From Squalus acanthias (Eukaryota), in assembly GCA_030390025.1 (NCBI GenBank), contig JASTWF010000034.1, positions 1,798,001-1,862,000 of the forward strand: 64,000 nucleotides of DNA. Reading direction: 5' to 3'. Below the pieces are notes generated by a model that made no database searches, was not told the origin of the DNA, and saw nothing but the letters and a program-made list of their open reading frames with translations. The position numbers and the translations under genes were made by a program. Positions within the stretch are counted from its first letter, which is position 1, and each line of letters starts with the position of its first letter. Shown piece after piece: positions 1 to 64,000 of this stretch.

Positions 1-392
1 ATGAAATTCCTGGACTGAGGCGGGAGCAGTGTAATCTAGGCAGCCCTGGGAATGAAATTCCTGGATTGAGGCGGGAGCAGTGTAATCTAGGCGGCCCTGG
101 GAATGAAATTCCTGGACTGAGGCGGGAGCAGTGTAATCTAGGCAGCCCTGGGAATGAAATTCCTGGATTGAGGCAGGAGCAGTGTAATCTAGGCGGCCCT
201 GGGAATGAAATTCCTGGACTGAGGTGGGAGCAGTGTAATCTAGGCAGCCCTGGGAATGAAAGTCTTGGACTGAGGTGGGAGCAATGTAATCCAGGCAGCC
301 CTGGGAATGAAATTCCTGGATTGAGGTGGAGCAATGTAATCTAGGCAGCCCTGGGAATGAAAGTCTTGGACTGAGGTGGGAGCAGTGTATTC
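1..392. repeat. 51-bp tandem repeat (~7.5 copies, runs off the window start)
   Basis: Unit ATGAAATTCCTGGACTGAGGCGGGAGCAGTGTAATCTAGGCAGCCCTGGGA repeated; 17-aa periodicity in ORF 66..344. Confidence 0.95.
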
Positions 393-2033
393 TAGTCGAG
401 TCCCATCGTTCCATCACTGGGATATTCTCTCAGATCCCGCCATTTAAGACCATTTATTTGTTATTTCTTTAATCCTGATGGCCTGGTATGGAATAAATCA
501 AAGATCTAGTGTGGGGAAATCCATTTTGTCAGTGGTCTAAACAGAGTGCTAAGGTTGTGAATTTGGAAAGCTTGGGAATTCGGAGCAGAGGGGAAGGAGG
601 AGAGAGCGAGAGGAGCGGCCGGAGATAAAGGTAGGCCAGAGAACCCGGAGCTGGGAGCGAGTGTAAGGGAGTTCGGTAAGTGACATCAGCACAAGGGAAG
701 ACGCTGCAAAGAAAAAATAATATGTTGATTGTGAATTTTTGAAGTCTTGAGTTTAATTCCGTTAAGTTAGTTGGTAGTCTATTAAATAGAGGCATGGCAG
801 GGCACCTCAGTGCCGTGGAATGCACACCTTGTGTCATGTGGGAACTCCAGGACACTTCCCACGGGTTTCGGAGCTTGAGCAGCAGCTGGCGTCACTGCGG
901 TGCATCCGTGTAGCTGAGAGCTCCGTGGATAGCACGTTTCAGGAGGTGGTCACCCAGAAGCATAAGAGTGTGCAGGCAGAGAGGGAATGTGTGACCGTCA
1001 GACAGACAAGGAGAACCATGCATTTAGTGCAGGAGCCCCATGAGTGCATCTCACTCTCGAACCAGTATTCGATGGGTCCGCTGGGGATTACAGCCAGAGC
1101 CAAGTCCATGGCAACACTGGTGGCTGAGTTGTAAGGGGGTGGCAGGAAGGTCGAGAAAGCAATAGTGATAGGAGATTCGATAGTTAAAGGAACAGACAGG
1201 TGTTTCTCCAGCAACAAATGTAACTCCAGAATGATATGTTGCCTCCCTGGTGCCAGGGTCGAGGATGTCACTGAGTGGCTGCAGGACATTCTGAGGGGTG
1301 ATGGTGAACAGACTGAGGTCGTGGTCCATATTGGCATCATCGACATAGGTAGAGAGAGGGATGTGATCCTGTAGGCAGATAATAGGGAGCTAGGAAAGAG
1401 ATTATAAAGCAGGACCTCGAAGGTAGTAATCTCCAGATTACTCCTGGTGCCACGAGCTAGTGAATACAGAAATAGGAGGACAGAGCAATTAAATGTGTGG
1501 CTGGAGATATGGTGCAGGAGGGAGGGCTTTAGATTCCTGGGACATTGGGGTCGGTTCTGGGGGAGGTGGGACCTGAAAAGGCCGGTCGGGTTGCACCTCA
1601 ACAGAGCCGAACCAATATACTCCCGAGATGCGGGCGGGGCTGTTTGCTAGTGCTGTTGGGGAGCGTTTAAACTAATCTGCCAGGGGGATGGGCACCAGGA
1701 TGTGGCATTAGAAAGGAAAAATAAGGTGCACAAAAGATAGGGAGAGACAGATAGCAGTAGAGCATGAAATAGTACGGTATTATGTGGGTTATGTGAGCAG
1801 CAGCGGGAGCAGCGGCGGACGCGGACCTGTTGAGTGCTTTTATAGTGCGGGACGCAGTGGTTGCTGGGTGGGTGATTAATTTTTACCTATATATAAGTTG
1901 GGCGGTTCCTAAACCCGAGACACTACACTTGTAGTGTCCCCCACCCTTCCACCTCCTCTAACCTAAAGGGGGTGAGTGAATATCCGGTAAGCTCTTTCTT
2001 GTTCTAGTTTAATCCGCAAGTTAGCTAGAGGGG

Positions 2034-2961
2034 ATGGCAGGGGAGGCAGTGAAATGTTCCTCCTGCAGAATGTTTGAGGTAAGGGACGCCGTCGGTATCC
2101 CTGCTGATTACACCTGTGGGAAGTGCACCCATCTCCAGCTCCTCGAAAACCGTGTTAGGGAACTGGAGCTGGAGCTGGATGAACTTCGGATCATTCCGGA
2201 GGCAGAGGAGGTCATAGATAGAAGCTTCAGGGATGTAATTACTCCAAAGAATGAAGATAGATGGGTGACGGTGAGAGGGGCTAGGAGGAAGCAGTCAGTG
2301 CAGGGATCCTCTGTGGTCGTTCCCCTCAGTAACAGGTATACCGCTTTGGATACTGTTGAGGGGGACGACCTACCAGTGGTAAGCCACGGTGACCGGATCT
2401 CCGGCGCTGGGTCCGTCCCTGTGGCTCAGAAGGGAAGGGGGGAGAGCAGGAGAGCAATAGTTATTGGGGACTCAATAGTCAGAGGGACAGATAGGAGGTT
2501 CTTTGGCAGCAAAAGAGATGCACGGATGGTATGTTGCCTCCTGGTTTGCCAGGGTCCGTGACGTCTCGGACCGTGTTTTCAGAATCCTCAAGGGGGAGGG
2601 GGAACAATCACAAGTCGTGGTACACATCGGTACCAATGACATAGGTAGGAGAAGGGACGGGGATTTAAAACAGGAATTTAGGGAGCTAGGTTGGAAGCTG
2701 AGAGCCAGTACAAACCATGTTGTAATTTCTGGTTTGTTGCCGGTGCCACGTGCTAGCGAGTTGAGGAACAGGGAGAGAGTGCAGATAAATACGTGGCTGC
2801 AGGGATGGTGTAGCGGGGAGGGTTTCAGTTATGTGGATAATTGGAGCACATTCTGGGGAAGGTGGGACCTGTACAAACAGGACGGTTTGCACCTGAACCA
2901 GAGGGGCACCAATATCCTGGGAGGGAAATTTGCGACGGCTCTTCGGGGGGGTTTAAACTAA
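2034..2961 (+). pseudogene. CR1 ORF1 (zinc finger, coiled coil, SGNH esterase), one frameshift near 2545
   Basis: CSSC..CGKC, LLENRVRELELEL, IGDS, GTND, DGLHL; split across ORFs 2034..2561 and 2503..2961; intact in paralog 29161..30087. Confidence 0.93.
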
Positions 2962-5858
2962 TTTGTCAGGGGGATGGGAAAAAGGGCTGTAGTCCAGGAG
3001 CCAGTGGTGAGTGTAGGGAGGTACTGAGGAGGGTATCAAGGTCGCAGGAATGTACCGGCAGACAGGAAGATGGCTTGAAGTGTGTCTACTTCAATGCAAG
3101 GAGCATCCGGAATAAGGTGGGAGAACTTGGAGCGTGGATTGGTACTTGGGACTACGATGTGGTGGCCATTACGGAGACATGGTTAGAACACGGACAGGAA
3201 TGGTTGTTGGAAGTTCCGGGGTATAGATGTTTCAGTAAGCGTAGGGAAGGTGATCAGAAAGGTGGAGGAGTAGCATTGTTAATCAAGGATAGTTTAACAG
3301 CGGCAGAAAGGCAGTTCGAGGGTATCTGCCGTCTGAGGTAATATGGGCTGAAGTTAGAAATAGGAAAGGAGGGGTCACGTTGTTAGGAGTTTTCTACAGG
3401 CCCCCAAATAGTAATAGAGATGTGGAGGAAGAAATTGCAAAGCAGATTATGAATAGGTGTGGAGGTGACAGAGTAGTTGTCATGGGTGACTTCAACTTTC
3501 CAAATATTGATTGGAACCTTTATAGGTCAAACAGTTCGGATGGGATAGTTTTTGCACAGTGTGTGCAGGAGGGTTTCCTGACACAATATGTGGATAGGCC
3601 GACAAGAGGTAGGGCCACATTGGATTTGGTACTGGGTAATGAACCGGGCCAAGTGTTTGATTTGTTTGTGGGAGAGCACTTTGGAGATAGCGACCACAAT
3701 TCGGTGACTTTCACTATTGCAATGGAGAGGGATAGGGCCATAAGGCAGGGCAGGGTTTATAATTGGGGGAGGGGTAATTATGATGCGATTAGGCAAGAAT
3801 TAGGGAGCATAAGATGGGAACAGAAACTATCAGGGAAAGGCACAAACGAAAAGTGGAGCTTTTTCATGGAGCAATTACTGCGTGTCCTTGATAGGTATGT
3901 CCCTGTCAGGCAGGGAGGAAATGGCCGAGTGAGAGAACCATGGTTCACAAAAGAGGTTGAATGTCTAGTCAAGAGGAAAAAGGAAGCGTATGTAAGGATG
4001 AGAAAACAAGGTTCAGTTGGGTCGATTGAGGGGTACAAGGTAGCAAGAAATGAGCTAAAGAAAGAGCTTAGGAGAGCTAGGAGGGGGGCATGAGAAGTCC
4101 TTGGCGGGTCGGATCAACAAAAACCCCAAGGCCTTTTACTCTTATGTGAAAAATAAAAGAATGACCAGGGTGAGGGTAGGGCCGGTCAAGGACAATAGTG
4201 GGAACTTGTGCATGGAGTCAGAAGAGATAGGAGAGGTGATGAATGAATACTTTTCGTCAGTGTTCACCGAGGAGAGGGGCCATGTTTTTGAGGATGAGAG
4301 TGTGATAAAGGTGGATAGGCTGGAGGAGGTAGATGTACTGAGGGAAGATGTTTTAGCAATTTTGAAGAACCTGAGGGTCGATAAGTCCCCTGGGCCAGAT
4401 GGGATATATCCTAGGATTCTTTGGGAGGCAAGGGAGGAGATTGCAGAGCCTTTGGCTTCGATCTTTGGGTCCTCACTGTCCACGGGGATGGTGCCAGAGG
4501 ACTGGAGAGTGGCGAATGTTGTTCCTCTCTTCAAGAAAGGAAATAGGAATGACCCTGGTAATTATAGGCCGATTAGTCTTACTTCGGTGGTTGGTAAGAT
4601 AATGGAAAAGGTCCCGAGGGATAGGATTTATGACCATTTGGAAAGAGGCAACTTAATCAGGGATAGTCAACACGGATTCGTGAAGGGTAAGTCTTGCCTA
4701 ACAAATTTGATTGAATTCTTTGAGGAGGTAACTAAGTGTGTAGATGAAGGTAGAGCAGTTGATGTCGTATACATGGATTTTAGTAAGGCGTTTGATAAGG
4801 TTCCCCATGGTCGGCTCATGAAGAAAGTAAGGAGTTGTGGGATAGAGGGAAATTTGGCCGATTGGATAAGTAACTGGCTATCTCATAGAAGGCAGAGGGT
4901 GGTGGTGGATGGAAAATTTTCGGACTGGAGACCAGTTACCAGCGGTGTGCCACAGGGGTCGGTGCTGGGTCCTCTGCTGTTTGCGATTTTTATCAATGAC
5001 TTGGAGGAGAGAACTGAAGGGTGGATCAGTAAATTTGCTGATGACACCAAGATTGATGGAGTAGTGGATGAGGTGGAGGGCTGTTGTAGGCTGCAAAGAG
5101 ACATTGATAGGATGCAGAGCTGGGCCGAAAAATGGCAGATGGAATTTAACCCTGATAAGTGCGAGGTGATTCATTTTGGTAGGGCAAATTTGAATAAGGA
5201 TTACAGGGTCAACGGCAGGGTTCTGAGGAACGTGGAGGAACAGAGGGATCTGGGGGTTCATATCCACAGACCTCTGAAGGTTGCCACTCAAGTGGATGGA
5301 GCAGTAAAGAAGGCCTATAGTGTGTTAGCGTTTATTAACAAGGGGTTTGAGTTTAAGAACCGTGAGGTTATGCTACAACTGTACAGGACCTTGGTGAGAC
5401 CACATTTGGAATATTGTGTGCAGTTCTGGTCACCCTACTATAGGAAGGACGTGGAAGCATTGGAAAGAGTGCAAAGGAGATTTGCCAGGATGCTGCCTGG
5501 TTTGGGGAGGAGGTCTTATGAGGAAAGATTGAGGGAGTTAGGGCTTTTCTCTTTAGAGCGGAGGAGGATGAGAGGCGACTTAATAGAGGTTTATAAGATG
5601 ATGAGGGGGATAGATAGAGTAGATGTTCAGAGACTATTTCCTCGGGTGGAGGTAGCCGTTACAAGGGGGCATAACTATAAGGTGCATGGGGGGAGATATA
5701 GAAGGGATGTCCGAGATAGATTCTTTACTCAGAGAGTCGTTGAGGTATGGAATGGACTGCCTGCTGTGATAGTGGAGTCGGACACTTTAAGAACTTTCAA
5801 GCGGTTATTGGATAAGCACATGGAGCACACCAGAATGATAGGGAGTGGGATAGCTTGA
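2952..5858 (+). pseudogene. CR1 ORF2 (APE endonuclease + reverse transcriptase), frameshifts near 3320 and 4090
   Basis: NARSI, ITETW, YRPP, GDFN, LDL, SDH; PGPDG, YRPISL, DFSKAFD, GVPQGSVLGP, FADD. Confidence 0.95.
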
Positions 5859-6032
5859 TCTTGGTTTCGGACAATGCTCGGCACAACATCGAGGGCCGAA
5901 GGGCCTGTACTGTGCTGTACTGTTCTATGTTCTATGTTCAGACTAACAGAGAATCCAAGAAGGTCTAAGATAGAAACAGAAAATGCTGGAAACACTCAGC
6001 AGGTCAGGCAGTATCCGTGGAGAAAGGAACAG

Positions 6033-6069
6033 AGTTAACGTTTCAGGTCTGTGACCCTTCATCAGAACT
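6033..6069 (-). ncRNA. Minimal type I hammerhead ribozyme in Penelope repeat
   Basis: Reverse complement reads AGTT-CTGATGA-AGGGTCACAGACCT-GAAA-CG-TT-AACT. Confidence 0.7.
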
Positions 6070-6585
6070 GGAAAAAGTTAGAGATGTGACAGATTGTAAG
6101 CAGGAGTAGGGGCAGGGAAAGGGGGGAGGGAAGGAAATAACAAAAGGGACGGTCTGTGATAGGGTGGAAGGCAGGAGTGGTTAAATGTTACAAATGGGGA
6201 TGGCAGAAACATCAACAGCTGCCGCCTGAGCTGCAGTCAGACTGGGAGTTGGATCGGAGAATTAAAGTGACAAGCGCTCCACTCCCACTCTGACCTCTCT
6301 GTCCTCGGCCTCTTAGAACGTAAGCTCCAGGAACAACACCTCATCTTTCTATTAGGCACTTTACAGCCTTCTGGACTTAACACTGAGTTCAACAATTTCA
6401 GACCATAACCTCGGCCCCAATTTATTCAGGAGGCAGCTGTTGATGATTCTGCCATTCCCATTTACAACATTTAATAACTCCTGCCTTCCACCCTATCACA
6501 GACCGTCTCTTTTGTTGTTTCCTCCCCTCCCACCTTTCCCTGCCCCTACACCTGCTTATAACCTGTTACATCTCTAACTTTTTCC

Positions 6586-6622
6586 AGTTCTGACGAAGGT
6601 TCACAGACCTGAAACGTTAACT
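6586..6622 (+). ncRNA. Minimal type I hammerhead ribozyme in Penelope repeat
   Basis: AGTT-CTGACGA-AGGT(tcacag)ACCT-GAAA-CG-TT-AACT; stem I AGTT/AACT, palindromic ACGT stem III. Confidence 0.75.
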
Positions 6623-7236
6623 CTGTTTCTCTCTCCACGGATGCTGCCTGATCTTTTGGTGTTTCCAGCATTTTCTGTTGTTATTTCAGATTTCCAGCAT
6701 CCGCAGTATTTTGCTATTGTAAGGTCTAAGAAACGTTTACAGTGTATGTGTGTAAACGCACGAAGCGTAGTAAATAAGGTGGGTGAGCTGCAGGCGCAAA
6801 TAGCCTCATAGGAAAATGATGTTGAGGCGATAACAGAGACCTGGTTCTAAAAAGGGCAGGAGTGGGTACTAAATATTCCTAGATATAAGATGTTCGGGAA
6901 AGATAGTGAAGGAAAGAAATGAGGTGGGGTGGAAGTATTGATTAAGGAGAATATCACAGTGCTGGAGAGAGAGGATTTCTTGGAGGGGACAAGGTCAGAA
7001 TCTATTTGGTTAGAATTAAGAAGCAATAGAGGTACCATTCCACTACTAGGTGTATTCTATAGGCCACCAACTAGTGGGAAGGATATAAAGGAACAAATCT
7101 GCAGGGAAATTAGGGAGGTGGAAGAAATGTAGAGTAGTAATAATGAGGGACTTCAATTATCCCAATATTGACTGAGATAGTAATAGTATAATGGGCAGAG
7201 AGGGAGAAGAATTTCTGAAATGTGTTCAAGAGAACT

Positions 7237-8050
7237 TTCTTTTTTTTCGTTTCTGGAATGTGGGCGTCGCTGGCGAGGCCAGAATTTATTGCCCATCCCG
7301 AACAGCCCTTGAAAAGATGGTGGTGCGCCGCCTTCCTCAACCGCTGCAGTCCATGTGGTGAAGGTACTCCCACAGTGCTGTTAGGGAGGGAGTTCCTGGA
7401 TTTTGACCCAGTGACGATGAAGGATCGGTGATATACTTTCCAGTCAGGAGGGGAACTTGGAGGTGATGGTGTTCCCATGCACCTGCTGCTCTTGTCCTTC
7501 TAGGTGGAAGAGGTCGCGGGTTTGAGAGGTGTTGCCGAAGAAGCCTTGTTGAGTTGCTGCAGTGCATCTTGTAGATGGTACACACTGCAGCCACGATACG
7601 CCGGTGGAGGAGGGAGTGAATGTTTAACGCGGTGAATCGTGTGCCAATCAAGGGGAATGCTTTGTCCTGGATGGTGTCGAGCTTCTTGAGTTTTGTTGGA
7701 GCTGCACTCATCCAGGTAAGTGGAGAGTATTCCATCACACTCCTGACTTGTGCCTTGTAGATGGTGGAAAGGCTTTGGGGAGTCAGGAGGTGAGACACTC
7801 GCTGCAGAATTCCTAGCCTCTGACCTACTCTTGTTGCCACAGTATTTATGTGGCTTGTCCAATTAAGTTTCTGGCCAATGGTGACTCCCAGGGTATTGAT
7901 GGTGGAGGATTCGTCGATGGTAATTCTGTTGACTGTCAAGGGGAGGTGGTTAGACTCTCGCCTGTTGGACATAGTAATTGCCTGTCACTTCTGTGGTGCG
8001 AATGTTACCTGCCACTTACCAGCCCAATCCTGAACGTCGTCCAGGTTGGT
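7237..8050 (-). mobile_element. 5'-truncated LINE (CR1/L2-group family distinct from A-E), with poly-A-like tail
   Basis: ORF 7337..7972 is an RT C-terminus (LGVTIGQKLNWTSHI, YKAQVRSVMEYS); T-run at 7236-7247; same family at 50890-52555. Confidence 0.85.
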
Positions 8051-10384
8051 GCATTTCTGGCCCAAAGAGGAAGGAGGCATTGCTGGATCTGGTTCTCGGG
8101 AATGAGGTAGGTTAAGTGCAGCAAGTGTCAGTAAGGGAACATTTAGGGAATAGTGATTATAGTATCATAATGTTTAGATTAGCTATGGAAAAGGACAAGG
8201 AGCAATCTAGAGTAAAAATACTTAATTAAAGGAGGGTCAATTTCAGTGGGTTGAGAACCGAGCCGGCTTGGGTAAAAGAAATCAAAGATTAGCAGGCAAA
8301 ACTGTCATTGAACAGTGGGCTGCCTTTAAAGAAGAGATGATTTGGGTACAATTGAGGTACATTTCCACGAGTGGGTTGGGTAGCGCAAAAAAAGCCAGAG
8401 CTCCCTGGATGACAAAAGAGATAGTGAGTAAGAGGAAGCAGGAAAAGTGGGCATATGACAGATATCAAGTTCAGAATACAAGTGAGAACCAGGCTGAATA
8501 TAGAAAGTTCAGAGAGGCTGTGTAAAAGGGAATAAGAGGGGCAAAGAGAGTGTATTAGAATAGATTGGCAGCAAACAAAAAATTGGATCCAAAAGTCTTC
8601 TATTGGCATATAAATAGTAAACGGGTATGAAGAGGTGGGGTGCGGCTGATTAAGGACCAAAAAGGAGACCTACGAATGGAGGCAGAGGGCATGGCTGAGA
8701 TACTAAATGAATAATTTGCATCTGTTTTTACCAAGGAAGAAACTGCTGCCAAAGTCATGGTGAAAGAGGAGGTAGTTGAGATACTGGATGGGCTAAAAAT
8801 TGATAAGACGAGGTACTGGAAAGGCTGGCTGTACTTAAAGTAGATACGTCACCAGGAGCGGATGGGATGCATCCAAGGATGCTAAGGGAAGGGGGGAAAT
8901 TGCGGAGGTACTGCCCATAATCTTCCAATCCTCCTTAGATACGGTGTGTTGGCAGAAGACTGGAGAATTGCAAATGTTATACCCTTGTTCAAAAACGGGT
9001 GTAAGGATAAACCCAGAAAATACAGAGCAGTCAGTTTAACCTTGGTGGTTGGGAAGCTTTTCGAAACGATAATCCGGGACAAAATTAACAGTCACTTGGA
9101 CAAGTGTGGATTAATTAAGGAAATCCAGCACGGATTTGTCAAAGGCAATCGTGTCTAACTAACTTGACGTGTTTTCTGATCATTTAACAGAGAGGGTTGA
9201 TGAGCGGAATGCGGTTGACATGGATTTCAAAAAGACGTTGATAAAGTGCCGTATAATAGGTTTGCCAGCAAAGTTGAAGCCCATGGAATAATAGGGACAG
9301 GGGCAGCATGGATACAAAATTGGTTAAGTGACAGGAAACTGAGAGTAGTGGTGAACGGTTGTTTTCTGGACTGGAGGATGGCACACAGTGGTGTTCCCCA
9401 GGGGTCGGTACTAGGACCATGGCTTTTTTTGATATTTGTTAATGACTTGGACTTGGGGGTACAGGGCACAATTTCAAAATTTGCAGATGATACAAAACTT
9501 GGAAGTATAGTGAACAGTGAGGAGGATAGTGATCGACTTGAAGAGGACAGTGAAATGGGCGGACACGTGGCAGATGAAATTTAATGCAGAACAGTGTGAA
9601 ATGATACAATTTGGTATGAAGAATGAGGAGAGACAATATAAACTAAAGGGTACAATTCTAAAAGTGGTGCATGAACAGAGAAACAAATCGTTGAAGGTTG
9701 CAGGGCAGGTTGAAAAGGTGGTTAAAAAGCATACGGGATCCTGGGCTTCATAAATAGAGGCATAGAGTATAGAAACAAGGAAGTTATGATGAACCTATAT
9801 AAAACACTGGTTCGGCCTCAACTGGAGTATTGTGTCCAATTCTGGGCACCGCACTTTAGGAAGGATTTGAATGACTTAGAGCGGGTGCAGAAAGGATTTA
9901 CAAGAATGATTCCAGGGAGTAGGGACTTCAGTTACGTGGATAGACTGGAGAAACTGGGGTTGTTATCCTAAGAGCAGAGGAGGTTGAGAGCAAAGTGATA
10001 GAGGTGTTCAAAATCATGAGGTGTCTGGACAGTGGAGATAGAGAGAAACTGTTCCCATTGGTGGAAAGGTCACGAATCAGAGGACACAGATTTATGGTGA
10101 TTGGCAGAATAACCAAAGGGGACATAAGAAAAAACTTTTTTACGCAGCGAGTGGTTAGGATCTGGAATGCACTGCCTCAAAGGGTGGAGGAGGCAGATTC
10201 AGTTGTGGCTTTCAAAAGGGAATTGGATAAGCACCTGAAGGAAAAAAAATGCCCGGCTTCGGGGCAAGCACGTGGGAGTGGGACTTGCTGAAGTGTTCTT
10301 GCAGAGAGCTGGCACGGGCTCGACGGGCCGAATGACCTCCTTCTGCGTTGTAACCATTCTATGATTCTATCTTTTAAGGAAAAA

Positions 10385-10845
10385 ATAGTTGCATTTATAT
10401 AGCACCTTTCACGACCACCGGACATCTCAAAACACTTTACGGACAATGAAGTAATTTTGGAAGGGTAGTCACTGTTGTATTGTGGGAAACACGGCAGCCA
10501 ATTAGTGCACAGCAAGCTCCAACAAACAACAATGTGATAATGACCAGATAATCTGTTTCTGTTATGTTGATTGTTGGATAAACATTGGCCATGACACCGG
10601 GGATAACTCCCCTGCTCCTCTTCAAAATAGGGTTATGGGATCGTTACGTTCACCTGAGAGCGCAGAAAGGGGCGTTGCTTAACGTCTCATCCGAAAGACG
10701 GCACCTCCGATAGTGCAGCACTCCCTTAGCACTGCACTGGAGTGTTAAACTAGATTTATGGGCTATAAGTTCCTGCAGTGGGACCTGAACCCAGAACCCT
10801 CTAGAGTCAGAAGCGGGTGTGCTACCCACTGAGCCACAGCTAACA
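10385..10845 (-). mobile_element. Deu-domain tRNA-derived SINE (SacSINE1/AmnSINE1-like)
   Basis: tRNA-like head on minus strand at 10780-10840, Deu-like core (GGCACCTCCGA..GTGCAGCACTCCC), L2-like tail TTGCATTTATATAGC; family recognised from memory. Confidence 0.75.
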
Positions 10846-11263
10846 CATTATGCCTGCCTTTTTTCTGTCACTTTCTCGTATATTGTTCTCAGATTTAGAT
10901 CAATACAGGAAGAGAAATTCCCTTTTCTCTGTTCTGTCTTCGGTATTTTTGGACTCTACTAGAATCAAGGGGTATGAGGATGGGCTGGGTGTGGGGAGAA
11001 TGTGGATTTGAGGTCGAAGATCAGCCATGATCTCATTCAATGAAGGGCTCGAAAGACCGTATTGCCAACTGCTGCTCCTAATTCTTATATTCTTCTGTTT
11101 ATGGGAGGGTGAAATATTACGTATTCCCTCACTTTTAATTTAAAACGGTGTACAATAAGGTGAGCTAGATTATGCTGCAGTAAGGTGTGGTGGTGACAAT
11201 GGTTCAATGAGTCTGTTTGTTCAATTACTGTAATTAATGCCAGTTACAGTGAGGCCTAATGAT

Positions 11264-11958
11264 ATCACTGAAGGTAAGCATGCAGGTGCAGCAGGTGGTT
11301 AAGAAGACAAATGGTATGTTGGCCTTCATAGCGAGAGGATTCGAGTACAGGAGCAAGGATGACTTGCTGCAGTTGTACAGGGCCTTGGTGAGACCACACC
11401 TTGAGTATTGTGTGCAGTTTTGGTCGCCTTATCTGAGAAAGGATGTTCTTGCCATGGAGGGAGTGCAGCGAAGATTCACCAGGCTGATACCTGGGATGGC
11501 AGGAATAAGGTATGAAGAGAGATTGGGTCGATTAGGCTCATATTCGCTGGAGTTTAGAAGAATGAGAGGGGATCTCATTGTAACTTATAAAATTTTAACA
11601 GGACCAGACAGACTAGATGCAGGAAGGATGTTTCCGATGCCGGGGGAGTCCAGAACCAAGGGTCACAGTCTAAAGAAAAGGGGTAAGCCATATAGGACTG
11701 AGATGAGGATGAATTTCTTCAACAAGAGAGTGGTGAACCTGCGGAATTCTCTACCACACAAGGCAGTTGAGGCCAATTCATTAAATATATTCAAGAATGA
11801 GTTAGATATATTTCTTAAGCCTAAAGGGATCAAGTGATATGGGGAGAAAGCAGGGACAGGGTACTGAATTTGGATTATCAGTCATGATCTCATTAAATGG
11901 CGGAGCAGGCTCGTGGGGCCGAATGGCTTACTCCTGCTCCTATCTTCTATATTTCTTT
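11264..11958 (+). mobile_element. CR1 3' fragment inserted in the GPCR upstream region
   Basis: ORF 11259..11837 is an RT C-terminus (LVRPHLEYCVQFWSP); CR1 3'UTR; TCACT on both sides. Confidence 0.92.
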
Positions 11959-12089
11959 GTCACTCGGTGATTTCCCTCTGCTCTAAAGATGGAGCTCCCT
12001 TCACTGTGTCACCTCACACAGTCAGCGCGCTGCCCTCAGCACAAAGACCACCAGACACTCATTGGAGGGAAGGCATGGATTGGGGTTAA

Positions 12090-12165
12090 ATGATTTGGAT
12101 ATTAGGAAGATGTTATGATATGCAAAAGCTTTACTCTCCCCTCCTCACTGCTGTTTATGCTCCCA
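12090..12165 (+). pseudogene. Degenerate or divergent first exon (1B) of a GPR139-like GPCR
   Basis: Reads MIWILGRCYDMQKLYSPLLTAVYAP then phase-1 GTGAG donor at 12166; aligns to KYIYYPLLAAVGVP of 53580-53760; upstream in-frame ATG 12075 is closed by TAA 12087; upstream flank homologous to 53430-53530. Confidence 0.6.
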
Positions 12166-12554
12166 GTGAGAATCTATGTCCTGTTAATAATTCTACAAAC
12201 CATGTTACACTGTAATATTATTGTTGTTATTTACCGCGGGATATTCAGTTATTAGGCATATTCTGTGTTTCAAGTTGTTACCTCTTTGTTACCGCATGGG
12301 TTGTCGTATAAACATTCTGGAACATTCTCACTACTGTTTGTGTTCCCGGTAAGACTCTGTATCCAGCTATTAATTCTGTAAATCATGATTAACTGCATTA
12401 CTGTTCTTGCCATTAACTCCCCCAAACCCCCGCCCTGGCTGCTGTTGGTGTTCCTGGTAAGCCTCTTTATCCAGCTATTCATTATGTAGACAATGGCGGA
12501 CAAATTGGGTATCGCCCATTCTGGGGATCTAATATTGGCCGGGTGCAAAGTGTA

Positions 12555-14340
12555 GCACAGAGAAAGAGCTGGGCGCTTCTGCGACGAGGCATTGGTGGCT
12601 CTGGTTGACGCTGTGGAACGGCGATGGGCAGTGCTGTTCCCTGAGAGTGGCAGGAGGCCATTGCCCCGGGAGTTGAGAACGGTGAGGAGGGAGGTGGCTC
12701 AGCACGTCTCCCCGAGGAGCCTGATGCCAAGAACCCACACGCAATGGCGGAAGAAGTTCAACAATCTCGCTCGGGCGATCAGGGTGAGTACCTGCTTTTC
12801 AAAACCTCTACATCCCTCCATCTAACTTCAATCTGTGCCCAGAGTGTTTAAAAACCCAAATGCATAACACTCATCCAAGACCTACGGCCATCGCATAAAA
12901 CACACATGCACATCCCACACCTTGGACACATTAACCGCTATTAAACTAGGGGAGGCACATCTGCCAACCACATGGCTGCACACAATAAGGGTTATTCAAC
13001 TATGGTAGGCACATCTGCCAATCACATGCCTGCACACAATAATGGCTGTTCAACTGTGGTAGGCACATCTGCCAGTCACATGCCTGCACACTCACACTCA
13101 CGCTGTACTTTTTCTTGCAGGCCAAGCTCTCTCATAACAGACGGGAGCAGCAACGCACGGGAGATGGACCGGCGGACCTACACCCCCTGACTGAGTTGGA
13201 GGACAGAGTGCACAGGATCGTTGCCAGCCAGGTCATAGGTGCCGTGGCCGCTGGAGAGGTCGACCTCCTTGGGACAGCAATGGTATGTTCATCAGCGTTC
13301 TCTCCTCTCTCACACCTCTTCACCCTCACAACACCAGCCTTTTACACTTTCAATCCAACTAACTGTCTCCAGTCCCTGCTCCCTTGCTGCCCCCCTGCCC
13401 TCACACTAAAGCCACCCTTGTACCTTCCTGCTTTCCGATAGTGAACCACCAGATCACCAGCCTGTCCCTCGAACTGCTAGTGGCAGCGGTGTGCCAGGCG
13501 AGGAGGAAGAGGAAGCCAGAGCCTCATTGCCTGCGTCTCCCGAGGGTGACACTTCAGACAGTCGGGCCACGCCTTCCCGAGAGGGGAGCAGGGTGTTAGG
13601 GTCTGATGAAGGCGAAACTCCTGGACCCAGCGTTCTGCAGCAATGCCATGGGGGTAGGGAAGTTCGATAACCATCTCCCCGGTGGGTGATTAGGCGCGGG
13701 AGTTCTTACGCACTGGAGTCGCATGAGGAGCTCGAAATCACGGCCATGTATACCCAGGCATTCAGCATGCACACTGAGCTGATGGGTGCAATGGCACGGG
13801 TGCCCGACAGCATGGATGGACTGGCAAGGAGTGTGGAGGAGTCCGCCATTAGCACAGCTGTCATCTGTGTGCAAGCGCTTGATCCCATCCTTGCCTGGTC
13901 GCAGAGGATGTTGGAATTGCAGGGAGACCGTGTGGAACCAGAGCCGCGTGTAATGGATGAGGTGGCAGGATCCGTGGCAGGATCCATTGCAGCACAGGCC
14001 GATGCAATGCAATGACATAGTGCTGCAATTGAACTGATTGGCTGGTGCCATCCAGTCTCAGACTGCTCTCATGCAGTCTCAGATTGATCTCACGCAAGCA
14101 CTCAGTGGCATCCTCAGTGGGTCGCCCACAGTCCTCCTGGGAATCTCACAGTACCGCAGCTTTCCAGCAAACTGTGCTCCAGAAGATTGCTCCGGATACT
14201 AAGGTTCTGCCCCAATGGAGTGGCAGTGTGTTGGTCGAGCAGGAAGGTGCTGTCCCCTCTCAGGATGAAAGCATTCCTGATCCCAACACTGCCATTTCCC
14301 CATTGCCCTTGGCCCGGCCTGCAACACACCCAGCCCAGGA
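12555..14340 (+). pseudogene. Harbinger Myb/SANT-like DNA-binding gene, intron-containing
   Basis: RFCDEALVALVDAVERRWAVLF..RTHTQWRKKFNNL, GT donor 12784; AG acceptor 13120 then AKLSHNRREQQRTGDGP, donor 13283; degenerate third exon. Confidence 0.8.
12953..13090. repeat. 54-bp tandem repeat (~2.5 copies) in the Myb gene intron
   Basis: GGCACATCTGCCAA..CACATG.CTGCACAC repeated three times. Confidence 0.85.
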
Positions 14341-14512
14341 GAACGAGTTTTGTAAGTTCATGAATTGTTGGGTTTGCTTCTAATTGCTTGTCCTGAATAA
14401 ATGACAGTGTTTGTAATATAAATATTTTTTTTTATTGTTACTTTACATCTTTCCTGATTTGACTAATTGCAGCTTCGCCCGGCAATCGGGGGTGCGGGAT
14501 GCTTTCAATGAT

Positions 14513-15300
14513 GTGGCAAAAACAGTAAGGCAGATTATTATCTGAACGGCAATAGATTGGGAAAAGGGGAAGTGCAACGAGACCTGGGTGTCCTTGTCCA
14601 CCAGTCACTGAAGGTAAACATGCAGGTACAGCAGGCGGTTAAGAAGGCAAATGGTATGTTGGCCTTCATAGCGAGTGAATTCGAGTACAGGGGCAAGGAT
14701 GTCTTGCTGCAGTTGTACAGGGCCTTGGTGAGACCATATCCTGAGTACTGTGTGCAGTTTTGGTCGCCTTATCTGAGGAAGGATGTTCTTTCCATGGAGA
14801 GAGTGCAGCGAAGATTCACCAGACTGATACCTGGGATGGCAGGAATGACGTATGAAGAGAGATTGGGTCGATTGGGCTTGTATTCGCTAGAGTTTAGAAG
14901 AATGAGAGGGGATCTCATTGAAACTTATAAAATTCTAACAGGACTAGACAGACTAGGTGCAGGATGGATGTTCCCGATGGTGGGCGAGTCCTGAACCAGG
15001 GGTTACAGTCTAAGGATTAGGGGTGAGCCATTTAGGATTGAGTTGAGGAGGAATTTCTTCACCCAGAGAGTGGTGAACCTGTGGAATTCTCTACCACAGT
15101 TGAGTCCAATTCATTAAATATATTCAAGAAGGAGATAGATGTATTTCATAAGACTAAGGGGATCAAGGGATATGGGGAGAAAGCAGGGACAGGGTACTCA
15201 ATTTGGATGATCAGCCATGATCGCATTGAATGGCGGAGCAGGCTCGAGGGGCCGAATGGCCTATTCCTGCTCCTATCTTCTATGTTTCTATGTTTCTATG
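14513..15300 (+). mobile_element. CR1 3' fragment inserted in the Harbinger element
   Basis: ORF 14557..14994 is an RT C-terminus; (TTTCTATG)n tail. Confidence 0.92.
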
Positions 15301-15307
15301 TGCTTCT

Positions 15308-16398
15308 TCATCCCAGAAGCCATCTTCTCAGTAAAGGGTTAGAATCAGTGTCTAATGAGCCAGTCACGGACTGCCCTTGTAGTGGCAACATTGTGCGCCT
15401 CCCTCCCACGTTGGTGCTGCTGATTCTCCTCCTCCTCCTCCTCGCTCTCTTCCTCCTTCTCCTCAGGTGATGCACCAAATCTGGTGGCAATGGCTGGGTC
15501 CTCATGATTGAAATGTTATGAAGCATGCAGCACTCAACAATGAAGAGGAAACTCGCTCGGGAGATTGCTGCAGGGCTCCTCCTGAGGGGTCCAGACACTT
15601 GAACCGTTGTTTCAAGACACCGGTCGTGTGCTCTATGAGGTTCCTGGTGGCGCTATGGCTCTCATTGTATTGCCACTCGGCAGGGGTGTTGGGGTTATGC
15701 AGCGGTGTCATCAGCCAGGTCCTGAGTGGATAACCCTTGCCCCCGAGGAGCCATCCACTAGGTTGACACGATGGTAGGAAGAGGTCTGGCGCAGGATAAA
15801 GTTGTTGTCGCTGCTGCCAGGATAGAGGGCATTGACGGCGAGGATGAGCTGTCTGTGGTCACAGACCAACTGGACATTCAGAGAGTGGATGACCTTGTGG
15901 TTTCTGAAGACCTCTGAATTTACATGAGGTGCCCAAAATGACAGATGCATGCAGTCAAAGGCGCTCTGAACCATGGGGAAGCCCGCTATCCTTGCAAAGC
16001 CACATGCACGTTCGTGCTGTTTGTCCTGGGTCATGGGAAGAAATGTGCTGGCGTCTCCTCTTCTACAAAGCCTTTGACACCTCTCAGATGCAACAATGAA
16101 CAGCGAACTGGGAGATATTCACTATGTCCCCAGTAGAAGCCTGAAAGGAACCGCTGACTTAGAAATTCAGAGCCACTGTCACCCTCACTGCCATCGACAG
16201 AGACGTCCTGGTCCTGAGCTGAGGGTGCAGATCTGGTTGCAGGAGGCGGCAGAGCTCAGTGACCACCTCCTTGCTGAAGTGCGGCCATTGGACACTCTGC
16301 TCCTCAGACAAATGGATATAGGAGGAGAATTGCTCCCTGAATACACTGGGAGGGTAAGGTCTCATGATGGCCCTACTCCCTCTGGTCGCGTTTGCCAC
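15308..16398 (-). pseudogene. Harbinger DDE transposase (HARBI1-like), frameshifted
   Basis: [64 protein letters not shown] across several frames. Confidence 0.92.
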
Positions 16399-17163
16399 TC
16401 TCTCTCTCTCTGCGCCTCTGCTGTCCCCAAGTTAGAGCGGCCCACATCGAAGCTTCTAAATATCGTTAGAAGGAAGGTGAAATAAAAATAACCCTCCAAA
16501 TTGGTGCTCAGGACCCAAAACTCCTTCGGTGAGTGTCGAATCTCTCCAGACGTGTCTCAACCTGCATGTAACAAAAATTTTGCTGACAACAAACGGCAGG
16601 AGGCAACCGCTATTAAATCACGCTCCCCCAGCCACTTCCCGACTTGAAAACATTCCCCATCTACGTGTCGTTCCTAGCTGTAGGCGCTAAGGCAGGGGAC
16701 GCGGCTCAATTTTCAGTCCGGGGCATTACCGGGGAGTTGCATGCTCGACTGATGTCACGATCTGCAGGCGCATGAGATCGTGGCGGCAGTGTTCAGTGCC
16801 AGCGCAAAATGTCTGGTCAATTTCGTGAGCGGCGCTAAAATAGCAGCGCTCGGGCGCTAAGCGCCTATCGCCCCGTTTCCCCTCCCCCCCCCCCCCCGAA
16901 AGTGCTCAGGGGAGCTGCTAACCAACCGACTTTTCCCCCCATGATTATCTGTGTTTCTCGCTTTGTCGTTCCCCATCCCATCCGCTCTGCTGCCAGCTAT
17001 TGATTCTGAAGGTATTTCGTTAAACCAAGATTCAAATGTTCAACTCAAGTAAATTTATTGGAGGTGACTCTTTATTTAACGAATTTCAGTCTACTACCTA
17101 CACTGGACATTAGTATCAGATCAGATGAATGCTGTCTTGGTTTAGGAGACTTTTCACCTAATG

Positions 17164-17295
17164 GCGAAAGGCCATCGACCTGAAACGTTAACTCTGTTTC
17201 TCTCTCTGTCCAAAGATGCTGTCTGACCCGCTGAGTATTTCCATCATTTTCTGTTTTCATTTCAGATTTCCAGAATCCGCAGTATTTTGCTTTTG
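17164..17295 (+). mobile_element. Short Penelope repeat fragment with 13-bp TSD
   Basis: GACCTGAAACGTTAACTC..CCGCAGTATTTTGC; TSD TTTTCACCTAATG at 17151-17163 and 17296-17308; duplicated at ~63584-63713. Confidence 0.8.
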
Positions 17296-18610
17296 TTTTC
17301 ACCTAATGCTCGGTATGGATACTTACAGAGTCACAGGAACAAATCCTGGCAGATCACATCCACATCTTTAAATGTCTGAAATATCCGCTAATCATTCAGT
17401 TCCAGTCAGTGTCTCCTTTCCCACCCTCTCCAGTTCTGCATTATTGGCACTGCTTCTGATGGTTAAAGTAAGATTACAAGGATAATTTACATTCTCACAA
17501 AACGTTAATTCAGACAGATTTCAATACATTTATTTCCAATCGTTGTTTTGAATTTACAATTGGATCCCATGCCCGTCTGTCACAGTTCAGTGGATCTGTC
17601 AGTGAGACCCAGAGTGATTCTCTATTGCCTCCTGCTGTACTTCAGGATAAACAATCCCAGCTGATTGTAACTGAAGTACTGAGGATAAGAAAATCCTTTG
17701 ATATCTTCTCGTCTAATATTCTCTGCACAAGTTGGAAACAACAGGTGAAAAAGTACAAGGATAAATCTCTTCCATTTGTGTTCAGATACTTTACAACAGC
17801 ATTCGGCGGCACTTTGCCTGTGGGTTAAGTCGTCTGATTTCGATGCTGATAAATGCATTTAGTGGGACATTACCTGGTCAATCATCACTATTTACTTTAA
17901 TTCAGAATCCATTATTTGCAATGTTACTTGGCAAATCTTCCTTTCAATGATTTAGAATTTGTATATTTCAACAAAAATGCAGAAAACTCAATCTTTAAAA
18001 CATATCTGATAGCCCAGTTATCTTTGTAACTGCAGTGCCCTTGTATTTATTATCTTAGCATTGTCGTATTACATCAGTACATTTTACTTACAATTGTCTG
18101 TAACTATTGCATGCGAAGGTTGCAGTTTCTGTACTTTGCTGTTGCATTCATTTTCAGTTCTAAATAGAATGGATATTCTAACCAAGAGCAGGAATCCAAG
18201 CGGGATTTCCCCCTCCCTAACACAGGGGCACAGAAGCGAACTGCACCGCTCCAAATGCTGACTGATCCCGGGACACGAAGGCTTCCTGAGAGGGTCTGGT
18301 CCTTTGTGTCCCTGATACCTCGGGCGGTGCTTTTGTCTGCTGGGCTAAATTTAGATCGATCATTTAATCTTTCCTTGATCAAACATCTGTTACTTTCATA
18401 TTGTATTTATTCCCATTTCAGTTACTGATTCCACAATGTATTCCCGATTATTCTTACAATAAGCCCTGTATTCAGCTCTACAGGTAATAGGATTAGATTA
18501 TATCATTCAATGTCGGTTAGAGTTGCAGATTTCACCCCGAATTCCCTCAAACTGCTGCTTTTGCTCCCAGCCTGATGAATAATTTCCCTGTTTATTTCCC
18601 TTCCTCACAG

Positions 18611-19512
18611 TAAACTTAGTGACGATTGTGATCCTGTCTCGGGGAAAGTGTGGACTCTCCAAATGTGTCACTCGCTACCTGGTGGCCATGGCAGCGGCGG
18701 ATCTACTGGTCGTTATCCTCGACCTGATATTGAGGCACATTCCGATTAGTTATTGGGAACAGTTTATTTTCGTGGTGTCTATCCGCGTGTGTAATATCCA
18801 CGCCGTCCTGCTGTTCGCAGCCACAGACTGTTCTGTCTGGTTCACCGTCACTTTCACCTTTGATCGATTTGTGGCCATTTGTTGCCAGAAGCTGAAAACT
18901 AAATATTGCACCGAGAAAACGGCGGCTGTGGTTCTGGGAACAGTGACTGTGCTGAGCGGTTTAAAGAACATCATCTGGTATTTTATGTTCACAGGTCGGT
19001 ATTTGCTTGGGAACGCCCCCTGGTTTTGTGATGTCACAGAGGATATTCAGAGGTCACGGGTTTGGGGATCAATCGAGTTCCTTCATTATATTCTCACCCC
19101 GTGTGTCCCATTTGTGGTGATTCTGCTGCTCAATGCTGTCACCGTCAGACACATTTTAGTGGCCAGCAGAGCCCGCAGGAGACTCCGGGGTCCCAGCAGT
19201 GGGGAGAGTCCCAGAGACCCAGAGATGGAGAGTCGCAGGAAATCCATCATTTTACTGCTTGTTATCTCCGGGAATTTCATCCTGTTATGGGCAGTGTTTA
19301 TGGTGTTTTCTATATGTAACCGGATGCAGCTTTTAAGGAATAAGGCTATTTATATACCGCATTATGTAATGGAACTGGGATTCATGCTGCAGCTGCTGAG
19401 TTGCTGCACAAACACTGGGATTTACGCCGTGACCCAGACTAAGTTTAGACAGCAGTTGAAAAAAGTGGGGAAATATCCCTTTACTCTGATTGTAAAATTC
19501 ATTAAAGGATGA
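18611..19512 (+). CDS. Exon 2 of a class A GPCR, GPR139/GPR142-like (end of TM1 to C-terminus)
   Basis: Polypyrimidine tract + CAG acceptor at 18610, phase 1; open frame NLVTIVILSRGKCGLS..YLVAMAAADLL..TFDRFVAIC..PFVVILLLN..CCTNTGIY; hydrophobic TM segments; no stops. Confidence 0.93.
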
Positions 19513-19565
19513 GAAGAAGCGGAGAATTTGCAGCCCAAGAGTTGATAGTTCACAGGGTCTCATAT

Positions 19566-21198
19566 GTTGGTGCCCCGCCCAAAGATGGCGGCTCCGGGGC
19601 CCCGCACAAAGATGGCGGCCCGGCGTCCCGCACAAAGATGGCGGCACCGGCGCCCCGCACAAAGATGGTGGCATCGGCGCCCCGCACAACAATGGCGGCT
19701 CTGGGGCACAGCACAAAGATGGCGGCTCCGCATAAAAATGGCGACTCTGGTTACTGCACAAAAATGGCGGCTCCGGGGCCCCGCACAAAGATGGCGGCTC
19801 TGGGGATCCGCACAAAGATGGCGGCTCTGGGGCCACCCACAAAGATGGCGGCTCTGGGTCCTGCACTAAGATGGCGGCTCTGGGGAACAACAAAAACATG
19901 GCGGCTCTGGGGTTCCGCAAAGATTTGGCGGTTCTGGGACGCCGCACGAGTATGGCGGCTTTGGGGCCCAGCACAAATATGGCGGCTCTGTAGACTCCCG
20001 CCCAAAAATGGCGGGCGACGGGCCCGCACAAAAATTGCGGTTCTGGGGCCCAGCACAAAGATGGCTGCTCCGGGTCCCATACAAAAATGGCAGCTCCGGG
20101 GCCCAGTACAAAGATAGCGGCTCCGGGGCCCAGCACAAAGATGGCGGCTCCAGGGCCCAGCACAAAAATGGCGGCTCCGGGGCCCAGCACAAAGATGGCG
20201 GCTTCGCGGCCCCGCACAAAGATGGCGGCTCCGGGGCCCCGCACAACAATGGCGGCTCTGGGGCTCCGCAGAAAAATGGCGGCTCCGGAGCCCCGCACAA
20301 ATATGGCGGCTCCGTGCCCAGCACAAAAATGGTGGCTCCGGGGCCCCGCACAATAATGGCGGCGCCTGCGCCGGACTGAAAAATGGTGGCTCTGTAGCCC
20401 CGCACAAAGATGGTTGCTCTGGGGTCCCAACAAAATGGCGGCTCTAGGGCCCCGCACAAAGATGGCGGCTCTGGGGTCCGCAAAAAGTTGGCGGCTCTGT
20501 AGACTCCCGCCCAAAAATGGCGGGTCTGGGGCCCCGCACAAAGATGGAGGCTCTGGGGACCCGCTCAAAGAATGCGGCTCTGGGGCCCAGCACAAAGATA
20601 GCGGCACCGGGGCCCAGAACAAATATGGCGGCTCTGGGGCCCAGCTCAAAGATGGCGGCTCCGGGGCCCAGCACAAAAATGGTGGCTCCGGGGACCAGCA
20701 CAAAGATGGCGGCTCCGGGGCCCCGCACAACAATGGCGACTCTGGGGCCACGCACAAAGATGGCGGCTCCGGGTCCCCGCAAAACTATGGCGGCTCCGCG
20801 GCCCCGAACAAAGATGGCGGCGCTGGGGCACAGCACAAGTATGGCGGCTCCGTGCCAAGCACAAAGATGGCGGCTCCGGGGCTCCGCACAAAAATGGCGG
20901 CTCCTGCGGCGGACTGAAAGATGGCGGCTCTGGAGCCACGCACAAAGATGGTGGCTCTGGGGCCCGAACAAAGATGGCGGCTCTGCGGCCCCGCACAAAG
21001 ATGGCAGCTCTGGGGCCCTGCACAAAGATGGCAGCTCTGGGGCCCCACACGATGATGGCGGCACAGGGGACACCCACAAAGATGGCGGCTCTGGGGCCCC
21101 GCACAAAGATGGTGGCTCCTGGGCCCCGCACAAGGATTGCGGCTCTGGGGCACCGCACAAGGATTGCGGCTCTGGGGCTCCGCACAAGGATTGCGGCA
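19566..21198. repeat. 27-bp GC/CpG-rich minisatellite, ~60 units, most carrying AAGATGGCGGC or a close variant
   Basis: Unit GCACAAAGATGGCGGCTCCGGGGCCCC; 9-aa periodicity in ORFs on both strands. Confidence 0.97.
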
Positions 21199-21511
21199 GT
21201 CACTCAGGGTCTTTCCCTGGCGGCGGGCGGCGAGTGTCTGGATGGCGGGAGCAGTTGGAGTCCCGGTTACTGTGAGAGCGGGCGGCGAGGCGGAGCAGCC
21301 TGCCCGGCACGGCCCACAGGACCCCGAGCAGCCCAGCACGGGGAGGAGCTGGCCCGGCACCAGGACTTTATTAGTCATTATAACACTTTAAAATCATTGC
21401 ACCACTTTACAGATCTTTTATAACCCTTTATAAATCATTATGACCATTAATAAAACATTATGATGCGTTTTCAATCATTATGACACTTAATAAATCATTT
21501 TTATAACTAAT

Positions 21512-22120
21512 TCTTGGGATGTGGGCGTCGCTGACGAAGCCAGCATTTATTGCCCATCCCTAATTGCCATTGAGCGGGTGGTGATGAGCCAGCTGAGACA
21601 AGTAAAATGTCTTGACGGGCCATTTCAGAGGCCAGGTAAGAGTCAACCACATTGCAGTGGGTCTGGAGTCACATTTCTGCCAGACCAGGTAAGGACAGCA
21701 GATTTCCTTCCCGAAAGACATTAGTGACCCAGATGGGATTTTACGACAATCCGGTACTTTCATTGTCACCATTATTGACACAAGCATTTCATTCCAGATT
21801 TGTTTAATTAATTGAATTTAAATTCCCCCAGCATTTGGGATTTGAACACATGTCTCTGGATCATATGTCCAGTCATCTGGTATTAACTAGTTCAGCAACA
21901 TAACCACTATGCAACCGTACCCATCAAATATATCGCCGTTCTTTCATCGTCACTGGGTCATAAGCTTGAAAATCCTTCAGTAACAGTATTGTGGGAGCAC
22001 CTTCACCACACGGACTGCAGCGGCTCAAGATGAAGGCCCACCATTTTCTCATGGGTAACTAGGGATGGACAAGTGAAACCAACCTTGACAGCGTCACCCC
22101 TAGCCTGAGAACAAATACAT
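21512..22120 (-). mobile_element. Degenerate LINE/SINE 3'-end fragments
   Basis: GGGATGTGGGCGTCGCTG..ATTTATTGCCCATCCC matches 7255-7300; 21930-22100 matches the same family in the opposite orientation. Confidence 0.6.
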
Positions 22121-22371
22121 CGAAATAATAAAATAGGATTCAAATCAATGATTTTATAATTCATTGATTGAAACCAGATGAGGCCTGTGATCAGAGCGGG
22201 GCGTCAAGTACGCTAAACAAATTGTCAACACCATTTGGATCTCCAATTCTATCGTTGTATGATTGATACTACTCACACTTTCCTAATTTCCCAATCATTA
22301 CGAAAGGTGCTTGATAAAGTATCAGATAATACCAAAATTGAAGCCCATGGGATTAAAGTGGCAGTGACAAC

Positions 22372-23892
22372 AGGGTGTGGTGTGGGGTGTATCAGTATGT
22401 AAGAGAGAATTACATTGAGGGATGTATCAGAGTGTTACAATGAGGGGTGTGCGGTTTATCAGAGAGTTACAGTGAGGTGTGTGGGGTTCATCATAGTGTT
22501 ACAGTGAGGGTTGTGGGGTGTATCAGGGTGTTACAGTGAGGGGGTTGGTGTATATCAGTGTATTACAGTGAGGGGTGTGGGGTTTATCATAGTGTTACAG
22601 TGAGGTGTGTGGGGTGTATCAGAGTATTACAGTGATGGGGTTGGTGTACATCAGAGAGTTACAATGAGGGGTGTGGGGTTTATCAGCGTGTTGCAGTGAG
22701 GTGTGTGGGGTACATCAGAGTGTTACAGTGAGGTGTGTGGGGAACATCAGAGTGTTAAAGTGAAGTGTGTGCAGTATATCAGAGTGTAACAGTGTGGGGG
22801 TTGGGGAATATCAGAGTGTTGCAGCGACGAATATGAGGTAAATCAGAGAGTTAAGGTGAGGTGTGTGCTGTATATCAGGGTGTTACAGTGAGGGGTGTGG
22901 GGATTATCAGCATGTTGCAGTGAGGTGTGTGGGGTATATCATAGTGTTACCGTAAACGGTGTGGGGTATATCAGTGTGTTACATTGGTGGTTTTTGTGTG
23001 TATCAAAGTGTTGCAGCGAGAAGTGTGCGGTATATCTAAGCATTACAGTGGGGGGTATATCAGAGCATTACAGTGAGGGATGTGGGGTATATCAGAGCAT
23101 TACAGTGAGGGGTGTGTGGTATATCTGATTGTTAACGTGAGGTGAGTGGGGTATATTGGTCTGTTACAGTGAGAGGTTTGGAATATGTAAGAGAGGATTA
23201 AAGTAAGGGGTATATCATAGTGGTACAGAGAGGTGCGTGTGGTATATCAGTGTGTTACTGTAAGGGATGTGTGGAGTATAGCAGAGTTATAGTCAGGGGC
23301 GTGGGTTTATATCAGAGTGCTACAGTGAGGGGTGTTGGGTATATCGATATTTACAGTGAGGGGTGTGTGGGGTATATCAGAAGTTTTAAGCAGGGGAGTG
23401 GGTTTACATCAAAGATCTACAGTGAGGGGTGTGGGGTACATCAGAGTAATACAATGAGCGGTGTTGGGTATATCAGAGTGTTAAATTGAGAGGTGTGGTG
23501 TATAACAGAGTGTTACAATCAGGGGTGTGGGTTTATATGAGTGTTTTACATTGAAGGGTGTCGGGTATATCAGAGTGTTACAGCGAGGGATATGGAGTAT
23601 ATCACAGAGTGTTACAGTGAGAGGTGTGGGGTACATCACAGTAATACAATGAGCAGAGTTGGGTTAATTAACAGAGTGTTACAGTGAAAGGTGTGGTGTA
23701 TAACGGAGTGTTACAGTCAGGGGTGTGGGTTTATATCATTGTGTTACATTGAGGGGTGTTGGGTATATCAGAGTGTTACAGTGAGGGGTATGGAGTATAT
23801 CAGAGAGTGTTACAGTGAGGGGTATGGAGTATATCAGAGAGTGTTACAGTGAGAGGTGTGGGGTAAAACGGTGTGTTACAGTGAGAGGTTTA
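22372..23892. repeat. ~32-bp satellite (GTGAGGGGTGTGGGGTATATCAGAGTGTTACA)n
   Basis: Direct tandem units; continues at 24735-24808 and 34539-36050. Confidence 0.95.
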
Positions 23893-24732
23893 AGAACATA
23901 AGAACGGAAGAAATAGGAGCAGAAGTAGGCCATTCGGCCCCTTGAGCCTGCTCCACCATTCAATGACATCATGGCTGATTTTCTGTCTCAATTCCTTTCA
24001 CCGGCCTTATCTCGATATCCCTTGATGCCCTTACTAGTCAGAAATCTATCGACTTCTGTTTTGAATATATTCAATGACTGAGCCTCCACAGCCCTCTGGG
24101 GCAGAGAATTCCAAAGATTCACCACCCTCTGTGTGAAGAAATGTCTTTATTAGAGTTAGATATATTTCTAAAGGCTAAGGGGATCAAGGGATATGAGGAG
24201 AAGGCAGGTACAGGGTACTGAATTTGGATGATCAGCCATGATCGCATTAAATGGCGGAGCAGGCTCGAGGGGCCGAATTGCCTACTCCTGCTCCTATCTT
24301 CTATGATTCTATGTTTCTATGCTTCTCATCTCAGTCCTGAATGGCCTACCCTTTATCATAAGGCTGTGGCCCCTGGTTCTAGACTCCCCAACCAAGGGAA
24401 ACATTCTCCCAGCATCCAACCTATCAAGCACTGTACTAATTGTTTATGCTACAAAGAGATCCCCTCTCATTCTTCTGAATTCAAGAGAACACAGGCCTAG
24501 TTTACTTAATCTCTTCTCATATGACAGTCCCGTCTTCCCAGGAATCAATCTCGTGAACCTTCGTTGCACTCCCTCTATGGCAAGTATATCCTTCCTTAGG
24601 TAAAGGAACCAAAATTGTACACAGTACTCCAGGTGTGGTCACACCAAGGCCCTATATAATAGGAGGAAGACTTCTTTACTCCTGTACTCAAATCTTCTTG
24701 TAATGAAGGCCAGCATACCATTTGCCTTCCTT
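23893..24732 (-). mobile_element. Minus-strand CR1 3' fragment with a short plus-strand CR1 3' end (24150-24320) inserted
   Basis: AAGAACATAAGAAC tail and reverse-complement RT C-terminal sequence; the insert matches the CR1 3'UTR. Confidence 0.85.
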
Positions 24733-27700
24733 GGGGTATGTAAAAGAGTGTTACAATCAGGAGTGTGGGTTATATCAGAGTGTTGCAGTGAGAGGTGTGT
24801 GGTTTATCTGTGAAAGTATAAGCCATATAACCTATTCAGAAAAATACACCATTCTATCAAAGAAGAGTAAAACAAGGTTACACTGCAGTAGCAGTAAATT
24901 GGCACAGCAAGCAGTGGAAACCAGTTTTCTAATCAATCAGCAGGAGTGACTCATTTGGCTGTAAACAAACAGTAAAAAAGACCAGTGTAAGGGCGAACCA
25001 GCACTGAGTGCAAGTCAGCAGAGGGTGCTGTGAGTTTGGGTAAGTGGGAGTAGTTCTTTAATTGTTAGTTTTCTTTAAATCAGTCTTGATAAGAGTACTT
25101 AAGCAGTTTAAGTGAAGGGGAAAAGTTAACTATTTGGGTTTCTGTTGGTTGAAGAAGAGCAAAACAAGGTTACACTGCAGTAGCAGTAAATTGGCACAGC
25201 AAGCAGTGCAAACCAGTTTTCTAATCAATCAGCAGGGGTCAAAGTCAGAGGGCGGGGCCAATTCATTGGTACCCGTATATAGGTGGAGCTGTTGCTTCCA
25301 GTGTCCCTGACAACTATGTGTGCAGGAAGGGCGTCCAGCTGCAGCTCCTGACGGACAGCATGGCGGGACTGGAGCTGCGGATGGACTCACTCTGGAGCAT
25401 CCACGATGCCGAGAACTTTGTGGATTACTCATTTAGTGAGTTGAACACACCGCGGGTAAAGGCTAGGTCAGACAGTAAATGGGTAACCAAGAGGCAGGGC
25501 AATATCAGGAAGGTAGTGCAGGAGTCTCCTGCGGTCGTCTCCCTCCAAAACAGATATACCGTTTTGGATACTGTTGGGGGAAATGACCTACCAGGGGAAG
25601 GCACCAGCAGCCAGGTTCATGGCACCATGGCTGGCTCTGCTGCACAGCAGGGCGGGAAAAAGAGTGGTAGAGCTATAGTGATAGGGGACTCAATTGTAAG
25701 GGGAATAGACAGGAGTTTATGTGGCCGCAACCGAGATTGCAGGATGGTATGTTGCCTCCCTGGTGCAAGGGTCAAGGATGTCTCGGAGCGGCTGCAGAAC
25801 ATTCTGGAAAGGGAGGGTGAAGAGCCAGCTGTCGTGGTGCATGTAGGTACCAACGATATAGGTAAAAAGCGGGAAGAGGTCCTACAAGCAGAATTTAGGG
25901 AGCTAGGAGCTAAATTGAAAAGTAGGACCTCAAAGGTAGTAATCTCTGGGTTGCTACCAGTCCCACGTGCTAATCAGAGTAGCATGAACAGGATAGCGAG
26001 ATTAAATACGTGGCTTGAGCAGTGGTGCAGGAGGGAGGTATTCAACTACCTGAGGCATTGGAACCAGTTCTGGGGGAACTGGGACCTGTACAAAAGGGAC
26101 GGTCTGCACTTGGGCAGGACTGGAACCGATGTCCTCGGGGTAATATTTGCTAAGGCAGTTCGGGAGGATTTAAACTAATATGGCAGGGGAATGGGAACCT
26201 ATGTAGCGAAACAGGGGGAAGTAATATGCAGTCAGAAACAAATGTTAGAAGGGTGAGAAACATTAAGGGGAATCCGAGTAAACAAAGGCAAGAAACACAA
26301 AGGGCCATACTAAATCATAAGTCTAAAAGGACAAAGGGTGTTAATAAAACAAGCCTAAAGGCTCTGTGTCTTAATGCAAGGAGTATCCGTAATAAGGTGG
26401 ATGAATTGACTGTGCAAATTGATGTTAACGGATATGATGTGATTGGGATTACAGAGACGTGGCTCCAGAACAATCAAGGCTTGGGACTGAATATCCAGGG
26501 GTATTCAACATTCAGGAAGGATAGAATAAAAGGAAAAGGGGGTGGGGTAGCATTGCTGGTTAAAAAGGAGATTAATGCAATAGCTAGGAAGGACATTAGC
26601 TTGGAGGATGTGGAATCAATATGGGTTGAGCTGCAGATCACCAAAGGGCGGAAAACGTTAGTGGGGGTTGTGTACAGACCTCCTAACAGTAGTAGTGAGG
26701 TGGGGGAGGGTATGAAACAGGAAATCAGAGGTGCATGCAAAAAAGGCGCAGCAGTTATCATGGGTGACTTTAATATGCATATAGATTGGGCTACTCAAAC
26801 TGGAAGCAATACGGTGGAGGAGGATTTCCTGGAGTGTTTAAGGGATGGTTTCCTAAACCAATATGTTGAGGAACCAACTAGAGGGGTGGCCATCCTGGAC
26901 TGGGTGTTGTGTAATGAGGAAGGACTAATCAGCAATCTTGTGGTGCGAGGCCCCTTGGGGAAGAGTGACCATAGTATGGTGGAGTTCTACATTAGGATGG
27001 AGAAGGAAACAGTTAATTCAAAGACCATGGTCCAGAACTTAAATAAGGGCAACTTTGAGGGTATGAGGCGTGAATTGGCGAGGTTAGATTGGCAAGCGAT
27101 ACTTAAGGGGTTATCAGTGGAAGGGCAATGGCAGACATTTAGAGATCGATTGGATGAACTACAACAATTGTACATCCCGGTCTGGCGTAAAAATAAAAAA
27201 GGGAAGGTGGCTCAACCATGGCTAACAAGGGAAATCAGGGATAGTACTAAAAGCAAGGAAGTGGCATACAAATTGATCAGAAGTAGCAGCAAACCCGGGG
27301 ACTGGGAGAACTTTAAAACTCAGCAGAGGAGGACGAAGGGTTTGATTATGGCAGGGAAAATAAAATATGAAAGGAAGCTTGCGGAGAACATTAAAACGGA
27401 CTGCAAAAGCTTCTATAAATATGTAAAAAGAAAGAGGTTAGTAAAAACAAACATAGGTCCCCTGCAGTCAGAAACAGGGGAAGTCATAATGGGGAACAAA
27501 GAAATGGCAGATCAATTGAACAAGTACTTTGGTTCGGTGTTTACTGTGGAGGACACAAACAACCTTCCGGAAATAAAAGAGATCAAAGGATCTGGTAAGA
27601 GGGAGGAGCTGAGGGAAATCCTTATCAGTCGGGAAAAGGTGTTGGGGAAATTGATGGGACTGAAGGCTGATAAATCCCAAGGGCCTGATGGTCTGCATCC

Positions 27701-28839
27701 CCGAGAACTGAAGGAGGTGGCCTTGGAAATAGTGGATGCATTGACGATCATTTTCCAACAAACTTTAGACTCTGGATCAGTTCCAAAGAAGTGGAGGGTG
27801 GCTAATGTAACCCCTCTTTTAAAAAAAGGAGGGAGGGAGAAAGCAGGGAATTATAGACCGGTCAGCCTGACATCGGTGGTGGGTAAAATGATGGAATCAA
27901 TTATTAAAGATGTCATAACAGACCATTTGGAAAGTGGCGACATGATAGGTCCAAGTCAGCATGGGTTTGTGATAGGGAAATCATCCTTGACAAATCTTCT
28001 GGAATTTTTTGAGGATGTTTCCAATAGGGTGGACGGGGGGGAGCCAGTAGATGTGGTGTATTTGGACTTTCAGAAGGCCTTCGACAAGGTCCCACACAAG
28101 AGATTGGTGTGCAAAGTTAAAGCACATGGGATTGGGGGTAATGTGTTGACGTGGATTGAGAACTGGTTGGCACACAGGAAACAAAGAGTAGGAGTAAATG
28201 GGTACTTTTCAGAATGGCAGGCAGTGACCAGCGGGGTACCGCAGGGTTCGGTGCTGGGGCCCCAGCTGTTTACATTATATATTAATGATTTGGACGAAGG
28301 GATTAATTGTAATATCTCCAAATTTGCGGATGACACTAAATTGGGAGGCAGTGTGAACAATGAGGATGATGCTAGGAGGCTATAGAGTGACTTGGACAGG
28401 TTGGGTGAATGGGCAAATGTATGGCAGATGAAGTACAATGTGGATAAATGTGAGGTTATCCACTTTGGTGGTAAAAATAGGGAGGCAGACTATTACCTGA
28501 ATGGTGGCAGATTAGGGAAAGGGGAGGTGCAACGAGACCTGGGCGTCATGGTACATCAGTCACTGAAGGTGGGAAGGCAAGTGCAGCAGGCAGTCAAGAA
28601 AGCAAATGGCATGATGGCCTTCATAGCAAGGGGATTTGAGTACAGGAGTAGGGAGGTGATGCTACAGTTGTACAGGGCCTTGGTGAGGGCACACCTGGGG
28701 TATTGTGTGCAGTTTTGGTCTCCTAACTTGAGGAAGGACATTCTTGCTATTGAGGGAGTGCAACGAAGGTTCACTAGATTGATTCCTGGGATGGTCAGAC
28801 TGACATATCAAGAAAGACTGGATCAACTTAACTTGTATC

Positions 28840-31800
28840 GAGGCGGAGGACTCAAGAGGCGACGGCGACCAGATAGGCCCACAGAGGCGGCGGACCTGGG
28901 TGGAGCGGCTGCGGCGAGGCGGAGGACTCAAGAGGCGGCGGCGACCAGGTAGGCCCACAGAGGCTTTTAAAGTGCGGGACGCAGTGGTTGCTGGGTAGAT
29001 GATACATTTTTACCTGTATATAAGTTGGGCGGTTCCTAAACCCGAGACACTACACTTGTAGTGTCCCCCACCCTTCCTCCTCCTCTAACCTAAAGGAGGT
29101 GAGTGACTATCAGGTAAGCTCTTTTTTGTTCTAGTTTAATCTGCAAGTTAGCTGGAGGGGATGGCAGGGGAGGCAGTGAAATGTTCCTCCTGCAGAATGT
29201 TTGAGGTGAGGGACGCCGTAGGTGTCCCTGCTGATTACACCTGTGGGAAGTGCACCCATCTCCAGCTCCTCGAAAACCGTGTTAGGGAACTGGAGCTGGA
29301 GCTGGATGAACTTCGGATCATTCGGGAGGCAGAGGAGGTCATAGATAGAAGCTTCAGGGATGTAATTACTCCAAAGCATGAAGATAGATGGGTGACGGTG
29401 AGAGGGGCTAGGAGGAAGCAGTCAGTGCAGGGATCCTCTGTGGTCGTTCCCCTCAGTAACAGGTATACCGCTTTGAATACTGTTGAGGGGGACGACTTAC
29501 CAGTGGTAAGCCACGGTGACCGGATCTCCGGCGCTGGGTCCGTCCCTGTGGCTCAGAAGGGAAGGTGGGAGAGCAGGAGAGCAATAGTTATTGGGGACTC
29601 AATAGTCAGAGGGACAGATAGGAGGTTCTGTGGCAGCAAAAGAGACTCACGGATGGTATGTTGCCTCCCGGGTGCCAGGATCCGTGACGTCTCGGAACGT
29701 GTTTTCAGAATCCTCAAAGGGGAAGGGGAACAATCACAAGTCGTGGTACACATCGGTACCAACGACATAGGTAGGAGAAGGGACGGGGATTTAAAACAGG
29801 AATTTAGGGAGCTAGGTTGGAAGCTGAGAGCCAGTACAAACCATGTTGTAATTTCTGGTTTGTTGCCGGTGCCACGTGCTAGCGAGTTGAGGAACAGGGA
29901 GAGAGTGCAGATAAACACGTGGCTGCAGGGATGGTGTAGGGGGGAGGGTTTCAGTTATGTGGATAATTGGAGCACATTCTGGGGAAGGTGGGACCTGTAC
30001 AAACAGGACGGTTTGCACCTGAACCAGAGGGGCACCAATATCCTGGGATGGAAATTTGCTACGGCTCTTCGGGGGGGTTTAAACTAATTTGTCAGGGGGA
30101 TGGGAAAAAGGGCTGTAGTCCACGAGCCAGTGGTGAGTGTAGGGAGGTACTGAGGAGGGTATCAAGGTCGCAGGAATGTACCGGCAGACAGGAAGATGGC
30201 TTGAAGTGTGTCTACTTCAATGCAAGGAGCATCCGGAATAAGGTAGGAGAACTTGGAGCGTGGATTGGTACTTGGGACTACGACGTGGTGGCCATTACGG
30301 AGACATGGTTAGAACAGGGACAGGAATGGTTGTTGGAAGTTCCGGGGTATAGATGTTTCAGTAAGAGTAGGGAAGTTGGTAAGAAAGGTGGAGGAGTAGC
30401 ATTGTTAATCAAGGATAGTTTAACAGCGGCAGAAAGGCAGTTCGAGGGGGATCTGCCGTCTGAGGTAATATGGGCTGAAGTTAGAAATAGGAAAGGAGCG
30501 GTCACGTTGTTAGGAGTTTTCTACAGGCCCCCAAATAGTAATAGAGATGTGGAGGAAGAAATTGCAAAGCAGATTATGAATAGGTGTGGAGGTCACAGAA
30601 TAGTTGTCATGGGTGACTTCAACTTTCCAAATATTGATTGGAACCTTTATAGGTCAAACAGTTCGGATGGGATAGTTTATGCACAGTGTGTGCAGGAGGG
30701 TTTCCTGACACAATATGTGGATAGGCCGACAAGAGGTGGGGCCACGTTGGATTTGGTACTGGGTAATGAACCGGGCCAATTGTTTGATTTGTATGTGGGA
30801 GAGCACTTTGGAGATAGTGACCACAATTCGGTAACTTTCACTATTGCAATGGAGAGGGATAGGGCCATACGGCAGGGCAGGGTTTATAATTGGGGGAGGG
30901 GTAATTATGATGCGATTAGGCAAGAATTAGGGAGTATAAGATGGGAACAGAAACTATCAGGGAAAGGCACAAACGAAAAGTGGAGCTTTTTTATGGAGCA
31001 ATTACTGCGTGTCCTTGATAGGTATGTCCCTGTCAGGCAGGGAGGAAATGGCCGAGTGAGAGAACCATGGTTCACAAAAGAGGTTGAATGTCTAGTCAAG
31101 AGGAAAAAGGAAGCGTATGTAAGGAGGAGAAAACAAGGTTCAGTTGGGTCGATTGAGGGGTACAAGGTAGCAAGGAATGAGCTTAAAAAATAGCTTAGGA
31201 GAGCTAGGAGGGGGCATGAGAAGTCCTTGGCGGGTCGGATCAAGAAAAACCCCAAGGCTTTTTACTCTTATGTGAGAAATAAAAGAATGACCAGGGTAAG
31301 GGTAGGGCCGGTCAAGGACAGTAGTGGGAACTTGTGCATGGAGTCAGAAGAGATAGGAGAGGTGATGAATGAATACTTTTCGTCAGTGTTCACCGAGGAG
31401 AGGGGCCATGTTCTTGAGGATGAGAGTGTGATAAAGGTGGATAGGCTGGAGGAGGTAGATGTTCTGAGGGAAGATGTTTTAGCAATTTTGAAGAACCTGA
31501 GGGTCGATAAGTCCCCTGGGCCAGATGGGATATATCCTAGGATTCTTTGGGAGGCAAGGGAGGAGATTGCAGAGCCTCTGGCTTTGATCTTTGGGTCCTC
31601 ACTGTCCACTGGGATGGTGCCAGAGGACTGGAGAGTGGCGAATGTTGTTCCTCTCTTCAAGAAAGGAAATAGGAATGACCCTGGTAATTATAGGCCGGTT
31701 AGTCTTACTTCGGTGGTTGGTAAGATAATGGAAAAGGTCCTGAGGGATAGGATTTATGACCATTTGGAAAGGGGCAACTTAATCAGGGATAGTCAACACG

Positions 31801-33065
31801 GATTCGTGAAGGGTAAGTCTTGCCTAACAAATTTGATTGAATTCTTTGAGGAGGTAACTAAGTGTGTAGATGAAGGTAGAGCAGTTGATGTCGTATACAT
31901 GGATTTTAGTAAGGCGTTTGATAAGGTTCCCCATAGTCGTCTCATGAAAAAAGTAAGGAGTTGTGGGATAGAGGGAAATTTGGCCGATTGGATAAGTAAC
32001 TGGCTATCTCATAGAAGGCAGAGGGTGGTGGTGGATGGAACATTTTCGGACTGGAGACCAGTTACCAGCGGTGTGCCACAGGGGTCGGTGCTGGGTCCTC
32101 TGCTGTTTGTGATTTTTATCAATGACTTGGAGGAGGGGACTGAAGGGTGGATCAGTAAATTTGCTGATGACACCAAGATTGGTGGAGTAGTGGATGAGGT
32201 GGAGGGCAGTTGTAGGCTGCAAAGAGACATTGATAGGATGCAGAGCTGGGCCGAAAAATGGCAGATGGAATTTAACCCTGATAAGTGCGAGGTGATTCAT
32301 TTTGGTAGGGCAAATTTGAATAAGGATTACAGGGTCAACGGCAGGGTTCTGAGGAACGTGAGGAGCAGAGGGATCTGGGGGTTCATATCCACAGATCTCT
32401 GAAGGTTGCCACTCAAGTGGATAGAGCAGTAAAGAAGGCCTATGGTGTGTTGGCGTTTATTAACAGAGGGTTTGAGTTTAAGAACCGTGAGGTTATGCTG
32501 CAACTGTACAGGACCTTGGTGAGACCACATTTGGAATATTGTGTGCAGTTCTGGTCACCTCACTATAGGAAGGACGTGGAAGCATTGGAAAGAGTGCAAA
32601 GGAGATTCACCAGGATGCTGCCTGGTTTGGGGGGGAGGTCTTATGAGGAAAGATTGAGGGAGTTGGGGCTTTTCTCTTTAGAGCGGAGGAGGATGAGAGG
32701 CGACTTAATAGAGGTTTATAAGATGATGAGGGGGATAGATAGAGTGGATGTTCAGAGACTATTTCCTCGGGTAAAGGCAGCTGTTACAAGGGGGCATAAC
32801 TATAAGGTGCATGGGGGGAGATATAGAAGGGATGTCCGAGGTAGATTCTTTACTCAGAGAGTGGTTGGGGTGTGGAATGGACTGCCTGCTGTGATAGTGG
32901 AGTCGGACACTTTAGGAACTTTCAAGCGGTTATTGGATAAGCACATGGAGCACACCAGAGTGATAGGGAGTGTGATAGCTTGATCTTGGTCTCGGACAAT
33001 GCTCGGCACAACATCGAGGGCCGAAGGGCCTGTACTGTGCTGTACTCTTCTATGTTCTATGTTCT
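28840..33065 (+). mobile_element. Young full-length CR1 LINE (family B, copy 2)
   Basis: Near-identical to ~1840-5939; ORF1 intact; ORF2 has a stop at 31191 and a frameshift near 32360; ~16 bp of host lost at the site relative to 39844-39859. Confidence 0.95.
29161..30087 (+). CDS. Intact CR1 ORF1p (zinc finger / coiled coil / SGNH esterase), 308 aa
   Basis: Uninterrupted ORF with CSSC/CGKC, GDS, GTND, DGLH. Confidence 0.9.
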   Translation: MAGEAVKCSSCRMFEVRDAVGVPADYTCGKCTHLQLLENRVRELELELDELRIIREAEEVIDRSFRDVITPKHEDRWVTVRGARRKQSVQGSSVVVPLSNRYTALNTVEGDDLPVVSHGDRISGAGSVPVAQKGRWESRRAIVIGDSIVRGTDRRFCGSKRDSRMVCCLPGARIRDVSERVFRILKGEGEQSQVVVHIGTNDIGRRRDGDLKQEFRELGWKLRASTNHVVISGLLPVPRASELRNRERVQINTWLQGWCRGEGFSYVDNWSTFWGRWDLYKQDGLHLNQRGTNILGWKFATALRGGLN

Positions 33066-34538
33066 AATGAGGGGGGATCTTATAGAGACGTTTAAAATCC
33101 TGACTGGTTTAGACAAATTAGATGCGGGCAGAATGTTTCCAATGTTAGGGAAAACTAAAACCAGGGGTCACAGTCTAAGGATAAAGGGGAAGCCATTTAA
33201 GACTGAGATGAGGAGGAACTTCTTCACCCAGAGAGTGGTGAAGCTGTGGGACTCTCTACCACAGAAGGTTGTTGAGGCCAGTTCGCTAAATATATTCAAA
33301 AGGGAGTTGGATATAATACTTGCAACTAGGGAGATGAAGGGGTATGGCGAGAAAGCAGGAATGGGGTACTGAGGTAGCATGTTCAGCCATGAACGCATTG
33401 AATGGCGGTGCAGGCTCGAAGGACCGAATGGTCTACTCCTGCACCTATTTTCTATGTTTCTATGAATTCTTGCCTTATTAAAACATGACAAACTGGGTCT
33501 GGAAATCTAGAAACCTAACTATGAAAAAACTGTGAAAGCATTCTGGGTGTATTGATAAGATAGTTGTTGACACTGAGTCAATAACCTTATTGGAACAGAA
33601 GGTTAAAGGCTCCGGTAGGCTGACATTTCGGAACAAGACAATGCTTCACCCTGGTTAAGGTGTTCTAATTTACACTTCGTTAAGAAGCACAAGCATCTGC
33701 CTTCGTAAAAATGACATCAAGTAAAATGCACCTGCCGTTACACCGTTTTTTATGGAAAATTTAGAAAACCTAGAGAAGAGACATGATTCTGCATTGCTAC
33801 CAGCTGTGGTGACTGTAAGAATTGCAGGGGTCAGCAGAAAAATAACCTGAGATAATTAGCTTACATCAGCAGAAAACCTTAAAGGAATTACCACTGGAAA
33901 AGGGTATAAATATTGGACTCTCAAATGGGATAGTAGACTCGCTTTAAAGGGGCAAGGTGATTCTTGGCTTCGGAGGCGGCTCTGTATGTCTCCAAGTCTT
34001 TGCTCCTCGGTTATCAAAGGTATTTGATTTTGGTGGATATCCGGCAGAAAACTAAGAACTGTACAACTGTAGCGAAGATAAGATTTGAAAGTAAGGTTCA
34101 CTGATAATCGAATTGTAAGCTTTCTCTTTTTGGAACTGTTAATGTTGCGAGTGACTCACCAACTGTAAATTACATGTCGGTTCTTCAATAAATCTTTATA
34201 TTTTTAGAATTCTCTCACATAAGTCTTCTGTATCAAACTCGCAAACTCAATCTCTGTACGCTCTTTGGTGAGGAGTTGCAGAATTCTGGGGAGTTTTCCG
34301 GACCCTCATAATATCCGGAACTTTACAGTCTAGCTAAACTTATTAAAAGTGCTATCTGGAGGACGGTAACATTTTCAGGTTGTTCCTTTCCTTTAGGGAG
34401 AGATAGTCCGGACCTTTAGATCCAATTAAGCATCTTTAGGATTCGGCTACCTCAAAGTTTAGTTGAAAGTGAACGTCTGAGGAATATGCCTGATCCGGGG
34501 TAGCCCTAAAGGGGCTAGGACTAGTAATTATCCCTTCC

Positions 34539-36050
34539 TATCAGCGTGTTGCAAAGAGGTGTATGGGTTAAATCAGAGAGATACAGTGAGACATGTGGGG
34601 TATATGTCAGTGTTACAGTGAGGGGTGTGCGGTTATTCAGATAGTTAAAGTGAGTCGTGTGGGGTATATCAGTGTGTTACAGTGAAGGGTGTGGTGTATT
34701 ACAGTATTACAGTGAGAGGCGCCGTGTAAATTACAGCGAGGGGTGTGGGGTATATCAGAGTATTACAGTGAGGGGTGTGGGGTATATCAGAGTGTTACAG
34801 TGAGGGGTGTGGGGTATATCAGAGACATACAGTGAGGGGTGTGTGGTATATCAGAGTATTACAGCGAGTTGTGTGGGGTATATCAAATTGTTACAGCTAG
34901 GTGTGTGCAGTATATCAGCGTGTTACATTGATGGTTGGGTATATCAAAGTGTTACAGTGAGGGGTGTGGGGTTTATCAGAGTGTTAAAGTGAGGTGAGTG
35001 GGGTATATCGGTCTGTTACAGTGAGATGTTTGGGATATGTAAGAGAATTTAAGTGAATGGTGTGGTGTATATCAGAGGGTTAAAATGAGGTGAGTGGGGT
35101 ATATCGGTCTGTTACAGTGAGATGTTTGGGATATTTAAGAGAATTTAAGTGAATGGTGTGGGGTATATCAGAGGGTTAAAAGGAGGAGAGTGGGGTATAT
35201 CGGTCTGTTACAGTGAGATGTTTGGGATATGTAAGAGAATTTAAGTGAATGGTGTGGGGTATATCAAAGGGTTAAAAGGAGGTGAGTGGGGTATATCGGT
35301 CTGTTACAGTGAGATGTTTGGGATATTTAAGAGAATTTAAGTTAATGGTGTGGGGTATATCAGAGTGTTAAAGGGAGGTGAGTGGGGTATATCGGTCTGT
35401 TACACTAAGAGGTTTGAAATATGTAGGAGAGGATTAAATTATGGGGGATATCAGTTTGTTAATGATGTGTGTGAATTATATAAGAGTGTTAAATTGAGGG
35501 GAGCGGCGTATATCAGAGTGTTTGCATAAGGGGTGTGGGGTATATCGGTGTGTTGCACGAAGGCATGTGTGGGGTATATCAGAGTGTTGTAGTCAGGGGA
35601 GTGGGTTTGCATCAGAGTGCTACAGTTACGGTTGTGGGGTACATCAGAGTAATACAATGTCCGGTGTTCGGCATATCAGAGTGTTACAGTCAGGGGTATG
35701 GAGTATATCACAAAGTGTTACAATGAGGGGCGTGGGGTATAACGGTGCGTGATGGTAAGATGTTTGGGGTATGTAAGAGAGTGTTACAGTCAGGAGTGTG
35801 GGCTATCTCAGTGTTATAGTGAGGGGTGTGGTTTATATCAGTGTGTTACAGTGAGGGGTTGTGGAGTATATCAGATTATTATAGTGATTGATGTGGGGTA
35901 TATCAGTGTTTCAGTGAGGGGTGTTCTGTATCTGTGTGTTACAGTGAGGTTTGTGGGGTATATCAGAGTGTTAAAGTGAATGGTGTGGGGTATATCAGAG
36001 TGTTAAAGTGAATGGTGTGGGGTATATCAGAGTGTTAAAGTGAGGTGAGT
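34539..36050. repeat. ~32-bp satellite, continuation of 22372-24808
   Basis: Same unit; higher-order ~92-bp block repeated at ~34985-35400. Confidence 0.95.
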
Positions 36051-36241
36051 TGTCCATTACTCTGTATCTAATCCATGGGTACCTGCCTGTTCCAATGAAA
36101 GGTCAACGACCTGAAACCTGTAGGGGTAGAGGGAATTTAAAAGGTAGGTTTGATTTTATATTTTGTTTTCAGGGACTTAACTCCTGGACCTAAGATAAAT
36201 AAGTTTAAATTTTAGTAATAAAGTAACATAAGGGTTAAGTC

Positions 36242-37186
36242 ATGACAGGAAGTCTCGGACCCGTTTCATGCTCCTCCTGTGCCATGTGGGAAACCAGGGA
36301 CACTTCCAGTGTCCCTGACAACTACGTGTGCGGGAAGTGTGTCCAGCTGCAGCTCCTGACAGCCAGCATGGCGGTGCTGGAGCTGCGGGTGGACTCACTC
36401 TGGAGCATGCACGATGCCGAGAACTCGGTGAATCGCTCATTTAGTGAGTCGTCCACACCGCAGGTAAAGGCTAGGACAGACAGTGAATGGGTGACCAAGA
36501 AGCAGGGCAATATCAGGAAGGTAGTGCAGGAGTCCCCTGTGGTCATCTCCCTCCAAAACAGGTATGCCGCTTTGGATACTGTTGGGGGAGATGGCCTCCC
36601 AGGGGAAGGTACCAGCAGCCAGGTTCATGGCACCATGGCTGGCTCTGCTGCACAGCAGGGCGGGAAAAAGAGTGGTAGGGCTATAGTGATAGGGGACTCA
36701 ATTGTAAGGGGAATAGATAGGAGTTTCTGTGGCCGCAACCGAGATTCCAGGATGGTATGTTGCCTCCCTGGTGCAAGGGTCAAGGATGTCTCGGAGCGGC
36801 TGCAGAACATTCTGAAGATGGAGGGTGAACAGCCAGCTGTCGTGGTGCATGTAGCTACCAACGATATATGTAAAAAGCGGGAAGAGGTCCTACAAGCAGA
36901 ATTTAGGGAGCTAGGAGCTAAATTAAAAAGTAGGACCTCTAAAGTAGTAATCTCTGGATTGCTACCAGGGCCACGTGCTAATCAGAATAGAGAGAACAGG
37001 ATAGTGAGATTGAATACGTGGCTTCAGCAGTGGTGCAGGAGGGAGGGATTCAAATTCCTGAGGCATTGGAACCAGTTCTGGGAGAAGTGGGACCTGTACA
37101 AAAGGGACGGTCTGCACTTGGGCAGGACTGGAACCGATGTCCTCGGGGTAATATTTGCTAAAGCAGTTCGGAAGGATTTAAACTAA
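36242..37186 (+). CDS. Intact CR1 ORF1p, 314 aa
   Basis: CSSC..CGKC, IGDS, DGLHL; uninterrupted. Confidence 0.9.
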   Translation: MTGSLGPVSCSSCAMWETRDTSSVPDNYVCGKCVQLQLLTASMAVLELRVDSLWSMHDAENSVNRSFSESSTPQVKARTDSEWVTKKQGNIRKVVQESPVVISLQNRYAALDTVGGDGLPGEGTSSQVHGTMAGSAAQQGGKKSGRAIVIGDSIVRGIDRSFCGRNRDSRMVCCLPGARVKDVSERLQNILKMEGEQPAVVVHVATNDICKKREEVLQAEFRELGAKLKSRTSKVVISGLLPGPRANQNRENRIVRLNTWLQQWCRREGFKFLRHWNQFWEKWDLYKRDGLHLGRTGTDVLGVIFAKAVRKDLN

Positions 37187-40166
37187 TATGGCAGGGGAAT
37201 GGGAACCTATGTAGCGAAACAGGGGGAAGTAATATGCAATCAGAAACAAATGTTAGAAGGGTGAGAAACAATAGGGGAAGGCCGAGTAAACAAAGGGAAG
37301 AAACACAAAGGGCCATACTAAATCATAAGTCTAAAAGGACAAAGGATGTGAATAACAGAAGCCTAAAGGCTCTGTGTCTTAATGCAAGGAGTATCCGTAA
37401 TAAGGTGGATGAATTGACTGTGCAAATAGATGTTAACGGATATGATGTGATTGGGATTACAGAGACGTGGCTCCAGAACAATCAAGGCTGGGAACTGAAC
37501 ATCCAGGGGTATTCAACATTCAGAAAGGATAGAAAAAAAGGAAAAGGGGGTGGGGTAGCATTGCTGGTTAAAGAGGAGATTAATGCAATAGCTAGGAAGG
37601 ACATCAGCTTGGAGGATGTGGAATCAATATGGGTTGAGCTGCAGAACACCAAAGGGCAGAGAACGTTAGTGGGAGTTGTGTACAGACCTCCAAACAGCAG
37701 TAGTGAGGTGGGGGAGGGTATGAAACAGGAAATCAGAGGTGCGTGCAAAAAAGGCACGGCAGTTATCATGGGTGACTTTAATATGCATATAGATTGGGCT
37801 ACTCAAACTGGAAGCAATACGGTGGAGGAGGATTTCCTGGAGTGTTTAAGGGATTGTTTCCTAAACCAATATGTTGAGGAACCAACTCGAGGGGAGGCCA
37901 TCCTGGACTGGGTGTTGTGTAATGAGGAAGGACTAATCAGCAATCTTGTGGTACGAGGCCCCCTGGGGAAGAGTGACCATAGTATGGTGGAGTTCTACAT
38001 TAGGATGGAGAAGGAAACAGTTAATTCAGAGACCATGGTCCAGAACTTAAATAAGGGCAACTTTGAGGGTATCAGGTGTGAATTGGCGAGGTTAAATTGG
38101 CAAGCGATATTTAAGGGGCTATCAGTGGAAGGGCAATGGCAGACATTTAGAGATCGCATGGATGAACTACAACAATTGTACATCCCGGTCTGGCGTAAAA
38201 ATAAAAAAGGGAAGGTGGCTCAACCATGGCTAACAAGGGAAATCAGGGATAGTATTAAAACCAAGGAAGTTGCATACAAATTGGCCAGAAGTAGCAGCAA
38301 ACCCGGGGACTGGGAGAACTTCAAAACTCAGCAGAGGAGGACGAAGGGTTTGATTAGGGCAGGGAAAATAAAATATGAAAGGAAGCTTGCAGAGAACATT
38401 AAAATGGACTGCAAAAGCTTCTATAAGTATGTAAAAAGAAAGAGGTTAGTAAAAACAAACGTAGGTCCCCTGCAGTCGGAAACAGGGGAAGTCGTAATGG
38501 GGAACAAGGAAATGGCGATCAATTGAACAAGTACTTTGGTTCGGTGTTTACTGTGGAGGACACACACAACCTGCCGGAAATAAAAGGGGTCAGAGGATCT
38601 GGTAAGAGGGAGGAGCTGAGGGAAATCCTTATTAGTCGGGAAAAGGTATTGGGGAAATTGATGGGACTGAAGGCTGAAAAATCCCCGGGGCCTGATGGTC
38701 TGCATCCCAGAGTACTTAAGGAGGTGGCCTTGGAAATAGTGGATGCATTGACGATCATTTTCCAACATTCCTTAGACTCTGGATCAGTTCCGATGGAGTG
38801 GAGGGTGGCCAATGTAACCCCTCTTTTTAAAAAAGGAGGGAGGGAGAAAGCAGGGAATTATAGACCGGTCAGCTTGACATCGGTCGTGGGTAAAATGATG
38901 GAAGCAATTATTAAAGATGTCATAACAGACCATTTGGTAAGTGGCGACATGATAGGTCCAAGTCAGCATGGATTTGTGAAAGGGAAATCATGCTTGACAA
39001 ATCTGGAATTTTTTGAGGATATTTCCAATAGGGTGGACAGGGGGGAACCAGTAGTTGTGGTGTATTTGGACTTTCAGAATGCCTTCGACAAGGTCCCACA
39101 CAAGAGATTGGTGTGCAAAGTTAAAGCACATGGGATTGGGGGTAATGTGTTGACGTGGATTGAGAACTGGTTGGCACACAGGAAACAAAGAGTAGGAGTA
39201 AATGGGTACTTTTCAGAATGGCAGGCAGTGACCAGCGGGGTACCGCAGGGTTCGGTGCTGGGACCCCAGCTGTTTACATTATATATTAATGATTTGGACG
39301 AAGGGATTAAAAGTAATATCTCCAAATTTGCGGATGACACTAAATTGGGAGGCAGTGTGAACAATGAGGAGGATGCTAGGAGGCTACAGAGTGACTTGGA
39401 CAGGTTGGGTGAATGGGCAAATGTATGGCAGATGAAGTACAATGTGGATAAATGTGAGGTTATCCACTTTGGTGGTAGAAATAGAGAGGCGGACTATTAC
39501 CTGAATGGTGGCAGATTTGGGAAAGGGGAGGTGCAACGAGACATGGGCGTCATGGTACATCAGTCACTGAAGGTGGGAATGCAAGTGCAGCAGGCAGTCA
39601 AGAAAGCAAACGGAATGATGGCCTTCATAGTAAGGGGATTTGAGTACAGGAGTAGGGAGGTGATGCTGCAGTTGTACAGGGCCTTGGTGAGGCCACACCT
39701 GGAGTATTGTGCGCAGTTTTGGTCTCCGAACTTAAGGAAGGACATTCTTGCTATTGAGGGAGTGCAGCGAAGGTTCACTAGATTGATTCCTGGGATGGCC
39801 GGACTGACATATCAAGAAAGATTGGGTCAACTGAACTTGTATCCTCTGGAGTTCAGAAGAATGAGGGGGGATCTTATAGAGACATTTAAAATCCTGACTG
39901 GTTTAGACAAATTAGATGCGGGTAGAATGTTCCCAATGTTAGGGAAAACTAGAACCAGGGGTCACAGTCTAAGGATTAAGGGGAAGCCATTTAAGACTGA
40001 GCTGAGGAGGAACTTCTTCACCCAGAGAGTGGTGAATCTATGGAATTCTCTTCCACAGAAGGTTGTTGAGGCCAGTTCGCTAAATATATTCAAAAGGGAG
40101 TTAGATATAATACTCACAACTAGGGGGATCAAGGGGTATGGCGAGAAAGCAGGAATGGCGTACTGA
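37177..40166 (+). pseudogene. CR1 ORF2 APE-RT with one frameshift
   Basis: ORFs 37234..38526 and 38523..40166; full motif set. Confidence 0.93.
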
Positions 40167-40410
40167 AGTAGCATGTTCAGCCATGAACGCATTGAATGGC
40201 GGTGCAGGTTCGAAGGACCGAATGGTCTACTCCTGTTTCTATGTTTCTATGTTTCTAAACGTTGACTCTTTTTCTCTCTCCACAGATGGTGCCTGACCTG
40301 CTGAGTATTTCCAGCATTTTCTGTTTTTACTTCAGATTTCCAGCATCCACAGTATTTTTCTTTTGTGCGCCTGCCTGGAATTATTTGATGGGACAGTATT
40401 AAGGGAGCTT

Positions 40411-41225
40411 TAAGAACATAAGAAATAGGAGCAGGAGTAGGCCTTTTGGCCCTTCGAGCCTGCTCCGCCATTCAATATGATCATGGCTGTTCTTCTAACT
40501 CATCTCCACTTTCCTGCAATATCCCCATATCCCTTGATTCCTTCAATATTCAACAATCTATCGATCTGTGTCTTGAATATACTCAATGACTGAGTCTCCA
40601 CAGCTCTCTGGGCTATAGAATTCCAAATATTCACCACCCTCTGAATGAAGAAATTTCTCCTCATCTCATTCCTAAATGGCCGACCCCTTATTCTGAGACT
40701 GTGACCCCTGGTTCTAGACTCCCAGACCAGGGGAAACATCCTCCCTGCATCTAACCAGTCAAGCATAGTAAGCATTTTGTATGTTTCAATTAGATCACAC
40801 CTCATTCTTCTAAACTCTAGAGAATATAGGCTTCGTCTACTCAATCTCTCCTCATAGGACAATCCCCCCATCCCAGGAACCAGTCTGGTGAACTTTCCTT
40901 GCACAAGTATACCCTTCCTTAGTTAAGGAGACCAACACTGTACACAGTACTCCAGGTGTATACCTCACCAGGGCCCTATATAATTGCAATAAGACTTATT
41001 TACTTTTATACTCAAATCCTCTTGTAATGACGGCCAACATACCATTTGCTTTCCTAATTGCTTGCTGCACCTGCAGGTTAAAGTTCTGTGATTCGTGTAC
41101 AAGGACACCCAGGTCCCTCTGAATACCAACATTTCCCAATCTCTCACCATTTAAAACATACTCTTGTAGGAAAAATAGAAAAGCAAAGTGGATAACTTCA
41201 CATTTCTCAGCATTATATTCCATCC
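40411..41225 (-). mobile_element. CR1 3' fragment
   Basis: ORFs 40500..40904 and 40996..41229 are RT C-terminal. Confidence 0.9.
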
Positions 41226-42289
41226 ACATATTACGTCCACGTAAGTTATTAGATTAATCACAATGCAACCAGACAACAAATATGAAATGTTGTAGTTCTT
41301 TAATTCGCAGTATTAAAAAGCACTGAACAAAACGGGTATCCGTATTTTCAACTTCAATAACATCCATGAATAAACGTGGTCTTCTTGAACCAGCACACCA
41401 CCCATGTAACAGGTCAGATATGCAGCACTTATTCTCAAGTGTAGAAAAACACATACACAATTTGTGTCACTGAATTATAAACAAAAAGCAGGAAAAACTG
41501 TGATTTAACAGAAATAAACAGCTGTCTTTCTTTCTGGACAGGAGAACCAGTCAGACTGACTCGGAAATCTTTACTCATATGTTGATGTAAAGATTTATAA
41601 TTTACCAATTTCGCTCAGTGTTTTTCGCTCAAACATTCTCCACAATATTATTCCTGGTCTTATGAAGAAAAATGTTGAATTATTTTAGGTACTTCACAAT
41701 TAAAGGCGGGAAATAAACTTCATTGTACTCACAATTTTTAATCTCCCGTATCAAACATTCAATCGAATTGTACGTCATCAGTTTAATCAAAGTATTTTCT
41801 GTGTCTTTCTGAATAAACAAAGTGTTTTTTCTATATGTCTTAATGGTAAATATTTTTTTAAATAAATGTAAAAGTAATATACAACTCCTACAAATCCTCC
41901 CCTGCCCCCCCCCCCTCCTCAGCACCATGGTTGCATGTCTGTGTAAAGCTAATCGCTTCACTTGATCGCTCACAATCAAAAATTGAGTAATTTCAATTTT
42001 AAAACATTTTAAGCAGTTCAGAACCTCATTAAAAACGTTTGGACTTCAAGACCTGATTGAAACTTGCTTAGATGAGGAGGAAATTGATTTTTGCTTCTGT
42101 TTCTTCCAAAATCATATTCTCCAAGATTCCATTTCCCCCTTCAATGCTGTCGTTAAACATACAACAACAAAAAATAAAATAAAGTCTAATTCCAAACGGA
42201 GCTCAAATCAAAAAGTGAATAACATGGTTAAACTTGTGAAGAAGGCGGCGAGGTTATCTCTCCCCAGCCCTGGCGATGAGTTGGGATCA

Positions 42290-44315
42290 GTGCTGTACTT
42301 GCCCTGGGAGCATTTGATTGGGACAGTGCAGAGAACTTTAATCTTTATATAACCCGTGCTGTTATTGCCCTGGGAATGTTTGATGGCACAGTCCAGACGG
42401 AGCTTTACTTTGCATCCCGGGTGTTTGGGTATTGGAAACCTCCGCCCGCTCCAGCTCACTGTGCGGCCTGTGAATGTAAGTGCGCAGGATCTTACAGATC
42501 GCCGCGCGGCCAAGAACCTTCCAGGGAACATTGCTCAGCAGGTCAGGCAGCATCTGTGGAGAGAGAAACAGAGTCAATGTTTCAGCTCGATGACCTTTCA
42601 TCAGAACTGGAAATGTTACAGATGTAACAGATTTTAAGCATGCATAGAGGCAGGGAAAGGGGGGATGGGAGGAAAGAACAAAAGGGAAGGTCTGTGCTGT
42701 ACCTGCCCTGGGTGTATTTGATGGGATTGGGTAGCAGGAGCTTTACTAGTGCTGTATTTGCCTTGGGAGAATTTTATGGCACAGTGTAGAGGGAGATTTA
42801 CCCTTTACCTAACAAGTGCTGCACCTGCTGTGGAAATGTTTGATGAGGCAGTGTACCTGTATCTAACCCATGCTGTACCTGCTCTTGGAGTATTTGATGG
42901 GGCAGTGTAGAAGGAATTTTAATCTATTACATTACATAGTATTTACAGCACAGAAACAGACCATTCGGCCAAACAGGTCCATGCCGGTGGTTCTGTTCCA
43001 CACGAGCCTCCTCCCACCCTACTTCATCGCACATCCTTCTATTCCTCTCTCCCTCATGTACTTATCCAGCTTCCCCTAAAATGCATTGATGTTATTCGCC
43101 TCAACTACTCCATGTGGCAGCGAGTTCCACATTCTCAACACTCGCTGGGTAAAGATGTTTCTCCTGAATTATTTGTTGGATTTATTACTGACTATCTTAT
43201 ATTGATGGCCATTAAATAATTACAGTCCTGTACCTCCCTGGGAGTGTTTGATGGGACAGTGTAGAGGGAGCTTTAATCTGTATCCAACCCGTGCTGTACC
43301 TGCCCTTGGAGTGTTTGATGGGACAGTGTGAAGAACATAAGAACATAAGAAATAGGAGCAGGAGTAGGCCAATTGGCCCCTCGAGCCTGCTCCGCCATTC
43401 AATAAGATCATGGCTGATCTGATCCTAACCGCAAATCTATTATCACAGAACCATCTCCTGAACCTAACAGAATTGGACACACGAAATAGCAGCAGGATCA
43501 GGCTACACGGCCCCTGGGCCCGCTACGCTACCCACAGGGCCATGACCGATCCGAACCTAGACTCATGTCCAAATTCCTGCCCGCTCCCCGTAACCCTTAA
43601 TCCCCTTTACTTCTAGGAAACTGTCTATTTCCGTTTTAAATTTATGTAATGATGTAGCTTCTACAGCATTTTGGGGCGGCATATTCCATGGACCTACCAA
43701 CCTCTGAGTGAAGTAGTTCCTTCTCATCTCAGTTTTGAAAGAACAGCCCCTTATTCTAAGACTATGCCCCCTAGTTCTAATTTCACCCATCATCGGCAAC
43801 ATCCTCCCCGCATCCGCCAGATCCAACCCCTTCACAATCGTATGTGTCTCAATAAGATCGCCTCTCATTCTTCTGAACTCCAATGAGTAGAGTCCCAATC
43901 TACCCAACCTCTCCTCATATGTCCATCCCCTCATCCCCGGGATTAACCGAGTGAACCTTCTTTGGACTGACTCGAGAGCAAGAATGTCTTTTCTTAAGTA
44001 TTTAGAGGGAGCTTTACTTTGTATCTAACCTGTGCTCTACCTACCCTGGGAGTGTTTGATGAGACAGTGTAGAGGGAGCTTTACTCTTTATCTAACCGAT
44101 GCTGTACCTGCCCTGGGAGTGTTTGATGGGAGAGTGTAGAGGGAGCTTTACTCTGTATCTAACCCGTGCTGTACCTGCCCTGGGAGTATTTGATGGGACA
44201 GTGTAGCGGGAGCTTCACTCTTTATCCAATCCCTGTTCTAGCTGTCCTGGGAACGTTTGATGGGGCCAGTTAAAGACAGCTGTACTCTGTTTCTAACCCG
44301 TATTTTACCTACCTG
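42290..44315. repeat. Interrupted ~67-69-bp tandem repeat (CTGTACCTGCCCTGGGAGTGTTTGATGGGACAGTGTAGAGGGAGCTTTACTCTGTATCTAACCCGTG) with CR1 and Penelope inserts
   Basis: Units at 42290-42420, 42695-42925, 43225-43330, 44003-44315; minus-strand CR1 tails at 42930-43210 and 43331-44000. Confidence 0.85.
42532..42695 (-). mobile_element. Penelope repeat fragment with degenerate hammerhead (42572-42608)
   Basis: Homologous to 5995-6155; reverse complement CTGATGA..GAAACATTGACT. Confidence 0.75.
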
Positions 44316-44542
44316 TGATTGCAACCCACACCACCAGTGGCTTTTAAGCCCCCGGGCTGTCACCCGCCCTGCCGTTTATCCCCCCATCTGTATTTCTAAA
44401 TCCGCGATCCCCTTGAACTGCCCGTTTTTATCCCCCCCCCCTGTTAATTCATCCCCTCCGCTGTTTCTAATCACCAAGTTTATCTCCATCACCCCTGTAA
44501 AATATCCGCCATATACGACGCCCTGTGTAATGCCCCTGTGCA

Positions 44543-44842
44543 TAGCATAGAAGCACAGAAGATAGGAGCAGGAGTAGGCCATTCGGCCCCTCGAGCCTGC
44601 TCCGCCATTTAATGAGATCATGGCTGATCATCCAAATTCAGTACCCTGTCCCTGCCTTCTCCCCATATCCCTTGATCCCTTTAGCCTTAAGAAACATATC
44701 TAACTCCTTCTTGAATATATTTAATGAAATGGCCTCAACTGCCTTCTGTGGTAGAGAATTCCACAGGTTCACCACTCTCTGGCTGAAGAAATTGCTCCTC
44801 ATCTCAGTCCTAATTTGCTTACCACTTATCCTTAGACTGTGA
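44543..44842 (-). mobile_element. CR1 3' end
   Basis: Reverse complement of the 11670-11950-type sequence. Confidence 0.9.
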
Positions 44843-44879
44843 TACTCTCTTCCACATAATAACTGTGTATAATAGACCC

Positions 44880-46030
44880 GCGAAATCCCCTATAAATTAT
44901 ACCGTGACAACCCCTATGAACTATACCTTTGACTCCCCCTGTATACTGTACCCCTATGACACTCCCCTGTATACTGTACCCCTGTGACACTCCCCTGTAT
45001 ACTATACCCGTGACACTCCCCTATATATTATACCCATGACACTACATTTACTATACCCCTGTGACACTCCCCTGTATACTATACCCGTGACACTCCCCTG
45101 TATATTATACCCATGACACTACATTTACTATACCCCTGTGACATTCCCTGTATACTATACCCGTGACACCCCCCGTATATTATACCCCAGCGGCACTCCC
45201 CCGTATACTATTCCCCTCTGACACCACCTCTATACTATACCTGTGACACCGCCAGTATACTATAACCTTTACAATCCCCTGTATACTATAGCCCTGTGAC
45301 ACTCCCCTGTATACTATACGTGTGACACCCCCTGTACACTGTACCCGTGACACACCCCTGTATATTGTACCCGTGAAACTTCCCCTTAATACTATACCCG
45401 TGACAACTCCTGTATACTATTCCCCTGTAACACCCATCCCCTGTATACTATACCCCTCTGACACCAACCATGTATACTATACCTGTGACACCCCTGTATA
45501 CTATACCCGTGAGACTCCCCCTTAATATTTTACACGTGACAACCCCTGTATACTATTCCCCTGTAAAACCCCTGTATACTATAGCCCTGTGACACCCCCT
45601 GTACAATATACCAGTAACATCCCCTGTATACTATACCAGTGACACACCCTCTGTGTACAATACCCCTGTTACACAACCCCTGTATACCATAGCCCTTTGA
45701 CACCACGCACGTATACTATAAACCTGTGACACCCCCTGAACACTATACCCGTGACGCTTCCCCTGTATCCTACCCGTGACACGGCACTGTATACTATACC
45801 AATGTGACACTCCCCCTTTATACTACACCCCTGTGAAAGCCCCCTGTATACTATACCCCTGTGACACCCCCTGTATAATATACCCGTGACACCCACCCCT
45901 GCTTATTACACCCCTGTGAAAGGCCCCTGTATACTATACCCCTGTGACACCCCCTGTGTACTATACCCGTGACAATCCCCTGTATAGTATACCCACGTGA
46001 TAACCCCTGTAAACTATACCCCTGTGACAC
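44880..46030. repeat. ~26-30-bp satellite (CCCCTGTATACTATACCCGTGACAC)n
   Basis: Direct tandem units. Confidence 0.93.
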
Positions 46031-46500
46031 AGGAAGTTCAAAAGCAACGGGAGCAGAGCGAGTGCGCAAAAACCGGGGAGAGTTCAAAGGCAGCGGGTGC
46101 AGAGCGATTGCGCCAAAACCCTGTAGAGTTCAAATGCAGCGGGAGCAGCGCTAAAACCTGGGAGAGTTCAAAAGCAGCGGGAGCAGAGCGATAGCGCCAA
46201 AACCCGGGAGAGTTCAAAAGCTGCGGGAGCAGAGCGAGAGCGCCAAAACCCGGGAGAGTTGAAAAGCAGCTAGAGCAGAGCGAGAGCGCCAAAACCCGGG
46301 AGAGTTCAAAAGCAGCGGGAGGAGAGCGAGAGCGTCAAAACCCGGGAGAGTTCAAAAACAGCGGGAGGAGAGTGAGAGCGCCAAAACCCGGGAGAGTTCA
46401 AATGCAGCGGGAACAGGGCGAGAGCGCCAAAACCTGGGAGAGTTCAAAACCCGGGAACAGGGCGAGAGCGCCAAAACCCGGGAGAGTTCAAAACCCGGGA
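46031..46500. repeat. 46-bp CpG-rich tandem array (~10 units)
   Basis: GGGAGAGTTCAAAAGCAGCGGGAGCAGAGCGAGAGCGCCAAAACCC. Confidence 0.93.
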
Positions 46501-47143
46501 CACGCTGAGATACAATGGACCGGTGAGTGCAAAGAAGTAAAAGGTAATCGAAGTGTGACGTCACCAGAAAGCAGTTAAGTGATTGGTTGGTGAGTATTTC
46601 TCTATTTCTCGCTTTTTTACAAACTTGAGCGTCTAAATGGGCCTACTCCTGATCTTATTTATTATTTTATTCAGAACGTTGCAATTATTTGTAAAAATTG
46701 ACATAAAGCATAGAGGGGAAACAAGAGCTACAGTTATTTAAATTTGACTTGATAAATAATACAGAAGTGCATAAAGTTAGTTAATTGTTAAATTGGGTAT
46801 AATAAACAATACACAGTGTGAAACTGTCACAGTTAATTGTGTAATTGTATATGATAACCAATACAGAGGGTAAAACTGTTGGTTATCATACCTAATTTAA
46901 CAATTAACTGACAGTTTTACCCTGTGTATTGGTTATCATATCCAAATTAACAATAAACCAATACACAGGGTAAAACTGTCAGTTACTTGTTAATTTGGGT
47001 ATGATAACCAATACACAGGGAAAAACTGTCACAGTTAATTGTTAAATTGGGTATGATAACCAATACACAGGGGAAAACTGTCAGTTACTTGTTAAATTGG
47101 GTATGATAACCAATACACAGGGTAAAACTGTCAGTTAATTGTA

Positions 47144-48158
47144 ACATTAAGAGACATTAAGAGATATGCAAGGCTAGAGGTGGTGTTAATGTGACAGATT
47201 AAGGCTGAAAGAAGTGTGAAATCCACTGGCAGAATGAAGGACAGCTGCCAGCTTCTAGGAGGAAAAAAAAAGGTGGGGGGGGGGGCAAATAAAAGGGTGG
47301 AAAAAATAAAATATAAATGTGATTGGAGCTGAGGTTATGATCTAAAATTGTTGAACTCGATATTGAGTCCAGAGGGCTGTAGCGTGCCTAAACGAAAGAT
47401 GAGGTGCTGTTCCTCGAGCTTACGCTGCGCTTCCGTGGAACAGTGTAATAGGCCGAGGACGGTGAGGTCAGAGTGGTCTCCTCTACATTGGGGAGACCAA
47501 ACGCAGATTGGGTGACCGCTTTGCGGAACACCTCCGTTCAGTCCGTAAGGGGGACCCCGAGCTCCCGGTGGCCTGTCACTTTAATTCACCGCTTCACTCC
47601 CACTCTGACCTCACCGTCCTCGGCCTATTACACTGTTCCACGGAAGCGCAGCGTAAGCTCGAGGAACAGCACCTCATCTTTCGTTTAGGCACGCAACAGC
47701 CCTCTGGACTCAATATCGAGTTCAACAATTTTAGATCATAACCTCAGCTCCAATCACATTTATATTTTATTTTTTCCACCCTTTTATTTGCCCCCCCCCC
47801 ACCTTTTTTTTTTCCTCCTAGAAGCTGGCAGCTGTCCTTCATTCTGCCAGTGGATTTCACACTTCTTTCAGCCTTAATCTGTCACATTAACACCACCTCT
47901 AGCCTTGCATATCTCTTAATGTCTCTTAATGTCTCTTCATCTCCCCCTTTGTTCTTTTATCCCCTCCCCCTTTTCCCAGCTTTACTCTGGCCTTAAATCT
48001 ATTTGATTTCCGGCTCTTCACAGTTCTGATGAAAGGTCATCGACCTGAAACGTTAACTCTCTTTCTCTCTCCACGGATGCTGCCTGGCCTGCTGAGTTTT
48101 TCCAGCGTTTTCTGTTGTTATTTCAGATTTCCAGCATCCGCAGTATTTTGCTATCGTA
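47144..48158 (+). mobile_element. Penelope-like element: GIY-YIG endonuclease C-terminus, terminal repeat and inverted 5' duplication
   Basis: LYIGETKRRLGDRFAEHLRSV..HFN..RKLEEQHLIFRLGTQQPSGLN (47480-47741); 47144-47476 is the reverse complement of 47600-47932. Confidence 0.92.
48022..48058 (+). ncRNA. Minimal type I hammerhead ribozyme
   Basis: AGTT-CTGATGA-A-AGGTC(atc)GACCT-GAAA-CG-TT-AACT. Confidence 0.75.
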
Positions 48159-48857
48159 CCAGTTAATTGTTAAATTGGGTATGATAACCAATACACAGGG
48201 TAAAACTGTCAGTTAATTGTTAAATTGGGTCGAATAACCAATGCACAGGGTGAAACTGTCACAGTTAATTGCTAAATTGTGTATGATAACCAATACACAG
48301 GGTAGAACTGTCACAGTTAATTGTTAAATTGTGTATGATAACCAATACACAGGGTAAAACTGTCACAGTTAATTGTTAAATTGGGTATGATAACCAATAC
48401 ACTTGTTAAAACTGTCACAGTAAATTGTTAAATTGGGTATGATAACCAATACACAGGGTATAATTGTCACAGTTAATTGTTAAATTGGGTGTGATAACCA
48501 ATACACAGGGTAAAACTGTCACAGTTAATTGTTAAATTGGGTATGATAACCAATACACTTGTTAAAACTATCACAGTTAAGTGTTAAATTGGGTATGATA
48601 ACCAATACACAGAGTAAAACTGTCACAGTTAATTGTTAAATTGGGTATGATAACCAATACACTTGTTAAAACTGTCACAGTAAATTGTTAAATTGGGTAT
48701 GATAACCAATACACGGCGTAAAACTCACAGTAAATTGTTAAGTTGGGTATGATAACCAATACACAGGGTAAAACTGCCGCAGCTAATTGTTAAATTGGGT
48801 ATGATCACCAATAAACAAGAGAGTAAAGTTAATTCTTAAATTGGAAATAAGCAAAAC

Positions 48858-49122
48858 ACAACAACAACTTATATTTATATAGCGCCTTTAACGTAGTAAA
48901 ACATCCCAAGGCGCTTCACAGGAGTGCTATCAAACAACATTTGACATCGAGCCACATAAGGAGATATTTGGGCAGATAGCCAAAAGCTTGGTGAAAGAGG
49001 TAATTTTTAAGGAGCGTCTTGATTGAGGAGAGAGAGGCAGAGAGGTTTACGGACAGAATTCCAGAGCTTAGGGCCCAGGCAGCTGAAGGCATGGCCACCA
49101 ATGGTGGAGCGATTAAAATCAG
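48858..49122 (-). mobile_element. L2 LINE 3' end
   Basis: CAACAAC tail, TTTATATAGCGCCTTT; ORF 48916..49242 includes SIKTLLKNYLF. Confidence 0.7.
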
Positions 49123-49374
49123 GGATACATTGAGAGGGACATTGAGAGAGACATTGACTGAAACATAGAGCGAGACATTGGGAGGGTCATTGAGTGGGCC
49201 ATAGAGAGAGTCAGACAGACAGAAAGAGAGAAATATAAACAAAGAGAGGGGGCAGATTGAGAGATAGAAATAGAGAGACAGAAAGTAAGGGGGAGAGCCA
49301 CAGACAGCCAGAGAGAGACAGACAGGATGAGAGAGGCAGAGGGAAGAGAAAGACAGGGATAGATATTGAGAGTT

Positions 49375-50860
49375 AGAAAATAGGAAAATATGAAATAGGA
49401 GCAGGAGTAGACCATTTGGCCCATCGATCCTGCTCCGCTATTCAGGAAGGTCATGGCTGATCTTCTACCTGAACTCCACTTTCCTGAACTATCACCATTG
49501 TCCTTGATTCCCTTAATATTCAAAAATCTTTCAATCTCTGTTTTGAATATACTCAACGACTGAGCATCCAAAGCCCTCTGGGGTAGAGAATTGCAAAGAT
49601 TCACCACCCTCCGAGTGAAGAATTTTGTCCTCATCTCGGACCTAACTGGCCGACGTCTTTTGCTGATACTGTGACCCCTTGTTCTAGACTCCCGAGCCAG
49701 GGGAAACATCCTCACTGCATCTACCCTGTTAAGCCCGCTAAGAATTTTATATATTTCCATGAGATTACCTCTCATTCTTCTAAATTCTAGAGAACATAGG
49801 CCTAGTCTACTCAATCTGTTCTCATAGGACAATCCCCCCATCCCAGGAACCAGTCTGGTGAACCTTCGTTGCACTCCCTCTTTGGCAATTATATCCTTCC
49901 TTAGGTAAGGAGACCAAAACTGTACACAGTACTCCTGGTGTGGTCTCACCAGGGCCTTATATAATTGCAGTAAGACGTCTTTACTCTTATATTCAAATCC
50001 TCTTGTAATAAAGGCCAACATACCATTTGCTTTCCTAATTATTTGCTGTACCTGCATGTTACCTTTCAGTGATTCATGTACAAGGACACCCAGGTCCCTC
50101 TGAACACCAACATTTCCCAATCTCTCAACATTTAAAAAATACCTTGCTTTACTATTTTTCCTAACTGCACATTTCTCCACATTATATTCCATTTGCCATG
50201 TTCTTGCCCATTCACTTAGCCTTTCTATATCCCCTTGAAGCCTCCTTGTATCCTCCTCACAACTTACATTCCCACCCAGCTTTGTATCATCAGCAAACTT
50301 GGATATATTGCATTTGGTCCCCTCATCCAAATCATTGATATATATCGTAAATAGCTGTGGCCCAAACACTGATTCTTGCGGTACCCCACTAGTTACAGCC
50401 TGCCAAACCGAAAATGACTCGTTTATTGCTATTCTCTGTTTTCTGTCCGTTAACCAATCCTCAACCCATGCTAGAATATTACCCCCAATCCCATTTTGTT
50501 TAATAACCTCTTGTGCGGCACCTTATCGAATGACTTCTGAAAATCCAAATCTACCACATCTACTGTCTCCCCCTTATCTGTTCTGCTAGTTACAACCTCA
50601 AAAAACTCTAACAAATTTGTCAAACACGATTTCCCTTTCATAAATCCGTGTTGACTGTGCCCAATCCTATTATAATTTTCTAACTGCCCTGTTACTACGT
50701 CCTTAATATATTTTAGCATTTTCCCTACTACTGATGTGAGGAAAAGTGATCTGTAGTTCCCCGTTTTCTCTCTCCCTCCTTTCTTAAATATTGGGGTTAC
50801 ATTTGCTACATTCCAATCCGCGGCAAACGCTCTAAAATCGATGCAATTTATGGAATTTCA
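49375..50860 (-). mobile_element. CR1 ORF2 RT fragment
   Basis: ORFs 49119..50369 and 50471..50719. Confidence 0.92.
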
Positions 50861-50884
50861 TCTTCCATCTATTTTGTTTTTCTT

Positions 50885-52558
50885 TTTTATTCATTCATGG
50901 GCTGTGGTCATCGCTGGCATGCCGAGCTTTTATTGCCCATCCCTAGTTGCACTTGAGAAGGTGATGGTGAACCGCTGCAGTCGGTGATGGAAAGGCGCTC
51001 CCACAGTGCTGTTATGGAGGGAGTTGCAGGATTTTGACGTAGCGACAATGAAGGAATGGTGATATACTTCCAAGTCAGGATGGTGTGTGACTTGGAGGGG
51101 AAGTTATAGGTGATGGTGTTCCCATGCTCCTGCTGCCCTTGTCCTTCTAGGTGGTAGAGGCTGCATGTTTGGGAGGTACTGGCGAAGAAACCTTGGCAAG
51201 ATGCTGCAGTGCATCTTGTAGATGGTACACACTGCAGCCACGGTGCGCCGGTGGTGGAGGGAGTAAATGTTTAAGAACATAACATAAGAAATAGGAGCAG
51301 GAGCAGGCCTCCTCTGTTGCAAGGAAAACAAACCCAGCTTATCCCAGTTAATATTGGGGTAGTTCAAATCTCCTACTATTACTGCCCTATAGTTTTTGCA
51401 CTTCTCAGAAATGTGTCGACATATTTGCTCTTCTATCTCCCTCTCACTGTTTGGGGGTCGAGAGTACATTCCCAGCAGTGTGGTCGCCCCTTTTTTGTTT
51501 TTCCATTCGACCCATATGGCCTCGTTTGATGATCCCTCCAACATATCATCTCTCGTCACAGCTGTAATAGTTTATTTAATCAATACCGCGACACCCTCCC
51601 TTTTTACCACCCTCTCTACCCCTTTATGGTGATGGATGGGGTACCAATCAAGTGGGCTGCTTTGACCTGGATGATGTCGAGCTTCTTGAGTGTTGTTGGA
51701 GCTGCACTCATCCAGACAAGTGGAGAGTATTCCATCACACTCCTGACTTGTGCCTTGTAGATGGTGGAAAGGATTTGGCGAGTCAGGATGTGAGACACTC
51801 GCCGCAGAATACCCAGCCTTGACCTGCTCTGTTAGCCACAGTATTTATGTGGTTGGTCCAGTTAAGGTTCTGGTTAATGGAACCCCCCAGGATACTGATG
51901 GTGACGGATAAGGCGATGGTAATCCCATTGAATGTTAAGGGGATGTGGCTCTTGTTGGAGATTGTCATTGCCTGGCACTTGTTTCGTGTGATTATTACTT
52001 GCCACTTATCAACCCAAGGCTGAATGTCATCCAGGTCTTGCTGCATGCGCGCATGGACTGCTTCATTATCTGAGGAGTTGTGACTAGAATTGAATACTGA
52101 GCAATCATCAGCGAACATCCCCACTTCTGACCATAGGATGGAGGGAAAGTCATTGATGAAATAGCTGAAGATGGTTGGGCCGAGGACACTGCCCTGATGT
52201 ACTGCTGCAGCGATGTCCTGGGGCTGTGATGATTGACCTCCAAAAACAACAACCATCTTCCGTTGTGCCGGGTATGACTCGAGCCAGTGGAGAGTTTTCC
52301 CCCTGCTTTCCATTGCCACAATTTTACTGGGGCTCCTTGATGCCGCACTCAGTCCAATGCTGCCTTGATGTCAAGGGCAGTCACTCTCTCCTCACCACTG
52401 GAATTCAGCTCCTTTGTCCATGTTTGGACCAAGGCTGTAATGAGGTCTGGAGCCGAGTGGTCCTGGCGGAACTCAAACTGGGCATCGGTGAGAAGGTTAT
52501 TAGTGAGTAAGTGCCACATAATAGCACTGTCGACGGCACCTTTCATCAATTTGCTCAT
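50885..52558 (-). mobile_element. LINE (same family as 7237-8050) interrupted by CR1 pieces at 51273-51615
   Basis: QGSVLGP, MFADDC, YKAQVRSVMEYS in ORFs 51616..52558; APE-type fragment within ORF 51104..51559. Confidence 0.85.
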
Positions 52559-52604
52559 TTCAGCAGTCTGTCTATGTCATCCTGAAGCCTACCTTATCCC
52601 GCTC

Positions 52605-52680
52605 TGTGTGTGCGTGTATATATGTATATGAATATATATATCTATATATATATATATATATCAATATCATTAATATATAT
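52605..52680. repeat. (TG)n/(TA)n microsatellite
   Basis: Direct reading. Confidence 0.9.
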
Positions 52681-53272
52681 CAAAAAGAGCAGTAGTCGAA
52701 TAGCGACATCTGGGGGATACCTATGAACCCTTCCCTCCAGTCTGAACAACAACCGTTCACTACTACTCCCGGTTTTCTGTCACTTAGCCAATGTCTGATC
52801 CCCACTGCCACTGTCCCTTTGGTCCTATCAAGTCTATTCAATTGTACTTCATCAAATGCATTTTGAATGTCCATATACACAACATCAACCGCACTACCCT
52901 CATCAACCATTTCCGTTACTTCATCAAAGAACAAAAAACAAAGTTTGTCAGACACACTTTGCCGTTAACATATCCGTGCTGGTTGTCATTTATTAATCCA
53001 TGTTTTTTCCAAAGACAGAAACTTTTCTCCGTGAATATGGCCTCTAGAGTTTTCCCCACCACTGACGTTAGGCTGACTGGCCTCCAGTTACAGGGTTTAT
53101 CCCTCTCTCCTTTTTTAAACAGGGTGTAACATTTTCAACCCACCTGTCCTATGGCACCATTCCCATATCCGAGGAGGATTGAAATATTCTGGCCAGAGCC
53201 TGCACTATTTCCACCATTCCTTCCCTCAGCAATCCTTATACTTCCCATCCAGACCGGGTAAATGTTCTACTT
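52681..53272 (-). mobile_element. Old CR1 RT fragment
   Basis: VDEGSAVDVVYMDIQNAFD in ORF 52680..52955. Confidence 0.8.
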
Positions 53273-53579
53273 TATTGGGGTACAAAACGTGCTGGATTGA
53301 AAGGGGTTAACTGAAGCTGTTTGTTCAGTGAGTGTAATTAATGTCAGTCTCCACGGGTTAACTGAAGATGTTTGTTTAGTGACTGTAATTAATGTCAGTC
53401 TCCATGGACTCTGATTGTATCAGTGCAGGGTTTCCCTCTTCTATTAATAAGGGACTCCTTTCAATGTGTTATCCCATAGTGTCAGTGAGAGCATCACCTC
53501 CGGCACTGACAGGGATCAGCGCGCTGCTCCAGAGAGAGAGAGTCGGAATCTGAGAACAGTAGATTGGAATGTTACAACA

Positions 53580-53760
53580 ATGGATCAGAATCGGAGAACA
53601 GTAGATTGGAATGTTACAACAATGGGCAGGAGTTTCAGCTGGCAGGTTGACTTTCTTTCAGCATTTTATGATGAAATATCATTAGACCTGCGGATACAGT
53701 TGGCATTTCAGATTGTTAAATACATTTACTATCCCCTCCTTGCTGCTGTTGGTGTTCCTG
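53580..53760 (+). CDS. First coding exon (1A) of a GPR139-like GPCR (N-terminus + most of TM1)
   Basis: MDQNRRTVDWNVTTMGRS..IQLAFQIVKYIYYPLLAAVGVP, phase-1 G|GTAAG donor compatible with the TA-AAC start of an 18611-type exon 2 (gives GVPVNL); start could instead be ATG 53622. Confidence 0.82.
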
Positions 53761-54007
53761 GTAAGTCTCTCTATTGAGCTATTCTGTTAACCATGTTTTA
53801 CTGTATTACTGTTCGTGTCGTTAACTCTCCCCTCCTTGCTGCAGTTGTTGTTCCAGGTAAGTCTCTCTATCCAGCTATTAACCTTGCAAACCTTTGCTAA
53901 CTGTATTACTATTCTTCATTATTTGCTGCTGTTGGTGTCGTTGGTAAGTCTCTATATCCAGAAATTGGATCTGAAAATCACGTTTCACTAAATTACTGTT
54001 TTTGTCA

Positions 54008-54500
54008 TTTAAATCTTGGGAAGAGCGAAGCCATTGTCTTCATTCTCCGTCACAAACTCCATTCTCTATCTACCGATTCAGGCCCCCTCCCTGGTCAATG
54101 TCTGAGGCTGAACCAGGCTGTTTGCAACCTCTGCGATCTCTTTGTCCCTGAGCTGAGTTCCGAACTCATATCTTCTGAATCACCAGTCCTGCCGACTACC
54201 ACCCCCAAAATTTCACCCATCTCCGCTCCACCTCAGCCCTTCCGCTGCATAAACCCTCATTCTTGCCTTTGTTAAATCCAGACTCGACTATTCCAATACT
54301 CTCCGGGCCATCCTCCCAGTAACAAGCCTCCGTAAACTAGAGCTCATCCAAAACTCTGCTGCCCATATCCTAACACACATCATGTCCCGTTCACCCGTCA
54401 CCCCGGTGATCACTGATCAACATTGGCTGCCGATCCGGCAACAACTCGATTTAAATATTCTTCTCCTCATGTTCAAATCCCACCATGGCCTCACCCCTCA
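54008..54500 (+). mobile_element. Degenerate L2 LINE RT fragment
   Basis: Remnants such as SRLDYSN, LELIQNSAA, HWLPI..ILLLMFK. Confidence 0.75.
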
Positions 54501-57500
54501 AATTATTCCCATTCCCTTGCTCTTTTCCCATAGTCCTGCAAATTGTTCCCCTTCAGGTATTTATCCAATTCACCTTTTAAAGTTAATTTCTTTCCCTCTG
54601 TACCTCTCCCTGTCTTTCAGTCTCATATAAGTGGACATATGACAGATATCAAGTTCAGAATTCAAGTGAGAACCAGGCTGAATATAGAAAGTTCAGAGAT
54701 GCTGTGTCAAAGGGAATAAGAGGGGCAAAGAGAGTGTATTAGAATAGATTGGCAGTTAACAAAAAATTGGATCCAAAAGTCTTCTAAAGGCATATAAATA
54801 GTAAACGGGTATGAAGAGGTGGGGTGCGGCTGATTAAGGGCCAAAAAGGAGACCTACGAATGGAGGCAGAGGGCATGGCTGAGATACTAAATGAATACTT
54901 TGCATCTGTTTTTACCAAGGAAGAAACTCCTGCCAAAGTCATAGTGAAAGAGGAGGTGGTTGAGATACTGGATGGGCTAAAAATTGATAAGACGAGGTAC
55001 TAGAAAGGCTGGCTGTACTTAAAGTAGATAAGTCACCAGGAGCGGATGGGATGCATCCTAGGATGCTGAGGGAAGGGGGGAAATTTGCGGAGGTAGTGGC
55101 CAGAATCTTCCAATCCTCCTTCGATACGGTGTGGTGCCAGAAGACTGGAGAATTGCAAATGTTACACCCTTGTTCAAAAACGGGTGTAAGGATAAACCCA
55201 CAAAATACAGAGCAGTCAGTTTAACCTGGGTGGTTGGGAAGCTTTTAGAAACGATAATCCGGGACAAAATTAACAGTCACTAGGACAAGTGTGGATTTAA
55301 TTAAGGAAATCCAGCACGGATTTGTCAAAGGCAATCGTGTTTAACTAACTTGACGTGCTTTCTGATCATTTAACAGAGAGGGTTGATGAGCGGAATGCGG
55401 TTGACATGGATTTCAAAAAGACGTTGATAAAGTGCCATATAATAGGCTTGCCAGCAAAGTTGAAGCCCATGGAATAAAAGGGACAGTGCAGCATGGATAA
55501 GAAATTAGTTAAGTGACAGGAAACTGTGAGTAGTGGTGAACGGTTGTTTTCTGGACTGGAGGAAGGTACACAGTGGTGTTCCCCAGGGGTCGGTACTAGG
55601 ATCACTGCTTTTTTTGATATCTGTTAATGACTTGGACTTGGGGGTAATGGGCACAATTTCAAAATCTGCAGATGACACAAAACTTGGAAGTATAGTGAAC
55701 AGTGAGGAGGATAGTGATAGACTTGAAGAGGACAGAGACATGCTGGTGAAATGGGCGGACACGTGGCAGATGAAATTTAATGCAGAAAAGTGTGAAATGA
55801 TACAATTTGGTATGAAGAATGAGGAGAGACAATATAAACTAAAGGGTACCATTCTAAAAGTGGTGCATGAACAGAGAAACAAATCGTTGAAGGTTGCAGG
55901 GCAGGTTGAAAAGGTGGTTAAAAAAGTATACGGGATCCTGGGCTTCATAAATAGAGGCTTAGAGTATAGAAATGTGATAGAGGTGTTCAAAATCATGAGT
56001 GTTCTGGACAGAGTAGATAGAGAGAAACTGTTCCCATTGTTGCAAAGGTCACGAATCAGAGGACACAGATTTATGATGATTGGCAGAATAACCAAAGGGG
56101 ACATGAGAAAAAACTTTTTTACGCAGCGAGTGGCTAGGATCTGGAATGCACTGCCTTAAAGGGTGGAGGAGGCAGATTCAGTTGTGGCTTTCAAAAGGGA
56201 ATTGGATAAGTACCTGAAGGAAAAAAATTGCACGGCTTTGGGGCAAGCGCATGGGGGTGGGAGTTGCTGAAGTGCTCTTGCAGAGAACTGGCACGGGCTC
56301 GACGGGCCGAATGGCCTCCTTCTGCGTTGTAACCATTCTATGATTCTATCTTTTAAGAAAGAAAGACTTGCATTTATATAGCACCTTTCACGCCCACCGG
56401 ACATCTGAAAACGCTTTACGGCCAATGAAGTAATTTTGGAAGCGAAGTCACTGTTGTATTGTGGGAAACATGGCAGCCAATTAGTGCAGAGCAAGCTCCC
56501 ACAAAAGGCAATGTGATAATGACCAGATAATCTGTTTCTGTTATGTTGATTGTTGGATAAACATTGGCCATGACACCGGGGATAACTCCCCTGCTCCTCT
56601 TCAAAATAGTGTCATGGGATCCTTTACGTCCACCTGAGAGCGCAGAAAGGGACGTTGTTTAACATCTCATCTGAAAGACGGCACCTCCGACAGTGCAGCA
56701 CTCCCTCAGCACTACACTGGAGTCTCAGCCTAGATTTATGGGCTATAAGTTCCTGCAGTGGGACGTTAACCCAGAACCCTCTAGAGTCAGAAGCGAGTGT
56801 GCTACCCACTGAGCCACAGCTAACACATTATGCCTGCCTTTTTTCTGTCACTTTCTCGTCTTTTGTTCTCAGCTTTAGATCAATACAGGAAGAGAAACTC
56901 CCTTCTCTCTGTTCAGTCCTCGGTATTTTTGGACTCTACAAGAATCAAGGGATATAAAGATGGGCTGGGTGTAAGGAGAATGTGGATTTGAGGTCGAAGA
57001 TCTGCCATGATCTCATTCAATGAGGGGCTCGAAAGACCGTATTGCCAACTGCTGCTCCTAATTCTTATATTCTTATGTTTATGGGCGTGTGAAATATTAC
57101 GTATTCGCTCACTTTTAATTTAAAACTGTGTAAAATAAGGTGAGCTAGATTATGCTGCAGTAAAGTGTTGTGGTGACAATGGTTCAATGAGTCTGTTTGT
57201 TCAATTACTGTAATTAATGCCAGTTACAGTGAGGCCTAATGATGTCACTGAAGGTAAGCATGCAGGTGCAGCAGGCGATTAAGAAGACAAATGGTATGTT
57301 GGCCTTCATAGCGAGATGATTCGAGTACAGGAGCAAGGATGTCTTGCTGCAGTTCTACAGGGCCTTGGTGAGACCACATCCTGAGTATTGTGTGCAGTTT
57401 TGGTCGCCTTATCTGAGGAAGAATGTTCTTGCCATGGAGAGAGTGCAGCGAAGATTCACCAGACTGATATCTGGGATGGCAGGCAGGATGTATGAAGAGA

Positions 57501-57949
57501 GATTGGGTCGATTGGGCTTGTATTCGCTAGAGTTTAGAAGAATGAGAGGGGTACTCATTGAAACTGATTAAATTCTAACAGGACTAGACAGACTAGATGC
57601 AGGAAAGATGTTCCCGATGGTCGGGGAGTCCAGAACCAGGAGTCACAGTCTAAGGATAAGGGGTAAGCCATTTAGGACAGAAATGAGGAGGAATTTCTTC
57701 ACCCAGAGAGTGGTGAACCTGTTGAATTCTCTACCACAGAAGACAGTTGAGTCCAATTCGTTAAATATATTCAAGAAGGAAATAGATATATTTCATAAGG
57801 CTAAGGGGATCAAGGGATATGGGGAGAAAGCAGGGACAGGGTACTGAATTTGGATGATCAGCCATGATCGCATTAAATGGCGGAGCAGGTTCGAGGGGCC
57901 GAATGGCCTACTCCTGCTCCTATCTTCTATGATTCTATGTTTCTTTGTG

Positions 57950-60900
57950 CTTCTTCATCCCAGAGGCCATCATCTCAGTAAAGGGTTAGAATCAGTGTCT
58001 AATGAGCCACTCACGGACGGCCCTTTCAGTGGCAACATTGTGCGCCTCCCTCCCACGTTGGTGCTGCTGATTCTCCTCCTCCTCCTCTCCCTCTTGCTCC
58101 TCCTCCTCAGGTGGTGCACCAATCCCTGGTGGCAATGGCTGGGTCCTCATGTTTGCAATGTTATGAAGAATGCAGCACTCAACAATGAAGAGGGAATCTC
58201 GCTCTTGAGATTACTGCAGGGCTCCTCCTGAGTGGTCCAGACAACCGAACCGCTTCCTGTGTCCCTGACGACCATATGTGTGGGAAGTGTATGCAGCTGC
58301 AGCTACTGATGGACCGCATTGCAGCACTGGAGCTGCGGATGGATGCATATTGGAGCATTCGCGACGCTGAGAACGTCGTGGATAACACGTTTAGCGAGTT
58401 GGTCACACCGCAGGTAAAGGGTGTACAGGCAGGAAGTGAATGGGTGACCACCAGGCAGAGGAAGAGGTGCAGGCAGTTAGTGCAGGGGTCCCCTGTGGCC
58501 ATCCCCCTCTCAAACAGATATACCACTTTGGATGCTGTTGGGGGAGATGACTTATCAGGGGAAGGCAGCAGCAGCCAACTTCCTGGCACCATGGGTGGCT
58601 CTGCTGCACAGGCTGTGAGGAAAAAGTGTGGAAGAGCTATAGTGATAGGGGATTCAATTGTAAGGGGAATAGATAGGCGTTTCTGCGGCCGCAACGAGAC
58701 TCTAGGATGGTGTGTTGCCTCCCTGGTGCAAGGGTCAAGGACGTCTCGGAGCGGCTACAGAACATTTTGGAGGTAGGGGGGCGAACAGCCAGTTGTCGTG
58801 GTGCACATAGGCATCAACGATATAGGTAAAAAATGGGATGAGGTCCTAAAAGCAGAATATAGGGAGTTAGGAGGTAAATTAAAAAATACTACCTCAAAGC
58901 TAGTAATCTCAGGATCGCTACCTGTGTCATGTGGTAGTCTGAGTAGAAATAGGAGGATAGTTCTACTGAATACGTGGCTAGAGGAATGGTGCAAGGGAGA
59001 GGGATTCAAATTCCTTGGATATTGGAACCGGTTCGGGGAAGGTGGGAGCAGTACAAACGGGACGGTTTGCACCTGGGCAGGGCCGGGACCGATGTCCTAG
59101 GGGGAGTGTTTGCTAGTGCTGTTGGGGAGGGTGGATGAATTAGCTGCGCAAATAGTGGTTAATGAATACGATTTGATTTGGATTACAGAAACATGGCGCC
59201 AGGGTGGCCAAGGCTGGGAACTCAACATCCAGGGTTATTCAATATTTAGGAAAGATGGGCAAAAAAGAAAAGGAGGTGGGGTAGCATTGCTGGTTAAAGA
59301 GGGGATTAACACAATTGAAAGGAAGGATATTAGCTCTGATGATGTGGAATCTGTATGTGTAGAACTGAGAAATAACAAGGGGCAGAAAACGTTTGTGGGA
59401 GTGTTATTTAGACCTCCAAACAGTAATACGGAGGTTGGGGACGGCATTAAAAGGGAAATTAGAGAAGCATGCCGTAAGGGTACAGCAGTCATCATGGGTG
59501 ACTTTAATTTACATATAGATTGGGCTAACCAAATTAATAAAAATACTGTGGAGGAGGAATTCCTGGAATGTTTACGTCATGGTTTTCTGGAACAATATGT
59601 CGAGGAACCAACAGATATCAGGCCATCTTAGACTGGGTATTATGTAACGAGAAAGGATTAATTAGCAATCATGTCGTACGAGGCCCCTTGTGTCAGAGTA
59701 ATCATAATATGATAGAATTCTTCATTAGGATGGAGGGTGAAGTAGTTGAATCAGAGACTAGGGTCCTGAATTTAAATAAAGGAAACTACGATGATATGAG
59801 GCGCGAATTGAGTAGGATTGATTGGGGAATGTCACTCAAAGGGTTGACGATGGATAGGCAATGGCAAACATTCAAAGACTGCATGGATGAACTACAAAAT
59901 TTGTTCATCCCAGTGTGGCATAAGAATAAAACAAAAAGGGTGACTCAACCGCGGCTAACAAGGGAAATTAGGGATAGCATAAGATCCAAGGAGAGTGCAT
60001 ATAAATTGGCCAGAAAAAGCGGTAACCCTGAGGATTGGGAGTAGTTTAGGATTCAACAAAGGAGGACAAAGGGATTGATTAAGAAGGGGAAAATAGAATA
60101 TGAAAGTAAGCTTTCAGGGAACATAAAAACTGACTGTAAGAGCTTTTATAGATATGTGAAGAGAAAAAGATTAGTGAAATCAAGTGTAGGTGCCGTGCAG
60201 TAAGAAGTGGGGGAAGTTATAATGGGGAACAAAGAAATTCCAGGCCAATTAAATGCATATTTTGGTTCTGTCTTCACAAAGGAGGACACAAATAACCTCC
60301 CAGAGATGCTGGATAACATACGGTCTGATGAAAGGGAGGAACTGAAAGAAATCAGTATTTGCAGGGAAATGGTGTTAGGGAAATTGACGGGATTGAAGGC
60401 CGATAAATTCCCAGGGCCTGATAATCTACATCCTAGGGTACTTAAGGAACTGGCCCTAAAAATAGTAGATGCATTGCTGATCATCTTCCAACATTCGATG
60501 GAATCTGGAAATGTACCCATGGATTGGAGGGTAGCTAATGTTACCCCACTATTCAAAAAGGGTGGTAGAGAGAAAGCGGGGAATTACAGACTGGTAAGCC
60601 TGACATCGGTAGTGGGGAAATTGCTAGAGTCCATTATAAAGGATGTAATAGCTGAGTACTTGTAAAACAGTGACTGGAGCGGACAAAGTCAACATGGATT
60701 GACAAAAGGTAAATCGTGCTTGACTAATCTACTGGAATATTTTGAGGATGTAACTGGGAAAATAGATAAGGGAGAACCAGTAGATGTGGTGTATTTGGAC
60801 TTTCAAAAGGCTTTCGATAAGGTCCTGTATAAGAGATTAGCGTGTAAAGTTAAGGCACATGGGATTGGGGGCAAGGTATTGACATGGATAGAGAACTGGT

Positions 60901-63358
60901 TGGCGGACAGAAAGCAAAGAGTAGGATTTAATAGGTCTTTTTCCGAGTGGCAAGCAGTGACTAGTGGGGTACCGCAGGGATCGGTCATTGGACCCCAGCT
61001 ATTGACAATATACATTAATGATCTAGATAAGGGAACTAAATGTAATATCTCCAAATTTGCAGATGACACAAAGCTGGGTGGGAGTGTGTGCTGTGACGAG
61101 GATACCGAGAAACTCCAGGATGATTTGGACAGGTTGGGTGATTGGGCAGAAGCGTGGCAGATGCAATATAACGTGGATAAATGCGAGGTTATCCACTTTG
61201 GTGTCAAAAGCAGAAAGGCAAATATTATCTGAATGGCAATAGATTGGGAGAAGGGGAAGTGCAACGACGTCTGGGTGTCCTTGTGCACCAGACGCTGAAG
61301 GTGAGCATGCAGGTGCAGCAGGCGGTGAAGAAGGCAACTGGTATGTTGGCCTTCATAGCGAAAGGGTTTGAGTACAGGAACAGGGATGTCCTACTGCAGT
61401 TGTACAGGGCCTTGGTGAGGCCACATCTTGAGTTTTGTGCAGTTTTGGTTGCCTTATCTGTGGAAGGATGTTCTTGCCATGGAAGGAGTTCAGCGAAGAT
61501 TCACAAGGCTGATAACTGGGATGGCAGGAATGACATATGAGGAGAGGTTGGGTCGATTGGGCTTATACTCGCTGGAGTAGAGAAGAATGAGAGGGGATCT
61601 CATCGAAACATATAAAATTCTGACAGGTCTGGACAAACTAGATGCAGGAAGAATGTTCCCGATGGTCGGAGAGTCCAGAACCAGGGGTCATAATCTAAGG
61701 ATAAGGGGTAAGACATTTAGGACAGAAATGAGGAAGAATTTCTTCACCCAGGGAGTGTTGAACCTGTGGAATTCTCTACCACCGAAGGTAGTTGAGGCCT
61801 AGTCATTAAATATATTCAAGAATGAGTTCGATATATTTCTTAAAGCTAAATGCATCAAGGGATATGGGGAGAAGGCAGGTACAGGGTACTGAGTTTGGAT
61901 GATCAGCCATGATCGCATTGAATGGCGGAGCAGGCTCGAGGGGCCGAATGGCCTACTCCTGCTCCTATCTTCTATGTTTCCATGTAACCGTTGTTTCAAG
62001 ATGCCGGACGTCTGCTCTATGAGATTTTTGTTGGTGCTATGGCTCTCATTGTATTGCCACTCGGCAGGGGTGTTGGGTTTTTGGAGCGGTGTCATCAGCC
62101 AGGTGCAGAGTGGATAACCCTTCTCCCCGAGGAGCCATCCACTAGGTTGACATGATGGTTGGAAGAGGTCTGCAGCAGTGGTCTGGCGCAGGATAAAAGT
62201 GCTGTCGCTGCTGCCATGATGGCGTGCATTGACGGCGTGTATGAGCTGTCTGTGGTCACAGACCAAATGGCCATTCAGAGAGTGGAAGCCCTTGTGGTTT
62301 CTGAACACCTCTGCATTCTCATGAGGTGCCCACAATGCCACATGCATGCAGTGAAAGGCACTCTGAACCATGGGGAAGCCCGCTATCCTCGCAATGTCAC
62401 ATGCGTGTTTGCGCTGTTGGTCCCGGGTCATGAGAAGTGATGTACTGGCGTCTCCTCTTATACTAAGATTTTGTCACCTCTCGGATGCAACAATGAACAG
62501 CGAACTGGGAGATATTCACTATGTCCCCAGTAGAAGCCTGAAAGGAACCGCTGACTTAAAAATTCCGAGCCACTGTCAACTTCACTGCCATCGACAGAGA
62601 CGTCCTGGTCCTGAGTTGAGGCTGCAGATCTGGTTGCAGGAGGTGGCAGATCTCAGTGACCACCTCCTTGCTGAAGCGCAGCCATTGGAAACACTGCTCC
62701 TCAGACAAATGGATATAGGAGGAGAATTGCTCCCTGAATACCCTGGGAGGGTAAGGTCTCATGTTGGCCCTACTCCGCTGGTCGCGTTTGCCACTCTCTC
62801 TCTCTCTGTGCCTCTGCTGTCTCCGAAGATGAAACTGGACGACGACGCCCCAAGTTAGTGCGGCCCCCATCGAAGCTTATAAATATCGTTAGAAGGAAGG
62901 TGAAATAAAAATGAACCTCCAAATTGGTGCTCAGAACACAGAACTCCTTTGGTGAGCGTCGAATCTCTCCAGGCGTCTCTCAACCTGCATGTTCCAAAAA
63001 AATCGGTGACAAGATACGGCAGGAGGCAACCGCCTTTAAATAGCGCTCCTCCAGCCCCTTCCCGACTTGGAAACATACCCCCTCTACGTGTTGTTCCTAG
63101 CGGCAGGCTCTAAGGCAGGGGACGCGAGTCAATTTTCAGTCCGGGGCGCCACCAGGGCATTGCAAGCTCGACTGATGTCACGATCTGCAGGCGCAGGAGA
63201 TCGTGGCGGCAGTGTTCAGTGCCAGCGCAAAATGACTGGTCAATTTCATGAGCGGTGCTAAAATAGCCGCACTCGGGCACTAAGCTCCTATCGCCCCGTT
63301 ACCCCTCCCCCACCCGAAGGTGCTCAGGGGAGGTGCTAACCAACCGACTTTCCCACCC
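57950..63358 (-). mobile_element. Harbinger copy 2 (transposase and right end only), split by CR1 E
   Basis: 57950-58252 and 61986-63358 align to 15301-16940. Confidence 0.9.
58253..61985 (+). mobile_element. CR1 LINE copy E, degenerate, with an internal deletion across the ORF1/ORF2 junction
   Basis: ORF1 and APE-RT fragments; AACCG duplicated at 58248-58252 and 61986-61990; empty site in copy 1 at 15602. Confidence 0.92.
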
Positions 63359-64000
63359 ATGATTATCTGTGTTTCTATCTTTGTGGTTTCCCCATCCCAT
63401 CCGCGCTGCTGTCAGCTATTGATTCTGAAGGTGATTTCGTGTTACCAAGATTCAAATGTTCATCTCTGGCAAATTTATTGGAGGTGACTCTTTATTCAAG
63501 GAATGTCAGTCTGCTAACGACACTGAACATTTGTATCAGGTCAGAAAAATGCTGTCTTGGTTCGGGAGACTTTTCACCTAATGGCGAAAGGCCATCGACC
63601 TGAAATGTTAACTCTGTTTCTCTCTCTCCACAGATGCTGCCTGACCCGCTGAGTATTTCCATCATTTTCTGTTTTCATGTCAGATTTCCAGTATCCGCAG
63701 TATTTTGCTTTTGATTTCACCTAATGCTCGGTATGGTTACTTAGAGAGTCACAGGAACAAATCCTGGCAGATCACATCCACATCTTTAAATGTCTGAAAT
63801 ATCCGCTAATCATTCAGTTCCAGTCAGTGTCTCCTTTCCCACCCTCTCCAGTTCGGCATTATTGGCACTGCTTCTGATGATTAAAGTAGGATTACAAGGA
63901 TAATTTACATTCTCACAAAACGTTCATTCAGCCAGATTTCAATACATTTCTTTTTGATCATTGATTTGAATTCACAATTGCATCCCATGCCCGTCTGTCA

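Follow-up and report, generated by a model that had tools for sequence, protein, structure and literature searches.

A conserved U_UUA_AAC heptamer at the ORF1/ORF2 junction of CR1 LINEs suggests programmed −1 frameshifting

Introduction

How does a ribosome that has read ORF1 of a CR1 LINE come to translate ORF2? In LINEs at large, ORF2 translation is described as unclear (PMC3708506, PMC5009743). Among the retrotransposons of most vertebrates the CR1 group is dominant, and the canonical CR1s of vertebrates encode an esterase ORF1 (PMC13343379). In a 2026 survey of the group the words ‘frameshift’, ‘overlap’ and ‘translation’ are absent, and no report of frameshifting in CR1 emerged from the literature searched, a body that stops short of key older papers and Repbase/Dfam entries. 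The window analysed here (the whole stretch of DNA, 64 kb in length) carries a 27-nt ‘cassette’ at the ORF1/ORF2 junctions of its CR1 elements, which makes the question directly testable. We propose, with a probability of roughly 0.8, that programmed −1 frameshifting at this junction yields a predicted ORF1-APE-RT fusion in CR1 LINEs of the esterase-ORF1 type.

Results

The five intact junctions in the window belong to three CR1 families (between-family likeness 66–69%), the two copies of family B (junctions at 2952 and 30078) being 97.6% alike and those of family C (26169 and 37177) 92.7% alike. All four ORF1 stretches that cover the domain match Lipase_GDSL_2 (SGNH esterase), with homology to the solved ZfL2-1 esterase structure 4C1B (E 1.7e-46), and the −1 frame leads into Exo_endo_phos and then RVT_1. 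In pairwise comparison the RT region is 46–52% identical to four bird-annotated LINE proteins. Many single copies are decayed, though the −1 ORF2 opens from the candidate slip site. The features to which we refer are:

2034–2961, + strand: ORF1 of family B copy 1, with CxxC pairs at the N-terminus, an SGNH esterase and an LN-stop end; broken near 2540
2952–2958, + strand: slippery heptamer TTTAAAC of family B copy 1, phased U_UUA_AAC in ORF1
2959–2961, + strand: ORF1 stop TAA of family B copy 1, adjoining the heptamer; relatives have TAG or TGA instead
2959–2968, + strand: spacer of family B copy 1; a constant 10 nt, made up of the stop and 7 variable bases
2969–2978, + strand: G-rich block GGGGGATGGG of family B copy 1, candidate frameshift stimulator
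2958–5858, + strand: −1-frame ORF2 of family B copy 1, comprising a leader, an APE endonuclease and a reverse transcriptase; broken near 3320 and 4060–4090
3093–3104, + strand: NARS, first endonuclease motif, in ORF2 of family B copy 1
5923–5939, + strand: 3' tail of family B copy 1, TTCTATG repeats at the element end
1666–1692, + strand: family A cassette; heptamer 1666–1672, G block 1683–1692
26169–26195, + strand: family C copy 1 cassette; G block 26186–26195
30078–30104, + strand: family B copy 2 cassette; ORF1 unbroken (29161–30087), G block 30095–30104
37177–37203, + strand: family C copy 2 cassette; G block 37194–37203
59120–59140, + strand: sixth element, its junction lost by deletion of the cassette together with the ORF2 leader; the end of ORF1 abuts the endonuclease region with a short GGT overlap

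TTTAAACTAA occurs in the window at 1666, 2952, 26169, 30078 and 37177, always on the + strand; these are the five positions, in three CR1 families, at which the first-pass annotation had placed TTTAAAC plus TAA, and against the five matches shuffled sequence gives a mean of 0.20 and a maximum of 2. The broader claim that every intact junction carries the heptamer also holds (5/5), since the sixth ORF1-bearing element (58246–61985) has lost its junction to a deletion at ~59130. In all five the ORF1 frame reads x-L-N-stop (T_TTA_AAC_TAA) and the −1 frame FKL-I-[CW]-QG[DN]G, such that the X_XXY_YYZ phasing described earlier, with TAA as the ORF1 stop and ORF2 in the −1 frame, stands throughout; in the 1666 copy it is the last 29 codons that are in phase, an earlier break lying further upstream. 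A G-rich block had been placed some 8 nt downstream, and CAGGGGRATGGG does begin 8 nt past the heptamer, with the G-run itself following after exactly 10 nt. The observation of the heptamer at ORF1/ORF2 junctions is confirmed.

Beyond the window, the heptamer is present in 13/14 bird-type junctions and, for an animal family so distant that its ORF1 is 33–36% identical, in 14/15 junctions; 4/4 further copies carry it as well. Over 34 junctions from three distant groups its form is TTTAAAC in 32, TTTAAAA in one and TTTAAAG in one, and a check for free synonymous variation found none. The junction sequences are related, amounting to ~9 lineages in all, with a single assembly supplying 8 of the 14 bird-type loci and a single assembly 13 of the 15 distant ones; three of the 14 bird-type junctions and L055, which carry indels, were re-anchored on the nearest heptamer. 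Bird-type loci were retrieved with the degenerate pattern VCCLPGA[RK][VI], and loci that ended before the junction or had no C-terminal match were dropped (27/41 bird-type, 1/16 distant). Usable junctions came from only one of five genome-contig scans, and CR1 loci were absent from 4/4 viral-contig scans, the single locus returned (L044) having no such junction. In contigs of three runs, family B copy 2 shows 18 variant sites in 30004–30070 and none in 30071–30122, variants close to the ends of aligned pieces possibly being under-reported; in the same comparison divergent families align as far as 30104–30105 and then depart.

At the codon level, across 19 junctions (window plus bird-type), T occupies the wobble position ahead of Leu in 19/19 (background 25%), Leu is encoded by TTA in 19/19 (9%) and Asn by AAC in 18/19 (51%). 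For the control residues VCCLPGA, themselves invariant, 4, 2, 1, 4, 3, 3 and 4 codons respectively are in use over 17 junctions, the one control codon that is likewise invariant being that of the second Cys (TGC, 17/17). The −1 frame is closed 2–7 codons upstream in 10/19 junctions, and F-K there cannot therefore be ordinary overlap coding. The constraint at the heptamer acts on nucleotides, with synonymous positions fixed.

More distant relatives are informative through the C-termini of their ORF1 proteins. Of 98 distant representatives whose tail is defined, LN closes 49, GN 11, KN 3 and other dipeptides 35, the background for all slippery-compatible dipeptides being 4.9%. Gln precedes GN in 20/25 cases and LN in 0/117 (147 proteins pooled), as G_GGA_AAC, in contrast to U_UUA_AAC, would require. 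We suggest that the LN, GN and KN ends represent three X_XXA_AAC slip sites, GN and KN being read from protein only; five scans with GN and xKN-tail alignments yielded no DNA of the GN/KN families, nor did genomes G001–G003.

The downstream part of the cassette is similarly regular, in that GGGG starts at offset 10 after the heptamer in 29/32 junctions, and at 9–11 in 31/32, against a background of 0.9% per position. Gly at the G-run is GGG in 17/17 (background 30–41%) with adjacent residues varying, and the distant families retain one G-run only. Local folds gave no structure (z-scores of −0.8 to +1.9 in 10/10 and −1.3 to +1.4 in 17/17), no stable first stem for a stem-loop or pseudoknot was predicted 5–9 nt downstream, a long-range duplex search found no partner common to families B and C, and Rfam gave 0 matches at the junction. 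On these folds, the signal is not of the coronavirus type with a pseudoknot. G-quadruplex patterns were three-tier in 0/17 and two-tier in 11/17, a quadruplex being predicted in 2/17.

An alternative to frameshifting is that ORF2 is a separate protein, made by termination and reinitiation at a nearby AUG or non-AUG codon, with the G-run helping to retain the ribosome. The AUG of some bird-type lineages would allow this: one lies in frame at ORF2 codon 1–2 in 6/19 junctions (as UAAUG in L020), and an in-frame AUG precedes NARS in 4/9 representative lineages. AUU, AUC or AUA also overlaps the stop in 5/5 window copies, and there is precedent in SART1, which uses an overlapping UAAUG (PMC3708506), and in L1, where ORF2 initiation is AUG-independent (PMC5009743). 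Yet the candidate start shifts or vanishes among lineages (TCG, TGG, GAC; for the distant families, GTT-TCG and GTT-GGG), and reinitiation explains neither why the wobble T and the TTA ahead of the stop never vary nor the LN/GN/KN pattern; we consider it improbable.

In 3/9 representative lineages the ORF2 frame has no AUG ahead of the first endonuclease motif; the first in-frame Met of the 30078 copy is ORF2 codon 164, as against NARS at 45, and in both distant families the first in-frame AUG follows NARS (51 vs 37; 56 vs 42). The Asn of NARS is presumably the homologue of the one required in the L1 and Zorro3 endonucleases. That Asn is required in both (PMC1965478). The 30078 copy does have an in-frame ATG 10 codons upstream, by way of a private T at 30049, where three contig sets read G at ~100%. 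The first-pass annotation had stated that family B has no AUG before NARS, which is correct for the ORF2 frame and incorrect for the others, where AUGs do occur, one of them inside the G block; this last AUG (ORF1 frame, window families only) was rejected as not conserved. TURBS-type reinitiation was also set aside, UGGGA occurring upstream in 10/17 junctions at scattered offsets and not being conserved.

Conservation might instead reflect the needs of the proteins (an LN end for the esterase, G-x-G in the ORF2 leader) or an RNA element that serves packaging, nuclear export or transcription and has nothing to do with translation. LN does terminate 70/86 homologues carrying a DGLH-like motif, and the G-run codes for Gly in the ORF2 frame, but synonymous positions are fixed, the 4C1B alignment stops at ISRLLR, short of the LN columns, and several relatives have other C-terminal dipeptides; an unrelated RNA element would have no reason to hold ribosomal phase or to swap X_XXA_AAC forms, and we judge this whole class very unlikely. 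Least credible of all is splicing that joins the ORFs or exposes ORF2, for although a branch-like CTAAT, an acceptor-like CAG/G (both in 5/5 window copies) and an intronic-type G-run are present, and gene predictors fuse both ORFs in several annotated proteins, AG is absent in L010, L014, L020, L021 and L031, such that the acceptor is not conserved, there is no pyrimidine tract, predicted joins fall at differing places, and of two contig joints neither is GT..AG, and the run presumed to be RNA shows no joint (weak evidence, as contigs drop rare forms).

Discussion

Returning to programmed −1 frameshifting, the first-pass interpretation is supported, as an inference, by the lack of synonymous variation together with the AUG-less ORF2 starts of 3/9 lineages. 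We suggest that most ribosomes would terminate at the stop adjoining the heptamer, releasing ORF1p, and that in a minority tRNA-Leu and tRNA-Asn would re-pair on UUU AAA, translation then continuing in the −1 frame to give, in family B, the predicted fusion junction GGLN/LICQGDG. Slippage would fix the ratio of ORF1p to fusion, as in gag-pol. If termination at the adjacent stop is slow, this may contribute to the shift, and the G-run, which would sit at the ribosome's mRNA entry, might perhaps stimulate it; if frameshifting is granted, a bound protein is the likeliest means, a tentative idea to which we give somewhat less than even odds. One raw RNA run (X21) gave 0 reads on the stretch, and a weak search for a natural family with ORF1 and ORF2 in one unbroken frame found none among 13 longer proteins, all being gene-model fusions with irregular joins.

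The arrangement of X_XXY_YYZ in the upstream frame and polymerase in −1 is that of retroviral gag-pol and coronavirus 1a/1b, and as in gag-pol a structural protein would be fused to RT, a product predicted for CR1 from its sequence. In Rous sarcoma virus, too, a stop codon immediately follows the slip site. The heptamer U_UUA_AAC is identical to that of IBV (PMC5009743). Unlike retroviruses, CR1 is a non-LTR element without a protease, and unlike retro- and coronavirus signals its junction has no predicted stem-loop or pseudoknot 5–9 nt downstream. PRRSV, an arterivirus whose nsp2 −2/−1 frameshift is stimulated by nsp1beta and PCBP, resembles CR1 in this respect, having no obvious RNA structure and, 10 nt past the slip site, a short single-stranded motif that is conserved and has a working range of 9–11 nt (PMC4937337, PMC7618472), a feature matched at the 31/32 CR1 junctions noted above; it differs in that the motif is C-rich (CCCANCUCC) in PRRSV and G-rich in CR1, the slip sites are not the same, and trans-acting factors are demonstrated in PRRSV but putative in CR1. 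We speculate, as a distinctly doubtful extension, that esterase-ORF1 CR1 LINEs across animals have, since before the shark–bird split, used a protein-activated −1 frameshift built of U_UUA_AAC (G_GGA_AAC or A_AAA_AAC elsewhere), a stop, a spacer of 10 nt and an unstructured G-run to which a protein of the host or of the element binds.

Other LINEs offer partial parallels. In 2012 Kajikawa et al. reportedly found that ORF2 of zebrafish ZfL2-1 (L2 clade) depends on ORF1 translation, probably through stop-codon suppression; this we take to be in-frame stop read-through, as opposed to a −1 shift, the product of which would likewise be a fusion. Its esterase ORF1 (4C1B) is homologous to that of CR1, the aligned part being without the LN end. 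Dictyostelium TRE5-A and TRE3-A, APE-type non-LTR elements with an unrelated ORF1 and an amoebozoan host, both depend on a −1 frameshift to express ORF2 according to a review legend that gives neither slip site nor test (PMC5911963), and another paper on TREs makes no mention of a frameshift for them (PMC5006619). SART1 and mammalian L1 share with CR1 a bicistronic LINE RNA in which ORF2 is coupled to ORF1 translation (PMC3708506, PMC5009743), but make a separate ORF2p by reinitiation (probably so in L1), in contrast to the predicted CR1 fusion.

If frameshifting is true, ORF2p would be a Gag-Pol-like fusion bearing a membrane-binding esterase, the annotation of ‘intact’ CR1 by an ATG-started ORF2 would be wrong at the N-terminus, and a G-run stimulator that acts without structure would broaden the rules by which frameshift sites are sought in cellular genomes. 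Were the protein-activated reading also to hold, the arterivirus PCBP mechanism would have a counterpart resident in genomes, and RT production by the LINE that dominates in birds, reptiles and sharks would be timed by such a switch.

At the 3' side, four element ends are closed by short tandem repeats (TTCTATG or TTTCTATG) in place of poly(A); as the comparison for such ends as a CR1 trait we take the chicken consensus tail.

A slippery heptamer at the CR1 ORF1/ORF2 junction

The heptamer TTTAAAC (U_UUA_AAC) at the ORF1/ORF2 junction of CR1 LINEs is a real and ancient signal and probably a functional one. Heptamer plus stop, TTTAAACTAA, matches the window five times, at each of the positions claimed by the first-pass annotation, against 0.20 expected (100 shuffles):

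1666, + strand, TTTAAACTAA, family A
2952, + strand, TTTAAACTAA, family B
26169, + strand, TTTAAACTAA, family C
30078, + strand, TTTAAACTAA, family B
37177, + strand, TTTAAACTAA, family C

All five form the C-terminal end of a LINE ORF1 (x-Leu-Asn-stop, phased T_TTA_AAC_TAA), and the -1 frame reads FKL-I-[CW]-QG[DN]G before continuing into the endonuclease; this is the arrangement that had been annotated, with X_XXY_YYZ phasing, TAA as the ORF1 stop and ORF2 open in the -1 frame. ORF1 is an SGNH esterase and ORF2 carries Exo_endo_phos and RVT_1 (Pfam); putative membership of CR1 rests on these domains, the tails and an RT identity of 46-52% to bird-annotated proteins. The three families are 66-69% alike in ORF1, with within-family pairs 97.6% and 92.7% alike, and sharks and rays supply the nearest named ORF1 homologues.

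In a sixth element the junction is deleted near 59130 (59120-59140), together with the ORF2 leader, and the two flanks overlap there in a short GGT. Family B copies lie within other CR1 copies (28840-33066, 1800-5940): the first interrupts the ORF2 of a family C element, the remainder of which starts again at 33066, and the second comes after the junction of family A, endonuclease-like sequence picking up again near 6722.

Conservation beyond the window

Leu-Asn (LN) is the ORF1 C-terminus in 70 of 86 homologues having a DGLH-like motif, among them named sharks, rays, a teleost, coelacanth, frogs, turtles and squamates, and FKL stands at the junction in four frame-broken homologues. The degenerate pattern VCCLPGA[RK][VI], blind to the junction itself, picked out 41 loci in a metagenome scan; 14 of them (eight from one assembly) extend to the junction, all similar to bird-annotated proteins. 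These carry TTTAAAC in 13 cases and TTTAAAA in one; a protein alignment without its last six residues projects 11 of the heptamers to their exact positions, and three, with upstream indels, were anchored on the nearest heptamer. A second scan added 16 loci from a distant family, whose ORF1 and ORF2 each share 33-36% identity with those of the window. Their contigs are filed under bacterial genomes and presumably derive from animal hosts. Among the 15 reaching the junction, 13 of them from one assembly, TTTAAAC occurs in 14 and TTTAAAG in one, and four further copies in that assembly agree.

The many copies of an animal-type LINE on 'bacterial' contigs (loci L045-L060 and the 17.8-Mb genome G001) look like a sign of host contamination; a protein labelled Pseudomonas (P0006) shares 73% identity with ORF1 of the window.

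Nucleotide-level constraint

Across 19 junctions (window plus bird-type), the wobble base before Leu is always T (25% at ORF1 four-fold sites), Leu is always TTA (background 9%) and Asn is AAC in 18 (background 51%), so that the synonymous-site conservation to be checked is present. Conservation imposed by the protein, or by some other RNA constraint, is improbable. In the 17 copies in which they could be located, the invariant control residues VCCLPGA are encoded by 4, 2, 1, 4, 3, 3 and 4 codons, so that one of them is fixed as well, and third positions 5' of the heptamer agree in only 37-79%. The stop itself varies (TAA, TAG or TGA). In 10 of the 19 the -1 frame is interrupted 2-7 codons upstream, and plain overlap coding therefore cannot keep F-K there. 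From these codon patterns, the constraint appears to act on nucleotides and not on protein. Contigs of three runs, aligned over 29890-30330, show 18 variant sites between 30004 and 30070 and zero in 30071-30122, although variants close to the ends of aligned pieces may escape this listing; other families are alignable up to 30104-30105 and then diverge.

A G-run ten nucleotides downstream

The annotated G-rich block proved sharply positioned: GGGG starts exactly 10 nt past the heptamer in 29 of the 32 junctions long enough to score (background 0.9% per position), at 9 or 11 in two others, and is absent from one. Its Gly codon is GGG in 17/17 (30-41% elsewhere in ORF2), with variable flanking residues; a second GGG, present in window and bird-type copies, is absent from the distant families. 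Folding predicted no stable downstream structure (z -0.8 to +1.9 and -1.3 to +1.4 in two sets), a three-tier quadruplex pattern fits 0/17 junctions and a two-tier one 11/17, families B and C do not share their best long-range partners, and Rfam gave no match. Most simply, the G-run would be a stimulator at the ribosome's mRNA entry channel. Its spacing is that of the C-rich motif of the arterivirus PRRSV (10 nt, working range 9-11 nt, without RNA structure, according to the available text of PMC4937337 and PMC7618472), a parallel that suggests a bound protein here also, albeit on a G-rich motif; the run may instead act by pairing at long range, as a weak quadruplex or through direct contact with the ribosome.

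An ORF1-frame AUG within the block (2974-2976, and likewise in the other four copies) opens a short frame; it is lost in bird-type and distant copies.

How ORF2 might be expressed

We propose, at a probability of about 0.8, that ribosomes slip back one base at U_UUA_AAC, yielding an ORF1-APE-RT fusion alongside excess ORF1p. Of this first-pass proposal, the sequences directly show the conserved, phased slip site and the open -1 frame; that ribosomes shift here, how often they do so, and that a fusion results are inferred from them.

Reinitiation is a much less probable source of ORF2, its best evidence being an AUG at ORF2 codon 1-2 in 6/19 junctions and an AUU, AUC or AUA overlapping the stop in window copies. 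As annotated, the first in-frame AUG of family B lies 3' of the first endonuclease motif (NARS), as in both distant families; over nine representative lineages (seven scorable) it precedes NARS in four and follows it in three. Some lineages may use both frameshifting and reinitiation. Splicing at the junction seems very unlikely.

The zebrafish L2-clade LINE ZfL2-1, whose esterase is homologous to that of CR1 ORF1, reportedly obtains ORF2 by stop suppression, in contrast to the -1 shift proposed for CR1. Frameshifting here would work like that of gag-pol and 1a/1b, with no structured stimulator predicted. Among other LINEs, the Dictyostelium elements TRE5-A and TRE3-A require a -1 shift according to a review legend (PMC5911963), whereas SART1 (PMC3708506) and probably L1 (PMC5009743) reinitiate. 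We found no account of CR1 frameshifting in the literature searched; subscription papers, Repbase/Dfam notes and supplements may mention it. 'CR1' is absent from the available text of PMC5009743, and 'frameshift' from that of PMC13343379.

Possible slip-site switching in distant ORF1 proteins

Among the 150 best representatives of distant ORF1s, 98 have a defined tail: LN in 49, GN in 11, KN in three and others in 35. LN, GN and KN are encoded by U_UUA_AAC, G_GGA_AAC and A_AAA_AAC respectively, all of which PMC5009743 counts among its four most shift-prone sites. In a pooled set of 147 proteins (25 clusters at 60%), the preceding residue is compatible with the required base in 116/117 LN, 25/25 GN and 5/5 KN cases (background 80-85%). 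Gln stands before GN in 20 proteins and before LN in none. Read from protein, this would imply slip-site switching in the GN and KN families, whose DNA was not found in scans of viral contigs, genome contigs and genomes G001-G003. Some distant ORF1s (P0214, P0218, P0227, P0228, P0262, P0264; P0172, P0208, P0241, P0247) carry KN within a few residues of the C-terminus, or GF/FF followed by a single residue; these may reflect A_AAA_AAC, G_GGU_UUU or U_UUU_UUN slip sites that lack an adjacent stop. DNA encoding these proteins was not found.

Other features of the window

A stop-free frame at 18586-19512 matches rhodopsin-family 7TM receptors (E 3.4e-20) and is followed by a tandem repeat. A DDE_Tnp_4 endonuclease match falls in a 2-kb repeat that has two copies, 89% alike (61802-62473, - strand, and 15602-17582). 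Of the degenerate tandem arrays listed below, the second and third are related to each other.

19567-21197, degenerate tandem repeat array
22362-23890, degenerate tandem repeat array
34539-36052, degenerate tandem repeat array
44866-46500, degenerate tandem repeat array
46738-48860, degenerate tandem repeat array
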